Positions 1 through 64,000 of a stretch of DNA of 64,000 bases are shown here, piece after piece (the first letter of the stretch is position 1; each line of letters starts with the position of its first letter). Both the position numbers and the translations under genes were made by a program. A model generated the notes under the pieces. The model did no database searches, was not told where the DNA came from, and saw only the letters and a list, made by a program, of their open reading frames with translations. The stretch comes from an uncultured Candidatus Rokubacteria bacterium (GTDB lineage Bacteria; Methylomirabilota; Methylomirabilia; Rokubacteriales; CSP1-6). The DNA lies in the NCBI GenBank assembly GCA_963734175.1, contig CAVTGC010000006.1:423682-487681 (forward strand), read 5' to 3'.

Positions 1-591
1 CCCCATGCGCTCGAGCGGCCCATGCAGGAAATCGGTGAGCGGACGCCAGAAGTCGGCCCGACCAGCACGATCGGGAAGTTTTGGATCTTGCCCGTCTGGA
101 TCAGCGTGGTGGTCTCGAAGATCTCGTCGAGCGTCCCGAAGCCGCCGGGCAGCGCCACGAAGGCGTACGAGTATTTCACCAGCATGACCTTCCGTACGAG
201 GCGGAACGTGATCCAGCGGTCGAGGTACGCGTGGGCTTCTGCTCCACCGGGAGCCTGATATTACAGCCGATCGAGCGGCCTCGGGACTCGCGGGCGCCGC
301 GGTTGGCCCCCTCCATGATGCCGGGCCCGCCCCCGGTCACCACCGTGAAGCCGAGCCCGGCGAGGCCGCGCCCGATCTCGCGCGCCATCGCATAGTACGG
401 ATGGTCTTCCTTGAACCGCGCCGATCCGAACACGGTCACGCAGGGCCCACGAAGTGCAGCGCGCGGAAGCCGCGGATGAACTCGGTAAAGATGCCCAGCG
501 CGCGCCAGAGTTCCGAACGCCGCGGTTGCGGGCCCTCGAGGAAGCGCCGGACCCCGACGGGGCCCGGCGCCCGGCCCCAACCGTCCTTCAT
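1..591 (-). CDS. LOG family (TIGR00730-like) nucleotide phosphoribohydrolase; runs off the window; apparent frameshifts
   Basis: Motifs [23 protein letters not shown] and PGGFGTLDE lie in different frames. ATG at 591 overlaps the upstream stop (ATGA). Confidence 0.85.
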
Positions 592-2309
592 GACTCGATC
601 AACCCCGACACCAGACCGGTCAGGGTCGCCCGCAGCAACACGACGCCCTCGCTCGCCGACCGTCGCTCGGCCTTGCGGAGCTGGCTGGCGAGCTCCCGAT
701 CGAGAAACACGTCGGCGACCCAGCGGGAGAAATCGCCGCGCGCGGCGTGGTGCATGAGCACGTCGTCGTCGACCTCTCGCAAGCCGGCCAGGAACGAACG
801 CAACGTGTGGGCCTCGGCCGCCAGTCGACCATTGCGGCGCCGGAACTGGAACGCCTCCGCCGGCGCCACTGGATGATCGGCATACTTGCCGAGATGCCGG
901 ACGTGGCGGGTCGCACGCGGCGGCGCCACGAAGACGACACCGCCGTCGCTGGTCGCCAGCAGATAGTCCGGTGGCGTGAGCTCCGGCAAGCCATCCAGCA
1001 CGCTCGGGCCGCACCACCCGCGTCGCTCCAGGAGCGTCCGGAGAAACGCAAGCTCGTCGGCCGTCGTTGTGCGTCCGAACACGAACAGGTCGATGGCCTC
1101 GAGCACAGACGACCGCAGGCCGCTCGGCCGATAGGTGACCAGGCAGAACCCCTTGGCGTCGAGAGCCGCGGCGTCGTCGGGCACGCCCGCCAGATGCAGC
1201 GCATAGTGAGCCTCGTCGAGTACGATCCAGTGCGGCAGCCCGCGCAGCGCGCGCAGCCGCCGCAGGACGGTGAGCCCATGGCGCACGAGATCGAGCTGCC
1301 GGTCGGCCGGCAGTGCCGACAGGTCGGCGACCACGCTGCCAGCCGGATTGCGCTCGAACGTCGCCAGGGCGGCGTCCCAGTCCTCGGCGGCGTGGATCTC
1401 GCACCACGTGATACCCCGCACGTTGGCGAGCGACTGGTAGTCGCCCTCCGGATCGATTACGCACGTGGCGTAGCGGGCGGCGACGAGACGCTCGACGAGG
1501 CCGCCGGCCAGCCACGACTTGCCGGACAGCGAGTCACCGTGCACCAGGACGTTCACGCCATGGGCGGGGATGGTGACGGGCGCGGTGGTCGCGCGGGCCC
1601 AGCCGAGCGTGATCCGCTCACGGCCCGAGCGCGGCGTCGAGAGAGCACCGGTGAGGATGGGCCCCTCGATGGCATGGGCGATCGCCTCGCCGCCCTCTCC
1701 GGCGAACACCCAGTCGGCGGCCTGTGCCACCTCGGCGACCGCGTTGCCGGGGCAGGCCGAGAACCCGCAGGTCGCGAACATCTCAAGGTCGTTCTCGGCG
1801 TCGCCGATGGCCAGGACGTCATGGAGGGAAATGCCCAGCCGCTGCAGCGCCTGCCGGACCCCAGTGCCCTTCGACACGCCGCGCGGGAGCAGCATGAGCG
1901 CCGCCCGGTTGCGCACGAGCTCGAGGTCGACGCCCAGCTCGGCCATGAGCCGGCGCACCTGCGCCTCGTAGCTGTGGCCGGTGGCCACGATCACGCGACC
2001 GACCTGAAAGGGGATCGCGTGGCGGTCCAGCGCGGCGATCAGTCGCGGCGGCGGCGCCGGTCCCTCGTCGCGGATGGCGCCGTCGGCCGGATAGTGCAGG
2101 ACCGCGCCGTTCTCGGAGACCACGACGTCAAACAGATCGAGCCGTCGACACACGCGGGTGAGCTCGAAGAAGGTCCGCCCGGTGACCAGGATCAGCTGCA
2201 GGCCTGCCCGCCGGGCGCGTTCAAGCGCGACGATGGTAGGGTCGGTCAGGTGATCGTGCGAGGCCAGGGTGCCGTCGTAGTCGAGCGCGAGCGCCTGCAA
2301 CCGGATCAC
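588..2309 (-). CDS. HAD (Cof/SPP-like) phosphatase fused to a P-loop NTPase-like domain and a small C-terminal domain
   Basis: ALDYDGTL, LVTGR, KGTG and GDAENDL; Walker A GDSLSGKS, IDPEGDY and LDEAH. Confidence 0.85.
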   Translation of the reverse strand: MIRLQALALDYDGTLASHDHLTDPTIVALERARRAGLQLILVTGRTFFELTRVCRRLDLFDVVVSENGAVLHYPADGAIRDEGPAPPPRLIAALDRHAIPFQVGRVIVATGHSYEAQVRRLMAELGVDLELVRNRAALMLLPRGVSKGTGVRQALQRLGISLHDVLAIGDAENDLEMFATCGFSACPGNAVAEVAQAADWVFAGEGGEAIAHAIEGPILTGALSTPRSGRERITLGWARATTAPVTIPAHGVNVLVHGDSLSGKSWLAGGLVERLVAARYATCVIDPEGDYQSLANVRGITWCEIHAAEDWDAALATFERNPAGSVVADLSALPADRQLDLVRHGLTVLRRLRALRGLPHWIVLDEAHYALHLAGVPDDAAALDAKGFCLVTYRPSGLRSSVLEAIDLFVFGRTTTADELAFLRTLLERRGWCGPSVLDGLPELTPPDYLLATSDGGVVFVAPPRATRHVRHLGKYADHPVAPAEAFQFRRRNGRLAAEAHTLRSFLAGLREVDDDVLMHHAARGDFSRWVADVFLDRELASQLRKAERRSASEGVVLLRATLTGLVSGLIES

Positions 2310-2321
2310 GAGGCGACAGAG

Positions 2322-2337
2322 AGCAATGGCCCTGCCA
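2322..2337 (-). promoter_or_regulatory. sigma54 (-24/-12) promoter of the HAD-LOG operon
   Basis: Minus strand reads TGGCAG-GGCCA-TTGCT (GG-N10-GC). Confidence 0.7.
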
Positions 2338-2776
2338 CACCGTCCCGCACGTCAAAACACCGGGATTCATACCATTGGCCACGACCGGCCACCTACCCGG
2401 AGTGAGGCGTGGCGACCTCACCCGCACATCACTGCGGCGTTGTCCCCACCGCCGCGCGTCACCCTGCCCTTTGAGATCATCGACGTCAGGCCGTTCTCGA
2501 CCGGTGACATCGCGACGGTGTTCGATCGGACCCACACGCTGGTGCGGTCTTGCGCGGCCCAGATCGAGGCAGGCCAGTGGATCTCGCACGGTTCCCGCTG
2601 ACAAGGTATCCCGATCGTACGCGTACCGTACGAGTTTGAGGACGCGGGCGAGCCGACGCTGGCGGCATTCGTGGATCGATGGCTGGTTGGGGCCCGCACG
2701 TCCCAGCGAGGCGAGGCCGCCCCACCCGCCCGTGGGGCGTGGTCTCTAACGTGCGGTATTTGCTTGCCGGTTGGCG

Positions 2777-2792
2777 TGGCACAGACGTTGCC
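2777..2792 (+). promoter_or_regulatory. sigma54 promoter of the USP operon
   Basis: TGGCAC-AGACG-TTGCC, about 55 bp upstream of the AGGAGG RBS/ATG 2849. Confidence 0.75.
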
Positions 2793-2848
2793 CTACTCGA
2801 CATTCAAGTGTGAGCAGCTACAACCAACCATCAGGAGGAGGGCGGCAA

Positions 2849-3334
2849 ATGAACCTCAAGACGATCCTCGTTCCACTCGACGGTTCGACCGTTGCCGAGG
2901 CGGCGCTGGCGCCCGCCGTGGGCCTGGCGCAGGAGGCCGGCGCCAAACTCGTGCTGGTACGGGCCGCCGAAGTTCGCACCCTGCCGCTCGGTGATCCGAT
3001 CGAGGATCAGACCGAGGTGATACGCGAAGCCCAGGAATATCTGGCGACAGCGCGCGCTCAGGTGATGGCGGCCGGGGTCTTCGACGTCGAAGTCTCGGCC
3101 TGGTACGGGCCTGCCGTGGAGGCCATCGTGGAGGCGGCGCGATATCGCGCCGCCGATCTCATCGTGATGTCGAGCCACGGCCGCAGCGGCGTGGCTCGAT
3201 TGGTGATGGGCAGCGTCACCGAACGCGTGCTGCGCGGAACGTCGGTGCCGATCCTCGTGGTCCGTCCCGACGGCGCTCCACTCGACACGCTGCTCAGGGG
3301 CGCCTCCTCCGCCAAGGAGATGTCCCATGCATAG
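2849..3334 (+). CDS. Universal stress protein
   Basis: ILVPLDGS ... DLIVMSSHGRSG ... GSVTERVLR. Confidence 0.95.
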   Translation: MNLKTILVPLDGSTVAEAALAPAVGLAQEAGAKLVLVRAAEVRTLPLGDPIEDQTEVIREAQEYLATARAQVMAAGVFDVEVSAWYGPAVEAIVEAARYRAADLIVMSSHGRSGVARLVMGSVTERVLRGTSVPILVVRPDGAPLDTLLRGASSAKEMSHA

Positions 3335-3806
3335 CTACAAGCGCGTGCTCGTCGCGCTCGACGGCTCGACGGCCTGTGAGGCGGTGCTGCGCTTCCTGAT
3401 GGAGATCGCGGGTCCGCTCGACATGACCGTCATGCTCCTGCATGTCCTGGAGCCCATCACGCCGCAGGCGGCCGAAGGCACCGTCGTCCTCGACGACGTC
3501 GAGGCGCGGCGGCGCGAGGCCGAGGAGTACCTGGCTCCCATCTCGGCGGCGCTGCGCTCACAGGGCGTGGACACCGCCTGGGCGATCCGGCGCGGTCGTC
3601 CCGCCGACGAGATCCTGGCCGCCGCGCAAGAGGGCAGCGTGGACCTGATCGCCATGGCGACGCATGGCCGCACCGGCGTCGGCCGTCTCCTTTTCGGCTC
3701 GGTGGCCGAGGCCGTCCTCCGCCGGGCCACCGTGCCGGTCTTCATGATCCGCTCACCTCACACGGTGCAGGTGGCCCAGGCCGCCAGAGAGGTATCCGTT
3801 CGATGA
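3327..3806 (+). CDS. Universal stress protein
   Basis: VLVALDGS ... DLIAMATHGRTG ... GSVAEAVLR. Confidence 0.95.
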   Translation: MHSYKRVLVALDGSTACEAVLRFLMEIAGPLDMTVMLLHVLEPITPQAAEGTVVLDDVEARRREAEEYLAPISAALRSQGVDTAWAIRRGRPADEILAAAQEGSVDLIAMATHGRTGVGRLLFGSVAEAVLRRATVPVFMIRSPHTVQVAQAAREVSVR

Positions 3807-4249
3807 GCCGTTGCGTGCTTCACCCCACTGACTTCTCGAAAGCGTCCACCCCCGCGTTCACCCGGAGCCTCGCCGAGGCCCGCGAGAACCGGAGCGAGCT
3901 CGTGCTCGTGCACGTGCTGTCGCCGATGATCCCGATGGCCGCAGCCGGCGAGCCGCCGCTGAGCCCTTCCGTGTACCAGCAGTTGAACAAGTCGGCCCGG
4001 GCGTGGGCGCAGAAGCAGATGGATCGCCTGCTCGCCAAGGCCAAGACGGCGCGTGTGCGGGCGCGGGGCGTCCTGCTCGAGGGTGTGACGCACGAGCAGA
4101 TCGTGCGGGCGGCCAAACGGCAGCGGGCCGACATGATCGTCATCGGGACGCACGGCCGCACCGGTGTCGCCAGGTTCTTTCTCGGCAGCGTGGCCGCTCG
4201 GGTGACGGCGGCGGCGCCCTGCCCTGTCCTAACCGTCAGGGGTCGATAG
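3803..4249 (+). CDS. Universal stress protein
   Basis: VLHPTDFS ... IVIGTHGRTG ... GSVAARV ... CPVLTVR. Confidence 0.95.
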   Translation: MSRCVLHPTDFSKASTPAFTRSLAEARENRSELVLVHVLSPMIPMAAAGEPPLSPSVYQQLNKSARAWAQKQMDRLLAKAKTARVRARGVLLEGVTHEQIVRAAKRQRADMIVIGTHGRTGVARFFLGSVAARVTAAAPCPVLTVRGR

Positions 4250-4298
4250 CAGTGCCGATCGGCGCTCAGGTCCGAGCCGGAGCCGAGGGAGGTCGGTG

Positions 4299-4904
4299 AT
4301 GAGCCTGCTTCATGAACCTCGCGAGATGCACGAGGCGTCGACGTGGTCATTGGTGGGGGTGGCGCTGTTGATGATCGGCAGTGCGCTCGGTTTCATGCTG
4401 ATGACCGGGCCGTTCACGCACCTGCTCGGCGCCGGCGCCGGCGCCATGCCGGCGGCGATCCACGGACTTACGGCGTTCCTGTACCTGTTCGTGGGCACGA
4501 TTGGCCTCTACCTCGGCTGGCGCCTCCTGACCGGGCGCATCAGCGCCTTCGCGGACCTGCAGCTGCTGGCGGTCGTCATGGCGACGTTATCCTTCCTGGC
4601 CATCGTCTTCGGCAACTGGCTCTACATCTACTACCGGGCCAAGGACCCGGGGAGCCCGCGATCCTATTTCATGGCGAACTCGCCGGAGGTCCACAAGATC
4701 TTCTTCGAGTTCAAAGAGTTCGGCGCGCTCTTCACGCTGCCGCTCACGGTGTGCGCGGCTTTCGTCCTCTGGCGCTACGGCCGGCAAGTCATGGAGCAGC
4801 CGTGGTTGCGCTATACCGTGGCGGTCCTTCTCGGCCTGTCGTTCTTTTACCTGGTCGTGGCGTTCGGACTGGGCGCGGCCGTCACCAAGCTGAAGCCGGC
4901 ATAG
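4299..4904 (+). CDS. Uncharacterised integral membrane protein (about 5 TM)
   Basis: Strong GC3 bias, RBS and hydrophobic segments; motif YRA..P..H...EFKE. Confidence 0.8.
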   Translation: MSLLHEPREMHEASTWSLVGVALLMIGSALGFMLMTGPFTHLLGAGAGAMPAAIHGLTAFLYLFVGTIGLYLGWRLLTGRISAFADLQLLAVVMATLSFLAIVFGNWLYIYYRAKDPGSPRSYFMANSPEVHKIFFEFKEFGALFTLPLTVCAAFVLWRYGRQVMEQPWLRYTVAVLLGLSFFYLVVAFGLGAAVTKLKPA

Positions 4905-4924
4905 CCGGCGAGGGAGAAGCAGCC

Positions 4925-5335
4925 ATGACCATCGATGTCCTGGAAGTAAAAGTGGCGGGTGACGTGGGAGTCCCGACGATCTCGACCCGGCCACGGCGGG
5001 CGACCGGCGAAGCCGTGGCGGCCCTCATGGCGGCGATGATCGGCATGCTCACGCTGGCCATGGTGAACCAGTTCACCGCGATCTCCCCGGGCTTCAATAC
5101 GTGGGTCCATTCGGTCGGCCGGCTCTGGATGCCCGGCGCGGCGGGGATCGGGCCGTACTCTGGTAAGGAGACGCTGGCGGTTGTCGGCTGGCTGGTGAGC
5201 TGGGCGGTGCTGCATCCGGCGCTCAGGGCGCGCGAGCTCACCCTGTCACGCTGGCTGATCGCGTTCCTCGTCGGCGTCGGTCTCGCCACCACGCTGATCT
5301 GGCCGCCGGTGTTCGAATACTTTGCCGGGCACTAG
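4925..5335 (+). CDS. Uncharacterised membrane protein (3 TM)
   Basis: RBS AGGGAG, ATG 4925; GIGPYSGKE lies between TM segments. Confidence 0.8.
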   Translation: MTIDVLEVKVAGDVGVPTISTRPRRATGEAVAALMAAMIGMLTLAMVNQFTAISPGFNTWVHSVGRLWMPGAAGIGPYSGKETLAVVGWLVSWAVLHPALRARELTLSRWLIAFLVGVGLATTLIWPPVFEYFAGH

Positions 5336-5345
5336 AGGAGTCGTG

Positions 5346-6455
5346 ATGACCCTCGCCCTCGACACGGCCCGGCTCGACGAGTACCTGGCCCGCCTGTTCG
5401 GCGAGCCGGTCGAGATGGTCGCGCTGCGCTCGCTCGGGGGCGAGGTGATCGACGATCCCAAAGGTTTCGGTTACGGCCAGCCGTTCGAGATCGAGTGCCG
5501 AGTGGCCGGCCAGCTGCGTCGGCTCGTCGTGAGCCGTACGCGCCCGGCCCAGGGCTTCGGCCACGACTATCCGGCCGACCGGGCCTGGCAGGCGCTGTAC
5601 GGCCACGCCGCCTACAACGATTTCCCGCGCCACGTCCGTAGCCTCGACGTCGGCTTCCTGCGTCCCTCGGGTGAGCTCGTGTCGGCGGCCGACGCCGTCG
5701 ACTTCTTCCAGCTCGTCGAAAAGGCCGAAGGGCATCTCTACTGGCTCGACCTGGACCGGCTGCTGGACGGCACGCTCGATCCGCTCGACACGCAGCGCAC
5801 GCAGGCACTGGCCCGATTCCTGGCCGGCGCCCACGCCACCAAGCGCGACGAGCCGACGCTGTACGCTCGGCGCATCCGGGAGCTGGTCGGACACGGCGAG
5901 TGCGTCATGGGCATCCTCGACAGCTATCCGCACCCCTCGCCCGTGCTGCCGTTGGCGGCGTGCGAGGCAATGGAGACGGCGATGGTGCGGTGGCGCTGGC
6001 GACTACGCGATCGCGCCCACCGTCTGTCGCGCACCCACGGAGACTTTCACCCGTGGAACATCCTGTTTCGCGAGGGGACGGACTTCAGTGTCCTCGACCG
6101 CAGCCGCGGCGAGTGGGGCGAGCCGGCCGATGACGTAGCCGCGCTGGCCATCAACTATCTCTTCTTCGGCATGCGCAGAGCTGCCCGGCACGGCGAGCGG
6201 GGCGTCGCCGAGCCATTGCGAGGCCTCTTCCACGACTTCCTGAACACGTACATCGAGACCAGCCGCGACTACGAGCTGCTCGAGACGCTGCCCCCGTTCC
6301 TCGCCTTCCGCGCGTTGGTCCTGGCCCATCCGCGCTGGTATCCGGACCTGCCGGGTTCGGTGCGCTCGGACCTCGCCCACCTGGCGGGCTCACTGACACG
6401 GCTGACTCGGTTCGATCCGGCTGACGTGTCGTGGCTATGCGGAGTTGCCCGATGA
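5346..6455 (+). CDS. Aminoglycoside phosphotransferase-like (APH fold) kinase
   Basis: Brenner motif HGDFHPWNILF followed by LDRS..WGEPADD. Confidence 0.85.
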   Translation: MTLALDTARLDEYLARLFGEPVEMVALRSLGGEVIDDPKGFGYGQPFEIECRVAGQLRRLVVSRTRPAQGFGHDYPADRAWQALYGHAAYNDFPRHVRSLDVGFLRPSGELVSAADAVDFFQLVEKAEGHLYWLDLDRLLDGTLDPLDTQRTQALARFLAGAHATKRDEPTLYARRIRELVGHGECVMGILDSYPHPSPVLPLAACEAMETAMVRWRWRLRDRAHRLSRTHGDFHPWNILFREGTDFSVLDRSRGEWGEPADDVAALAINYLFFGMRRAARHGERGVAEPLRGLFHDFLNTYIETSRDYELLETLPPFLAFRALVLAHPRWYPDLPGSVRSDLAHLAGSLTRLTRFDPADVSWLCGVAR

Positions 6456-7537
6456 GCTGGGCAATCTGGATCACCGGCCTGCCGGGCAGCGGCAAGTCGA
6501 CCATCGCCCGCGCGGCGGCGGCCCGGCTGGCCGAGGCGGGCGCGCCGGTCGCGCTCCTCGAGCTGGACCGGATGCGCGCGGTCGTCACGCCACACCCGAC
6601 GTACTCGGAGTCGGAGCGCGAGATCGTCTACCGATCGCTGGTGTTCGCGGCGGCCTCGCTGACCGAGGCCGGTGTGCCGGTCATCGTCGACGCCACCGCC
6701 CACCGGCGCGCCTGGCGCGACCTCGCCCGCGCATCGATCAAGGGCTTCGCCGAGGTGCAGATCGACTGCCCCCTGGAGGTGGCCCGCGTCCGCGAAGGAG
6801 CACGCGTTGGCGGCGCCGCGCCTCGCGCCATCTATGCCGGCGCCGGCGCGCCGGGCGCCACCGTGCCGGGAGTCAACGTGCCCTACGAGCGCGCAGTAGC
6901 GCCCGAGCTCACCGTCGACACCGTCGCCGAGGACGCCGCGGTGGCCGGCGATCGGATCGCGGCGCTCGGGCTGTCCCTGGGAGCGGCAGGACGCCGGCCT
7001 GAGGCGCCCGGCGGAGCGGTGCTCTGGCTCACCGGTCCGCCCGGTAGCGGCAAGACGACGCTGGCCTCGCGCATGACCGAGCGGCTGGCGGTCGAGGGTG
7101 TGGCCGCGACCATTCTCGAATGGGCGGCGCTGCGCCCTCTCGCCCTGACGGCGCCTTGGGCCGCCGAGCACGACGAGGAGATCGCGCACCGCGCCCTCGC
7201 CTACACGGCCAAATTGCTCGCCGACGCCGGCCTCGTGGTCGTGGTGGACGCCACGGCGCCCCGCCGCGCGTGGCGCGCGCTGGCCCGGGAGATCGTCGAC
7301 GCCTTCGCCGAGGTCCAGCTCGTCTGTCCCTCCCATGTCTGCCTGGACCGCGAGCGGGCGGTGCGCTGGGGGCCGCACGCCGGCGTGACCACGGCGGCGC
7401 CCGATCTGGCCATCGAGTACGAGTACGCGTTCAACCCAGACCTACTGCTCGACACCGAGACGCGGAGCGAGTGGACGGCTGCTGAGGATCTCGTTGCCTT
7501 CGCTCGCCGCCTGCTCACTCGTGCCGCAACCCGATAG
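6452..7537 (+). CDS. Tandem adenylylsulfate-kinase-like P-loop kinase (two domains)
   Basis: Two Walker A motifs (ITGLPGSGKST, LTGPPGSGKTT), each followed by VDATA..R.WR.LAR and EV...CP. Confidence 0.85.
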   Translation: MSWAIWITGLPGSGKSTIARAAAARLAEAGAPVALLELDRMRAVVTPHPTYSESEREIVYRSLVFAAASLTEAGVPVIVDATAHRRAWRDLARASIKGFAEVQIDCPLEVARVREGARVGGAAPRAIYAGAGAPGATVPGVNVPYERAVAPELTVDTVAEDAAVAGDRIAALGLSLGAAGRRPEAPGGAVLWLTGPPGSGKTTLASRMTERLAVEGVAATILEWAALRPLALTAPWAAEHDEEIAHRALAYTAKLLADAGLVVVVDATAPRRAWRALAREIVDAFAEVQLVCPSHVCLDRERAVRWGPHAGVTTAAPDLAIEYEYAFNPDLLLDTETRSEWTAAEDLVAFARRLLTRAATR

Positions 7538-7546
7538 GAGGATCCC

Positions 7547-7960
7547 ATGCGTGTGCGCGACCTCATGACCGCCAAGCCGATCACCGTCGATCCGGAGACG
7601 CCGATGCTGGAGGCCCGGCAGCGCATGCTCCGAGAGCGGATCCGTCACCTCGTCGTGCTCGACGACGCCCGCGTGGTCGGCATCGTCACCGATCGCGACG
7701 TCCGGCTCAACCTGCCGTCACCGGCCACGAGCCTGTCGGTGTGGGAGATCAACTACCTGCTGCCGGGGGTCACCGTGGGCGGTGTCATGACGACGTCGGT
7801 CATCGTCGTGGATCCCGACCGGCCAATCGCCGAGGCCGCCCGGATCATGATGGACCACAAGATCGGGGCGCTTCCTGTAGTCGAGGAGGGGCGCCTGGTG
7901 GGCATCATCACGGAGTCGGACTTCGTCCGGGCGATGGCGGGGTCGAGCCACGCCGCATGA
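7547..7960 (+). CDS. CBS-domain pair protein (AcuB/Hrp1-like)
   Basis: IRHLVV..VVGIVTDRD; IGALPVV..LVGIITESD. Confidence 0.95.
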   Translation: MRVRDLMTAKPITVDPETPMLEARQRMLRERIRHLVVLDDARVVGIVTDRDVRLNLPSPATSLSVWEINYLLPGVTVGGVMTTSVIVVDPDRPIAEAARIMMDHKIGALPVVEEGRLVGIITESDFVRAMAGSSHAA

Positions 7961-8388
7961 CTGGAATGATCCTCGTCGTCGACGACGAGCGGGACCTGGC
8001 CGCGACCTGCGAGCGACTGCTGAACCGTCGCGGATGGAACGTGACCATCGCTGGCAGCCGCGAGGCGGCACTGACCATGCTCGCTCGTCAGCCCCGGCCA
8101 GTGCTGGCCATCGTCGATCGCCAGCTACCCGACGGCGACGGCGTCGATGTCCTCCGAGCAGCGCTGGCCGTCAACACACCGGTCATCGTGGTCACCGGCT
8201 ACGGATCAGGGGCGACGCGACGGCTCGCGCTGGACGAGGGCGCCGCCGGCTTCCTCGCCAAGCCCTTCTCCGCGCGTGATCTGTTGCAGCTGGTGCGAGA
8301 GATCATCGGCGAGGGCTCCGACCCGGGGGCCGTGCCCGCAAATCGACCGCCGGCTCCCGATCCTCCAGGGTCGGGCATACACTCCTGA
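7957..8388 (+). CDS. Single-domain response regulator
   Basis: ILVVDDE, IVDRQLPDGDG, VVTG, LAKPF. Confidence 0.9.
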   Translation: MTGMILVVDDERDLAATCERLLNRRGWNVTIAGSREAALTMLARQPRPVLAIVDRQLPDGDGVDVLRAALAVNTPVIVVTGYGSGATRRLALDEGAAGFLAKPFSARDLLQLVREIIGEGSDPGAVPANRPPAPDPPGSGIHS

Positions 8389-8466
8389 GCATCTGGAATG
8401 TACTCTCCCGACGAAGCTGGCGACGAGGAACGCATGAGCGACGGCCGTAAGGGAACGGAGTCATCC

Positions 8467-10914
8467 ATGAGTGCCGTCGGGGCTTCGCCCGCCACTCTGC
8501 CGCGCCACGCGTGGGCCGCCGGCTACGGCGTCATCCGCCATACGCCGCTCACGCGCCGGCGCGTGACCGAGATGGTCACCGCGCTGGGCGAGCGCGCCGA
8601 GGGCGGCCGCGGGCCATCAGTGTGGGAGATCCTGCACGCCGCCGACCGCATTGCCAGCGCGGCCATGTGGCTCGTGGTCCACGAGACCTACGCCCGCAAC
8701 GTCTATCTCGACGGCCGCGCACTCAAGGCGGACGACTTCAAGACGGTGCCGGAAGGCCACACCGGTGGCAGTCTCAACATGGTGCCCGCCTACGCCGGCT
8801 ACATGGCCGTCAACGCGCTGAGCGGATTCACGCGCGCCTGGCTCATGGGCCAGGGTCATTGCGTGGCTGCCATCGATTCAGTCAACCTGCTGCTCGACAA
8901 CTTGCGGCCTCCTCACGCCGAGCGCTACGACATCAGTGACGCCGGGCTCACCCGCTACGTGCGGGACTTCTATTCCTATCGGCTTGACGATCACGGCGAT
9001 CAAGATTCGCCCCTCGGGAGCCACGTCAACGCACACACCGCGGGCGGGATCGCCGAGGGCGGCTACCTCGGCTTCGCCGAGCTCTCGTACGTACACATGC
9101 CGCTGCCGGGCGAGCGGCTGGTGGCCTTCCTCTCCGATGGCGCTTTCGAGGAGCAGCGCGGCAGCGACTGGGCGCCGCGCTGGTGGCGCGCCCGCGATAG
9201 CGGGCTGGTGGCGCCGATCATGATCGCCAACGGGCGCCGCATCGACCAGCGCACAACGATGTCGCAGGAGGGCGGCGTCAGCTGGTTCACCAGGCACCTA
9301 AGGCTCAACGGGTTCGATCCGATCGTGTTCGACGGCCGCGACCCGGCGGCGTTCGCGTGGGCGATCTGGGAGATCGAGCGGCGGCTGGAGGCGGCGGCGC
9401 GCGCGGTCGGCGAGGGCCGACGGCGGTACCCCGTGCACCTGCCCTACGGCGTCGCGGTGGCGCCCAAGGGCGCCGGGTTCTACGGGGCCGGGACCAACCT
9501 CGCCCACAACCTACCGCTCGGTGCCAACCCGCATACCGACGCGACGGCGGCTCGGCGGTTCAACACCTCGGCCCGCCGTTTGTGGGTGGCGCCCGACGAG
9601 CTGAGCGCGGCGGCAGTCGTGCTGCAGCACCATCATGCGGCGGCGCGCCCGCGCGAGCGCGATACCGCACTCGCCAACCGCGAGCCGGCACTGCCCCGAG
9701 TGCCGGAGCCGACGTGGCGGCCGGTGCCGGCCGACCGGGCCGACCGACGCTCGTGGACGCACGCCTCGCCGATGATGGCCGTCGACGACGGCTTCCTGGC
9801 GATCGTGCAAGGCAACCCACACCTGCGACCGCGCGTCGGCAACCCCGACGAGATGCGCTCCAACCGGATGCAGCGCACGCTCGAGGCCCTGAAGTTCCGC
9901 GTGACGGCGCCGGAGGCGGGCATCCCGGAGGCGGTGGACGGCGCTGTCGTCACCGCGCTTAACGAGGAAACGGTGGCGTGCGCCGCGCTTGCCAACAAGG
10001 GCGGGATCAACATGATCGTCACCTACGAGGCCTTCGGCGCCAAGATGCACGGCGCCGTGCGGCAAGAGATTATCTTCGCCGATCATCTCGGCCGGGCCGG
10101 ACGGCCACCGGGCTGGCTGTCGATTCCGCTCGTGCTCACCTCGCATACCTGGGAGAACGCTAAGAACGAGCAGTCGCACCAGGACACGGCGATGGCCGAG
10201 GCCATGCTGGCCGAGCCCTCGCACGTGTCGCGGGTGCTGTTCCCACCCGATCACAATACGGCCGCCGCCGCCGTCGAGGCCGCATACCAGACGCGCGGTC
10301 AGATCTGGACACTGGTCGTGCCCAAGGGTTCGACCCTTCCCGATCTCTTCACCGCCGACGAGGCGCGTGCACTCGTGCGCGATGGCGCCGCGCCGCTGAC
10401 GTGGGCAGGCTTCCGACCCGAGCGGGCTCGACTCCTCCTCACCGCGGTGGGCGGTTACCAACTCGTACAGGCCCTTCGCGCCTCCGAGCGTCTGGCGGAC
10501 CGGGAGATCGAGCATGCAGTGGTGGCGATGCTCGAGCCCGGACGCTTCCGGGCGCCGCGCAGCTCGGCCGAGCGCGGCCACGCCGCCCCGCCCGACGTCG
10601 TGGAGCGCTGCTACCCGCCCGGGGTGCCGACGCGTATCTACGTCTCCCACACCCGGCCCGAGAGCCTGCTCGGCGCGCTCGGACCTCTGCACACGGGCGC
10701 AGCCACGGTGGGGCTCGGCTTCACGAACCTGGGAGGCACGCTGTCGATCGAGAACATGCTGTTCGTTAACCGCACCTCCTGGGCGCACGCGCTCGAGGCA
10801 GCCGCGCAGCTGTTGGGGCTGCCGCGCGAGCGCCTGCTCGACGCGCCCGAGTGCGCCGCGCTGGACGGCTACGCCTCGCCGGAGGGCCTCATCGTGCCGG
10901 CTGTCGCCTCGTGA
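8467..10914 (+). CDS. Phosphoketolase family (XFP-like) TPP enzyme
   Basis: GHTGGS, GQGH, SHV..HTAGGIAEGGYLG, LSDGAFE, NPDEMRSN, ALNEE, SHQD. Start chosen by the GGAG RBS; the ORF extends to 8398. Confidence 0.85.
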   Translation: MSAVGASPATLPRHAWAAGYGVIRHTPLTRRRVTEMVTALGERAEGGRGPSVWEILHAADRIASAAMWLVVHETYARNVYLDGRALKADDFKTVPEGHTGGSLNMVPAYAGYMAVNALSGFTRAWLMGQGHCVAAIDSVNLLLDNLRPPHAERYDISDAGLTRYVRDFYSYRLDDHGDQDSPLGSHVNAHTAGGIAEGGYLGFAELSYVHMPLPGERLVAFLSDGAFEEQRGSDWAPRWWRARDSGLVAPIMIANGRRIDQRTTMSQEGGVSWFTRHLRLNGFDPIVFDGRDPAAFAWAIWEIERRLEAAARAVGEGRRRYPVHLPYGVAVAPKGAGFYGAGTNLAHNLPLGANPHTDATAARRFNTSARRLWVAPDELSAAAVVLQHHHAAARPRERDTALANREPALPRVPEPTWRPVPADRADRRSWTHASPMMAVDDGFLAIVQGNPHLRPRVGNPDEMRSNRMQRTLEALKFRVTAPEAGIPEAVDGAVVTALNEETVACAALANKGGINMIVTYEAFGAKMHGAVRQEIIFADHLGRAGRPPGWLSIPLVLTSHTWENAKNEQSHQDTAMAEAMLAEPSHVSRVLFPPDHNTAAAAVEAAYQTRGQIWTLVVPKGSTLPDLFTADEARALVRDGAAPLTWAGFRPERARLLLTAVGGYQLVQALRASERLADREIEHAVVAMLEPGRFRAPRSSAERGHAAPPDVVERCYPPGVPTRIYVSHTRPESLLGALGPLHTGAATVGLGFTNLGGTLSIENMLFVNRTSWAHALEAAAQLLGLPRERLLDAPECAALDGYASPEGLIVPAVAS

Positions 10915-13013
10915 GACGGCCCGGGCTCACGCCGTTCTTCGAAGCGAGCTCGGTCGCCGTCATCGGCGCCTCCGCGGATCCCTCGAAGGTCGGCGGCAGC
11001 GTCCTCGCGAACCTCAAGGCCAGCGGCTTTCCTGGCCGCCTCGTCGTCGTCAACGCCAACCGTCCAGTCGTGCAGGGACTGTCGGCGGTTGCCTCAATCC
11101 TCGAAGTCAGCGGGCCCGTTGACCTCGCAGTCGTGGCGGTGCCAGCGCCAGCGGTGCTGGCCACCCTCAAGCAGTGCGTCACCAAGGGCGTCCAGGCCGC
11201 GGTCGTCATCAGCGCAGGGTTCCGCGAGTCGGGTGAGGAGGGCCGCGCCCGTGAGGCCGAGCTGCGCGCGTGGCTGCGGGAGGCACCACTGCGCCTGGTC
11301 GGGCCCAACTGTCTCGGCTGGATCCGCCCGGCCCGGCGGCTGAACCTGACGTTCGCGCCCGGCATGCCGCCGGCCGGCCCGCTCGGGTTCTTCTCCCACT
11401 CGGGCGCGCTGTGCACGGCGATTCTCGACTGGTCGCGCGAGCATCACCTCGGCTTCTCGCTCTTCGCGAGCCTCGGCAACCAGGCGGATGTAGACGAGAC
11501 CGACCTGCTCGGCGCGCTCGCCGAGGATCCCGAGACGCGCGTGATTCTCGGATATCTCGAGGGCGTCGCCGACGGCCGGACGATTCTTCGCCGCGCTGGC
11601 CGCTGCGGCGGCCCGGAAGCCGTGCGTGCTGATGAAGGCCGGACGCTCGCTCGAGGGTGCCCGCGCCGTGTCCTCGCACACCGGCGCACTGGCCGGCTCG
11701 GATCGCGCATTCGACGCCGCCGTGCGCCAGGCCGGCGCGCTGCGCGTGGCCACGCTGGAAGAGCTCTTCGACGTCGCGCGGGCGCTGATGGCCGGCCGCA
11801 CGCCGCCCGGGCGGCGCGTCATCCTCGTCACCAACGGCGGCGGCCTCGGCATCCTCGCGACGGACGCCGCCCGCGACGCCGGCCTCGATGTGGCGCCGCT
11901 ACCGGCGGCGATGCAAGCACGGCTGTCCTCCGTGCTCCCGCACCACGCGGCCACCATGAACCCGGTCGATCTCATCGGCGATGCCACGCCCTCGCGCTAC
12001 GGTGAGACGCTGCATGCGCTCGGCGGGGAATCAGCCTCGTTCGTCGTCATGCTGGCACCGCAAGCGGCCACGGATGCGGCCGGGGTGGCCCGGGCCGTGC
12101 TCGGTGCGACCCGCGACTGGTCGGTGCCCGTGCTCGGCGTCTTCGCCGGCGGCGCCCGCGTGCGACCGGGCATCACGGCGCTCGAGGAGGCCGGCGTACC
12201 CTGCTTTCCCTTCCCGGAGCGTGCGGTGAAGGCACTGGCTCACACCGTGACACTGGCCGAGCGGCGACGCGCGCCGACGCCCGACGCCGGCGCCCGCGCT
12301 GGATCGCGCGCGACTGGCGGCCGCCGTCGCCGGCATGCCGAGGTCCGGCACCTTCGGACTGCTCGAGGGCGCCCCACTGCTCGCCGCTGCTGGGATCGAG
12401 GTCGTGCCGCGCGCGCCTGGCCCGCTCGCCCGCGGAGGCTGCGGAGGTCGCGCGTACGCTCGGCACGCCGGTCGCGATCAAGATCGTGTCGCCCGACATC
12501 ACGCATAAGACCGACGTCGGCGGCGTGGTCCTCGGGCTGGCGACGCCCGATGCGGTCGCTATCGCCGCCGACGCCATGCTCGCGCGCGTCGCCCGGGCGC
12601 GTCCCCAGGCGCGCCTGGACGGTGTCCTCGTCCAGGCGATGGCAGAGGGCCAGGCGATCGAGCTGTTGCTGGGCATGGTCCGAGATCCGCAGTTTGGCCC
12701 GCTCGTCATGGTCGGCTTCGGCGGTATCTTCGTCGAGATCCTCGGCGACACGGCGACGCGGTTGGCCCCGGTGGGTCCGGCCGAGGCGCGGGCGATGCTG
12801 ACAGAGCTGCGAATGACACCGGCGCTGCAGGGCTTCCGCGGCCGCCCGCCCGTCGACCTCGGCGCGCTGGCCGATGTCGTCAGCCGCTTCTCGTACCTTG
12901 TCGCTGCGGTGCCCGCCCTTCGAGAGCTCGAGATCAATCCACTCCTGGCCACGCCCGCCGGCGCCCGCGCGCTCGACGCCCGCGGCCGGGTCTCACACGA
13001 GGAGGAGTCATGA
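10911..13013 (+). CDS. ADP-forming acyl-CoA (acetate-CoA) ligase, fused alpha/beta; two apparent frameshifts (~11580, ~12300)
   Basis: VAVIGAS, GPNCLG, SLGN, SHTGALAG (catalytic His), TNGGG, NPVD, HKTDVGGV, DPQFGP and LEINPL are spread across three frames. Confidence 0.9.
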
Positions 13014-13327
13014 GACCCGTCGTCATTGCCGCCGCGCTGCTGATCGCCGCCGGGACCGCCGTGGCCCAGTCGCCGAATAGTCCGGGCGTCGAGCGCGGCC
13101 AAGCCGCGTTCAAGAACAACGGCTGCTACGGCTGTCACATGATCGGGAAAGCCGGAACGCCGATCGGGCCCGATCTATCGCAGGTTGGCAGCAAGTACTC
13201 ACCGGACTACCTCGCGCGCTGGCTGCGCGACCCGGCCCTCCAGCGCCCGAGCGCACACATGCCGGCCCTCGAGCTCACCGAGGACGACATGAAGGCCCTG
13301 GCCGCCTACCTCGGGTCGCTGCGCTGA
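13010..13327 (+). CDS. Monoheme class I cytochrome c
   Basis: Signal peptide, CYGCH, GPDLS and distal Met (AHMP). Confidence 0.92.
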   Translation: MRPVVIAAALLIAAGTAVAQSPNSPGVERGQAAFKNNGCYGCHMIGKAGTPIGPDLSQVGSKYSPDYLARWLRDPALQRPSAHMPALELTEDDMKALAAYLGSLR

Positions 13328-13397
13328 GCCGCGGCCACAGTGTCAGGCACCCGAGTCTCCTTGACACCAACCGGGCATCCTGAGCGATAGTCGGGCC

Positions 13398-14648
13398 GTG
13401 GCCGACCCGCCGAACTCGAAGACGTCGCTGGCCGCAGAGGTCGATCGGCTGCGCCGCCGTGTGGCCGAGCTGGAGGCGAGCGCCACCGAGCATCAGCGGG
13501 CCGAACGGCAGCTCGAGCACGACGCGCGGCTATCGGAAGCCGCGCTGCGCCGCAGCGAAGCCACCGCCCAGGCGGTTCTCGAATCCGCCTCCGAGGGCAT
13601 CATCCTGATCGATACGGCCGGCCACATCACGCTGGTCAACGCTGCCGCCGAGCGGATGTTCGGCTACAGGCGCAGCGTGCTGCTGGGTCAGCCCCTCGAG
13701 ATTCTCCTGCCGGAGCGGATCCGCCGCGGACACGTGGCGCATAGGATGGGGTACTTCACGGAGCCGCGCATCCGCCCGATGGGGATCGGCCTGGATCTCG
13801 CCGGCCGGCGCGAGGATGGCACCGAGTTCCCGGTCGAGATCAGCCTCAGCCACGTGCCGTCGGCCGACGGCGGGGTAGCCATCGCGTTCATAACCGACAT
13901 CACCGAACGCAAGCGCGTCGAGGCGCAGCTGCAGCGCCAGCGAGAGGTGCTCTACCAGAACGAGAAGCTGGCTGCGCTCGGGACGATGGCGGCGGGGATC
14001 GCCCACGAGATGAACAATCCGCTGGGGATCATCACCACCCGCATCGAGGTCATGCTGCTCGATGCGCAGCAGCAGCAGTTGCCGCCCCAGGTCCTGGACG
14101 ATCTCCAGGTATTGCACCGGGCCAGTCAGCGCGTGGCGCGAATCGCCGCCAGCCTGCGATCGTTTGCACGCCACACCCCCGGAGATCGGGTGCCGCTCGA
14201 TCTCAACGCGGTCGTGGAGGAGAGCCTGCAGCTCATGCAGAAGCCGCTGGCCGCCGATAACGTCCAGATCGTCGCCAGCCTCGACCGCACGCTGCCGCCC
14301 ATCCTCGGCGACGCCACCACGCTTCACCAGGTGCTCATGAACCTGCTCACGAACGCCCGCGAGGCGATGCCGACGGGCGGTCAGGTCCGCCTCGAGACAG
14401 GCCCGGCCGAGCGGCCGAGCTGGGTCCGCCTGCTGGTCGCCGACACAGGCCCCGGCATCCCCGCCGAGGAGATCTCGAAGATCTTCGATCCGTTCTTCAC
14501 GACCAAGCGCACCGGAACCGGGCTAGGACTCTCGGTGAGCTACGGCATCATCCAGGAGCACGGCGGCACCGTGGACGTGCAATCACGGCCTGGCGAGGGG
14601 ACGACGTTCATCATCAACCTCCCGACGACGATGCCGGCCGCGCCGTAA
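13398..14648 (+). CDS. PAS-domain sensor histidine kinase (FixL/NtrB-like)
   Basis: PAS (NAAAERMFGY...GRREDGTEFPVEISLS), H-box AHEMNNPL, NLLTNA, DTGPGI, FFTTK, GTGLGL. Confidence 0.95.
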   Translation: MADPPNSKTSLAAEVDRLRRRVAELEASATEHQRAERQLEHDARLSEAALRRSEATAQAVLESASEGIILIDTAGHITLVNAAAERMFGYRRSVLLGQPLEILLPERIRRGHVAHRMGYFTEPRIRPMGIGLDLAGRREDGTEFPVEISLSHVPSADGGVAIAFITDITERKRVEAQLQRQREVLYQNEKLAALGTMAAGIAHEMNNPLGIITTRIEVMLLDAQQQQLPPQVLDDLQVLHRASQRVARIAASLRSFARHTPGDRVPLDLNAVVEESLQLMQKPLAADNVQIVASLDRTLPPILGDATTLHQVLMNLLTNAREAMPTGGQVRLETGPAERPSWVRLLVADTGPGIPAEEISKIFDPFFTTKRTGTGLGLSVSYGIIQEHGGTVDVQSRPGEGTTFIINLPTTMPAAP

Positions 14649-15168
14649 AGGTCAGCTCGATCACAGCCTGATCGATCTCGCGTTGGCTCACGTGACCGAA
14701 TCGGGTGATGAGGTCGAGCATGCGTCGGTTGTCGGCGAGAACCCAGGCTCGGAACCGTCGGATGCCATTCAGCTCGGCAGCGGCCAACAGCGTGCCGAAG
14801 AGCACGGTACCAACACCGCGATCCTGCCAGCCGTCCTGCACCACGAAGGCCACCTCGGCCACACCCGGCTCACCGGCTGGCTCGTAACGGGCCACGGCGA
14901 TGAGGGTGTCAGGATCGTCGGGCGATTCGACGACGAGAGCCAGCCTTGACTCGTAGTCGACGTTGGCCAGGAAGCGGGCCCAGTTGGGCGGCAGCCGTTG
15001 CATGATGGAGAAGAACCGCTGGTAGCGGGTGTCGCGGCTGAGGTGGTCGTAGAGCGCCACCAGGCGCGTAGCGTCGTCGGCGCGGATCGGGCGCATGCGG
15101 GCGCGGGTTCCATCGCGCAACGCTATCGCGCGATCGAATCGCTTCAGGCGCTCGGCCGCGTCGCTCAC
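14614..15168 (-). CDS. GNAT acetyltransferase (Pat-type GNAT domain)
   Basis: LRDG..RPI..DD, RYQRFF, AEVAFVVQDGWQDRGVG, VLADNRRML. Confidence 0.88.
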   Translation of the reverse strand: MSDAAERLKRFDRAIALRDGTRARMRPIRADDATRLVALYDHLSRDTRYQRFFSIMQRLPPNWARFLANVDYESRLALVVESPDDPDTLIAVARYEPAGEPGVAEVAFVVQDGWQDRGVGTVLFGTLLAAAELNGIRRFRAWVLADNRRMLDLITRFGHVSQREIDQAVIELTFTARPASSSGG

Positions 15169-15360
15169 CCCATGGGCGATATCACGTTTGCGGCCGGGCC
15201 GTCCAGTGGATGTTCGGTTCCGGTTCCGCGCCGCGGGGGCAATGACACGCCTGGCCACGCATGACGATGGCCCATGAACCGTGGCCGTGAAGGCGCGGAG
15301 GGTGTATGGCTTTTCGACACGTCGGCGATCCGGCCCCGGCGATGACGAGGGGAGCCTTGG

Positions 15361-15822
15361 ATGACTATCGAACAGATCATGACACGCGACGTGATCACCG
15401 TGAGCCCCGCGATACCAATCCATCAGGCCGCGCGGCTGATGGTGGAGCACGGGGTCAGCGGGTTGCCCGTCGTCGATGACGACGGCCGACTCGTCGGCAT
15501 CGTCAGCGAAGGCGATCTCATTCTGCGGCAGACGCGCCGGCGGGAGCGGCCCTGGTGGCAGTCGTTCTTCGAAAATGGCGAGCAGCTCGCGCGCGAGTAC
15601 CAGAAGGCGGTGGGCACTACCGTCGGCGAGGTGATGACGCCCTCGGTGGTCTCGATCAGTCCGGTGTGGGGCATCGAGACCGCGGCGACGATCATGCAGA
15701 CCAGGCGAATCCGTCGTCTGCCGGTGGTGCACGACGGCCGGCTCGTTGGCATCGTGACCCGGGCCGACCTCATCAAGGCACTGGCGACCGAGGTCGGCCG
15801 GGGCTCGAAGGGCGGCGCCTAG
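15361..15822 (+). CDS. CBS-domain pair protein
   Basis: VSGLPVVD..LVGIVSEGDL; IRRLPVV..LVGIVTRADL. Confidence 0.95.
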   Translation: MTIEQIMTRDVITVSPAIPIHQAARLMVEHGVSGLPVVDDDGRLVGIVSEGDLILRQTRRRERPWWQSFFENGEQLAREYQKAVGTTVGEVMTPSVVSISPVWGIETAATIMQTRRIRRLPVVHDGRLVGIVTRADLIKALATEVGRGSKGGA

Positions 15823-16004
15823 ATCTTCGACGCAGCTCCGTTGGCTCCCAGGACGGCCGCCCGGAGCCATCCGATGCGTTCCGACCGGTGGCGTTCACGT
15901 CTCTAGGCCAGCCGTGGGCCTCATTCCTCATGTGGGGCGACGACGCCCCAGGCCAACCGCACGATGATTGCGCGCTAAGCCCGCGACATTGCGACGATCC
16001 GCCG

Positions 16005-16020
16005 TGGCACCTCCGTTGCT
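16005..16020 (+). promoter_or_regulatory. sigma54 promoter of cbaDBA
   Basis: Perfect consensus TGGCAC-CTCCG-TTGCT. Confidence 0.85.
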
Positions 16021-16071
16021 CCGTCTGCATCCGTCGATCACGCGTGCGCGCGTGGTCAAGGAGGAGTACGG

Positions 16072-16185
16072 ATGCCGGAGAACCAGCACCCGAAGGGCGC
16101 GCTCCTGTTCATGCTGGTGTACCTGGTGGTGCTCACGGCTCTGTGGCTCAACGCCTACCTGCGCCTGTGGGGCGTGAGTCCATGA
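16072..16185 (+). CDS. cbaD: ba3-type oxidase subunit IIa (37 aa)
   Basis: AGGAGG RBS; MPENQHPKGALLFMLVYLVVLTALWLNAYLRLWGVSP shows the PKGAL..W..Y pattern of Thermus CbaD; ATGA overlap with cbaB. Confidence 0.85.
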   Translation: MPENQHPKGALLFMLVYLVVLTALWLNAYLRLWGVSP

Positions 16186-16685
16186 GCAGCCCCGGCGAGC
16201 GGCCCCCGACCACCGTTTACCTCTACGAGCTCGCCTGGATCCTGCCCTCGATCGCGATCCCCATCGGGATGCTGGCGGCGCTCACCGTGACCGCTTTCGG
16301 CGCCGGGATCCACCTGCCTTCTCACGTAGGTCGCGTGGTGCCGACGATCGTCGCCCAGACGCCGCCGTTCGACACGCCCGGCCTGAAGCAGACCGGTCCC
16401 GGCCACTACGAGGTGGCGCTCACCTCGCAGATCTGGACGTTCGCGCCCAACGAGATCCGCGTGCCGGCCGGCTCGACGGTGACGTTCATCGCCACCAGCC
16501 GGGACGTGGTCCACGGTCTTCTCATCCCGCGCGCACGCGTCAACGTGATGCTGCTGCCGGGACAGATCGCGCGGGTGACGACGCGATTCGATCGGCCGGG
16601 AGAGTATCCGATGTTCTGTCACGAGTACTGTGGCATCGCGCACCACACGATGTGGGGCAAGGTGATCGTGGAGCCCGCACCATGA
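16182..16685 (+). CDS. cbaB: ba3-type cytochrome c oxidase subunit II (CuA)
   Basis: One TM; DVVHG and CHEYCGIAHHTM CuA motif. Confidence 0.93.
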   Translation: MSSPGERPPTTVYLYELAWILPSIAIPIGMLAALTVTAFGAGIHLPSHVGRVVPTIVAQTPPFDTPGLKQTGPGHYEVALTSQIWTFAPNEIRVPAGSTVTFIATSRDVVHGLLIPRARVNVMLLPGQIARVTTRFDRPGEYPMFCHEYCGIAHHTMWGKVIVEPAP

Positions 16686-18316
16686 CCGCCGTCGCGGCGA
16701 TCGGCCGTCTCACCGCCTCCTTTCTCGCCGTGGCGCTGATCGCGTTGCTGGGCGGCGTGCTGACCGGCCTGGCCCAGGGGCTGGAACACGCCGGGATCAA
16801 CGTCTATCCCGCGCTGACCCCCGTCGTGCAGTCCTACTACCACGGTCTCAGCGTGCACGGCGTGCTGAACGTGTTGGTGTGGACGACGTTCTTCATCTGC
16901 GGCTTCATCCCCTTCATCACCGTGGAGTCACTCGGCATGCCGCTGGCGGCGCCGCGGCTGGGCTGGATCACGTTCTGGCTCATGACCGGGGGGCTGCTGC
17001 TGGCGGCGATCCCGCTCGTGGGGAACGCGGCCACCGTGATGTTCACCTTCTATCCACCACTGAAGGCCCACTGGGCGTTCTACGTGGGCCTCACGCTCGT
17101 GGTGGTCGGGACCTGGCTGGTGACGCTGAACCTGGCGCTGACCCGCCGCGAGTGGCGCCGGGCGCATCCGGGCGAGCGCACGCCGCTGCCCGCCTTCATG
17201 GGGCTGGTGACGTTCACCATGTGGACACTCGCCTCGCTCGGGCTGGCCGCCGAGATGCTCTTCATGACCATCCCGTGGTCGCTGGGCCTGCGCGACGGCA
17301 CCGATGCGCTGCTGGCACGCGTGCTCTTCTGGTTCACCGGCCACCCGATCGTGTACTTCTGGCTGCTGCCGGCCTACGTCTCGTGGTACACGCTGGTACC
17401 GCACCAGGCCGGAGGACGACTGTTCAGCGATCCGCTGGCGCGCGCCTCGTTCCTGCTCTTCTTGGTGCTGTCCACACCACTCGGGTTTCACCACCAGTAC
17501 ACCGATCCCGGTATTCATGAGGGCTGGAAGCTGGTGCATGCGTTTCTGACCTTTGCGGTGTTCTTTCCGAGCCTGCTGACGTTCTTCAACGTCGTGGCTT
17601 CGCTCGAGAGCGGCGCCCGCGCGCGCGGGGGGCGCGGCTGGGTGATGTGGTTCGGCAAGCTGCCCTGGGGCGATCCCTCGGTGGCCGCGCAGGTGCTGGC
17701 CATGCTCACGTTCGCCTTCGGCGGCATCGGCGGCCTCATCAACGCCTCGGTCAGCCTCAACCTGCTCGTGCACAACACCGCGTGGATCCCCGGCCACCTG
17801 CACCTCACGGTCGGCACCGCGGTCACGCTCTCGTTCATGGGCATCACGTACTGGCTGGTCCCGCTGCTGCGCGGGCGTGCGCTGTGGAGCCGGCGACTAG
17901 CCCTGGTCCAGGTGTGGCTGTGGGTCGTGGGCATGCTGATCTTTTCCAACGCCCTGCACCGGCTCGGCCTCATGGGCATGCCCCGGCGCACGATGATCGG
18001 CGCGGCGCCCTACATCCAGCCCGAGTGGAAACCGGTGCTGCCGCTGGTGGCCGTGGGCGGCACGATCCTCACGCTGAGCGCGCTGCTCTACTTCGCGAAC
18101 CTGGCCCTGACGCTGCTCGCCTCGCGGACGCCCTATCTGCAGGGCGTGACCTTTGCCGAGGCGATGTCAGGGCCAGACCACGCGCCGGCCATCTTCGACC
18201 GCTTCCGCCCCTGGCTCACGCTCGCGGTGATCCTCATCGTCCTGGCCTATGGCCCCTCGCTGGTCTACCTGATCGCGACGACACCGTTCGACAGTCCTGG
18301 AATGAGGGTGTGGTGA
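16682..18316 (+). CDS. cbaA: B-family (ba3) heme-copper oxidase subunit I
   Basis: HGVLN, WFTGHPIVYFWLLPAY, GFHHQY, HNTAWIPGHLH, GMPRR. Confidence 0.95.
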   Translation: MTAVAAIGRLTASFLAVALIALLGGVLTGLAQGLEHAGINVYPALTPVVQSYYHGLSVHGVLNVLVWTTFFICGFIPFITVESLGMPLAAPRLGWITFWLMTGGLLLAAIPLVGNAATVMFTFYPPLKAHWAFYVGLTLVVVGTWLVTLNLALTRREWRRAHPGERTPLPAFMGLVTFTMWTLASLGLAAEMLFMTIPWSLGLRDGTDALLARVLFWFTGHPIVYFWLLPAYVSWYTLVPHQAGGRLFSDPLARASFLLFLVLSTPLGFHHQYTDPGIHEGWKLVHAFLTFAVFFPSLLTFFNVVASLESGARARGGRGWVMWFGKLPWGDPSVAAQVLAMLTFAFGGIGGLINASVSLNLLVHNTAWIPGHLHLTVGTAVTLSFMGITYWLVPLLRGRALWSRRLALVQVWLWVVGMLIFSNALHRLGLMGMPRRTMIGAAPYIQPEWKPVLPLVAVGGTILTLSALLYFANLALTLLASRTPYLQGVTFAEAMSGPDHAPAIFDRFRPWLTLAVILIVLAYGPSLVYLIATTPFDSPGMRVW

Positions 18317-19144
18317 TGGAACGTGCCTGCGACCGCCTGAGCCTGGATGGCCTGCGCCGGCACCTGACCACCGAGGTGGTGGGCCATCACGTGTACCTCT
18401 TCGGCAGCGTCGACTCCACCAACAGCGCGCTGGCCCGACTGGCCGACCGCGGGGCCACCGAAGGCACGGTCGTCCTGGCCGAGACGCAGACGGCGGGCCG
18501 CGGGCGTCACGGCAGCGCCTGGTTCTCGCCGGAGGCGGCGAACCTCTACGTGTCGGTCCTGTTCCACCCGCGCATCGCACCGCGCGAGCTGCCCCTGTTC
18601 GCGCCGATCGCGTCGTTGGCCCTGGCCGAGGCGATATGGCTGGCGGGGGCCCCGGCCCGGATCAAGTGGCCGAACGACGTCGTGGTGGGCGACCGCAAGC
18701 TGGGCGGCGTCCTCGTCCAGGCGCCGGTGATCAGCGGCCGACTGGCCTACGTGATCCTCGGCATCGGCGTGAACCTCAACGTGCAGCCGGCGGAGCTGGC
18801 GACCGGGCTCGGCGCCGCCGCCGAGGCTGCCGTGTCATTGCAGGACGTTCGTGGGCCGGCAGGTGGACCGCAACGTCTTTGCGGCGAGCCTGCTGAACCG
18901 ACTCGAGAAGTGGCATCAGACCTTTCTGACGCGAGGCCCCGAGGCCGTGCATGCCGCCTGGCAAGCGCGCGACGTCCTGCGTGGCCACCGGCTCGAGGCG
19001 AGGACGGCGGGCGAGGTCTGCGAGGGTTGGGGCCGGGGCATCGACACCGACGGCAGTCTCATCATCGAGGCCGACGATGGCCAGGCTCGACACATCCTCA
19101 CCGGCGCCGTTCGCGTGCTCGACCGCGCCACCCGGGACCATTGA
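18316..19144 (+). CDS. birA: Biotin-protein ligase (no HTH); apparent frameshift near 18850
   Basis: DSTN, QTAGRGR, IKWPND, KLGGVL, GIGVNLN; the C-terminal GIDTDGSL domain is in a shifted frame. Confidence 0.9.
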
Positions 19145-19363
19145 CTGAAACACTCGCCGCGTTCGGGTCTCATGCCCGCGAGGCGCAGCGCCGCCCTCGG
19201 GCTGCAGGTGCTCGGCCCGTTCTTCAGGGTGATGCAGACCATCGCGTTCCATGCGGGGACCCGGCGCCCCACCCGGGCGGCTCTGCCCCACTTCAGTACG
19301 CGGCGTGGCGGTGAGAAGCTCGCACAACTGCTCGAGATCGCGCCCCGTTTCCGCAACAAGATG

Positions 19364-19379
19364 CGGCACCCGCATTGCA
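19364..19379 (+). promoter_or_regulatory. sigma54 promoter of the DUF2267-USP-CBS operon
   Basis: CGGCAC-CCGCA-TTGCA upstream of the AAGGAG RBS. Confidence 0.7.
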
Positions 19380-19440
19380 CAGGTTTAGCGACGCCGGACG
19401 CAGCAAACACCTGGCGCTTCGAGCGCGAAGGAGAGCACCC

Positions 19441-19830
19441 ATGAAGGCGCGAACCCTGTACTCGAGAGTGAGCATCGAGGCAGACATCGATTCCCTGGAG
19501 GACTCGCGACAGGCGACCGCGGCGGTGCTGCGCGCCCTGCGTGACCGGCTGACTCCCGAGGAGGCCGACCAGGCCGCTGCCCAGCTACCGAAGGAGCTGA
19601 AGCGGCTGTGGGCGAGCGGGCGTCCGCCGTTCAGCCACCCGCTCAAGCTTCACCGCCGCCAGTTTCTGGAGCGCGTACGTGTCGATGCTGGTCTCAAGTC
19701 ACTCACTCAGGCCGAGATGGTGACCGACGCCGTGTTCGCCGCGCTCAAGGAACAACTCTCCGCCGGCGAGGCCAGTGATATCGTCGCTCAGCTGCCTCGT
19801 GATCTGAAGTCGCAGTGGGCCCGGGCGTGA
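19441..19830 (+). CDS. DUF2267-like protein
   Basis: Two repeats of AV..AL...L...EA.....QLP..LK..W. Confidence 0.85.
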   Translation: MKARTLYSRVSIEADIDSLEDSRQATAAVLRALRDRLTPEEADQAAAQLPKELKRLWASGRPPFSHPLKLHRRQFLERVRVDAGLKSLTQAEMVTDAVFAALKEQLSAGEASDIVAQLPRDLKSQWARA

Positions 19831-20273
19831 AGCGGATCGTGTACGCGACTGACTTCTCCGGGCCGGCCGCGGCGGCCGAGCGCCACGCCATTGAGATTGC
19901 AAAGGCGCTCGGCGCCGAGCTGGTGCTGGGGCACGTGGGGACCGACGCCATGCTGTGGCGCGAGGGCGTCTATACGCCCGAGGTACGCACCCTAGTGGAA
20001 GGGCAACGTAAGTGGGCGGCCGATGCTCTCGCGGCGCGGGCGGCCACCCTGGCTGAAGACGGCGTCACGGCCCGCGCCGTCGTGAAGGTCGGCGTGGCCT
20101 GGGAGGAGATCGTGCGCCTCGCTGCCGAGGAGCACGCCGACATGATCGTGATGGGAACCCAGGGCCGCACGGGCCTTGACCGTCTGTTGCTCGGCAGCGT
20201 GGCTGAGCGGGTCATCCGCCAGGCTCCCTGCCCGGTGCTCACCGTCCGGCCCCAAGTTGACCAGCAGGAGTAG
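19827..20273 (+). CDS. Universal stress protein
   Basis: IVYATDFS ... IVMGTQGRTG ... GSVAERVIRQAPCPVL. Confidence 0.95.
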   Translation: MKRIVYATDFSGPAAAAERHAIEIAKALGAELVLGHVGTDAMLWREGVYTPEVRTLVEGQRKWAADALAARAATLAEDGVTARAVVKVGVAWEEIVRLAAEEHADMIVMGTQGRTGLDRLLLGSVAERVIRQAPCPVLTVRPQVDQQE

Positions 20274-20278
20274 CAAGT

Positions 20279-20737
20279 ATGACGAAGGTGAATGAGCTCA
20301 TGACGGGCAATGTCGTCACCATCGACGCGGACGCATCGGCCCACGACGCCGTCGCGCTGATGGTGCGCAACAAGATTCGCCATCTGCCGGTCGTGGATCA
20401 CGCCGGCCGGTTGTGCGGCATCGTGACCGACCGCGACCTGCGCCATCGGCTCTTCGCGGCTGACGTGTTTCGCTCCATCGGCACCGTGCCGGTCGAGCGG
20501 CTCCTGTCCGAGATCCGGCTGCGGGATCTGATGTCGGCGCCGGTGATCTCCGTCGGTCTCGATGCAGACCTCGAAGAAGCCGCGCGTGTCATGGCCCAGG
20601 ACAAGCTCGGCTCGCTCCCAGTCGTGGACCACGGCCGCATCATGGGGATCGTCACCGAGACCGATGTGCTCCGCCGCGTCGTCGGCCGTGATGCCTGCTG
20701 CGCCGACGTCGAGGCGATCGTGGTGTCCTACCCATGA
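20279..20737 (+). CDS. CBS-domain pair protein
   Basis: IRHLPVV..GIVTDRDL; LGSLPVV..GIVTETD. Confidence 0.95.
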   Translation: MTKVNELMTGNVVTIDADASAHDAVALMVRNKIRHLPVVDHAGRLCGIVTDRDLRHRLFAADVFRSIGTVPVERLLSEIRLRDLMSAPVISVGLDADLEEAARVMAQDKLGSLPVVDHGRIMGIVTETDVLRRVVGRDACCADVEAIVVSYP

Positions 20738-21090
20738 TCGCCCGGGTGGAAGTCCACGGTCTGCCGGCGACACGGTTGGCGCGCCTGCGCGCCGACCAGC
20801 AGGTGGCGGCGACACTTCCCGCGCTCCCACCCCGCGTCACCAGCGCCCGGGTCGTCTTCAGCGACGACAACGGCGCCTAGGGCGGACTCGACATGCGCTG
20901 CGCGATAACCGTGTAACCTGAGCGGCCGGCGACGGCTCCATGTGGAGAACGTGGCCACGACGCCGCAACAGGCCCTGGATGGCGCCCTCGCGCTCGAGCG
21001 GCGTATGCTACGCACGGAAGCATCCGAACGGGACAGCCGGCGCCGGCCGAAGAAGTACTACGCCGCGTCGCAGGTCACAAACAAGGGGGC

Positions 21091-21987
21091 ATGACGATGC
21101 GGGTGCTACTGGCGACCGACGGCTCCGACGACGCGCGCACCGCCGGCGCGTGGCTGACGCAGTTCCCTCTCCCGGCTGGCAGCCACCTGCGTGTCGTCTG
21201 CGCCGTCAGCATTCCACCGTCCGCTCTGGACGTCCCGCCCGTCAGGGACTTCGTGGCTTCGCTGCGCGCCGCAGCAAAGCGAGACGCCGAGGCCGCTCGC
21301 GCCGAGCTCGCGCCCTGGTTCACCGACAGCGACGCCCAGGTGCTCGAGGGCGATGCCCGCGAGGCCATCCTGCGCGCGGCCGAAGAGTGGCCCGCCGACC
21401 TCATCGTGCTCGGAGCCCGCGGGCTGGGCGCGGTGGCCGGGTTCCTGCTCGGCAGTGTATCGCTGGGCGTGGCGCGCCACGCGCGCTGCAGCGTACTGGT
21501 GGTCAAGCCCGGCGCCAGTGTCATGCGGCGCATCCTCATCGCCGTCGATGGCTCCGCGCACGCCGCCGCCGCCGCGGCGTTCGTCGCCAAGCTGCGCCTG
21601 GACCCGACGATGGTGGTGCAGCTGGCCGGCGTGGCGCAGTCGCCTCCGTATCCGGCAACGACGCCGAGGTTCGCGAGCGGCATGGTGCGGGACGCCATCA
21701 CCCAGATCGTGAAAGAACGCACGGCTGCCCTCGAGCAGGCTCTGGCCAAGGCGGCGTCGCCGTTCGCCGGAGTCGTGAAGAAGATCGAGCGGCAGGTGTT
21801 CGTGGGGCACCCGCTGGATGTGCTACTCGAGGCCGCCACCAAGTCCGACGTCGGTCTGGTCGTGGTCGGCGCCCGTGGGCTCGGGACGCTGAAGCGGCTG
21901 GTGCTTGGCAGCGTGTCCGAAGGCGTCCTGCGGCACGCCGATCGGCCGGTGCTCATCGTCAAGACCGGCGAGCCCGAGGGCCGCTGA
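21091..21987 (+). CDS. Tandem-domain universal stress protein
   Basis: Two USP domains (LATDGS/GARG/LGSVS; IAVDGS/GARG/LGSVS). Confidence 0.95.
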   Translation: MTMRVLLATDGSDDARTAGAWLTQFPLPAGSHLRVVCAVSIPPSALDVPPVRDFVASLRAAAKRDAEAARAELAPWFTDSDAQVLEGDAREAILRAAEEWPADLIVLGARGLGAVAGFLLGSVSLGVARHARCSVLVVKPGASVMRRILIAVDGSAHAAAAAAFVAKLRLDPTMVVQLAGVAQSPPYPATTPRFASGMVRDAITQIVKERTAALEQALAKAASPFAGVVKKIERQVFVGHPLDVLLEAATKSDVGLVVVGARGLGTLKRLVLGSVSEGVLRHADRPVLIVKTGEPEGR

Positions 21988-21993
21988 TCGGCC

Positions 21994-22437
21994 GTGAGGG
22001 CGGCCGCGCTGATCCTCGCAGTGGCCGCCGGCCTCGCGATCGGAGTTGGCGCCTACACCTTCGTCTATGCGCGTGGTGTCTCCTATCTCACCAATAAGCC
22101 ATCCGCCTGCGTCAATTGCCACGTGATGCGCGAGCAGTACGATGGCTGGATCGCGGGTAGCCACCGCGCCGTCGCCGTCTGCAACGACTGCCACACCCCG
22201 CCGGGGCTCGTGGGCAAGTACGCCACCAAGGCGCTCAACGGCTTCTGGCACTCGTTCGCGTTCACCACGGGACGGTTCCACGAGCCCATCAGGATCAATG
22301 CCCGAAACCACGCCGTGACCGAGACCGCCTGCCGCCATTGCCACGCGGCCGTCGTCGAGGCCATCGACACCGGCCGCCACGGCACCGCGCGCCTGACGTG
22401 CACGGGTTGCCACGCCTCGGTCGGGCATCTCCAGTGA
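21994..22437 (+). CDS. nrfH: Cytochrome c nitrite reductase small subunit
   Basis: N-terminal TM; four CxxCH (CVNCHVM, CNDCH, CRHCH, CTGCH). Confidence 0.92.
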   Translation: MRAAALILAVAAGLAIGVGAYTFVYARGVSYLTNKPSACVNCHVMREQYDGWIAGSHRAVAVCNDCHTPPGLVGKYATKALNGFWHSFAFTTGRFHEPIRINARNHAVTETACRHCHAAVVEAIDTGRHGTARLTCTGCHASVGHLQ

Positions 22438-22444
22438 GGACCGT

Positions 22445-23809
22445 ATGAAGCGATCGCTCGTGGTCGTGCTGATCGCGGCGCTGGCGATCCTGGCCGGGGC
22501 CGGCGGCGTCGCCCTGCTCGTGAACATCCTCGAGCGCAAGAGCGAGGCGAGGAACCCCTTCTATCGGGTCGTGGAGCTGAACGACACGCTCACCGATCCG
22601 GCCGTGTGGGGGAAGAACTTCCCATTGCAGTACGACAGCTACCGGCGGACCGTCGACCAGGTCCGGACACGCTATGGCGGCAGCGAGGCCGTGCCCCGCA
22701 CGCCGAGCCAGGCCGATCCACGCTCGATCGTCGCCCAGTCCCGGCTCGAAGAGGACCCGCGCCTGAAGACTATGTGGGCCGGCTACGCGTTTGCCAAGGA
22801 CTTCCGCGAAGAGCGCGGCCACGCCTACATGCTGGAAGATCAGACGTACACCGAGCGGCAGATCGTGGCGAAGCAACCCGGCACCTGCCTCAACTGTCAC
22901 GCCTCGACCTATACCGCCATGAAGACTCTCGGCGGCGGCGACCTCGTCAAGGGCTTCGAGGCCATGAACCGCCTGCCGTACGCCGAGGCCCGGCGGCTCG
23001 TGAGCCACCCGGTGGCGTGCATCGACTGCCACGCGCCTGACACGATGGAGCTGCGGGTTACCCGGCCCGCCTTCATGGAGGGCATTCGGGCGGCGAAGGG
23101 CACCGAAGGCGTGAAGAACTACGACGTGAACCGCGACGCCACCCGCCAGGAGATGCGTGCATTCGTGTGCGGGCAGTGCCACGTCGAGTATCACTTCAAG
23201 GGGGCGGACAAGCGGCTCGTCTACCCGTGGTCGAAGGGCCTGAAGGTGGAGCAGATTCTGGCGTACTACGACGACGAGAAGTTCAAGGACTGGACGCACG
23301 CGGAGACCGGCGCGCCAGTGCTCAAGGCCCAGCACCCCGAGTTCGAGATGTGGAGCCAGGGTATCCACGCGCGCTCCGGCGTGGCCTGTGCGGACTGCCA
23401 CATGCCCTACATGCGGGTGGGCGCGCTGAAGATCAGCGACCACCACGTCCGAAGTCCGTTGCTCAACGTCAACCGGGCGTGCCAGACCTGTCATCGGTGG
23501 TCGGAGGACGAGCTGAAAGCCCGGGCGCTCATCATCCAGCAGCGGACGTTCGGGCTGCGCAACCGGGCGATGGACGCGCTCATCGCCCTCATCGGGGACA
23601 TCAAAGGCGCCGCCGCCGACGGCCGCACCGAGGCGCAGCTCGCCCCCGCCCGCGATTTCCAGCGCAAGGCCCAGTTCTACCTGGACTTCGTCGAGGCCGA
23701 GAACTCCACAGGCTTCCACGCTCCCCAGGAGGCTGCCCGGATCCTGGCCGAGTCGATCGACTTCACGCGGCAGGGCCAGCTCGCGCTGCGCGGCGGACGT
23801 GCCCGCTGA
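22445..23809 (+). CDS. nrfA: Ammonia-forming cytochrome c nitrite reductase (CxxCH clade)
   Basis: Five heme motifs, RGH, KAQHPEFE, HARSGVACADCHMPY, ENSTGFHAP. Confidence 0.95.
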   Translation: MKRSLVVVLIAALAILAGAGGVALLVNILERKSEARNPFYRVVELNDTLTDPAVWGKNFPLQYDSYRRTVDQVRTRYGGSEAVPRTPSQADPRSIVAQSRLEEDPRLKTMWAGYAFAKDFREERGHAYMLEDQTYTERQIVAKQPGTCLNCHASTYTAMKTLGGGDLVKGFEAMNRLPYAEARRLVSHPVACIDCHAPDTMELRVTRPAFMEGIRAAKGTEGVKNYDVNRDATRQEMRAFVCGQCHVEYHFKGADKRLVYPWSKGLKVEQILAYYDDEKFKDWTHAETGAPVLKAQHPEFEMWSQGIHARSGVACADCHMPYMRVGALKISDHHVRSPLLNVNRACQTCHRWSEDELKARALIIQQRTFGLRNRAMDALIALIGDIKGAAADGRTEAQLAPARDFQRKAQFYLDFVEAENSTGFHAPQEAARILAESIDFTRQGQLALRGGRAR

Positions 23810-24094
23810 CCCGCGCCACGCCGAGACTCCTCACACAGCCGGCTCGCCGAGTGCTGCGACCGCGCTCCACCGGGATGCGTCGTGGTTCGGTGGCGCGGCT
23901 GTGCGTTCGGAACCTGTACGGGGAGTGGGCCCACGCGGCGTCCCTGTGAAGCGGAAGACCGAAACAATCGATCGGCTTCTATGAAGCGAAGGAATGGGAG
24001 GCGCTGACGACTAGAGCGCGCGCAAGACAGGCTCCGTGTTTGAGTTTTGACTTTTACTGAACCCGGAGGAGCGGGAGCATCAACGACATTCGAA

Positions 24095-24131
24095 TGGTGG
24101 CCCCAACGGGATTCGAACCCGTGTTTCAGCC
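24095..24131 (-). repeat. 37-bp exact direct copy of the tRNA-Glu 3' end (att-like)
   Basis: tggtggccccaacgggattcgaacccgtgtttcagcc is identical to 52344-52380. Confidence 0.95.
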
Positions 24132-24216
24132 ACGGTCACGTTTTCGCTAAAGATCGCAGAGGCTTATACGCTGTTTAGTGCCGAGAAAAGCGACAGGACT
24201 AAAACACGCAGCTCGA

Positions 24217-24250
24217 AAACACGGGTTCGATTCCCCAACGGGACACGCCC
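24217..24250 (+). repeat. Inverted, imperfect copy of the tRNA-Glu T-arm/3' end
   Basis: aaacacgggttcgattccc matches the tRNA sense strand at 18/19 and pairs with 24108-24126. Confidence 0.8.
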
Positions 24251-24780
24251 GTCAGACTGTTGGGCTTGTGATGTGTTTCGAGGCGATCGTGATGGCCGCC
24301 TAGGGGCTGGGCTCGAGCCTCTCGGGCTTGACCTTGAAAGAGTCGGTTCGAGACCTTTCGAGATGGGCATTTACCGCGCCTTTGCCACACGTCGTTGCCA
24401 CTGAGCGAGGTACTCGCCTTGATCCGGATCAGCCGCCTCACAGGTTTCAGCCCTTTCCACGGCCGTTGGTCTTCTCAATGCCAACTTTCTGCGCGGGCCC
24501 AGACGGGGCGGCTCGGCCCATACGCTGACACCGTGCAGTGGTCAGGGCGCGCCCGCAATGAGGTTTGTGATCGGGACAGCCTCGCTCAGTGAGCCACTCG
24601 TCACGGCGCTGCTCGCGGGTGAATCGACGCAGCTTCCCGGAACCCCTGGATTCATCGTTTCTTAGGAGTGCGGCGCCGAGCGTGGGCCGAGATCCCGACG
24701 AATCCGCTGCCGGTTCCGCTCGGCCAGACGGACGTAATAGTCCGCCCACGCTTCGCTGAAGCAAGTGTATTCGGTACACC

Positions 24781-25020
24781 GTGAAAGTTCAGCCACGACT
24801 GCGGGTGTCACGGATCATGGCGCTCCTGCTCTACGGCGCTGGCCTCCGCCTGTTGGAGAGCTGCCGCCTGCGTGTGAAAGACGTCGACTTCGCGGCAAAC
24901 CAGATCGTGATTCGGGACGGCAAGAGCCGCAAAGATCGCGTCACGATGCTACCGGCGGCGGTCAGGACCCTGCTCGCGCAGCACATCGACCAACGGCGCA
25001 CGGCTCCCGTAGCTCGCTGA
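24781..25020 (+). pseudogene. Integron integrase (IntI-like) fragment
   Basis: LLYGAGLRLLESCRLRVKDVDF..QIVIRDGKSRKDRVTMLP; N-terminal and catalytic C-terminal parts are missing. Confidence 0.85.
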
Positions 25021-25376
25021 TTGCGCGTCGCCTTCGAGCTGCGATCGGCAAGGCAGCGCACCGCGCACTCGGTCGTGCGCAGCGAACGGCCGGAAGGATA
25101 TCAGGTGGGCGGCGGCCATTGCACACGCCTCGTCGCGCACCCTCCCCTAGTTCCACTACCCGCAGTAGCGTCGTGTTATCCTCCACAAGTCTGTTTTCAG
25201 ATTGCGCACCCCACGCCGCTGACTGAAACTCAAGACTCTGGGTAGTGTGATGAATATTCATCGTCGTTGCGTTCGTCATAAATTCTCATCCCGATATTGA
25301 TCCGGAAGCGCTCGTACTGGGCCGCGTCCCATCGGCTTGGCGCCATCGCCAGATCCCTAAGGTCAAAGGAGAATCT

Positions 25377-27047
25377 ATGGATGCTGGGTTCCTGCGACGA
25401 GTGGTCTTCCTCCGGGCGGTCCGATTCAATCTGGTCGCGACAGCCCTTGTATTTTCGGTGTTGAGCGCCCTAGCCGTCTCGGTAGGCGCTCAGACGATCA
25501 CGATCACGGGAGCAAGTACCGGCATATTTCTGAATGCTGACGGCGGCGTCACGTCGGGAGTCGGAACGAACCGCTTCACCTGGGGCGATCCCGGCAACCT
25601 AGGAACGGGCCCCAGCGCGCTCTCTTTCGTTGGAACTTCGTTCAACACGAGTGTCCAACGGAACTACGTCTTCGGGAGTCCTCAACGGCTCTCTGACGTG
25701 ATCACTTTAGGTACGCTGGAATACTTCAACGGGGCCATCCTCCCGAGTTCAAGGGCGAATTCCGTCGCCCTTGAGCTGACGTTTTCGCTTACGACGCCAT
25801 CGGGATTGCCTCCAGGCTCATCCTCGGGGACGCTCGTATTGATTGACACGCCGAACACAACCGACCCAGTTGGCAGCGCCGATTTCGTGCTTCTCCCGGT
25901 CCCCACACAGGGGATATCGTCTGTTGTTCTTCACACACCGGACGGCGTTCCGTTGACGCTCCAGGATATGCATTTCGGTCCCGTGAACGGCAGTGGCTTT
26001 GGTACGCTTGACGAGTTTTTCGTCCTGGAGGGAAGATCTGCCAGTGCACCGCTTCTGGGCCGCTTCCGTCCTCCATGCGAGGAGATCCTGCGGAATGCTA
26101 CGAAAGTACCTATTACTCTCCCTGAGCAGCATGTTATGTCGGCATTTTTCTTACCCAACTTCCGACTTACTCTTACAGAGGCCGCCGTTGAATGCGGCTA
26201 TGACCACTTCAACTGGTATCAGCGGGTGACCGAGGACCCCTATCCGCCGGGCGGGCTTAGTGTTCCGTACATCGATCCGCCGAACGGCGGCGGCGTTGCC
26301 TTTCAAGGGGCTGCGGACAATCTTCCCTTCTATTGGGATGAGAGCGGAGAGAACACCGACTTTTTATTGTCTACAAACACCCCCGGGGATGCTCTGCTCA
26401 ACTTCGCGGACGTTCCAAAAGACGGGAGGATCCTTCCCGGTCAGTTTATGAAGTTCACGACCGCTTTGGTCGGGGTGCGTGTAGATGGAAGCTTCGAGCT
26501 GCTCTACGTCTTCGACTGGAAGAGCAACTTCAATGGTATTAGCGGGGGCGTGAGTCGGAGAGGGTCGGGTGGCGACGAGCCTGGAACAGGTGGCATCTTT
26601 GACGTTCGGCTCGACCTGACTGAGGCGGATCTCTCGGAGAAAGAGAAGGCTGCAATGGCGCGGGACGGGGCGACTAACATTTCTTCTGCTGACATTACAC
26701 CGCCAGCAATCTCGCTGTCGGCAACTCCGCAGATCCTCTGGCCGCCGAACGGTAAGATTACGCCGGTCGGCGTGGTGGGCGCCATTTCCGATGACTCAAG
26801 CGGGATAGACCCTGCGACCGTAGCGTTCTCCGTTGTTGATGACTATGGACTCATCCAGCCTAGCGGCCCCGTCGCGCTGAAGGCTGACGGCAGCTATGCC
26901 TTCGTATTGCCTTTGGAGGCCCGACGCGCGGGCAATGATCGCACCGGACGTGACTATCGAATCACCATTACTGCCACGGACTTCGCCGGCAACGTCAGGT
27001 CTCGGTCTACGCTCGTCACTGTTCCCCATGACAAGCTCCAAAGGTGA
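25377..27047 (+). CDS. Secreted surface protein: choice-of-anchor K-like N-terminus and LWPPN-type Ig-like C-terminus
   Basis: Signal peptide; FTWG..SALSF..LGTLEYFNG..DTPN..SAD; C-terminus DITPP..LWPPNGK..GRDYRITITATD..VPHD. Confidence 0.7.
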   Translation: MDAGFLRRVVFLRAVRFNLVATALVFSVLSALAVSVGAQTITITGASTGIFLNADGGVTSGVGTNRFTWGDPGNLGTGPSALSFVGTSFNTSVQRNYVFGSPQRLSDVITLGTLEYFNGAILPSSRANSVALELTFSLTTPSGLPPGSSSGTLVLIDTPNTTDPVGSADFVLLPVPTQGISSVVLHTPDGVPLTLQDMHFGPVNGSGFGTLDEFFVLEGRSASAPLLGRFRPPCEEILRNATKVPITLPEQHVMSAFFLPNFRLTLTEAAVECGYDHFNWYQRVTEDPYPPGGLSVPYIDPPNGGGVAFQGAADNLPFYWDESGENTDFLLSTNTPGDALLNFADVPKDGRILPGQFMKFTTALVGVRVDGSFELLYVFDWKSNFNGISGGVSRRGSGGDEPGTGGIFDVRLDLTEADLSEKEKAAMARDGATNISSADITPPAISLSATPQILWPPNGKITPVGVVGAISDDSSGIDPATVAFSVVDDYGLIQPSGPVALKADGSYAFVLPLEARRAGNDRTGRDYRITITATDFAGNVRSRSTLVTVPHDKLQR

Positions 27048-27373
27048 GCACGGTACTATCGGATTGACCCAGACCGCGTCTGCTACCTCAGAAGACAGAG
27101 GTGCCAGGCTGTTGTTGGTCGATGCTGTCCGTGGTGTCCGTGTGGTCCCTGCCGACAGCCGGGAGCAAGGTCTGAGTTTGGATGCAACTCCCGCGAGCAT
27201 GACCGCAGCGACCGGAGAGTAGCCGTTTGCAGAGAGCGACATCAGCGCCCCTTCAGCCCGCGCGGGTCAACGGTGTCGGGGATGTCACCCCGTAAGCTTC
27301 CCCGTCCCGTAGACCGTTTGGAACTAGACTTTCGCCGGGTTTGACGTTGGTCCCGAAACGAGACAACTCGTAA

Positions 27374-28227
27374 CTAGACCGGCGCCGCTTCGGCGGTGGC
27401 CATGACCTGACGTTGGGCGACGAACTCGGTCGGCGTCAGGTGGCCGAGCGAGCCGTGTGGCCGGCGCTGATTGTAGTCGATTCGCCACGCTTCGATCTTG
27501 GCCTGCGCGTCGGCGATCGACGCGAACTGGTGCACGTTCAAACACTCGTCGCGCAGCCGTCCGTTGAACGACTCGATGAACGCGTTTTCTATGGGCTTCC
27601 CCGGGCGGATGAAGTCGAGCTGCACGCCGCGGCGATACGCCCAGTCCTCGAGCGCCCGCGACATGGAACTCCGTGCCATGATCCACCGTGATCGAGCGTG
27701 GCCGCGGCGCGTCCGCCGAGCACGTGGTCCAGGGCCTCGCCGACCGTGTCTCCCGACATGCTCGACGCCACCTCCAGTAACGGGCTGGAGCGACTCCACT
27801 GATCGACCACGGTCAGGATCCGAAACGGGCGGCCATCCGCCAGCGCATCATGCACGAAGTCCATGCTCCACCGCTCCGTGGGCCCCGCGGGGACGGGCGC
27901 GGGGCCCCGGTGCAGGGCGATGTGCTTGCGCCGCCGGACCCGCATGCGGAGCTGCAGGCCGTCGAGCCGATAGAGCCGACGCACGCGCTTCCGATTCACG
28001 GTCCAGCCGTCGCGGCGCAACAACACCCAAATCCGCAGGTACCCGAACCGCGGCCGCGCGTGGGCGAACTCACGGATGCGGAGCCGCAGCGCGGACTGAT
28101 CCCGCGCTCGACTCCGGCGATACCACGCCGCTCGACTGAACTGCGCCAGCCGACAGGCCCGCGCGCAGCTGACCTGGAAGGTCGCCTGAAACCACCCGGC
28201 CAGCTCGCGACGGCGCGCGGGCGTCAG
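27374..28227 (-). CDS. IS3 transposase OrfB (DDE); extra frameshifts near 27660-27710
   Basis: WSMDFVHD, LTVVD, DHGTEF, PGKPIENAFIESFNGRLRDECLN, YNQRRPH. Confidence 0.9.
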
Positions 28228-28490
28228 GCTTTTTTTCGCAGGGCCTCCGGCAGCATGTGTTTGTCGAGCGTGAGGTCCGCCACCAGGCGCTTCAGCCGGC
28301 CGTTTTCGTCCTCGAGCTGTCGCAGCCGACGCAGCTCGCTCACGCCCAGGTGCGCGTACTTCTTCTTCCAGGCATAGAACGTGGCTTCGCTGACGCCGAG
28401 CTGCCGGCAGACGTCGCCGACCGGCGTGCCCGCCTCGACCTGGCGGAGGGCGTAGGCGACCTGCTCCTCGGAGAACTTCGAGCGCTTCAT
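28224..28490 (-). CDS. IS3 transposase OrfA
   Basis: MKRSKFSEEQ..CRQLGVSEATFYAWKKKY..LEDENGRLKRLVADL. Confidence 0.95.
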   Translation of the reverse strand: MKRSKFSEEQVAYALRQVEAGTPVGDVCRQLGVSEATFYAWKKKYAHLGVSELRRLRQLEDENGRLKRLVADLTLDKHMLPEALRKKA

Positions 28491-28574
28491 CGGTCCCCTC
28501 CCGTGTGTGGTGGACCGCCGAAGCCGCTACCGTACTCTAGTTTTGAGTTGCCGTCGTTTTCCGGGGAGACGTCA

Positions 28575-28624
28575 GAAGCGGCGCCGCTCTAGTTACGAGT
28601 TGTCTCGTTTCGGGACCAACGTCA
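28575..28624 (+). repeat. Extra 50-bp IS3 right-end copy in inverted orientation
   Basis: Reverse complement is 49/50 identical to 27342-27391. Confidence 0.92.
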
Positions 28625-28904
28625 CGACATCGGCGTGAACGTTAACGTCCCGTCGCGCGTGAAGGAGAGGCTGGAGGGGCGGGCGCTCACGAGTCACGTA
28701 CCGAGAGTGCCGGACGTGGCCGTGGAGCAAGGACGTGTAGCGGTACAGCTGCCCGGCAAGACAGCGGGGATCTGGGTGCTGTGAGCCGTGACGCCCCGAT
28801 CGTGGCCGGGGGAAGTGGCAATCGCGCGGCGAGGAATACGGCGCCACGCCACCGCACAGGTTCGTTACGCAGAACGTGACGGCCCACCCCCGATATCCGG
28901 CACT

Positions 28905-29016
28905 TGGCCTCACTGATTTGCATCCAGCTGGTCGCTCCACCCATCGCGCGCAGAATGACTTCCCGAATCGTCATGGCCCGCTCCAGGGCCGCCGGCGACG
29001 GGATGGACAGCTGCAC
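28905..29016 (-). pseudogene. N-terminal fragment of an ISNCY/IS481-like HTH transposase
   Basis: ALERAMTIREVILRAMGGATSWMQISE, then similarity is lost. Confidence 0.55.
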
Positions 29017-29252
29017 GGTCCAGCAACGACCATCGAGGACTACGAATATTCAAACGTCGCTTGATTCATCCAGCGACGATGAGAGGCGGGGTCGCCGCGA
29101 TAAGCCGCACCACGCAAGCGGGATCCCTTGGCAATGGGAGCGAACAGCGTGGCCGCGCGACTAGCCTCAGCTACGTTCGCGATCGGGCCGTTCGGCTCCA
29201 AGTGGGATGAAGGCGTTGGACATCCGGCGGCGCGACGGGCCGGTCACTGACC

Positions 29253-29597
29253 TCAGCGGCACATGAAGCCGCTCCCAGGCACTCCGCTGCAGAAGCACGG
29301 TGCGCCCTCCTGTTGCTGCCCCGTCACGATCTGGCACCACTTCCGGCCGGCCATGTCACAGCAATACAGCCGGCCTCCGCCGCCGCCTCCTGCTCCGCCG
29401 CCGTCCGGCTTCGGCGGTGGCGTACCTCCGGGAGTCCGGAGCACGCACTCGCCTCGCCGACACCGCTCGCCTGCATCGCAGTCGGAGTTGCGATCACAGC
29501 TGTCTCCCGGTTCGGCGTGAGCACGAGAAATGACCGCGAGCGGCGCCGTTATCCCAAAAACCAATAGCACAAGCAGCATCGTTCCCAAAACCCGCAT
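29253..29597 (-). CDS. Small secreted Cys-rich two-domain protein
   Basis: Signal peptide; CxxxxxCxxxxxCxxxxC domain, Pro/Gly linker, CC..C..CxC..C domain. Confidence 0.75.
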   Translation of the reverse strand: MRVLGTMLLVLLVFGITAPLAVISRAHAEPGDSCDRNSDCDAGERCRRGECVLRTPGGTPPPKPDGGGAGGGGGGRLYCCDMAGRKWCQIVTGQQQEGAPCFCSGVPGSGFMCR

Positions 29598-29778
29598 GGC
29601 GTGTCCTCTTATCTCGAACGATCCGATTTGGGATCGACAACCACCCATACGTGCCGCAAACACACGCGGGATCTTAGAGACCCACCGGGCCTGTGTCAAT
29701 GCGTTTATATCTCATTGACGCGGATCGCGCGGCCGTGCGGGAAAATGGCGTGGGCACGACGTGTCGCCAACCCGCGCG

Positions 29779-30264
29779 TCACCGCGAAGGCGGCGCGGAA
29801 ACCATGCGACCCTCGATCATCCGGGTGAATACGAGCCCCAGGCACATGTAGCCCGCAATGATCCCACCATACTGTAGTCGCAGTCCTAGCAGCACGCCGC
29901 CCTCGAGCACGTTGATGGAGGGGAGCTGGGCCTGACTCAGCATCGTCAGGATCCGCATGTAGCAGACGTATCCCCCTGTATAGGCGACCGCGCCGCACAG
30001 AAAGACCGCGAGGATGAGCAGCGAGTCGGCTTTGCCCCACCCGGCGCTCCACGTGTGGCCCTTCACCGTCAGGGCAGCCGCCGCGGTGACCATTGCCGTG
30101 TTTAAGGCGACGAGAAGCTTAATCGCGCTGTCCATCACATCCAGCAGCGATTTCCCCGGATCCTTCACCTGGGGGCCGGGCGCGAAGGCGTCAGGGGCCC
30201 TGAGACACAGTGACACCCCCACTAGCAGGATGACGGCCGCGAGATAGAGATGCCAGAGCCTCAT
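29779..30264 (-). CDS. Hypothetical membrane protein (about 4 TM)
   Basis: ATGA-coupled to the upstream gene; hydrophobic segments. Confidence 0.7.
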   Translation of the reverse strand: MRLWHLYLAAVILLVGVSLCLRAPDAFAPGPQVKDPGKSLLDVMDSAIKLLVALNTAMVTAAAALTVKGHTWSAGWGKADSLLILAVFLCGAVAYTGGYVCYMRILTMLSQAQLPSINVLEGGVLLGLRLQYGGIIAGYMCLGLVFTRMIEGRMVSAPPSR

Positions 30265-30845
30265 GTCGCCTGGCACACGAAGCCGGCTGCGCCGATCGCC
30301 CTGACCGTCACGCTGCCTTGGCAGACCACGGTGGGTCCCACCAAACCGCTCACCGTGATGATCCCAACCTTGGCCAGTATCGTGAGATACGGCTCCATCT
30401 CGCTGTTCCCGACCCGGAGGCGATCCACCTTCCGCCTGTACTCTATGTTGACAACTCCCAGCGGTTGCGGTTCTACCAGTTCTGGTCCGGCGCCGAGGCC
30501 AAATTCGTCGAAGATGGCGGCGGACATTGAACGCACCGAGCCCCGATTCAACCTCACGGCGTTGAGGTACGCCGACACCACTCTCTCCGAGACTTCGTCG
30601 ATCTCCGCTGGCGGCAGGCCCAACTGGTTGGCCGCAGCTCGGCCTCCGGTGCAAAACCGCATCAATACCTCTGCCCTGGCCTCGGCCGTGAGGTGCACGC
30701 CGTGGCGATTCTCCCACGACGCCGTAGCCTGGACCGCTCGCGGATACGCGGCCGGGTCACACGGCCTGGATTGAGCCATGCTGGACTCGCTGATCCAAAG
30801 CAGGCCGCCCGCGGCGGCGGCGGCAAGGATGTCTCGGCACCTCAT
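30261..30845 (-). CDS. Hypothetical exported protein
   Basis: Signal-like N-terminus; helical then beta-rich domain with Cys pairs. Confidence 0.7.
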   Translation of the reverse strand: MRCRDILAAAAAGGLLWISESSMAQSRPCDPAAYPRAVQATASWENRHGVHLTAEARAEVLMRFCTGGRAAANQLGLPPAEIDEVSERVVSAYLNAVRLNRGSVRSMSAAIFDEFGLGAGPELVEPQPLGVVNIEYRRKVDRLRVGNSEMEPYLTILAKVGIITVSGLVGPTVVCQGSVTVRAIGAAGFVCQAT

Positions 30846-30858
30846 GGCCGCCCCGGCC

Positions 30859-31557
30859 TCACCGGTCCTCCCACCGCGCGAGCGCTTTCACGAAAGCTCG
30901 CTGAAGCTCCGCCTTGACGTCACCGAGATACCTCTCGTTGCGGGAACGGGCCTGTCCGCACTGACCGGCGCCGATGAGCGCGACGATGATGCTGCCATAG
31001 TCGGACTGCACCTGATCCTCTGGATTGTATCCCGTCACGAACGCGGCCACGGCGCCATCGTTGCAGGGCCGCGAGTCCTCGTTGACGAGAAAGAACAGAT
31101 CTTCGGAAAGACGTTGGGCTGCGAGGTCCCGCTCGCCAAAAGGTTGCGCCTTGACCATGAGATCTCGCATGCGCTCTCGGGTCAGCCCGGCCTCCTGCCG
31201 CAGCGTCCGGTCAGAGACCGTCTGAAAGTCCCGGTCCCTCAGCGCGCGGACCAACACCAGTTGCCAGCGGCGGAGCGTCTTCTTCTTATCGTTCAATGTG
31301 GCGTTGCCGTGATCGGTTCTCGTCATCTTGAAGGAGATCATGTCGACGAGAACTGCCGCACGATTCCTCGTGAGCTGCGCCTTCAGCTTCTCGAGCAGCT
31401 CGGACACGGGCTCGACGGTCACGTCGAATCTAGCCTGAGCCTTTGCGTCCGGGGCCCCCAGCATGATCGCCGCGGCCAGCGCGCACACGGAACCGCGCCA
31501 CAGCCTCTCCGACCACCGCGCACGCCGGGTCGTGTCGAGGGGCGTGCGCGCGCTCAC
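30859..31557 (-). CDS. Hypothetical exported protein
   Basis: GTGA-coupled start at 31557; signal peptide ending AKA-Q. Confidence 0.7.
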   Translation of the reverse strand: MSARTPLDTTRRARWSERLWRGSVCALAAAIMLGAPDAKAQARFDVTVEPVSELLEKLKAQLTRNRAAVLVDMISFKMTRTDHGNATLNDKKKTLRRWQLVLVRALRDRDFQTVSDRTLRQEAGLTRERMRDLMVKAQPFGERDLAAQRLSEDLFFLVNEDSRPCNDGAVAAFVTGYNPEDQVQSDYGSIIVALIGAGQCGQARSRNERYLGDVKAELQRAFVKALARWEDR

Positions 31558-32168
31558 CTCGGGTGGCTCATGGCGAAGAATTCCAGGGCCGACACGCCCG
31601 ATTGCAGGTCCGGATCCACACTGCCATAACCATGGACGATCAATCCGCTTCCCACGAAAGCACCTCCCATTGGCAGCACATACCCGAAGTCGAAGCGAGC
31701 GATCAGGCTCAGCAACGCCGGGAACAAGGTCCGGGCCGCCCGCGCGGCGTCGCCATTGCCGGTCGAGCATTTCGACGCACGCTCGAGGTACTGAATCTCT
31801 CGGTTCCTGAATACGGTTTCGTACTGTTGTCGAAACCGCTGGCTGACCGTCGCCTCAGCCTCGCGAAAGCAAATGACTTGGCGCTGGTCTGGTGGCAGGT
31901 CAGCGACCAGGCAGGAAAACTCCGCCAGGGCCGTCGAGGGCGCCCGCGCGATGAAGCAGACCTTGACGTCCGGGTTGTCCCTCACACGCCGCGCGATCGA
32001 GCGCTCGAGCACCCCCGCGGGCGCCCGGCACTGACGGGGAAACGCGCGAAGGTATTCCCGCACTTGCGCCAAGCTGTCGCAGGCTGATAGCTGGTCGAGC
32101 CGGACATCCGCACCGGCGACAACCACGCTGGCCAAGAGCGCCGTCAGCGACAGCGCGAATCCCTTCAC
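31554..32168 (-). CDS. Hypothetical exported Cys-containing protein
   Basis: GTGA-coupled start with GGAG RBS; signal peptide; 6 Cys. Confidence 0.75.
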   Translation of the reverse strand: MKGFALSLTALLASVVVAGADVRLDQLSACDSLAQVREYLRAFPRQCRAPAGVLERSIARRVRDNPDVKVCFIARAPSTALAEFSCLVADLPPDQRQVICFREAEATVSQRFRQQYETVFRNREIQYLERASKCSTGNGDAARAARTLFPALLSLIARFDFGYVLPMGGAFVGSGLIVHGYGSVDPDLQSGVSALEFFAMSHPR

Positions 32169-32881
32169 CTCCGTGGACTCGGTGGCGCGTTCAGCGACTT
32201 GATCATTCCGTAGATGTCACGCTGGAACAGGTCTCGTACGAGGCGAATCTCGCGAGGAGGTTCCTTAAGATGGAAGCCCATCCGAAAGGCACTCTGACGT
32301 TCTACGGGGTCGCCATGCCAATCGAAGATCGTAGATTCGTACGAGCCCAGGACGGATGGGTTGCGGGCAAATCGTGTACGCTCCTCGGGAGATGCGAGGC
32401 GGGCGAGGAACAAACCGGCAACGAAATCGGCCTCGAGCTCGACCCGATCGGATGACCTCAGCGCGGCCCGCAACGCGCCGACGGTTCCGAATTCCTTGAG
32501 TTGATCCACATGCGCCAGCTCGTGCGCGATCGGACCAAGGTAACCGTCTCGCTGGGCGTCGCTCCGTAGCGGGTAGATGACGACATATCGTCCCGATGGA
32601 ATTCGGGAGACCTTGAATCGCGCATTCTCGCACCCGCGCATCGAGAGCTCTATCAAGGGTAGGCCCATCAGCTCCACGATGCCTTTGACCACCGAAGTCG
32701 TCATCAGACCCAACGGGTCGTTCTGACAATTAGTCGGTTCGAACGTTCCCGATGGCGCGTCGGAGAACAAGCAATCATCCCGCTCGTCAGAATGCGCGTG
32801 ACACACGAGACACAGGACGAGGGCGATCGCTATCGCAACGACCGGTCGGAGTAGGACAAAGCGTTCATTGAACTCCATCAT
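32165..32881 (-). CDS. Secreted zincin-like metallopeptidase
   Basis: Signal peptide; AHELAH ... ELEADFVAG ... HG..ER..AF..G. Confidence 0.8.
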   Translation of the reverse strand: MMEFNERFVLLRPVVAIAIALVLCLVCHAHSDERDDCLFSDAPSGTFEPTNCQNDPLGLMTTSVVKGIVELMGLPLIELSMRGCENARFKVSRIPSGRYVVIYPLRSDAQRDGYLGPIAHELAHVDQLKEFGTVGALRAALRSSDRVELEADFVAGLFLARLASPEERTRFARNPSVLGSYESTIFDWHGDPVERQSAFRMGFHLKEPPREIRLVRDLFQRDIYGMIKSLNAPPSPRR

Positions 32882-33471
32882 AGTTCCCGCCCGGCGACAG
32901 CCGTCGCGGTCCGAATATCCATATCCTGACGACCCATTCTTCTCCTCCCTCCGCAGCGGTAGCCAACGCGGTACCCAAGTACGGGAACAGTAGTTACGTC
33001 GGGATGTTGTGTCAAGAGCTTTAGGCTGTCCTATTGGAAAATACTGAATGGCCAGGCCTGAGCGGACCGTGGACTGACCGCTCTTGTGCTCTCGCGGTAG
33101 TGTCCGTGAAACGAATCGGACCCCGGGGTGCCGATGACGTATCCACGCGGCGTTGTGAAGCCTGCCATAACGCCAGGCGATCTCTATCTTGCGCCCCGAC
33201 TGCCCGCGGGTGCACTGACCGCCGTGCCGCGCCAAGAGAGGCGGAACGGTGTGCTGATTTTCTGGTGAGTGTGACGAGACGTGGAATCGCTGCGATTCCA
33301 TTTCACGCTCACTCTCATAGACTAAGTTTCGACTGCTTCTTGTGATAAGGCGCGGAAGGCAAGCCCGGTTCCTACGCGGCCGCCAGTCACAACAGCGGAC
33401 CCCGGTTATCGCGTCTGCGGCTGGCCTGGCAAAACCATGTTCGGCCTTGAGCGGCGGAGACCTCTGCCGGT

Positions 33472-33521
33472 GTGGCCCACGGGCCTTCTACAGGGACCCG
33501 GGCGCAACCTTGAGAGGGCCG
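33472..33521 (-). repeat. Decayed copy of the tRNA-Glu 3' half with an exact 14-bp anticodon-arm core (probable att)
   Basis: ccttgagagggccg (33508-33521) equals 52379-52392; gtggccc..acggg..ttc..acccg upstream aligns with gaps. Confidence 0.65.
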
Positions 33522-33678
33522 GCCCCTCCCCCGTAATGACGCGGACTTACGTGGCGGCTGCCACGGCCCGCTGCCACTCCCGGCCTCCAGGGGTAGCCCG
33601 CTGTGTACCAGCGATTCGACCCTGAAAAGATGGCGACGTTACGTTTACTCGACGCAGACTTGAAGGAACTATTGCCCG

Positions 33679-34380
33679 TTAGGTATTGCCACCGTGCGGG
33701 TCGTCGCGTTCAGGCGTGTTCGGGATCTCGCTGAGAAATTTCTGGACCCCTCGCTCCTCGATCGTTCGCTCAAGCTCCATGATGGCGATAAAGGCGTCAC
33801 CTGCGGCGATGAACCACGGGAATGATTCCCCCTGTCTCTTTCTCGACAGCTTATTAAGAAGGTTACCCATCTGGATCAGATCCTTCGCGAGCTTCTCGTC
33901 CTGCTGCTTCCAACTATCTTCAGGCGCATCGCTCAGCGCAGCGGCTAAGCTCCCCATCTCCTTTAGCAGCACAAGTACGTCTGTTGCACCGAAGCCGGCC
34001 ACGTATGGAACACACTCTCTGAGTTCCATGACCCGCTTCCCCCATGCCTCCCTCAGGATCTTCGCCTGATTCGTAGTAGGCGGATCTCGGTGGATCCATA
34101 CCTCCTTGCTTAGCCTGACCACCTGCGAGATGTTGAGCACCTCTATCGCCAGGATGCTCGCCATCCCGGACTCCGTCGTCTGCTTCCGTTCGCGTTCCAA
34201 AGCGCGCTTCAAGAGAACGTCGACAATAGCAACGGTGACCGCAACACCCCAGATTTCGGCAACGAAGTTCATGGCTGAGTCGGAAACCTTCCAGTACTTC
34301 AGTTCTTCGCCGAGTAAGACTGCCACTCCCCCTAGCACAACGAGGGCTCCTACCACTCGGACGAGACGCTCGCTAAACAC
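33679..34380 (-). CDS. Hypothetical protein with two N-terminal TM helices
   Basis: 233-aa ORF, lower GC, overlaps the integrase stop. Confidence 0.75.
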   Translation of the reverse strand: MFSERLVRVVGALVVLGGVAVLLGEELKYWKVSDSAMNFVAEIWGVAVTVAIVDVLLKRALERERKQTTESGMASILAIEVLNISQVVRLSKEVWIHRDPPTTNQAKILREAWGKRVMELRECVPYVAGFGATDVLVLLKEMGSLAAALSDAPEDSWKQQDEKLAKDLIQMGNLLNKLSRKRQGESFPWFIAAGDAFIAIMELERTIEERGVQKFLSEIPNTPERDDPHGGNT

Positions 34381-35518
34381 GGTCAGGGGCCAGCGTGAGT
34401 CGCCGTTCTACCTCTCTAGCAGCGACTGGCTGCTGTCTTACTCCCACGCTCGGTCCTTCGCCGCCACTGACGGCTTCCGCCGCCGCTCGGAGCGTCTGAT
34501 CGGTCACCGCCGCGTACCGGCGCATCATCCGCTCTGTCTTCCACCCGCCGAGCGCCATGACGATCGGCGCCGTGAAGCCCTTGTTGAGCGCCATCGTAGC
34601 CCCGTGGTGGCGGAGATCGTGGAAGTGGAAGTCCGGAGCCCCGCCTGGCGCGCCGCCTTCCGGAAGACCCGGGAGACGTGCACGCGGCTGTAGGGCGCGC
34701 CGTCAGGATTCGGGAAACACCCACTCGCTGTCCAAATGCTGCTCGAGCTGGCGGGCCAACAGCTTCTGCGCCTCGGCGCTGAGGATCACCGGCCTGGCAC
34801 CCGCCTTGGCCCGCGGCAGCATCACCACTCCCTGCTCGAGGTGGACATGCTCACGGCGGAGAGTCCGCAGCTCGCCCTGCCGCATGAGCGTCAGCGCCGC
34901 GAGCTTGGCCAGCTCCCGAAACGGTGACCGCAGCGGCTCCAGCACGAGTATCTCCTCCTCGGGCCGGAGCCACCTGACCCGCGTCTCGTCCTCTGGGTAG
35001 AACGCGGCGCCTGGAAAGCGGAAGTCCGGGCGAGCCAGCTTCAGCATCGCGCGCAGCGTGCGCAAATCGCGATTGATGCTGCTGGGCTTGGCTGGGACGT
35101 ACCGCTCGACGCGCTGGCCAGCGACCAGTTCGCTCACCGCCTTGCCCTCACGGGCGAGCGCCTGGCGGAAGTCGTAGACGTCACGATCGCGCACGCGGCT
35201 GACCGGCGTGGTGAGCAGCGCCGGCAGGAGCCGCTCCATGGCTTTCGCGGTGCTCGCGACACGGCCGATCGTGTCCGCGCCCTTCCCGCGAGCCTCCAAA
35301 TCGGCCACATAGAACTCGAATAGCGCCTTCACAGTCACAGGCCGCAGTCCCTCCTGCTCCGCCTGCCCGGCCTGGGCCTTCAGATCGCGGAGCAGCTCGC
35401 CCTCGGCGTCGCGCGCCGCCTCCTTCGACGGCCGGAACGCGGCCTTGCGAAGCCCGCGGTAGGCGACGCGCGCCTGCCAGACCCAGGTGCCGTGGTTCTT
35501 GATGCGACGTACGGTCAT
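34373..35518 (-). CDS. Tyrosine recombinase/integrase; apparent frameshifts at 34650-34710
   Basis: TLMRQGEL (R), FHFHDLRHH (HxxR), LGGWK..MMRRY (Y); GGAGG RBS. Confidence 0.92.
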
Positions 35519-35535
35519 CTCTGACCTCCCTGTCG

Positions 35536-35820
35536 CTAGCGGTGTGTAAACTTAAGCCCCTCCGTCGTGACCAAAAGCCTCTGGTGACCACCGTCTTCAC
35601 GCAGCGCCTTCGCTACATTCCATACGCTCAATTTCCGGCGGACTTCCGCCGAACTGAAGTCCTCCAGAAATTCGAAAGAAGCTGTCAGCAAGAGAATCGC
35701 GGTGCCGTGCTGAACGCTGAAGCTATGAGCGGACCGATCATGCTCCCGGCTGTCCCCCACTTCCTGGTCAGGAAACTCTCGCCTGAGGTATGTGCGGACG
35801 GCTTCGATGTTCTCTCTCAC
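35536..35820 (-). CDS. Hypothetical protein
   Basis: 94-aa co-oriented ORF with an upstream AGGAG. Confidence 0.6.
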   Translation of the reverse strand: MRENIEAVRTYLRREFPDQEVGDSREHDRSAHSFSVQHGTAILLLTASFEFLEDFSSAEVRRKLSVWNVAKALREDGGHQRLLVTTEGLKFTHR

Positions 35821-35854
35821 CGCATCTCTCCTCCGTTCAAAGAGGCCCCTGCAA

Positions 35855-36844
35855 TCATGCGCTGACCTTTCGGATCACGAACAGCACGGCGTCTCGGAGG
35901 CGTGACAGCACACCGATGACCCGTATGAGCAGCCATGGGCCTGCTGTGTCAGCGACGAGAAAGGCAAAGATCAGAGCTGCTGTCGTGAGAGCCGTGTTGT
36001 CGTACACCACCCGAAGCAAGCCATCGTGGGGCGCTGCTCGATACAGCAGAAGGCAGCCCCCAACGACGACTGTCAGGTTGGTGAGAAAGCTCTTCCGGGA
36101 TGTCTGAAAGCCGAAAAAGTTCGAGCGCTCGCCTGGGTTCTCGGTGACTCGGCGAAAATCATCCGGTTTGTATTTGTAAAAGAACGACGGTCGGCGCTCC
36201 TTCTTGTCCGCCACGATCTCTACGTCGTAGAAGGTCAAGAGAACCCACATTGCGCTGTCCTGGCCCTTCCACACGGTCTGACGAATCGCCCACCTGGCAG
36301 CCGAGCCGCAGTTCCACCGGATTCTGAAAGCGACTCTAAGTGTCCGGCAATGTCGCGTGTACATCTGTTCGAGAATTTGCGCGGCTGTCACCACCTTGCC
36401 ATCACCGTCGAGGAACACATCTTCGCGATGGTCGTAGATGTAGCCCTCAGCATCGCTACTATCGAGATCGACTGGCTTGCGTGTCCGAGCTAGGAGCGCT
36501 GCGGACTGAGTAGTCGGCGCATCCGGGTCGCCTGATGAGATTTCGTACGGGTCGCCATGTGAAGCAAATACCCGGTTAGGTCGCCAGCGCCGAGCAAGCC
36601 AGACTCGCAGCTGCAGTCGAGAGACAGTACTACCCTCCCGCGCCGCCGCTACAACGAACGACAAGTAGCAGCGGACGGCAGGTCGACCATCCTTCGTAAC
36701 GACTTTGGCGAGTTCTGTCGAAGCTGGATAGCACCGGTAGGCATAGAACCCTGCGCTGTCGCTCATCGGGCCCAGATCCTCGTACTCGGGCATTCTGGCA
36801 ACTTCCGCGCGGCGGATAACGTCGGATGGCGTCAGAAGTGCCAT
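35855..36844 (-). CDS. Hypothetical protein with two C-terminal TM helices
   Basis: 329-aa ORF, lower GC. Confidence 0.75.
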   Translation of the reverse strand: MALLTPSDVIRRAEVARMPEYEDLGPMSDSAGFYAYRCYPASTELAKVVTKDGRPAVRCYLSFVVAAAREGSTVSRLQLRVWLARRWRPNRVFASHGDPYEISSGDPDAPTTQSAALLARTRKPVDLDSSDAEGYIYDHREDVFLDGDGKVVTAAQILEQMYTRHCRTLRVAFRIRWNCGSAARWAIRQTVWKGQDSAMWVLLTFYDVEIVADKKERRPSFFYKYKPDDFRRVTENPGERSNFFGFQTSRKSFLTNLTVVVGGCLLLYRAAPHDGLLRVVYDNTALTTAALIFAFLVADTAGPWLLIRVIGVLSRLRDAVLFVIRKVSA

Positions 36845-36869
36845 TGGACCTTGCGCCTCACGCGAATGG

Positions 36870-36986
36870 TCACGGCACGATCCACCAGAACGCCGCCAGC
36901 CCGCCGGCCAGGGCGAGCAGGATGGCGAAAAGCCGCCATGCGCTGGGTCGTCGATCGGCTATCGCGGGTGAGCGGCGGGGCATCAT
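36870..36986 (-). CDS. Small single-TM protein (38 aa)
   Basis: ATGA-coupled; MMPRRSPAIADRRPSAWRLFAILLALAGGLAAFWWIVP. Confidence 0.45.
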   Translation of the reverse strand: MMPRRSPAIADRRPSAWRLFAILLALAGGLAAFWWIVP

Positions 36987-37420
36987 GGCGAGAGCCGCGT
37001 GGTCTTCGCCATGAGGGCCTGGCCAACCTCCGCGCTGACCGCCTCAAGGCGGAGGCCCGTCGTGGTGGGAGCAGAGTGGATGCGGTAGTAAAGGCGTTGC
37101 TGTGCCACCGTCTGCACCAGCGATGTCCCGCCGTTCCAGCCACCAGCGGCAATGCCGAGCAGGTGCTGGCCCGGCGCCACCGGGATGATCACATGCTGGT
37201 CGTTGCCGAGGCTGAAGACCGGCGTGCCATCAAGAGAGACGTAGAAGCTCAGGGCAGCGCCGACGAACCTTGCCTCCCGGATCACGACGATCTCCGCCGC
37301 TGCCGCCGAATCGGCCAGCGGCGGCAACGCGCCGACTCGGCCATGCGCGGCGCATCCGACCAGGAGCAGCGCACAGACCAGCGACGGCGCACGACGCTTG
37401 CGGGCTGTGGCAGCGATCAT
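36983..37420 (-). CDS. Lipoprotein (DUF2846-like beta fold)
   Basis: Lipobox LLVGC; IVVIRE..G..VSLDG..PG.H. Confidence 0.7.
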   Translation of the reverse strand: MIAATARKRRAPSLVCALLLVGCAAHGRVGALPPLADSAAAAEIVVIREARFVGAALSFYVSLDGTPVFSLGNDQHVIIPVAPGQHLLGIAAGGWNGGTSLVQTVAQQRLYYRIHSAPTTTGLRLEAVSAEVGQALMAKTTRLSP

Positions 37421-37425
37421 TCCAG

Positions 37426-37710
37426 TCACCAAATATGACCGGCGTGCAGACGCCAAGCGGCCCTTTTGCAGGCGGGACAGTACGCCACCAGCCGAACTTT
37501 TGAAGCGCCCGGGCGCCGATCCTGGCGAGCCATATTTTCAAGTCGCACGATCAGTTTGATAGCGCCACAACGAGGACAGGCAGCCGTAGACGTATTGTCA
37601 TCAGGTTCCCAGGCCCATGCCTTGCGCCCTGGCGCTCCGCCAGGTGTGAGATCGTGGAGAGCCGTCAAGCGACTCCAGCGCGTCGCCGGTGCTACCTTCT
37701 GCTTGCCCAT
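37426..37710 (-). CDS. Small zinc-ribbon protein
   Basis: CPRC and CPAC pairs; GGAG RBS. Confidence 0.55.
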   Translation of the reverse strand: MGKQKVAPATRWSRLTALHDLTPGGAPGRKAWAWEPDDNTSTAACPRCGAIKLIVRLENMARQDRRPGASKVRLVAYCPACKRAAWRLHAGHIW

Positions 37711-37728
37711 TGGCTCTCTCCTCGTCAA

Positions 37729-38106
37729 TCAGCGTTGGGCTATGAACACAAAGGCGACAAAGAAGACTAGGCCGGTGCCATACAGCGATCCTGCAAGCCC
37801 CTGCATGACTAGCTCAACCGTGGTTGAGGGGGGAAACTCCAAGACTGCGAGGGCCTTCTCGAGGCGTCCGCTAGCTCGCAGTGGGTCCACTCTCCTGATT
37901 AGCACTTCCTTCGCCCCAATGGTGAAGACACAAGCAAAAGTCATCGACACGATCGCCACGTACGCTAGCCATTTGTTGCCTGCGTTGCTGAAGAGAGTGT
38001 GCAATAAGGTAACTTCGCCCCCCAACGTTGCCAATGCGAAGGTCAACACGCTCTTATAGAACTCGAACCGCAACGTTGCTCCCGTGTCCTTAGATACCTC
38101 CGCCAT
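37729..38106 (-). CDS. Hypothetical membrane protein (3 TM)
   Basis: Hydrophobic segments; GAGGA RBS. Confidence 0.65.
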   Translation of the reverse strand: MAEVSKDTGATLRFEFYKSVLTFALATLGGEVTLLHTLFSNAGNKWLAYVAIVSMTFACVFTIGAKEVLIRRVDPLRASGRLEKALAVLEFPPSTTVELVMQGLAGSLYGTGLVFFVAFVFIAQR

Positions 38107-38217
38107 ACCAGGTCCTCTTTTCCTCTGTAGAGGTCTTCCACCCATCCGGAGTGTAGATGCTCGTCAGCCGCCGCGAGGCCTGGGCAGTTAACAAGGCCGG
38201 GGCTCTGGACTCCTCCG

Positions 38218-38874
38218 TCACATCCCCGCGCGCTTTGCGATGCACGCGCGGATGAGCTTGTCGATCTCCTGCTTAGCCACGCTGATCCGTCCATGCTCGC
38301 CGGCGTTAGCGGCCGGGTCGGCGTGTGCCCAATCCCATTGAGTGCGATGCACCTCCCGCGCGACCGCCACACACTCTTGCCGGAGGCGGCTGCCAAGATC
38401 CTCTGAAGATCCAGTGATCGGTATGGCCCTGAACGCACCGACTGCCAAGACAGCCGTACCCACAGCGAATGCCACCAGAGAGGCGATCGCGGCGCTCAGA
38501 TAAAACTTTCGAAAGATCCACCACAGCGTCATCTGACCATTGCCGTGATACCAGCTCGACTCGTAACGGAGCAGGTGGAAGGCCGCTGCACAGAATGCGC
38601 CGACGCCCAGGCTGACTACGGCCCAAACCGTTGATTTCGCCAGCAGCGGATCGCTTTTCCAAATTGCCTGGAGGAACACCAGTAGGGCCGCCGCGCCGCC
38701 ACCATTCACAATCAGCAGCGCGCGCACGAGCTCCGTCGCCGACTTGTCTCGCTGCAGCCCATGTGGCGATCCTGACGGAACGCTCACACGACGTCCTTCC
38801 CCAACACCTTGAGCTGGCGCCGGCGCCAGGCGTAGAGTGCGGCGATCGCTGCGATCATAGAAGTGAGATTCCAA
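38218..38874 (-). CDS. Hypothetical membrane protein (3 TM; start uncertain)
   Basis: LLIVNGGGAAALL motif and TM segments. Confidence 0.65.
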   Translation of the reverse strand: MESHFYDRSDRRTLRLAPAPAQGVGEGRRVSVPSGSPHGLQRDKSATELVRALLIVNGGGAAALLVFLQAIWKSDPLLAKSTVWAVVSLGVGAFCAAAFHLLRYESSWYHGNGQMTLWWIFRKFYLSAAIASLVAFAVGTAVLAVGAFRAIPITGSSEDLGSRLRQECVAVAREVHRTQWDWAHADPAANAGEHGRISVAKQEIDKLIRACIAKRAGM

Positions 38875-38940
38875 CGGACGCTGCAGCGGCCTTTAGGGCC
38901 GCGTAAGCCGGCTGAACATTCGCGAGTGTCTGAACGCTCG

Positions 38941-39168
38941 TCACTCCAGCCGCTCCATCATCGGGTAGCCGAACTTTAGGAGCGTCTTACCGGCGGCCGT
39001 CGGCCCGCGCAGCACTTCATCGACCATCGTCGAGGTCGTGAGTTCCCAGCCGCGCTCCGGGCCCATCCACTGCTCGACGTAGGTCATATCGCCCCCTTCG
39101 ACCAGACGCACCAGGGCGCCGTCGACCACGGCCGGCGGCAGATCTGCAACAGGCCGACGGCCACTCAC
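38941..39168 (-). CDS. Small hypothetical protein
   Basis: GTGA-coupled to the XRE gene. Confidence 0.6.
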   Translation of the reverse strand: MSGRRPVADLPPAVVDGALVRLVEGGDMTYVEQWMGPERGWELTTSTMVDEVLRGPTAAGKTLLKFGYPMMERLE

Positions 39169-39395
39169 TGAAGCAGTTCCGTCACCGGCACGCCGAGAGC
39201 GTGGGCCAGCTTTCTCAGCACGACGAGCGAGGGGTTCTTCTTCTTCCCCGCCTCCAATTCGGCGAGGTAGCCCGGCGGCACCTTCGCCGTTTTGGCAAGC
39301 TCCCGGAGTCCCATTTCCTTAGCAGTCCTCAACGTCTTGAGCACTCGGCCGAATTCCTTGCTCGTCACTGTTCTCTCACAGAGAACACTCTTCAT
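39165..39395 (-). CDS. XRE-family HTH regulator
   Basis: LKTLR..GLRELA..YLAELEAG..NPSL..LAHALGV. Confidence 0.9.
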   Translation of the reverse strand: MKSVLCERTVTSKEFGRVLKTLRTAKEMGLRELAKTAKVPPGYLAELEAGKKKNPSLVVLRKLAHALGVPVTELLQ

Positions 39396-40023
39396 CAAGC
39401 ATTGTCGAACCGCACGCGCCTCCAGCGATCCTCCGGGTCGGTCCACCCCGGCACCTTCACCTTGAGCCATGACGTCGTCTTGCCGCCGAGGTACTGGCTC
39501 GCCTCGTCCTTCCCGACGTACCCCTCGTAGCCACACTCCAGCACCTGGGCCCACGCCTCCAGGCCGTTGCCCGCCAGGCGGCGGGCCGGCAGCACAAGGG
39601 CGTGACCGGCCACGATGTCCTCCAGACGCGGCCGGCGTTCACGCAGGGGCGACGAGGCTGAGGTCCTGGCCGGCGCGGTAGAGCACGTCGAAGGCCATGT
39701 AAATCGGCGGCGTCGCGATGATGCTGGGATCGGATTTACGGAGCAGATCAAACCGCGAGCGCATCGCCTGATCGAAGATCGCGACTTCACCATCGAGCAC
39801 GAGGGTGGGCTCTGCCAACGCCGCGACCGCTGCCACGAACTGGCGGAACCGGCGGGCATGGTCGATGCCGTTGCGGCTGAGGAGGCGGACACTGGTTCCG
39901 TCCTTGTAGGCGAGGATGCGCCAACCGTCGACCTTCTCCTCGTAGACCCAGCCCGGGCCGGTGGAACGGCTGCCGGACCTGCGTGGGATGCATCGGGGTG
40001 TACTTCGGCAGCGCCGCCCTCAC
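39395..40023 (-). CDS. Minimal ATP-dependent DNA ligase (adenylation domain only); apparent frameshifts
   Basis: EEKVDGWR (motif I), LSRNG, LDGEV, AFDVL, EGYVGK, WLKVK. Confidence 0.85.
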
Positions 40024-40340
40024 GGTCCGAGAAACCGCTCGGCATGCTTCACGGCGTCCCACCCGGCCCGCTGGACGGCCCGCCAGGGCTTCGAATCGTT
40101 GGCCCAGCCGCCGACGATGGAGTGCATCCGGCCAGTGATGTAGAACGTGGCGCTCCACCCCTCGTCGGCCTGCTGGATCAGCGCCATGTCATAGCCGACT
40201 CGATGGAGGCCCACGGCCAGCACCCCGATACCGTGCCAGTTGTCGAGCCAGGCGTGGAGCATCTGCAGCTCGGGCTCGGTCGGCTTGAGCTGGAGGAAGC
40301 CGAGGGTGGCGGTGAGATTCAGGCGGCGCTGGTCGATCAC
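40020..40340 (-). CDS. Hypothetical Trp-rich small protein
   Basis: GTGA overlaps at both ends; [34 protein letters not shown]. Confidence 0.75.
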
Positions 40341-41312
40341 TCGATCACCTGATCCGCCCGCGCCAGCAGCGACGGCGGGATCGTGAGGCCAAGGGCCTTC
40401 GCGCTCTTGAGGTTGATGACCAAATCGAACTTGCTCGGCTGCTCGACGGGGAGATCGGCAGGTTTGGCACCTCTTCAAAATTCTATCGACATACCCAGCG
40501 GCACGTTGGCAGCCCTCAGGAATGCTCGGGCCGTAAAACAGCATGGTGCCGGCTTCGGCGGCTCCGATCTCACCGGACAAACTTGGCAGCCGATGCTTGA
40601 GCGCCAGTTCGGCAATCTCCTGGCGATTGGCTGTAAAGAATGGTCCTTGTGTCAGCATGATGGCCTCCGACCTGCCACGAGCCGCGGCCTCGAACGCACC
40701 GGATAAATCTTCGATCCGTCGTACCTGGATAATTTGACTCCGCACCTCCATGTGTCGCGCGGCGGTATCCAGATCCTTGACGAACAAGTCTTGCACCGGC
40801 CCTGATAGTCGGAGAATGGCCATTCGCGACACCCGCGGTGCCGCCTCCTTCAGCAGTTGAAGCCGTTTCTGCATCAGCTCCCCCGTATGAGTGGCTTGGC
40901 CCGTAATGTTCCCGCTCGGCCGAGCGAGACTCACGATCAGACCGCGCTCGACAGGATAGCTACTCGAGGACATCACGATCGGAATCGTGGATGTGGCTTG
41001 CTTCGCAGCTTCTACCGCCAGGGACGTGACGACGAGGACGTCTACCCCGCTCTGTACCAGTTCCTTCGCAAGTCGGGGAAAGGAGTCGATCTGTCCCTCG
41101 GACCGTCGCAGCTCGATGTGGTGGGTCCTCCCCTCGATGTAACCTAGCGCGTTCAGGCCTCGCCGTACTGAATCGGTACAGTTGTCGATCCCACGCGAAG
41201 CGCCCGACAGTACTCCGATCCGCCAAACCTTCCCCGCCGGCTGCGCTTCGGCGGCGAGCGGCGCAATAAGCGCACTCGCCAGCGAGGTCAGCAGGAAGCG
41301 GCGGCGGTCCAC
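40337..41312 (-). CDS. ABC-type substrate-binding protein (PF04392-like); apparent frameshift
   Basis: [10 protein letters not shown] leader; [11 protein letters not shown]; [17 protein letters not shown]. Confidence 0.88.
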
Positions 41313-42285
41313 TACTCGATCACCTGATCCGCCCGCAGCCAGCAGCGACGGCGGGATCGTGAGGCCGAGGGCCTTGGCGGTCTTGAGGTTGATGACCAGC
41401 TCGAATTTCGTCGGCTGCTCGACTGGCAGATCGGCCGGCTTCGCGCCCTTCAGGATCTTCGTCCACGTAGGTGGCGGCGCGTCGGAGCAGGTCGGCGTTG
41501 CTCGGCGCATACGCCATGAGGCCTCCCGCCTCCACATGTTCCAGCCGTCCGTAGATCGCCGGCAGCCGGCTCTTCGTTGCGAGGTTGGCGATCTGTGTTC
41601 GATGATTCCAGAATATGGCGTCCGACAACACGAGGAGCGCGTCGGCGCGCTCCCTGGTCATCGCCGCAAAGGCGCTGTCGAACTGTTCCGAACCCTGCGC
41701 CTCCAGGCGCTGAAGCTGGACCCCCAGCACCCGGGCCGCACCTTCCACCTCGCGCAACTGAGGTGCGGAGACGTTATTGGCGGGATTCGAGAGGACGGCC
41801 ACTCGGGACACCTTGGGCACAGCCTCCCTCAGCAGCTCCAGCAATTTGGGGCCCAGCTCGACGGCGATGGAACTCAGCCCCGTGACGTTGTCGCTTGGTC
41901 GCGCGAGGCTGCCGACGTGCCACGCCCCGAGCACTGTGACAATGGGGATCGTCCGGGTCGCATTCTTGGCCGCGAAGGCTGCTGGGGGACTCGCGGCAAC
42001 GATCACGTCAACCTTCAGACGCACGAGCTCGATGGCGAAGTCGGGCAACTCCGCCCTTTCCGCCCAACGGTATTCGATCACGATGTTCCGACCTTCTGCG
42101 TACCCGAGATTTCGCAGCTCTTGCACGAAAACCCCCAAGAGACGGGAAACCTCAGGGTCTGTGGGCTGCTGGGACGAAAGAAACCCGATCTGGTAGACCT
42201 TTCCTGACTGCTGCGCGTTGGCGGCCAGCGGCGCGGCGAGGCCCCCGGCCAGCGAGGTCAGCAGGAAGCGGCGGCGGTCCATCAT
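41312..42285 (-). CDS. ABC-type substrate-binding protein (PF04392-like); apparent frameshifts
   Basis: [11 protein letters not shown]; [10 protein letters not shown]; [11 protein letters not shown]; [27 protein letters not shown]. Confidence 0.88.
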
Positions 42286-42779
42286 TTCGGGCCCTCATCC
42301 ACGAGCTGCAGGGCCTCCCGCAAAAGCGCTGCGAGACGGGCGTCGCGGTCTTGCCGGCTTTGCTCCTGGCTCGCAGGATCGGTTCCCGGCACCTGCTGGC
42401 ACCACTTGCAGCGTCCAGAATTGCGATCCGCGAGCCGCCATCGGCCGCCACACACCGGACAGGGCGGGCCCTGGTTTCCATATGGCCCGCGACCATTCAG
42501 GACCGGCTTCAGTCGCTGGATGAGAGTTACTTCGGATGCCACTGCGTCGGCCGCGGCCCAGATCGTGAGCGTGTCGCCGGGCTGGAACTCGCGGAGCTTC
42601 TCATGCCCCTTCGCCAGAGGCCGTTCCACACCGTTGCCGCTGCTCCCGACATAGAGCACCGCGGTGCCGCGCGACCAGACGTAGACGAGCGGGCGCCGTA
42701 ACTGGGCCAGCCGTTCGAAAGTCAGGGTCATCATCGGCTCCCCGAGCGCGACGTTCACCGCAGCCAGCGGATCAGCCAC
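42282..42779 (-). CDS. GIY-YIG-like nuclease with zinc ribbon
   Basis: LVY..VLYVG..R..H..E..LI..KPVLN; CPVC..CKWC. Confidence 0.6.
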   Translation of the reverse strand: MADPLAAVNVALGEPMMTLTFERLAQLRRPLVYVWSRGTAVLYVGSSGNGVERPLAKGHEKLREFQPGDTLTIWAAADAVASEVTLIQRLKPVLNGRGPYGNQGPPCPVCGGRWRLADRNSGRCKWCQQVPGTDPASQEQSRQDRDARLAALLREALQLVDEGPK

Positions 42780-43008
42780 GGCGTTTGCGCCGATCCGACG
42801 GCGACAGCATCGGCAGCGCCTGCTCGATCAGCGCTGCCAGGGCGACGAGCTGGCCTTGGAGAATCACCATGCTGGCCGTCCTATGGGCTCGCCACCGCCT
42901 GGTGCGGCACCGGGGCGAGCACACGGACTTTCCGCCCTCCAGAGGTCTCCCGCAACCAGGGCAGGACGATTGTACGGCGTCGCTCATACGTATGCGCTGG
43001 TCGGGCAC
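42772..43008 (-). CDS. Small Zn-binding protein
   Basis: CPGC...CSPRCR. Confidence 0.6.
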   Translation of the reverse strand: MPDQRIRMSDAVQSSCPGCGRPLEGGKSVCSPRCRTRRWRAHRTASMVILQGQLVALAALIEQALPMLSPSDRRKRRG

Positions 43009-43195
43009 ATAGGCGATAGTCGGGGCGATTTCATGAGCGGTCAGGAGCCCTCACGGAAGGCGTAGCGGGGGTATTGAGGGCGAGGATTGTCGTCGAACAC
43101 GCGGACACCGTCAGCGCGCCCGCAGGAGCCAGGATGATCCCTCCCCCCTCCCCTCGATCGACCAGCCATCGCCTGCCTGAGTTGAGTGAAAGGCG

Positions 43196-43921
43196 TCACA
43201 AGAGCAGCAACTCCAGCAGCGCCTCGTCGTCCTCGCGCTGGATCTCACCGACACGGTCGCGGTAGCGCACACTGCCGGACAAGTAGTTTTTGGCTCGGAC
43301 GATCCGACCTGTGTAGGTGTACAGCTTCGGGAGCTCCCGAGGGAGCTCGACGCGCGTCCAGGCGCGCGGGCGCGGCACGGGCCGCATCGGGATCGGGCCG
43401 AGATCGACCACCGACACGCTCGCCGCGACGAACGAATAGGTCGACGCGAGCGCCGTGACCGCGTCGATCTGGCCGACGTAGGCGTAGACCGGGACCGGGG
43501 TACGCTCCTCGGTCTGGCGGAACGTCGGCCGGAGCCGCGAGCGGCCAGCCCGCAACGGGCCGGGGATGCCGACCTCGCCCGCCGAGATGTTGGCGAGGGG
43601 GCGGACGCCCGCCCCCGCGAGCGACGAGGAGTAGAACGGCCGCCACAGGTTTCCTGGGCCACCCTGCTCCGGTTGCGCGACGAGTGCTTCCCACGGGCTC
43701 GCGGCGGCGGCCGACGCCAGCGTCGTCGCTTCCCAGCTGACCGCCAGCGACGCGGCGACCGAGACGACACGCGCGGCGCCCATCGCTATCGCGCTCGGCC
43801 GGAAGCGCGTTATGCCAGGCAGTGCGGGCCCCGGGCGTCCAAGCTGGCCTCGCCCGCCACGCCCGCGCGCGCCGCCACCCGTGGGCGATGCGGGGAAGAG
43901 GCCGGGGTAGAAGTCGCTCAC
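43196..43921 (-). CDS. Hypothetical phage-like protein
   Basis: GTGA-coupled; acidic-hydrophobic C-terminus EDDEALLELLLL. Confidence 0.55.
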   Translation of the reverse strand: MSDFYPGLFPASPTGGGARGRGGRGQLGRPGPALPGITRFRPSAIAMGAARVVSVAASLAVSWEATTLASAAAASPWEALVAQPEQGGPGNLWRPFYSSSLAGAGVRPLANISAGEVGIPGPLRAGRSRLRPTFRQTEERTPVPVYAYVGQIDAVTALASTYSFVAASVSVVDLGPIPMRPVPRPRAWTRVELPRELPKLYTYTGRIVRAKNYLSGSVRYRDRVGEIQREDDEALLELLLL

Positions 43922-44133
43922 TGCTGGAACCGTGTCCCCATCGGCGCGCGCATGCGGGCCCCTGCCGGCTCGGTGAGCGTCAGCACGATTTCGCCGTGGC
44001 CGCCGGCGAGGGCGGCGGTCGCTTCAGTCGTGGTTGTGCCGGCGCTGTGGGGAGCGGTCTCATGTCCGCCCGGGGCCAGCGTCAGCGGGTGGATCATCGT
44101 GCGCCCCCGGGGCCCGCGCGCGAATCGGGTCAT
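43918..44133 (-). CDS. Small hypothetical protein
   Basis: Overlap-coupled at both ends. Confidence 0.45.
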   Translation of the reverse strand: MTRFARGPRGRTMIHPLTLAPGGHETAPHSAGTTTTEATAALAGGHGEIVLTLTEPAGARMRAPMGTRFQQ

Positions 44134-44615
44134 GGCGTGCTCCGCAAGCGCCGGGCCTCGGCCGCGAGCTGCTGCGGACGCACGCCGGCGTTGTTCCGGA
44201 TGAAGTCGTAATGCTCGTTGATCTGACGCTGCAGCGCCTCGATCTGCTCCCGCAGCACCCGGACCAGGCTCTCGCGCTCCGCCGCGTCCTCCTCGAGCGC
44301 GACCGCCTGCTCGTCGAGCACGTCAGCGCGGGCGTGCCGCACCTGATGGGCCGCCTCGCCGACCGCGCGCTCGAGCACGGCGAGGCGCTCTTCGGCGTCG
44401 GACAGCTGCTGCTCGAGCTCGGTCAGCCGGGGGCGGGGCGGCCGCTCGCCGCCCTCCAGCTCGACGCGCGCACTGTCGGCCAGGTAGGCCTCGCGTGTCT
44501 TGGCGAGCGTCGAGCGCAGGTCGTCGCGCGCGATCCGCGCCGCGTCGAGGCGGCTGAGGATCTGGGTATGCCGGGCCTCGGCGGCGGCCAGGCGCTCGGT
44601 TGGAGTGGTGCTCAT
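44130..44615 (-). CDS. Coiled-coil protein (scaffold-like?)
   Basis: E/R/A/L heptad-rich sequence; ATGA coupling. Confidence 0.65.
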   Translation of the reverse strand: MSTTPTERLAAAEARHTQILSRLDAARIARDDLRSTLAKTREAYLADSARVELEGGERPPRPRLTELEQQLSDAEERLAVLERAVGEAAHQVRHARADVLDEQAVALEEDAAERESLVRVLREQIEALQRQINEHYDFIRNNAGVRPQQLAAEARRLRSTP

Positions 44616-45073
44616 GGTGCCGGCTTCTCTACGGAGCGCAGGACGCAGGCGCGATCACCGGCGGGGTCGTCGATGAGATCCAGCGACGTGACACCGGCGG
44701 CGCCCTCGATCACAGCGTACTCGTGCATGGCTGCGCCGTACCGAAGTGGTTGATCGAGCTGCAGCGATACCCCGAGGTCGTGCAGCTGGCCCTCACCCTC
44801 GCGCGCCAGCAGGTCGCGGCGCACTCGGTCATCCTCGATGGTGATCTCTGCGAAGAGCGACGACCCCTCGAGCCAGGCGCGATCGACGCGGCCGACTGTG
44901 AATTCGGCGACGCGCGCGCGCGGCGGATGCTCCCGCCGGCCGTTGTCCTCGAAGGAGCAGACCGGCGTCCCGGGCAGAAGGTCGGCGACCACCCGCGCGC
45001 ATTCGCCGGTGAAGAATCGATGGTCGCGGGTCGGGCCGACCCGCATCGCGCGCACAAGCCACGTGTGGCTCAT
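44612..45073 (-). CDS. Prohead-protease-like protein
   Basis: H..., GVS, SLDLIDDPA motif order typical of head maturation proteases. Confidence 0.55.
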   Translation of the reverse strand: MSHTWLVRAMRVGPTRDHRFFTGECARVVADLLPGTPVCSFEDNGRREHPPRARVAEFTVGRVDRAWLEGSSLFAEITIEDDRVRRDLLAREGEGQLHDLGVSLQLDQPLRYGAAMHEYAVIEGAAGVTSLDLIDDPAGDRACVLRSVEKPAP

Positions 45074-45266
45074 CGCTCCAACCTGCCGATTGGGATCCAG
45101 CGCGGCGACCGCGCGGCGACGCGCCGTGTCGGCAGCTTCGTCTTTGGCGGGGATGTGGTGCGCCGCTGACGCTCCTCCTCGAGCACCTCCGGAGGGGTGA
45201 TCTGTCCGGCCTTTGGCAGTGGTGTCATCTCCTCGCCCCCTCAATGAAAGAAATAATCCGCGATGC

Positions 45267-46868
45267 TCATCGCCAGAACCGCCGGCGCCCCCGGCCATCG
45301 TCGGTCTCGGACAACATCCCGCCGCGGAGCACGTGCTCGAGCTGACCGACCAGATGGGCCGCGTGGGCCGAACGGGTGCCGAAGAAGCCGTGGAGCGGGG
45401 GCGCACGCCGCCCCGCGTCCTCGCCCTTCGTCGCAGCGACCGACTCATGTGTCGCGGTCGCCGGCGCCACCGGCCGACCGCGCTGAATCGCCGCGAGCGC
45501 GGCCATGCTCAGCGCAACGATCGAGTCGATCTTCTTCGACCCCCGCTCCTTGGCGATCCGCCACCCGCGGCGCGCCTCCAGCGCGACCGTGTTCAGCGCC
45601 TGCTCGCGCATGTCGGCCGCCGGGTAGAGCTTCAGGTTGCGACCGCTGAGCAGATCCCAGAGCGCCTGGCCCATCGCCGTCGTGGTCTGCGTCGTCTGGG
45701 GCAGCTCTTCGATCCGCAGCTGGGCCTTCTGCAGCGTCACGATCGAGCGGTGCATCTGGAACGGGTCGCATACGATCTTCTCGACGGCGTAGTGCGTGTG
45801 CAGCTCGCGCAGGTAGGCCTCGATCGTCGCCTCCAGATCGAGCGGCAGCCTCGGCGTCGGTTGCCAGATCCGGTGCAGCGCCAGCGCCACGTGATCGCCG
45901 ACGTACCCGACCCCCACCACCGCCGCGGAGTCATGCTTAAGCGCCGCATCGACGCCGATGAACAGCCGGATGTCGCGCGTCGGCAAGAGCGGGCGCCACG
46001 CGGGATCGACGCACGGATCCCACAATTCCGGCGTGATGAAGATCGACTCACTCGTCACCCAGCGGTTCTCGTGAATCCGCATGTACGTAGCCGGCCGCAG
46101 CGTCTCGCGCTGCCCGGCGTAGTACTTCGCGCCCGCCTCGCCCGTCTGCCAGGGCTGGCGCCCCACGTGCGCCCAGAAGCACACCAGGTCGTCCGCCCGG
46201 TAGACCTCCAGATCCTCGTCGAGCCGCGCGCCGGCCATCCCCTGCGTGTAGAGCCCCTCAAGCAGCGTTGACTCGCCCGACCAGCCCGCATAGGTCACGA
46301 CGAGCACCCAGGCGTCCGGCTCCGTCGGCGGCGGCGTCAGCTCCTCCCACAACCGCTCGGCCGACTCCGTGCTGAACCCCCAGAGCTCGTCGTAGATCAC
46401 CAAGCTGTGCCGCGCGCCGGCCGCCCCGCGATAGTCCGCCGCGATCGCCGTGATGATCGTCCCGTTCGAGAGCGTGATCTCGGAGGTCAACACCTTCGCC
46501 GAGGCCTGGAGCGCCGCGTTGCGCCCGATCACCTTGCGCATCGTGTCGAACACCCGAGACTGCGCCTGCTCCAGATCGTTGGCCGCCACGACGACCTCGG
46601 TGTCGCCCGTCACGTACCCCCACCACAGGCCCAGCACCGCGGCAATGAACGTCTTGCCCGACTTCTTCGGCTCGCCCCAGAGCAGCAGCCGCAGCGCCAA
46701 CGCGCCGAGCGCGTCCCACGTGAACGCCAGGCGCAGGACCCGGCGGTGATGCGCCGACAGCCGCCACGGCTGGCCCTTCTCGTTGAACGGGATGAACTCG
46801 TCGCAGAACCGGATCGGGTTGCGGGCGTAGACACTCCAATCGGTCGCGCTCGCCATCGGCGCCTTCAT
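45267..46868 (-). CDS. Terminase large subunit
   Basis: Walker A PKKSGKT, Walker B VIYDE, motif III VTYAG, nuclease IGVDAA..DSAA and KIDSIVALSMA. Confidence 0.92.
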   Translation of the reverse strand: MKAPMASATDWSVYARNPIRFCDEFIPFNEKGQPWRLSAHHRRVLRLAFTWDALGALALRLLLWGEPKKSGKTFIAAVLGLWWGYVTGDTEVVVAANDLEQAQSRVFDTMRKVIGRNAALQASAKVLTSEITLSNGTIITAIAADYRGAAGARHSLVIYDELWGFSTESAERLWEELTPPPTEPDAWVLVVTYAGWSGESTLLEGLYTQGMAGARLDEDLEVYRADDLVCFWAHVGRQPWQTGEAGAKYYAGQRETLRPATYMRIHENRWVTSESIFITPELWDPCVDPAWRPLLPTRDIRLFIGVDAALKHDSAAVVGVGYVGDHVALALHRIWQPTPRLPLDLEATIEAYLRELHTHYAVEKIVCDPFQMHRSIVTLQKAQLRIEELPQTTQTTTAMGQALWDLLSGRNLKLYPAADMREQALNTVALEARRGWRIAKERGSKKIDSIVALSMAALAAIQRGRPVAPATATHESVAATKGEDAGRRAPPLHGFFGTRSAHAAHLVGQLEHVLRGGMLSETDDGRGRRRFWR

Positions 46869-46959
46869 CGCGCGGCCTCGAAAAATTCAACGGGGGGGCT
46901 TGGGATATAGGGGTCGGCGGCGAGTCGCGAGGATCGACCGCCGGAGTGGTGGGTGGGGG

Positions 46960-47388
46960 TCATCGGCCACCTCCGCTCAGCTGTTCGGCCAGGGTGGCGC
47001 GGGAGGGACGATCGAGGAGCGCGAGCTTCGCCTCGGCCACTCTCTCCAGCTGCGATGCCGCGCGCCTGGTCGCCTTCGGGTCCGTCCCCAAGTCCCGGCG
47101 CGTCTTCTCGGCCAGGGCCAGGTACTCCGCGGCGGCCCGGAGTCGACGACGAGCGAGGGGCGTGCTGGCGACGTACTCGTCGAGCAGCTCCTGCCCGATC
47201 CTCCGCGCCAGGCAGGAGACCCGGCTGTGTCCGTCCGCGAACGTGCCCCACTGCCGCCGCCATGGCGCCCGCCAGCCGCGGCGGTACGGCAGTGGAGCGT
47301 TGGATGGCAGCGATGTGGCAGCAGCGTCGCGCAAGTACCTGTTGTCGTTGCCCGTGACGCTGCCTGGGCGGGGCTGTGTCTGGCTCAT
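46960..47388 (-). CDS. Putative terminase small subunit-like protein
   Basis: Helical basic protein immediately upstream of terL; call is positional. Confidence 0.45.
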   Translation of the reverse strand: MSQTQPRPGSVTGNDNRYLRDAAATSLPSNAPLPYRRGWRAPWRRQWGTFADGHSRVSCLARRIGQELLDEYVASTPLARRRLRAAAEYLALAEKTRRDLGTDPKATRRAASQLERVAEAKLALLDRPSRATLAEQLSGGGR

Positions 47389-47581
47389 CGGACCTCCGAG
47401 CCGCTCCAGCGGATCGCCGCCCAGCGGCGCTCGGCGAGCAGATCGGCGGCGCGGGTCAGCTGCCGGCGGATGGGTCGGGGACCCGCAACCGGAGAGCGAG
47501 AGGGCGTGGGGCCGGTCCCGTAGCCGTAGAGCCGACTCCCAGGCCAAGGCCTCGGCCAGCCTTTCATTACGCGGCATGGGC

Positions 47582-49168
47582 TCACGACAGCACCTCGCCG
47601 AGGCCATCCCCGGGGTGGACATTTTCGCTCGGCGGCGAGCTGGTCCCTTCGCTGAGGGGCGCATGATTGGCGGCTTCCGTGGGCTGATCGCGCTGCCGTC
47701 CGCTATCCATGCGGTCGGCAGCGAGGTCCGCCTTCGGAAGGGTCATTTGGCGTAGAGCTGGAGTCTCGGGGCAGCTCGCCGCCGAGCTAGCCTCACAGGG
47801 GGTCCGGGGAGAGAAAAACACGACGTAGACGGCAGTGCCGCCCTTCCCTCCTGGCCGAGGCGCTGGCGACAGCTGCCAGAGTCTCCCGGCGCCTTCTGTC
47901 ACGAGGTCACGGGCGGCAGCCCGCTTGAGGCCGGCGGCGTGCAACAGATCCTCGGCCTCCCCCTTGGTCAGCGGGGGCTTGCCGAAGTCGGCACGGTGGC
48001 GCATCTGGGCGAGCATCTGGTGGGTCGCCTTGGCCACCTGTTCCTCGCGCTCGCTGATCTTGGTCGTCAGCGCGGCATGGCCCTCCTCGACTAGCTCGGC
48101 GGTCACGTCCCGGAGAATCCACGGCTCGGCTCGGTGGTCGATCTCCAGCACGAAGGGCTCGGGCTCCTCGCCCAGCCGGAACTTGGTCGGGATGAACGCC
48201 AGGCGATAGACGTCGCGCCGCTTGCGCCGCGACGCCCGCTGCGCCCAATCGCCGACGCCGGCGGGCGCCAGCTCGTGCCACCAGTCTTTCTGGCCGCTGG
48301 GCTTGAGGTCGGTCGCGTCCCGGATCTCGTACACGAGGTCGCCGCGATCCTCGAGCACTCCCGAGCCGCGGCTGTGGGCGCCGGACTTGACGACGTTGCC
48401 CAGCACCAGGATCGCAGGGCCATCGGCCCGCCGGGCGAGGTCCAGGACCGAGGAGAACGCGAGGGAGGGTTTCGCGCTGTCCCCCTCCCCAACCCCCTCC
48501 GTGCTGGCGTCGATCGAGTCGATGATCACGACGTCGAAGGTGTCGAGCGGGAACGCGCTCCACGCGACCGCATCGGTGAGCGCCGGGGCCTTGTCGCGGG
48601 TGATCAACTTGAAGTGCTCCGCGTCGTGGCCGCCCCACTTTTTCAGGCGTCGGCGGATCTCATAACGTGGATTGTCGCGGTCGACGAGCAGCACCCGCAG
48701 TCCCGTGCGAGACAGGCGCACCGCGATCGCATAGGTGACCTGGGTCTTGCCGAGCCCCCGCGGCGAGTAGAGCTCCGTGATCCCGCCTCGCACCAGCAGG
48801 CGCGGCTCGAGGAAGTCCACCACCTCGTCGGTTTCCTCCAGGAACACTGGCACGGCGACCGCGCTGCCCCACACACTGGGCCCGCCGCCGCGCGCGCCTG
48901 GGGCGGGCGCCGCCGCTGGACGGGTGCGCCCGTTGTTGAACGCGCCCAGCGCCCGGCCGATCGCCTCCCAATGCGCCCGGCCGAGGTCCGTATCCTTGGA
49001 CCAGGCGCAGCCCCAGTCGCCGTTGTTGAACAGGCAGGCATTGTCCTGGTGCTTGTCGTGTCCTTCGGCGGCGCATGCCGGGCACTGGAACTTGATGCCG
49101 TGAGCCCGGCGCATCGCGCCAGCCTGCTGGAGCGCCGCCGACTCGAGATCAACGGTGGCTGGCCGCAT
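47582..49168 (-). CDS. Zn-finger plus RepA/AAA_25-type replicative helicase
   Basis: CPAC..H..C; Walker A SPRGLGKT; VVIIDS; RGSG. Confidence 0.85.
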   Translation of the reverse strand: MRPATVDLESAALQQAGAMRRAHGIKFQCPACAAEGHDKHQDNACLFNNGDWGCAWSKDTDLGRAHWEAIGRALGAFNNGRTRPAAAPAPGARGGGPSVWGSAVAVPVFLEETDEVVDFLEPRLLVRGGITELYSPRGLGKTQVTYAIAVRLSRTGLRVLLVDRDNPRYEIRRRLKKWGGHDAEHFKLITRDKAPALTDAVAWSAFPLDTFDVVIIDSIDASTEGVGEGDSAKPSLAFSSVLDLARRADGPAILVLGNVVKSGAHSRGSGVLEDRGDLVYEIRDATDLKPSGQKDWWHELAPAGVGDWAQRASRRKRRDVYRLAFIPTKFRLGEEPEPFVLEIDHRAEPWILRDVTAELVEEGHAALTTKISEREEQVAKATHQMLAQMRHRADFGKPPLTKGEAEDLLHAAGLKRAAARDLVTEGAGRLWQLSPAPRPGGKGGTAVYVVFFSPRTPCEASSAASCPETPALRQMTLPKADLAADRMDSGRQRDQPTEAANHAPLSEGTSSPPSENVHPGDGLGEVLS

Positions 49169-49676
49169 AGACCTTCGCGCGGAGGTAGGCGCGCCACAGC
49201 CCCGGCAGCTCGGGCAGCGGCTCGGCCGCCGGATCCACGAGCCACCGATAGGGACGCCCAGTGTTCGGGTGAACGCTCGGCGGAATGACGGCCTGCTGCT
49301 GCCCCGGGCCACGCTGGATCTCGCCGATGATGATGCCCTGCCAGGTGAGCTTGGCTGGCAGGTCCGGCTCCCAGGCGACGTAGTAGTGCAGGCGACCGCG
49401 CCCCGTCTCGACCCACGGCGCGCACGGCTGGCCGAGCGTGTCGATCATGTCGGCCCAGCACAGCAGCTCGTCGGGGTCGAGGACGGCGAGGCCGTTCGGC
49501 TGGCCCGCGACGATGCCGAGGTTGCCGCCGGCGCGAAGATGCCGTCCGGCGACACGCGGGTCGTTCGTCACCTGCCAGCGCCGGCCGAGCGGCGGCTTCT
49601 TTTCGCGAGCAGCCAGGAGGACGACCTGCCACCGGCGCTGCTCGATCATCGCCAGCGTCAGCTCGGCGTCGCTCAC
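49149..49676 (-). CDS. Bifunctional DNA primase/polymerase N-terminal domain
   Basis: KKP, NLGIVAG, LAVLDPD, ETGRGRLHYY, VIPPSVHP.TG..YRW. Confidence 0.9.
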   Translation of the reverse strand: MSDAELTLAMIEQRRWQVVLLAAREKKPPLGRRWQVTNDPRVAGRHLRAGGNLGIVAGQPNGLAVLDPDELLCWADMIDTLGQPCAPWVETGRGRLHYYVAWEPDLPAKLTWQGIIIGEIQRGPGQQQAVIPPSVHPNTGRPYRWLVDPAAEPLPELPGLWRAYLRAKVYAASHR

Positions 49677-50001
49677 CGGGCCCCCACCTCGTCGCCGCGC
49701 CACCGGAGCGCCGCGCGCCCCGCTGACCGAGCTGCAACGCCGGCTTGACCTGACCACGCGCTCGTCGGCGTAGGAGCGTCTTCGGCGTGATGCTGAGCCG
49801 CTCGGCCATCTCCGCCGTCGTCAGGAACTCACCGCGGGCTCCGGGCGTCAGCTGCGCCGCCACTGCAGCGAGCGCGACCGTCAGGCCGCTGTACTCGACC
49901 CAGACACCCTCTTCGCCGTTGGCGATCCGGTCCTCGAGCTGCTCCAGGCGTGTCAGCAGGCGCCGCTGTGCGCGCTCGAGGCCGAGGTGGAGGGCGTTCA
50001 C
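49673..50001 (-). CDS. Excisionase-like HTH protein; apparent frameshift near 49717
   Basis: FLTTAEMAERLSITPKTLLR. Confidence 0.7.
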
Positions 50002-50201
50002 CGCGAGGAGCGCCGCTCCTGGCGCTCACGGGCGATGCGCTCAACGTCGTCACGACGGAAGATCCGATGGCCGTTACCGAGTCTGATCGCGGGCAGGACG
50101 CCGTCATCGGCGAGTCGACGAGTGAGCTCTTGAGAGCCCTGTAGAATCCTGGCCGCTTCACCGAGGGCGACGAACTCGCTCTGGGGATCGATCACGCTCA
50201 C
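49998..50201 (-). CDS. HTH_17/MerR-like excisionase
   Basis: EAARIL..RRLADDGVLPAIR..GHRIFRRDDVE. Confidence 0.85.
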   Translation of the reverse strand: MSVIDPQSEFVALGEAARILQGSQELTRRLADDGVLPAIRLGNGHRIFRRDDVERIARERQERRSSR

Positions 50202-50240
50202 ACGCCGACATTAACGCGTGAGCGACGTAGATTTGTGGAT

Positions 50241-50282
50241 ACGCGGAAAGAAGCAACGCGACGCGGAACTATTCCGCGTTGC
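50241..50282. promoter_or_regulatory. Candidate operator: three ACGCGGAA half-sites
   Basis: 50241-48 direct copy; 50261-79 perfect palindrome acgcggaa-cta-ttccgcgt. Confidence 0.5.
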
Positions 50283-50778
50283 GCGTCGCTGGGGGCAGCC
50301 TGAGCCTGTTGCGGACCCTCCAAACCTGATCATGGGTGACGCCCAGCATGCTCGCACGCTGTCCATCGCTTCCTATCCAACCTGGCCTGGGGCGATGCTG
50401 TTGCAGGTTCTTCAGAAGGGCCTCATCCTTGAGGCCGGGGGGTCGACCAAGTCGGGCGGTCTGCTTCTCATGTCCGTTGCCTACCGGCTCACCCCGGCGA
50501 ATTTCTTCGCGTCGATGATCGAGCCGGATCTCCTCACCCAAGCGAGCATCCTCGAGACGACCCAAGAGGCTACCCCGGCATTCCGAGCAGCGCACCACAT
50601 GATGCAACGCATCGGATGGGCACGAAGCGTAGAAGGCTCTTGCCATCTCGTCAGCGCGCCGCCGGAGTTCCTCGTCGGTCGGGGGCGGGGGCAGCGGCAG
50701 CCGCATCAGGTCCTTGAGCGTGGCGGGGCGAGGACCGGTTCGTTTCGCTAGACCTCGACGGGTGCGCCGCTTCCCCAT
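50269..50778 (-). CDS. Hypothetical protein with possible C-terminal HTH
   Basis: GGGAGG RBS; GRPP..ASMLGVTHDQVWRVR. Confidence 0.6.
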   Translation of the reverse strand: MGKRRTRRGLAKRTGPRPATLKDLMRLPLPPPPTDEELRRRADEMARAFYASCPSDALHHVVRCSECRGSLLGRLEDARLGEEIRLDHRREEIRRGEPVGNGHEKQTARLGRPPGLKDEALLKNLQQHRPRPGWIGSDGQRASMLGVTHDQVWRVRNRLRLPPATRNAE

Positions 50779-50865
50779 CTTCCCCTCCCAGGGAGAAGCG
50801 GGCAGGGGCGCTGGGACGCCCCCATCAGCGCCGGCGGCCACCGGCACCTAGCCCGCGTGCTGAGC

Positions 50866-51096
50866 CTACATTGAGTTCAGGTCCGTCGATTCCAGGATCT
50901 CGCCGGTCTGCACGATCTGATAGCGGCCGCCGCCGAGCCGGTTGACGGAGCGGCCGTCCGCTGTACGAATGCTCGGCATGCCCTCGACGCTCGATCGTCC
51001 CCTCAAGGTCGAGGTGTCGATGTCTCGGACCCAGACGTTCAGCAGTTCGGTGGTCCCGTCACGCCGGGCAGCGGTGAAGCGTGCCTTTAAGCGCAT
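50866..51096 (-). CDS. Small hypothetical protein
   Basis: 76-aa ORF with GGGGA RBS; T.DGR.VNR..G.YQIV.TG. Confidence 0.65.
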   Translation of the reverse strand: MRLKARFTAARRDGTTELLNVWVRDIDTSTLRGRSSVEGMPSIRTADGRSVNRLGGGRYQIVQTGEILESTDLNSM

Positions 51097-51303
51097 GGCA
51101 TCCCCCAGGTCTGAGGTTGAAGGAACCGGGCCCGATGCTCTGGGCCCGGTGGACCGATTACTTGCCGCCTTTACCGGGCTTGGGCACTCGCTCCACCACC
51201 GTGGTGTTACGCGGTCACCCCGCGCAGGTTCCCGAGCGCCACGCTCGGGGCTGTCCCGGCCGGCAACGCTGCTCTAGTCAGCGCGTTGTCGGCCGGTCTG
51301 TTT

Positions 51304-51807
51304 TCACGCGGCTTCCTTCCAGCGGTTATGCTCCAAGCGGAACAGCGGGAGCTGCAACTGCCGCTTCTTCTTCGCAAGCCGCTTGGCTGCCTGGTTCAGC
51401 AAGACCTCACGGACCTCGCCATCCTTGGCCGCCACGACGATCGCCCGCGCGAGCTGATCCATCGATGAACCCATCGCGGTCTTGTCGTTCTCGACCCGCG
51501 ACAGGTGCGCGGGATCAACGCGCAGGAGCGCCGCGAACTTCTGGCCCGAGATCCCGGCGTGCTTTCGGAGAAAGCGCAGCTCGGCACCGATGAGCGGCTC
51601 CGGCTTCTCGATGAAAGCCTCCGCGATCACGCGATGCAACTCGCCGACGCGGGGGATCTGCGGAACGCTCGGATGCCCGCTCGGGCATTCGAACACCACG
51701 ATCCCCACCAGGCCGACGTGCGGCAGCCCGGCCAAGTCGTACCTATACGGAGCCGCCAGCGACGGCCGACGCTCGCTCATGGGTGCGCTGCAGATCGCGC
51801 AAGTCAT
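51304..51807 (-). CDS. MqsA/YgiT-like Zn-ribbon plus HTH antitoxin
   Basis: CAIC..CPSGH; ELRFLRKHAGIS..FAALL..LSRVEND. Confidence 0.85.
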   Translation of the reverse strand: MTCAICSAPMSERRPSLAAPYRYDLAGLPHVGLVGIVVFECPSGHPSVPQIPRVGELHRVIAEAFIEKPEPLIGAELRFLRKHAGISGQKFAALLRVDPAHLSRVENDKTAMGSSMDQLARAIVVAAKDGEVREVLLNQAAKRLAKKKRQLQLPLFRLEHNRWKEAA

Positions 51808-51839
51808 AGATCATCCCCCCCTCGCTCACTCGCTCAGCG

Positions 51840-52142
51840 TCAGTAGTCAAGCACGCTGACGACGAAAACGTGTCCGGCCAGCGCCACGACGCAGGACGCG
51901 TTGACGTTGGCCACCGTGCTGCCCTGAATCCGATACCGCCACTGCCCATCGCGGAAGTCGTGGCTGATGATGCTGCCGCGCAAGATGATGTGCTGCAGGT
52001 CGAGCACGTCCATCTTCCGCTTCTCCATGGCGAGCTGGGCGTGCTGGTGTATCTCGAACACTCCCTCGTCCCACAACCGCTTGATCCGACGGTGCACCCT
52101 CGCGTAGTCACCAGGGTTATCCAGCGGCACGACGTTGCTCAT
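51840..52142 (-). CDS. DUF4258-like (RelE-type) toxin
   Basis: HA..MEKR.MD..D..IL.G..WRYRIQG; lies upstream of the antitoxin. Confidence 0.75.
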   Translation of the reverse strand: MSNVVPLDNPGDYARVHRRIKRLWDEGVFEIHQHAQLAMEKRKMDVLDLQHIILRGSIISHDFRDGQWRYRIQGSTVANVNASCVVALAGHVFVVSVLDY

Positions 52143-52188
52143 CACCCGTTCCAAGCCCCCTGCGCGTATTCGGTCCGGCGTCAGAATG

Positions 52189-52218
52189 AGGATAGAGCAA
52201 TCTTGAGTAATTATCAAG
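52189..52218 (-). promoter_or_regulatory. sigma70 promoter/operator of the TA operon
   Basis: TTGATA-N17-TATCCT overlapped by the palindrome cttga-gtaatta-tcaag. Confidence 0.65.
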
Positions 52219-52304
52219 CGCCGGAACCTGCTGCCATTCCGCTGCCACTCCGGGGGTCATTTGAGGTCACTTCCGGCCTTTTGTAGACGGCATGGCCAGA
52301 CGAG

Positions 52305-52330
52305 AAAAGCGCCGAGAAGCGGCGCTTTTT
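52305..52330. terminator. Intrinsic terminator-like hairpin downstream of tRNA-Glu
   Basis: aaaagcgccg-agaag-cggcgctttt. Confidence 0.75.
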
Positions 52331-52343
52331 CTTGAGTTTTTAC

Positions 52344-52419
52344 TGGTGGCCCCAACGGGATTCGAACCCGTGTTTCAGCCTTGAGAGGGCCGTGTCCTGG
52401 GCCTCTAGACGATGGGGCC
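52344..52419 (-). tRNA. tRNA-Glu (CTC)
   Basis: Cloverleaf GGCCCCATCGTCTAG...CT CTC AA...GGTTCGAATCCC...ACCA, 76 nt. Confidence 0.98.
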
Positions 52420-52432
52420 GTTTTGTGTGAGT

Positions 52433-52506
52433 TGGCTGGGGGAGGAGGATTCGAACCCCCGCTACCAGGGCCAGAACCTGGCGTCCTACCCCTAGACGAT
52501 CCCCCA
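52433..52506 (-). tRNA. tRNA-Gln (CTG)
   Basis: TGGGGGATCGTCTAG...TT CTG GC...GGTTCGAATCC...GCCA, 74 nt. Confidence 0.98.
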
Positions 52507-52564
52507 ACAACCTCACCGCGACAGCGGGCTACAGCATACCTGACGCATCGCGCCGGGGGAAGTC

Positions 52565-52837
52565 CTAGCGCACGGCGGCCTTCAGCCCGCGGCTCGGACG
52601 GAAGCGTGGCACCCGGGCCGAGGGGATCGTGATGGCCTTGCCGGTGCGAGGATGACGGCCGCCGCGGGAGGCGCGGCGGGCCACGACGAAGGTCCCGAAC
52701 CCGCTGATCGTCACGGTGCCGCCGTGGCGGAGGCCGTCGCGGATGCCGCCCAGGAACGCCACCAGCGCGCGCTCGGCGGCGCCCTTGGAGCCGCGGGCCT
52801 CGCGGGCCAGGATGGCGACCAGGTCGGTCCGCTTCAC
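52565..52837 (-). CDS. hup: HU/IHF family DNA-binding protein
   Basis: VTISGFGTF..R..GRHPRTG..IP..VPRFRPS..LK. Confidence 0.9.
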   Translation of the reverse strand: MKRTDLVAILAREARGSKGAAERALVAFLGGIRDGLRHGGTVTISGFGTFVVARRASRGGRHPRTGKAITIPSARVPRFRPSRGLKAAVR

Positions 52838-55800
52838 GCGGTGGGGGAGCCGCCGGCCATGACGCGGGCCACGGCGTCCTCGAACAGGGCGGGCGGGAAC
52901 GGCTTCTCGATCACCGGCACCCGAGCGTCCTCCAGGAAGGCCCACGCCTCCGCGTTGGCAGTGTCGCCGGTGATGAACACGAAGCGGTGGGCCAGGGCCG
53001 GCGTGCGCTCGCGCACGCGCGTGTAGAACTCGGCGCCGTCGCCCTCGGGCATCCGCATGTCGGAGACGATCAGGTCGTAGGCCCGGTGCTCCACGCACTC
53101 GAGGCCGGCGCGGCCGCCGCTGGCCACGTCCACCGCCCAGCCGCGCTCCTTCAGCAGCGTGACGACCAGGTCCAGCACGCTCGGCTCGTCCTCCACCACC
53201 AGAGCCACGCGCCCGTTGCCGGGGGGCACGGGGCGCAGGGCCGGTTGCTTGAGCGTCGTCTCGGTGGCGCGGCTCACCGGCAGCTCGACCGTGAAGATGG
53301 TCTCGCCCCGGCGGCTCTGCACGGTGAGCCGGCCGCCGTGCTCCTCGAGGATGCCGTACGACACGCTCAGCCCCAGCCCGGTGCCGCTGCCGACCATCTT
53401 CGTCGTGAAGAACGGCTCGAACACGCGCGGCAGCGCATCGGAGGCGATGCCGGGGCCGTCGTCGATCACGTCGGCGCAGAGGACGTCGCCGGCGGCGCTG
53501 GCGCGCGTGCGGACGATGATGCGGCCCTGCGGCTTGGCCTCCAGGATCGCCTGCTCGGCGTTGAGCAGCAGGTTCAGGAACACCTGCTCGAGCTGCTGGG
53601 CGTCGCCGGTGATCTCGGGCAGGTCGGGCGCGAACTCGGTCTCCACGGTGATGCCGGACAGCGTGAGCTGGTTGACCCGCAGGGCCAGCGTCTGCTCCAC
53701 GACGCTCTGGAGATTCACGGCGGCCCGCTCGGGCGGACGCTGGCGGGCGAAGAAGAGCAGGTTGCGCACGATCTTCGCCATGCGGTCGCCCTGGGCCACC
53801 ATCAGCTCCACCGGCCGGCGCATCGTCTCCGGCACCTCGCGCGAGAGCAGGAGCTGGCCGTAGCCGATGATGACGCTGAGCGGGTTGTTCAGCTCGTGGG
53901 CGACGCCGGAGACCAGCTGGCCGAGCGCCGACATCTTGGCGGCCTGGACCAGCTGGGCCTGGGTCTCGCGCAGGCGCGTGAGGCTGTCCTGGGCGGCGGC
54001 GTAGAGGCGGGCGTTCTCCAGGGCGAGGGCGGCCTGGTCGGCGAAGGCCTGGAGCGCCTGCACCTCCTCGGCGCTGAACTCGCGGCCGGTGCGATCACCC
54101 ACGGCGAGGGCGCCGATGATCCGCTCGTGGGTGAGCAGCGGGATGCCGATCATCGCCCGCATGTCGTGATTGGTGAGCAGGGCGAGCCGCTCGGGCGTGT
54201 GCTCCACGCGGGGTTCCCGCAGCACGTCAGGCGTGACGATCACCTTGCGGTCCGCCACTGCCCGGCCCGCGATTCCCTCGCCCGGCTTCAGCACGAGACC
54301 GCGGGCCATGTGCGCGGCGGGGCCGTGGGCGGCGATCTCGCGCAGCGAGCCCTCCTCGGGCTCGTAGCGGAACATCACCGAGCCCTGCACGGCCAGCAGG
54401 TCCACGATGCCGCGCGTGACCAGGTCGGCGATGCGCTCCTCCTCCAGCGTGCCGGTCAGCTCGCGACCCAATCGCGCCTGCACCTCGGCCACGTCGCGTC
54501 GGCGCTGGGCCTCCCGGTAGAGGCGGGCGTTCTGGATGGCCACCGAGGCCTGGGCCACGAACATCTGCACGACGTCGGCGGTGTCGGGGGTGAAGCGGAT
54601 CGACTCCGCGTGGCTGAGCGAGAGCACGGCCAGGAGCTGGTCGCCGGCCATGACCGGGTAGGCGACGAAGCCACGAAGGCCCCACCGTCGCCACCATTCG
54701 AGGTTGATGATGCGCGCATCGTCGCCCACGTCGGGGATGACCAGCCGCTGGCGCGTGCGCGCCACCCAGCCGATGCCGCCCCCGTCCTCATAGGCGATGG
54801 TGCGCTGAGGGAAATCGCCAGCGATCTCGGCCACCGAGCCCCCCATGAAGGTCAGGGTTGCGGCGAGCTCGTCGGCCAGCCAGAAGGAGACGAAGCGGAC
54901 GCCGGTGAGCTGGGCCGCCGACTCCGAGATGGTGCGGAGCAGGACGTCCAGCTCGAGCGCGCTGGAGATGCGCTGGTTCACGGTGGCCAGTGCCCGCACG
55001 CGCTCGGCCTGGACGCGCTCGGCCTGGTACAGCCGCGCGTTGCGGATGGCCACGCCGGCCTGGGCGGACAGCAGCCGCAGCGCCTCCTGCTCCTCGGCGT
55101 CGGGTAGCCCCTCGGGCAGGACGTAGTCCAGCACGCCCACGAAGGTGTCGCCCACGTCGATCGGCACGCCGTAGTAGGTGGCGCGCGGCCGCCGCGACCA
55201 CCACGACGGGGTCATCGTGCGCGGATGCTGCAGCGGCTGCGGTATGAGCACCGGCCGATGCTGCTCGACGACGAGGCCGGGGAGCCCGGCCCCGGCCGGG
55301 CGCTCGGCCGGCAGATCGTTCCACTCGACGCCCGACATCGCCATCATCCGCAGCGTGGCGCCGTCCTCGACGAAGACGTGCACGGCGGCCAGCGCGCCCG
55401 GCCGCATGCCGGCCGCCGCCTGCACGATGCTCGTCATCACGTCGCCGGCGTCGAGGGAGGCGGTGATGGACCGGCTCACCGCCACCAGGTCGCGCAGGCG
55501 GCCGGCCCGGTGCACGGCGTCAGCGTAGGTGCGGGCGTTCTGCAGGGCCACCGCCGCCCGCGCCGCCAGCGAGGTCACGAGCGCACGATTCTCGTCGCTG
55601 GCCAGCTCCGCGGAGCGGGCCCGCACGGCCAGCACGCCCAGCAGCTCGTCGCCGCTGAGGATCGGCACCGACAGCAGTCGGTGGATGCCGGTCTCGCGCG
55701 CCCACTCCGCCGACAGCGCCCGCGCATCGGCGGCGACGTCGTCCACGTAGATCGGGCTCTTGCTGGCGGCTACACGCCCCGCGATGCCCTCGCCGAACGA

Positions 55801-56889
55801 CACCACCGTGCGCAAGCGGATGAGCGCGCTGCCCGGCTCGACCCACGAGGCCTGCAGGCGCAGGACGTGCTCGGTGGGATCGGCCGTCCACAGCTGCACC
55901 GAGGGCGCCTCCAGCAGGTTGGCGGCGGCCTGCGTGATGCGACGCAACACGTCGTCGACGACCAGCGACTCGCCCACGAGCTGCTCCACCTGGGCCAGCT
56001 CGCGCAACCGCTCCGCCCGCCGGGTGGCGTCGGCGTACACACGCGCGTTGGCGATGGCGAGCGCGGCCTGCTCGGCCAGCCAGCGCAACGCGCCGATCTC
56101 CTCGTCGGCGAACGACCTCTCCGTCCAGTAGTGGACGACGAGCGCGCCGTGCACCCGGCCCTGGGAGCGGAGCGGCGCCGCCGCGACGGCTTTGAAGCCC
56201 TCGCGCTCGATCTGCGCCCGTCGCTCGTGGCTCAGCGTGGTCTCGCGATCGGTGAGGATGTTCGGCGAGAAGGCCGGCTCGGCCCGCAAGATGGCGCGGC
56301 TCATCGGGCCCCCGCCCACCGGGATGGCGCCCGCTTCGGTGTACTCCCGACTGAACCGTCCCGCCGCGCGCAGCACGGTGAGTTGCGGGGCCCGACCGTC
56401 CCACGACACGACCAGCGCGGATTCCGCGCCCATCACCTCCAGCGCCTTGTCGGCGATGGTGTCGAACACCTCGTTGAGGTCGAGCGAGGAGGCCAGCGAC
56501 TGGCCGACCGCCTCGACGGCGCGCACGAAGGCGGCGCGCTGGCGTTGTTCGGTGACGTCCGTGTGAAGTGCGATCACGCCGGCCGGCGCGCCGGTCGCGC
56601 TGCGCCACGTGATGTAGCGCACGGCCAGCCAGGTATCGCCGGCGCGACCGGGGATCGCGCAGCGCGCCTCCAGGACGACGGTTTCGCCCCCGAGGGCGCG
56701 GGTCAGCAGGCCCTCGGCTTCGCAGAGAAAGGCCAGCACGGCGGCGGCCGGCCGTCCCACGGCCTCGGCGCGCGGCACCCCGGTGAGCTGCTCCATTGCG
56801 GGGTTCCAGCCGATGACCGCAAGCCGAGCGTCGGTGACGACCGCCGCGTCAGTGAGACCTTCGATGAGGCCGTGTCCGAAGTCGTCCAC
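52834..56889 (-). CDS. Hybrid histidine kinase: PAS, about 5 GAF, HisKA, HATPase, REC
   Basis: Repeated LA.QA.VAI.NARLY linkers; AHELNNPL; GTGLGL; C-terminal VVEDE..SDMRMP..KPF. Confidence 0.93.
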   Translation of the reverse strand: MDDFGHGLIEGLTDAAVVTDARLAVIGWNPAMEQLTGVPRAEAVGRPAAAVLAFLCEAEGLLTRALGGETVVLEARCAIPGRAGDTWLAVRYITWRSATGAPAGVIALHTDVTEQRQRAAFVRAVEAVGQSLASSLDLNEVFDTIADKALEVMGAESALVVSWDGRAPQLTVLRAAGRFSREYTEAGAIPVGGGPMSRAILRAEPAFSPNILTDRETTLSHERRAQIEREGFKAVAAAPLRSQGRVHGALVVHYWTERSFADEEIGALRWLAEQAALAIANARVYADATRRAERLRELAQVEQLVGESLVVDDVLRRITQAAANLLEAPSVQLWTADPTEHVLRLQASWVEPGSALIRLRTVVSFGEGIAGRVAASKSPIYVDDVAADARALSAEWARETGIHRLLSVPILSGDELLGVLAVRARSAELASDENRALVTSLAARAAVALQNARTYADAVHRAGRLRDLVAVSRSITASLDAGDVMTSIVQAAAGMRPGALAAVHVFVEDGATLRMMAMSGVEWNDLPAERPAGAGLPGLVVEQHRPVLIPQPLQHPRTMTPSWWSRRPRATYYGVPIDVGDTFVGVLDYVLPEGLPDAEEQEALRLLSAQAGVAIRNARLYQAERVQAERVRALATVNQRISSALELDVLLRTISESAAQLTGVRFVSFWLADELAATLTFMGGSVAEIAGDFPQRTIAYEDGGGIGWVARTRQRLVIPDVGDDARIINLEWWRRWGLRGFVAYPVMAGDQLLAVLSLSHAESIRFTPDTADVVQMFVAQASVAIQNARLYREAQRRRDVAEVQARLGRELTGTLEEERIADLVTRGIVDLLAVQGSVMFRYEPEEGSLREIAAHGPAAHMARGLVLKPGEGIAGRAVADRKVIVTPDVLREPRVEHTPERLALLTNHDMRAMIGIPLLTHERIIGALAVGDRTGREFSAEEVQALQAFADQAALALENARLYAAAQDSLTRLRETQAQLVQAAKMSALGQLVSGVAHELNNPLSVIIGYGQLLLSREVPETMRRPVELMVAQGDRMAKIVRNLLFFARQRPPERAAVNLQSVVEQTLALRVNQLTLSGITVETEFAPDLPEITGDAQQLEQVFLNLLLNAEQAILEAKPQGRIIVRTRASAAGDVLCADVIDDGPGIASDALPRVFEPFFTTKMVGSGTGLGLSVSYGILEEHGGRLTVQSRRGETIFTVELPVSRATETTLKQPALRPVPPGNGRVALVVEDEPSVLDLVVTLLKERGWAVDVASGGRAGLECVEHRAYDLIVSDMRMPEGDGAEFYTRVRERTPALAHRFVFITGDTANAEAWAFLEDARVPVIEKPFPPALFEDAVARVMAGGSPTA

Positions 56890-56930
56890 GGGCCTTCCGA
56901 GTATATCTGAACCCGCACTGTCATTGGCAA

Positions 56931-56946
56931 TGGCATCCGCATTGCT
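56931..56946 (+). promoter_or_regulatory. sigma54 promoter upstream of the response regulator
   Basis: TGGCAT-CCGCA-TTGCT. Confidence 0.7.
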
Positions 56947-56972
56947 TGATAAGCACGGGGTAACGTTTCCTC

Positions 56973-57353
56973 ATGAGCCTGGCTCAAATGCGGATTCTGC
57001 TAGTCGAAGACGCCCCCGACATCCGCGAGGTGTTCACGGTACTGCTGCGCGTGGAGGGCGCGGACGTCACCGCCACCGGCAGCGGCCGCGAGGCCGCCGA
57101 CCTGGCCGGCCGGCGGGAATTCGACGTTGTTTTGAGCGATCTGGGGCTTCCAGACATGCCCGGCGACGTGCTGATTCGGCAGATTCTCTCCACCGTTCAC
57201 CGACGTACACGTGTCATCGTGGTGACGGGGTACGGCGAGCCCTATTTAACCCGCGCCCGGCAGGCCGGAGCGGAGGTCGTCTTTACAAAGCCGGTGGAAT
57301 GGACGCGCATTCTGGAGTGGCTGGAGAAGCCCGGATTGGCGGCCTCCGCCTGA
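56973..57353 (+). CDS. Single-domain response regulator
   Basis: ILLVED, SDLGLPD, VVTGY, KPV. Confidence 0.92.
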   Translation: MSLAQMRILLVEDAPDIREVFTVLLRVEGADVTATGSGREAADLAGRREFDVVLSDLGLPDMPGDVLIRQILSTVHRRTRVIVVTGYGEPYLTRARQAGAEVVFTKPVEWTRILEWLEKPGLAASA

Positions 57354-57404
57354 GATCGGGCGGTTCCGGGCGGTCCGGAGCCACTGTGCAATAATGGCCG
57401 GGCG

Positions 57405-57902
57405 ATGCGCCCGGAGCTCACCACGATCGTTCTGTGTGCCCTGGCCATCGCCACTGCAATCGCCGCCTACCTGAAGGACCCCGGACTGCCCTGGATCGGC
57501 GCCCGCAACGGCCTCTCGACGCTGTGGCTCGTCCTACCCCGCTTGATTCCGGCCCTGGTCCTCGCAGGCATGCTGCAGGTTCTGGTTCCTCAGGAGGTCG
57601 TCTCTCGGCATCTCGGCCGCGAGGGAGGCTTTCGGGCCATTCTCATCGCCTCGGTCGCGGGCATCCTGACTCCGGGCGGGCCGATGGTGACCGTTCCCTT
57701 TCTGGTGGTGCTCGCCAACTCCGGCGCTGCCATGGCCCCGCTGGTCGCCTACATGACCTCGTGGTCGCTGTTCGGGCTGCAGCGGATCATCGCGTGGGAG
57801 GCGCCACTGATGGGCTGGCACTTCGTCGTCGTGCGGGTGCTGCCCAGCCTCGCCTTCCCCGTCCTCGCCGGCTGGCTGGTCAAGACCTACTACAACGAGT
57901 AG
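57405..57902 (+). CDS. Predicted permease subunit (DUF318-like)
   Basis: TM segments; G.EGG, GILTPGGP, YMTSWSL. Confidence 0.75.
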   Translation: MRPELTTIVLCALAIATAIAAYLKDPGLPWIGARNGLSTLWLVLPRLIPALVLAGMLQVLVPQEVVSRHLGREGGFRAILIASVAGILTPGGPMVTVPFLVVLANSGAAMAPLVAYMTSWSLFGLQRIIAWEAPLMGWHFVVVRVLPSLAFPVLAGWLVKTYYNE

Positions 57903-57906
57903 CCCG

Positions 57907-59415
57907 ATGGCGTTCACGGACCTGCGCGAGTTCGTCGCGCGCCTGGAGCAGCAGGGTCGGCTGCGCCGCATCGGCGCGCCCGTCTCGCGCGACCTCGAGA
58001 TCACCGAGATCGTCGACCGCGTGTCGAAGTCTGCCGGCGCGGCCAACGTCGCCCTGCTCTTCGAGCGGGTCGACGGCAGCGACCTTCCCGTGCTCGTCAA
58101 CGCCTTCGGCGCCGAGGATCGCATGGCGGTGGCGCTCGGCGTCGACCGGCTCGACGAGCTGGGCGAGCGCGTGGCCAAGCTCCTCGACGCGCGGCTGCCC
58201 GGCACCTTCGGCGAACGCCTGCGCAAGCTGGGCACGCTGATCGACGTCGCCCGGGCGGCGCCGCGCCGCGTGGAGTCCGCACCCTGCCAGGAGGTCGTCG
58301 AGACCACGTCGCCGTCGCTGGCCGGGCTGCCGATCCTCCAATGCTGGCCGGGCGACGGCGGCCGCTACATCACGCTGCCGGGCGTGTTCTCCCGCGATCC
58401 CGTCACCGGCTCCCGCAACGTCGGCATGTATCGCCTGCAAGTCTTCGACGACCAGACGCTCGGCATGCACTGGCAGACGCACAAGGGCGGCGCCGAGCAT
58501 CAGCGGCGCGCGATGGAGCCACCCACTGCCTCGAACAGGCCACCCACGTCGCGAGCCGGGCAAGCGGGCCCCGCTACAACAATCCGCATGCCCATCGCCA
58601 TCGCGCTGGGCGGCGATCCCGCGATGATCTACGCGGCGTCGGCGCCGCTGCCCCCCGGCATCGACGAGGTCGTCTTCGCCGGCTGGCTACGCGGCGCCGG
58701 CGTGGAGATGGTGCGCTGCCGCACCAACGATCTCGAGGTGCCGGCCCAGGCCGAGATCGTGCTGGAGGGCTGGGTCGACCCGCGCGAGCAGCGGCTCGAG
58801 GGCCCGTTCGGCGATCACACCGGCTACTACTCGCTGGCCCGCGACTATCCCGTGTTCCACCTCACGGCGGTCACCCGCCGCGCGCGGGCCATCTATCCGA
58901 CGACCATCGTCGGCCGCCCGCCCCAGGAAGACTACTGGCTGGGCAAGGCCACCGAGCGGATCTTCCTGCCGATCATGCGCCTGATGCTGCCCGAGATCGT
59001 CGACGTCAACATGCCGGCCGAGGGCGTGTTCCACAACCTGGTCATCGTCTCGATCCGCAAGCGGTATCCGGGCCACGCGCGCAAGGTCATGCAGGCGCTG
59101 TGGGGCATGGGCCTGATGATGCTCGCCAAGACCATCGTCGTCGTGAGCGAGCACGTCAACGTCCACGACCTCTCGGAGGTCGCCTGGCGGGCTACCGGCA
59201 ACATCGACCCCCGGCGCGATCTCGTGATTCTCGAGGGGCCGATGGACGACCTCGACCACGCCGCGCTCCGCCACCGCTTCGGCGGCAAGCTCGGCGTGGA
59301 CGCAACGGAGAAGGGCCCGCTCGACGACATCACCCAGGCGTGGCCGGACGAGATCCGGATGAGCGAGGAGATCCGCGAGCGCGTCACCCGCCGCTGGAAG
59401 GACTACGGGCTCTGA
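57907..59415 (+). CDS. mqnL: UbiD-family menaquinone biosynthesis decarboxylase
   Basis: NVGMYRLQ, EGPFGDHTGYY, GRPPQED, LDHA, GKLGVDAT. Confidence 0.9.
   Translation: MAFTDLREFVARLEQQGRLRRIGAPVSRDLEITEIVDRVSKSAGAANVALLFERVDGSDLPVLVNAFGAEDRMAVALGVDRLDELGERVAKLLDARLPGTFGERLRKLGTLIDVARAAPRRVESAPCQEVVETTSPSLAGLPILQCWPGDGGRYITLPGVFSRDPVTGSRNVGMYRLQVFDDQTLGMHWQTHKGGAEHQRRAMEPPTASNRPPTSRAGQAGPATTIRMPIAIALGGDPAMIYAASAPLPPGIDEVVFAGWLRGAGVEMVRCRTNDLEVPAQAEIVLEGWVDPREQRLEGPFGDHTGYYSLARDYPVFHLTAVTRRARAIYPTTIVGRPPQEDYWLGKATERIFLPIMRLMLPEIVDVNMPAEGVFHNLVIVSIRKRYPGHARKVMQALWGMGLMMLAKTIVVVSEHVNVHDLSEVAWRATGNIDPRRDLVILEGPMDDLDHAALRHRFGGKLGVDATEKGPLDDITQAWPDEIRMSEEIRERVTRRWKDYGL
58551..58577 (-). repeat. GTAG-type REP-like hairpin inside the UbiD gene
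   Basis: Minus strand reads GTAG-cggggcccg-cttgc-ccggctcgc. Confidence 0.5.
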
Positions 59416-60260
59416 GCAAGCTCGGGCACCTGCTCGACGCCATCAAGTTCGAGCACACGGTCTTCGCGCTCCCGTTCGCCTACATCGCGATGCTCCTGGC
59501 CGCCGGCGGCTGGCCGGGCGCCTGGACCGTCGGCTGGGTCACCGCCGCCATGGTCGGGGCCCGCACGTGCGCGATGGCGACCAACCGCGTGGTCGATCGC
59601 TGGATCGACGCCCGCAATCCGCGCACGGCCGGCCGTCACCTGCCCCGCGGCGTGCTCGGCGTGTGGGAGTTGCGGATACTCGCGGCCGCCGGCGCGGCGT
59701 TGATGCTGGTGGCCGCCGCCCTGCTGAACCCGCTGTGCCTGGCGCTGGCCCCGCTCGCGCTCGTCTTCCTGATCGGCTACTCCTACACCAAGCGCTTCAC
59801 GTGGGCCTCGCACTGGATCCTGGGCTTCACCGACGGCATCGCCGCCGCCGGCGGCTGGATCGCGGTGCGCGGCGCCTTCGAGCCTCCGGCCTTCGTGCTG
59901 TGGTTTGCGCTCACCGTGTGGATCGCCGGCTTCGACCTCATCTACGCCTGCCAGGACGTCGAGATCGATCGCGCCCAACGGCTGCACTCGGTGCCCGCGC
60001 GCTTCGGCATCGCCGCCGCCCTGAGGCTGGCCCGCATCAACCACGCGCTGACGGCGGGCGCCCTGGCCTGGCTCGGCGTCATGATGGGGCTCGGCGTCTT
60101 CTACTGGGTGGGCTGGGTGGCGGTGGTGGGGCTGCTCGTCTACGAGCACTCGCTGGTGCGGCCGGGCGATCTCTCGCGGCTGGACATGGCGTTCTTCAAC
60201 GTCAACGGCTACATCGCGGTGATCGTGCTCGTCGCCGTCGTGACCGGGTTGTGGCGGTGA
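59412..60260 (+). CDS. mqnP: UbiA-family prenyltransferase (probable CTG start)
   Basis: IKFEHTVFALPFAY, NRVVDRWID.RNPRT..R, YSYTKRF, GFDLIYACQD, AFFNVNG. Confidence 0.88.
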   Translation: MSKLGHLLDAIKFEHTVFALPFAYIAMLLAAGGWPGAWTVGWVTAAMVGARTCAMATNRVVDRWIDARNPRTAGRHLPRGVLGVWELRILAAAGAALMLVAAALLNPLCLALAPLALVFLIGYSYTKRFTWASHWILGFTDGIAAAGGWIAVRGAFEPPAFVLWFALTVWIAGFDLIYACQDVEIDRAQRLHSVPARFGIAAALRLARINHALTAGALAWLGVMMGLGVFYWVGWVAVVGLLVYEHSLVRPGDLSRLDMAFFNVNGYIAVIVLVAVVTGLWR

Positions 60261-60261
60261 G

Positions 60262-60954
60262 ATGACCAAGGCCGAGGCCGTGCGCGCGATGTTCACTCGC
60301 ATCGCCGGGCGCTACGACCTCATGAACTCCGTGATGACCGGCGGCCGCCATCACTCCTGGCGCCGCCTCACGGCCCGGGCGGTCGCCGGCGCCCCCGCCG
60401 GGCTGGCCCTCGACCTGGCCACCGGCACCGGCGACCTCGCGCTGGCGGTGCGGGCCGCCGCGCCGGGCCGGGTGGTGGTCGGCGCCGACTTCTCGGAGGC
60501 GATGCTGCGCCACGCGCGGGGCAAGCTGGCCGCGCGCGGCGAGCGGGGCGTGCCGCTGCTCGCCGCCGACGCGCTGGCGCTGCCCTTCGGCGACACGACC
60601 TTCGCCTGCGTGACCTCCGCCTTCCTGCTCCGCAACCTGGCCGACCTCGCCGCCGGGCTGACCGAGATGCGGCGAGTGACAGTGCCGGGCGGGCTGGTGG
60701 CAGCGCTGGAGATCACGCGGCCGGGCGTACGGGGCTGGGATGCGGTCTTCGGCGTCTACTTCAATCGCGTCGTGCCGCTCATCGGCGCTGCCGTCGCCGG
60801 CGATCGCGCCGCCTACACGTACCTGCCGCAGTCAGTCGAGCGCTTCGTCACGCCCGCGCAGCTGGCTCAGCTCATGCGACAGGCAGGGCTGCGCGACGTC
60901 CGCTACCACCGGCTCGGCCTCGGCACGATCGCCCTGCACGTCGGCACCGCCTGA
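60262..60954 (+). CDS. menG: UbiE/MenG methyltransferase
   Basis: MF..IA.RYDLMN, LDLATGTGD, AYTYLPQSV. Confidence 0.9.
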   Translation: MTKAEAVRAMFTRIAGRYDLMNSVMTGGRHHSWRRLTARAVAGAPAGLALDLATGTGDLALAVRAAAPGRVVVGADFSEAMLRHARGKLAARGERGVPLLAADALALPFGDTTFACVTSAFLLRNLADLAAGLTEMRRVTVPGGLVAALEITRPGVRGWDAVFGVYFNRVVPLIGAAVAGDRAAYTYLPQSVERFVTPAQLAQLMRQAGLRDVRYHRLGLGTIALHVGTA

Positions 60955-61018
60955 CGCGCCGCGCGAGGAGGCCGGTGGTAAGCTGCCGCCTGCCCAGTCA
61001 GCGAGGGGGGAGGCCATC

Positions 61019-62158
61019 ATGAGACGTGCAGCGCTGCTCGCCGGAGGGCTGCTACTCACCTTCACGGGGTGCGCGGCCGCGCCCGTCTCCAACGGCGCCG
61101 CCCTCGTTGCCCCGGACCGAATGGAGCCAGTCGTGAAACAGACGTGGACCACGCGCGACTTCCCGCTCGAGAGCGGCGTCGTGCTGCCCGAGCTCACGCT
61201 CGCCTACGAGAGCTACGGCCGCCTGGCCGCCGACGGACGCAACGCCATCCTCGTCACCCACGGCTTCACGTCCAGCCAGCACGCCGCCGGCAAGTACTCC
61301 CCCACCGACGAGGCGGCCGGCTGGTGGGATGGGCTGATCGGTCCCGGCAAGGCGATCGACACCAACCGCTACTACGTGGTCGCCTCCAACATGCTCGGCT
61401 CCTCCTACGGCTCCACCGCGCCGGCCAGCATCAACCCCAAGACCGGTCGCCGCTACGGCCCCGACTTCCCGGACATCACCCTGCGCGACATGGTCGCCGC
61501 CCAGAAGGCCATGCTGGACGCGCTCGGCGTCAAGCATCTCGTCGCCGTCGCCGGCCCCTCGTTCGGCGGCTACCAGGCCTTCCAGTGGGCGGTGACGTAC
61601 CCGGACGCCATGCGGGGAGTCGTGGCGGTGGTGACGGCGCCCAAGGGCGGCGGCGGCCCCGACGCCGTCGAGACGCTGCGCAAGCGCCTGGCCGCCCAGC
61701 CGTCGTGGAACGGTGGGTGGCACTACGACCAGGGCGGCGTCGTCGAGACGATGACGGCCATTCGCGTGGAGACGCTGCAGCGCTACGGCACCAACGAGGT
61801 GCTGGCGCGCACGATCGCCGATCCGGCCGCCCGTGACGCCGAGCTGCGGCGGCAGGCGGCCGCGTGGGCCAAGGATTTCGATCCGAACTCGCTCGTCACC
61901 CTGCGCAAGGCCTCCGTGCGCTTCGACGCCGAGCGCGACCTCGCCCGCATCAAGGCCAAGCTGCTCTACGTGCTGTCCCGCACCGACAAGCTCTTCCCGC
62001 CCTCGATCGCCCCCGGCGTGATGGACAAGCTGGCCAAGGCCGGCGTACAGGCCTCGTACGTCGAGATCGACAGCGACCTCGGCCACGTGGCCAGCGGTCC
62101 CGAGTGGGCCAAGTGGGGTCCGCAGCTGCAGGGCTTCCTGGAGGGGCTGGACCGCTAG
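61019..62158 (+). CDS. MetX-like alpha/beta hydrolase, predicted lipoprotein
   Basis: Lipobox FTGC; GWWDGLIGPGKAIDT, GPSFGG, D.LFPP, GH. Confidence 0.85.
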   Translation: MRRAALLAGGLLLTFTGCAAAPVSNGAALVAPDRMEPVVKQTWTTRDFPLESGVVLPELTLAYESYGRLAADGRNAILVTHGFTSSQHAAGKYSPTDEAAGWWDGLIGPGKAIDTNRYYVVASNMLGSSYGSTAPASINPKTGRRYGPDFPDITLRDMVAAQKAMLDALGVKHLVAVAGPSFGGYQAFQWAVTYPDAMRGVVAVVTAPKGGGGPDAVETLRKRLAAQPSWNGGWHYDQGGVVETMTAIRVETLQRYGTNEVLARTIADPAARDAELRRQAAAWAKDFDPNSLVTLRKASVRFDAERDLARIKAKLLYVLSRTDKLFPPSIAPGVMDKLAKAGVQASYVEIDSDLGHVASGPEWAKWGPQLQGFLEGLDR

Positions 62159-62176
62159 GGCGAGGCCGATCCCATC

Positions 62177-62509
62177 GTGGCCCGCCCTGCCCTGTTCGTC
62201 GTCAAGGCCACCATCGCGCCCGAGCGGGAGGCCGCGTTCAACACGTGGTACGACACCGTCCGCTCGGCCGAGGCCGCCCGCGTGCCCGGCTGCATCGGCA
62301 TGCGCCGCTACGCCGCCGTGCCGCTCGAGAGCGCTCACGCCGGCGACGAGCCATGGCAGTACATGGTCTGCTACGAGTTCGAGTCAGAGGATGCGATGCA
62401 GGCCTTCGCCAGCTCGGACACCCTGCGCGCGATGACGATCGACTACAACGCCCGCTTCGGCGACGCCGGCAACCGCGCCCGCTTCGCCTACCGCCAGATC
62501 TTCCCCTAG
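62177..62509 (+). CDS. EthD/dimeric alpha-beta barrel-like protein
   Basis: E.AFNTWYD..VPG..RRY..Y..YEFES. Confidence 0.7.
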   Translation: MARPALFVVKATIAPEREAAFNTWYDTVRSAEAARVPGCIGMRRYAAVPLESAHAGDEPWQYMVCYEFESEDAMQAFASSDTLRAMTIDYNARFGDAGNRARFAYRQIFP

Positions 62510-62511
62510 CG

Positions 62512-62645
62512 CCCTCGGAGGGGGGCTCCGCCCCCCTTCCGACGGTCGTCGCGCGGCTCACGCCGCGCTCCTCCCTGCCTCCCCGCGAACCAGGATTGCG
62601 CCGGCCAAGCCGGCGCTCGAAGCGCCCGACAGCGCCCGGCGCCGC
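62512..62645. repeat. Intergenic multi-hairpin REP-like element between convergent genes
   Basis: cggaggggggc-tcc-gccccccttccg and gcgccggc-caa-gccggcgc hairpins. Confidence 0.6.
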
Positions 62646-63488
62646 CTAGAGACCAGGAAGGAAGTCGTTCAGGGCGGCGGCGAAGGGGGCGGGGGCGTCG
62701 AGGGTCAGGTGGTGGTAGGCGTTGGGGATGGTGACCATCGAGGCGTTTGGGATCGAGGTGCGGAGGCGCTCGGCCATCTCCATGGGGAGGATCGGTGAGA
62801 GGCCGCCGCGGACGATGAGGGTCGGCGCGGTGATCTTGCCCAGCAACGGCCAGGCGTCGACCGGCTGGCGGGCGCCGTGCGTGGCCGGATCGAAGCGCCA
62901 GCCCCAGCCCCCGTTGCGACGGGTGAGTCCCGCGCGGGCCACGTGAGCCAGGAGGGCGGGGTCGGCCACCGTCTCCCGGGGTAGCAGCCGGAACGAGGCG
63001 ACGGCGGCGTCCTGGCTCGGGTGCACACGCGGCAACCGGCGGCCGCGGGCGTGCATGAACTCCAGCCGTTCGGCCGGGATGACCGGCCGTGAATCGACGA
63101 TGACGAGGGCGGCGACCCGCTCCGGATGCCACGCGGCGAAGGTCATCGCGTTGTGGCCCCCCATCGAATGGCCGACGACGCGCATGCGCTCCCAGCCCAT
63201 GGTGTCCATCAGCCCGACCAGGTCGGCGACGAAATCCTCGGTGCCGTAGGCCGGCGGATCCACCCACTGGCTCTCGCCATGACCGCGCTGGTCGAGCGAG
63301 ACCACGTGGAAACGGTCGGCGAGCGCCGGCGTCACCGCGTCGAACCAGTGCGCATGGGCCGCGCCGCCGTGCAGGAAGCACAGACCGGGCGCGCCCGGTC
63401 GACCCGACTCGAGAAAGTGCAAGCGCAGACCGTTGATTGTCTCGACGCGCGGACGCGCGCCCTCGCAGCCGAGCGAAGAAGAGGTCAT
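62646..63488 (-). CDS. Alpha/beta hydrolase
   Basis: HGG, DQRGHG, GHSMGG, C-terminal HH. Confidence 0.92.
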   Translation of the reverse strand: MTSSSLGCEGARPRVETINGLRLHFLESGRPGAPGLCFLHGGAAHAHWFDAVTPALADRFHVVSLDQRGHGESQWVDPPAYGTEDFVADLVGLMDTMGWERMRVVGHSMGGHNAMTFAAWHPERVAALVIVDSRPVIPAERLEFMHARGRRLPRVHPSQDAAVASFRLLPRETVADPALLAHVARAGLTRRNGGWGWRFDPATHGARQPVDAWPLLGKITAPTLIVRGGLSPILPMEMAERLRTSIPNASMVTIPNAYHHLTLDAPAPFAAALNDFLPGL

Positions 63489-63552
63489 GAAGGCGATTGT
63501 ACAAAATTTTGCTTTGTGCGATTTTAACGAGCCGCTATTGTCGAAAAAAGCA

Positions 63553-64000
63553 ATGCACGAGGAGACTCCTCCCCGCGATAGTCGCCGCCACCTGCTCGAC
63601 GGTGGCTACACCGTGTTCCTCCTCACCCTCGCGGTCGTCACCGGTTACATCGTCCTGGCACCGTCCACCTCGCGCGCCCGGCCGGTGCCACAGGTTGCCA
63701 CCGTTGGTGCCGTCGTGACCCCGGCGCCCGTGACGGCGACGGCTCCGGTGACCCCGGTCGTCGCCTCCACGCCCGTCACACCGGCCGCGCCGGCCAAGCC
63801 GGTGGAACCGCCGGTCGCGACCGCGCTGGCCACGCCGCCGACCCCCGAGCCCGCCCGCCCTCGGCCGGAGGCCCGGCCGCCGGCCCCGGAGCCGCCGCGG
63901 GTGGTCAAGCCGGAGCCGGCTCCCGAGTTCCCGTGGCCCTCGCCGACGGTGAGCGGACGGGTGCTCGACGCCGAGCGTAAGCCGCTGGCCGGCGCCTCGG
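63553..64000 (+). CDS. Membrane-anchored Pro/Thr-rich protein with a carboxypeptidase-regulatory-like domain (partial)
   Basis: Open frame from ATG 63553: TM, PT/PA linker, VSGRVLD..PLAGA. Confidence 0.7.
   Translation, partial: MHEETPPRDSRRHLLDGGYTVFLLTLAVVTGYIVLAPSTSRARPVPQVATVGAVVTPAPVTATAPVTPVVASTPVTPAAPAKPVEPPVATALATPPTPEPARPRPEARPPAPEPPRVVKPEPAPEFPWPSPTVSGRVLDAERKPLAGAS

Follow-up and report, generated by a model that had tools for sequence, protein, structure and literature searches.

A tRNA-Glu-derived unit with two inverted arms in a Rokubacteria genome is probably the distal attachment junction of a decayed genomic island

The 167-nt unit at positions 24095-24261 of the DNA analysed here, a stretch of 64,000 nt (the window), is probably the distal attachment (att) junction of a decayed island in tRNA-Glu(CTC), with an arm-inverted second core lying in the end piece of the element. 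It consists of a left arm, a core (K) and a right arm (Table 1). This reading builds on an observed direct repeat, the island between its two copies, a family of related cores, the homology of the flanking DNA and the association of such sites with recombinases in relatives. What had appeared to be an exotic inverted element derived from a tRNA would then be, in the main, an ordinary island boundary.

Two tRNA genes were found in the window by ARAGORN, tRNA-Glu(CTC) and, next to it, tRNA-Gln, both on the minus strand. The left arm, which spans the tRNA from the 3´ half of the anticodon stem to CCA, is identical to positions 52344-52380 at 37 of 37 nucleotides and lies on the same strand, 28.2 kb away. 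The preliminary description had rightly recognised it as an exact antisense copy of the last 37 nt of tRNA-Glu; since both copies are on the same strand and the tRNA gene is itself on the minus strand, this "antisense" 37-mer is a direct repeat. The premise that the unit had inverted repeats only is thereby replaced by the classical direct repeat of a 28.2-kb tRNA-Glu island. At ≤3 mismatches, the 37-mer has two matches in the window vs. none expected from 100 shuffles. A third, internal att copy, which would prove a tandem island, was absent from the window at ≤3 mismatches per 37 nt and at ≤2 per 15 nt. A pseudo-tRNA was also considered for the unit and rejected, as ARAGORN gave no tRNA at 24 kb and, in alignment, the similarity of the right half to tRNA-Glu is limited to the last 30 nt or so.

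The DNA between the two repeats has a GC content of 0.58-0.67 over 24-43 kb vs. 0.67-0.74 outside. The drop from about 0.69 falls exactly at 24001; GC remains low up to approximately 43 kb, with a second low stretch at 50-52 kb. Genes and remnants of mobile DNA occur along this segment (Table 1). Among them, the integron-integrase-like remnant shows 68% amino acid identity to an intact integrase (G000:C1:223870-224916) and a partial best NCBIfam match to TIGR02249 (71 bits), and the frame of the longer tyrosine integrase (392 aa) contains one in-frame TGA (34703-34705). No intact cognate recombinase was found in the island, only this interrupted integrase and the short remnant, and neither a serine recombinase gene nor a remnant of one was detectable in the window. 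The segment combines a tRNA 3´ direct repeat, a distinct composition, mobile genes and a former tRNA flank at its distal repeat.

Table 1. Positions of the features discussed, numbered from the first letter of the window
Feature	Position	Strand	Remarks
Probable former downstream flank of tRNA-Glu	23975-24094		hairpin CTCCGTGTTTGAG...AACCCGGAG; 3´ end ATCAACGACATTCGAA
Left arm, distal att repeat	24095-24131	-	displaced 3´ end of tRNA-Glu(CTC), 37 nt
11-nt direct repeat CCCCAACGGGA	24101-24111 and 24233-24243	+	repeat family D5
Core K, conserved island end piece (att arm)	24132-24216		contains CACGTTTTCGC and GACAGGACTAAAAC
Integrated island, probably composite	24132-52343		28.2 kb, between the two 37-nt repeats
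11-mer CGAGAAAAGCG	24182-24192 and 52301-52311	+ at 24182	both copies exact; no other copy in the window, even at ≤1 mismatch
Right arm (R-Y-Q)	24217-24261	+	second att core, arms inverted (AAACACGGGTTCGATTCCC ... GGGACACGCC), centre CAAC un-inverted
Integron-integrase-like tyrosine recombinase remnant, about 60-86 aa	24805-25011	+	PF00589 six-frame match
IS transposase fragment (rve_3)	27374-27799	-	
Tyrosine integrase, probably a pseudogene	34376-35551	-	PF00589, 68.6 bits; phrog_1 integrase
Phage or satellite-like block	45267-51807	-	
Large terminase	45267-46868	-	in the phage/satellite-like block
AAA_25 ATPase	47582-49312	-	in the phage/satellite-like block
Prim-Pol	49149-49757	-	in the phage/satellite-like block
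HTH regulator	51304-51807	-	in the phage/satellite-like block
tRNA-Glu(CTC), intact	52344-52419	-	ARAGORN; 3´ 37 nt (52344-52380) is the proximal att repeat
tRNA-Gln	52433-52506	-	ARAGORN; next after tRNA-Glu(CTC)

Synteny at the proximal end was analyzed with window positions 51300-53100 as a query against 41 genomes, 37 of which matched (query position 1045 corresponds to 52344). At the locus of tRNA-Glu, tRNA-Gln and HU, the match starts exactly at 52344 in 20 relatives (19 without the unpublished G022), and in none of the 41 genomes searched does a match at this locus reach left of query position 1028; the DNA left of 52344 is unconserved at this locus in relatives. None of the relatives searched has nrfA adjoining tRNA-Glu, as a clean empty site would, and in nearly all of the genomes the region downstream is different. 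The outer flank AACAGTCTGACGG, which is predicted from an undivided form of the unit in a metagenome contig (L088, see below), is missing from the junction left of 52344, and the two ends of the island may therefore come from different elements. The 11-mer CGAGAAAAGCG bears on the same point. Its recurrence beside the real tRNA, pointed out in the preliminary description, was confirmed as an exact pair, but the count alone is not significant, as 42 of 100 shuffles gave two matches at ≤1 mismatch. Judged from their positions, the two copies are candidate accessory (arm-type) sites that would flank the att core in the excised form, and this arrangement on either side of the core is a weak hint that the island ends belong together.

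At the distal end, positions 23975-24094 share homology with the sequence that immediately follows intact tRNA-Glu(CTC) in three relatives (G012, G007 and G021; loci L053, L058 and L062), and this homology takes in the hairpin and the motif ATCAACGAMATT. Together with the repeat, the GC and gene content and the homology break, it indicates that the left arm is the old tRNA 3´ end followed by its old flank, displaced by 24132-52343. Just beyond the common flank, all three relatives carry tyrosine integrase genes or fragments; the "native" flank could in its turn be an older element's arm.

The core belongs to a family. A BLAST search with positions 23400-24330 gave 14 copies of left arm plus core in 9 of 40 relatives, at 70-78% identity, with matches running from the T-arm to about 75-120 nt of the core and with the conserved blocks GGATTCGAACCCGTG, CACGYTTTCGC and GACGGGACTNAAAC. 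The preliminary description had proposed such a search for dispersed copies with the same tRNA arms: left arm and core are indeed multi-copy in relatives, but copies with both arms are rare, and the right arm is missing from 12 of 15 aligned core copies. Six of the 14 copies are without the acceptor part (TGGTGG...), their homology setting in no earlier than CAACGGG; this suggests that a recombination breakpoint lies next to CAAC.

The family end piece of approximately 110 nt is conserved, non-coding and unstructured. A recombinase coding tail was rejected as its identity because the frame stops after GIRTR[AV], directly behind the T-arm, in 9 of 15 copies. Rfam gave nothing relevant at E ≤ 10 on 23800-24600, nor at E ≤ 0.1 on 14 family loci. 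No covarying structure was found on either strand among 15 copies (compensatory pairs, 0 of 10 on the plus and 3 of 12 on the minus strand), the consensus fold energy of which is about -4.7 kcal/mol. The stops, the empty Rfam search and the lack of covariation bear out the earlier view of a non-coding unit.

The genes around core copies in relatives are diverse. An all-against-all BLASTP comparison of eight loci of 20 kb found no conserved protein neighbour in common with the window, a Pfam search of 56 neighbouring ORFs found no recombinase within 6.5 kb in eight loci, and no tRNA-Glu lay within 17 kb of the core copies at the loci examined. The relatives are MAG-type assemblies of varying completeness, and these absences apply to those searched. 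Core copies with neither a recombinase nor a tRNA are distal or orphaned island ends.

In several relatives, large serine recombinases are found at the tRNA-Glu target. In G034:C8, a K-type copy at 2954796 lies approximately 24 kb left of an intact large serine recombinase (G034/L078), the frame of which runs into the antisense strand of a real tRNA-Glu(CTC) and whose product is 51% identical to that at G000:C10. The geometry of G034:C8 is that of the window, with the recombinase retained. The G000:C10 gene (246366-248126) is a 587-aa frame spanning the whole antisense tRNA-Glu(TTC); no repeat of the tRNA-Glu(TTC) 3´ end was found near it at ≤6 mismatches per 32 nt. Further, the C-terminal 170 aa of a serine recombinase read into tRNA-Glu(CTC) in G010 (L056), and in G012 (L083) one lies about 230 nt upstream of a core end with right arm. 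The metagenome contig L091 encodes a protein of 646 aa (domains Resolvase, Recombinase and Zn_ribbon_recom) whose frame passes through the left arm of a two-armed unit. By analogy with these relatives, a serine recombinase may have made the window insertion. Near the genome's intact integron integrase, no attC-like repeats resembling the unit were found.

The right arm reads as an att site with a complemented centre or, equivalently, as one in which the arms are inverted and the centre is kept. The inverted arms (24097-24126 and 24217-24246) are 30 nt long, 80% complementary and 90 nt apart. Within them lies the 11-nt direct repeat CCCCAACGGGA, which is what had been noticed earlier as a flipped 4-nt loop, and the derivation of both arms from the att sequence of tRNA-Glu is likewise supported. 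Beyond the tRNA-like part, the right arm has an outer extension of 13 nt, CCGTCAGACTGTT (24249-24261), which overlaps the last C of GGGACACGCC and matches, once reverse-complemented, the flanking sequence at G000:C1:293k and in L088. When the opposite strand of a right arm is taken, it aligns directly with left-arm-type sites apart from the centre, as in the alignment of L041 with L091, GTCCAACGAC...CCC[GTTG/CAAC]GGGATTCGAACCCGTGTC.

According to the portion of PMC3783163 considered here, the attP of serine integrases is pseudo-palindromic with half-sites of 25 bp, and site polarity is set by the central dinucleotide only. Both arms would consequently be sites of the same polarity, for which deletion or integration is predicted and not inversion. 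The inversion that had been suggested for the unit is not supported, as the CCCCAACGGGA centre is direct although the arms are inverted, and site polarity is therefore not inverted.

The right-arm motif ACGGGTTCGAWTCCC-CRAC-GGGA recurs at G000:C1:585468 (30 nt exact), at G000:C1:305910 (74 nt at 89% identity, taking in the end of the core) and in L040-L043. The L040 site is a perfectly symmetric form with 17-nt arms around CAAC. In G012, a right-arm-type site is located at a synteny break 24.4 kb from its tRNA-Glu, a mosaic picture.

Units with both arms are much less common. The pattern was found in 2 of 183 genomes of the order and in four metagenome contigs, and never as more than one intact unit per genome. 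The genome_contigs collection, which by its description covers 185,579 species and from which records of the window's own or very near genomes were possibly left out, gave one match, L087, the same unit as already seen in L049. These counts speak against the dispersed two-armed mobile element that had been envisaged, and an empty site differing by the unit alone was seen at none of the loci examined. The whole unit does recur in independent assemblies (L049/L087 and L088-L091). Given this, the recurrence of the motif and a soil-metagenome contig of 169 nt that covers 24106-24243, it is neither a chance match nor an assembly fold-back, the artefact that the preliminary description had named as a refuting possibility. 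Another soil contig joins 24148 to 24216, a shorter-spacer variant seen in one contig at a depth of 2.8. The soil contigs over the unit have no strand-change joint, although contigs cannot show minor forms. Among the sequencing runs surveyed, the largest share of the sampled words present in any one run was 0.13, and no RNA run was listed as containing them.

The two-armed units form two families. One, with the K core, comprises the window and L088, a metagenome contig homologous to exactly 24095-24261 (84% over 168 nt) with unrelated flanks; the earlier impression of a discrete unit is upheld by this recurrence as a 167-nt module. In the other (L089-L091), a tRNA fragment of 50 nt is followed by an unrelated spacer of about 55 nt, the right arm and TTTGGCAGTGGGAC. 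In both families, arm complementarity continues beyond the tRNA-like part by different sequences, AACAGTCYGACGG pairing with CCGTMRGRCTGTT and GTCCCACTAGCAA with TTTGGCAGTGGGAC. In the G036 unit, CGAC takes the place of CAAC in both arms.

The undivided form, seen in L088 and L090, has an outer flank on each side; in L088, one outer flank precedes the left arm and the core, and the other follows the right arm. The window has the tRNA flank in place of the left outer flank, which is what a recombination event within the left arm should produce. A split form, in keeping with integration, exists in this genome at G000:C1, with core, right arm and outer flank at 305.9 kb and, at the other end (293.1 kb), outer flank and a 50-nt fragment of the tRNA-Glu 3´ end. 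These ends bound a recombinase-free, low-GC segment of 12.8 kb, and the 13 nt adjoining them are mutually reverse-complementary.

Taken together, we propose the following history. An element would have inserted in tRNA-Glu and supplied a new 3´ end (52344-52380), with a crossover probably near CAAC; the old 3´ end and its downstream flank, pushed 28.2 kb away, would be the left arm, and core and right arm the terminal arm of the incoming element itself. The core would be a non-coding att arm common to a family of tRNA-Glu islands in this bacterial order, in which relatives have the large serine recombinase at the other, tRNA-proximal end with its frame running into the antisense tRNA. The window island would have lost this gene and decayed, and is probably composite. 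The right arm would be a second att core 85-100 nt inside the element, with its half-sites swapped and inverted and its central CAAC in the polarity of the target; it may serve the attachment region as an accessory or second site for recombinase binding, or else be a fixed relic of recombination in the wrong orientation.

For the right arm we favour a second site of one of these two kinds, accessory or relic. That it is purely a relic, namely a non-functional scar of antiparallel recombination or of an inverted duplication at the near-palindromic T-arm that was inherited with the element end, is possible though somewhat unlikely. The T-arm is nearly its own reverse complement (ACGGG-TTCGAA-T-CCCGT), L040 is the perfectly symmetric product, single right-arm-type sites stand at other island or rearrangement borders (G000:C1:585468 and L041-L043), and synapsis, cleavage and rotation by serine integrases are just as efficient when the sites are aligned antiparallel (PMC3783163, in the portion considered here). 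The heavy decay of the islands, the rarity of two-armed units, the poor fold of the G036 unit (see below) and the lack of a consistently adjacent recombinase point the same way. A scar does not easily explain why left arm, spacer of 70-100 nt, right arm and outer inverted extension are kept in two families with unrelated spacers and extensions, nor why, in the sole informative case, the centre is in step with the left arm (CGAC/CGAC in G036). This two-family architecture, the outer complementarity that differs in sequence and the paired CGAC are the arguments for function, and an accessory or second binding site takes the probability that is left after the scar and three further alternatives, namely a miniature element, a folded single-strand site and a small RNA.

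It is unlikely that 24112-24232 is a miniature non-autonomous element, or the joined ends of a deleted larger one, moved in trans by a tRNA-Glu-specific recombinase, with T-arm-like terminal inverted repeats flanked by the 11-nt direct repeat CCCCAACGGGA. The terminal repeats (30 nt, 80% complementary) and the flanking direct repeat are indeed present, the window and L088 have 24095-24261 in common and nothing beyond, the soil contig joining 24148 to 24216 (depth 2.8) has a shorter spacer, and CGAC in both G036 arms would be expected of a duplicated crossover segment. Moreover, a lower-GC segment of 16.6 kb in G006:C1 has ACACGGGTTCGAATCCC-CAAC-GGGATTTGAGCCCGTG plus core as its left border and a right-arm-type site as its right border, and these resemble the two ends of a full-length element. 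Against this stand the very low number of two-armed copies, never more than one intact per genome, the 12 of 15 aligned core copies without the right arm and the lack of an empty site among the loci examined; the left arm is fully accounted for by the displaced tRNA end and its own flank, and a double-stranded circle of about 121 bp is physically unfavourable. We regard as very unlikely a folded single-strand att site, in which the arms would pair as a stem resembling the tRNA-Glu duplex, with the centre as a 4x4 bubble and the core as a loop, and on which a Xer- or integron-type tyrosine recombinase would act. The predicted single-stranded arm pairing of -33 kcal/mol is stronger than in shuffles (z = -3.3, 0 of 200 as good), the bubble coincides with the homology breakpoints of the family, complementarity extends 13-22 nt past the tRNA-like part by different sequences in the two families, an integron-integrase-like remnant is found some 550 nt further right, and the arm spacing of about 85-100 nt resembles that of attP1 and attP2 of the CTX phage, which are approximately 90 nt apart. 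But the fold of the G036 unit does not stand out from its shuffles (z = -1.35, 17 of 200), and the outer stem of this unit is not complementary. In attC, folding of the strand brings the complementary boxes R´´ (RYYYAAC) and R´ (GTTRRRY) together as a pair; here AAC and GTT are not paired in this way, CAAC being on the same strand in both arms. The integrase remnant is only about 60 aa long with none beside other units, no genes for single-strand replication or transfer were identified in the island, and where relatives have an intact recombinase at these sites, it is of the serine type, which works on double-stranded DNA. A small hairpin or antisense RNA against tRNA-Glu, another earlier suggestion, is highly improbable: 37 nt of the plus strand are an exact antisense match to the tRNA and the unit could fold stably, but neither the window nor the 14 family loci gave an Rfam family at permissive thresholds, and the compensatory pairs (0 of 10 and 3 of 12) and energies near -4.7 kcal/mol give it no covariation support.

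A distal att junction with a second core in the element end thus remains our preferred reading. A bolder version of it, which we consider decidedly unlikely, is a bipartite self-complementary attachment region made of the true core and an arm-swapped second core of the same polarity, with complementarity past the tRNA-like part. Such a region might be a structured site, folded as a single strand or as a cruciform, in which the duplex of the tRNA gene is imitated and the crossover bubble stays unpaired; alternatively, it might offer a serine recombinase a built-in, polarity-matched second site. If the structured form were true, the principle of CTX attP(+) and integron attC would extend to tRNA-gene targets.

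The boundary itself defines a 28.2-kb insertion and marks tRNA-Glu(CTC) as an insertion hot spot in a little-studied soil lineage. Serine recombinase 3´ ends that are encoded by antisense tRNA-Glu are of use in predicting where the att sites of further serine integrases lie. The second core, with inverted arms and a direct centre, is a minor, testable peculiarity in the architecture of att sites and, if functional, would give new insight into the use of the near-palindromic T-arm by recombinases.

An element with a second attP-like site in its interior is not known to us as a described feature. Nor did the titles from a full-text literature search describe a second, inverted att core at tRNA sites, and we do not claim it to be unpublished. 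With CTX phage attP(+) and integron attC, the unit has in common a spacing of approximately 90 nt between inverted target-like arms, the ability of these arms to pair as a stem that leaves the centre unpaired and has a variable loop, and the position of both arms at one junction after integration. In contrast to these systems, the R-box pairing rule of attC does not hold in the unit, and the only Xer/IntI-like gene nearby is the 60-aa remnant. Like MITEs, the unit is short and non-coding, has inverted ends by a short direct repeat and occurs as a 167-nt block in two unrelated contexts; unlike them, it has about one copy per genome in very few genomes, and one of its "ends" is the displaced 3´ end of a host tRNA. 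Integrase rearrangements in Thermococcales (PMC5495485, in the portion considered here) are similar in that recombinases act on tRNA-derived sequences in non-canonical orientations and leave inverted tRNA fragments, but the study deals with tyrosine integrases of archaea and with large inversions of the chromosome, and no inversion is seen at the window unit.

The pseudo-palindromic layout, the half-sites of about 25 bp and the centre-set polarity, whereby an arm-inverted site keeps its polarity, would match serine integrase sites as presented in that same portion of PMC3783163. As in serine integrase islands, the serine recombinase genes of the relatives lie at the tRNA-proximal end of tRNA-Glu islands; unlike them, the window is without a serine recombinase, and its att repeats are common over 37 nt vs. 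the 2 bp needed for crossover. Genomic islands and prophages in tRNA 3´ ends, with attL and attR as direct repeats, are said to have been described by Reiter in 1989 and Williams in 2002. The window differs from such islands in the arm-inverted second core about 90 nt away in the element arm and in having no intact recombinase. It resembles them in the exact direct repeat of the tRNA 3´ end, one copy of which completes an intact tRNA, in the lower-GC DNA with phage, IS and integrase genes between the copies, and in the break of homology with relatives at the tRNA 3´ end.

Cassette-like arrays are formed by the copies of island ends on the metagenome contig L090 and in the relatives' sequences G036:C1 and G032:C155. 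On L090, one cytochrome P450 gene separates a two-armed unit of the K2 type (left arm, unrelated spacer, right arm) from a copy of the K-type core, the conserved non-coding end piece of a family of tRNA-Glu islands, the two lying ~1.8 kb apart. Paired core copies are spaced by 4.2 kb in G036:C1 and by 3.6 kb in G032:C155.

In the window, the NrfA-type gene ends 166 nt before the former downstream flank of the tRNA (23975-24094) and 286 nt before the displaced tRNA-Glu 3' end at 24095. Its nearest relative copy, in G001:C60, shares 85% DNA identity and is not adjoined by tRNA-Glu. The first large gene within the island encodes the 556-aa protein, which also matched the PEP-CTERM-family model NF038125 weakly, under the cut-off. 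ABC_sub_bind genes were found in or adjoining three separate tRNA-Glu-associated islands (window, G000:C1 of the same genome and G006:C4), and their products are 43-50% identical to one another.

Features of the window and the loci compared with it
Feature	Location	Strand	Remarks
Two-armed K2-type unit and K-type core copy	L090:274-430 and 2240-2370	-
Cytochrome c552, NrfA-type nitrite reductase	window 22445-23809	+	PF02335, E = 2.8e-136
556-aa protein, choice-of-anchor K domain	window 25377-27047	+	NF038131, E = 1.9e-20
Tyrosine integrase, 392 aa	window 34376-35551	-	otherwise open; in-frame TGA at 34703-34705
Tyrosine integrase, 641 aa	G000:C1:585599-587521	-	open frame, within L068
ABC_sub_bind (PF04392) substrate-binding protein genes	window 40020-42285	-
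	L066:5297-6364
	L048:1386-2426

The internal TGA of the window's tyrosine integrase could reflect either a pseudogene or a sequencing error. A further insertion hot spot is G000:C1:578001-594000 (L068), where a right-arm-type site lies ~100 nt past the stop of the 641-aa integrase and two more fragments of the same type occur within 8 kb.

Outside the window, a minus-strand large serine recombinase frame of 587 aa (G000:C10:246352-248126) wholly spans a plus-strand tRNA-Glu(TTC) gene, the antisense of which encodes its final ~22 residues (MVTPAGFEPAISTLKGSCPRPG). An overlap of this kind, in two different reading frames, was also observed in L078 (from G034) and L091.

An intact integron integrase also lies outside the window (G000:C1:223870-224916); it scores 455 bits with the model TIGR02249, whose cut-off is 265. 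Directly downstream of it are short ORFs on the minus strand and inverted repeats of 17 nt (GGAATAGGCCGACCAGC / GCCGGTCGGCCTATTCC). This locus may be a chromosomal integron in the lineage.
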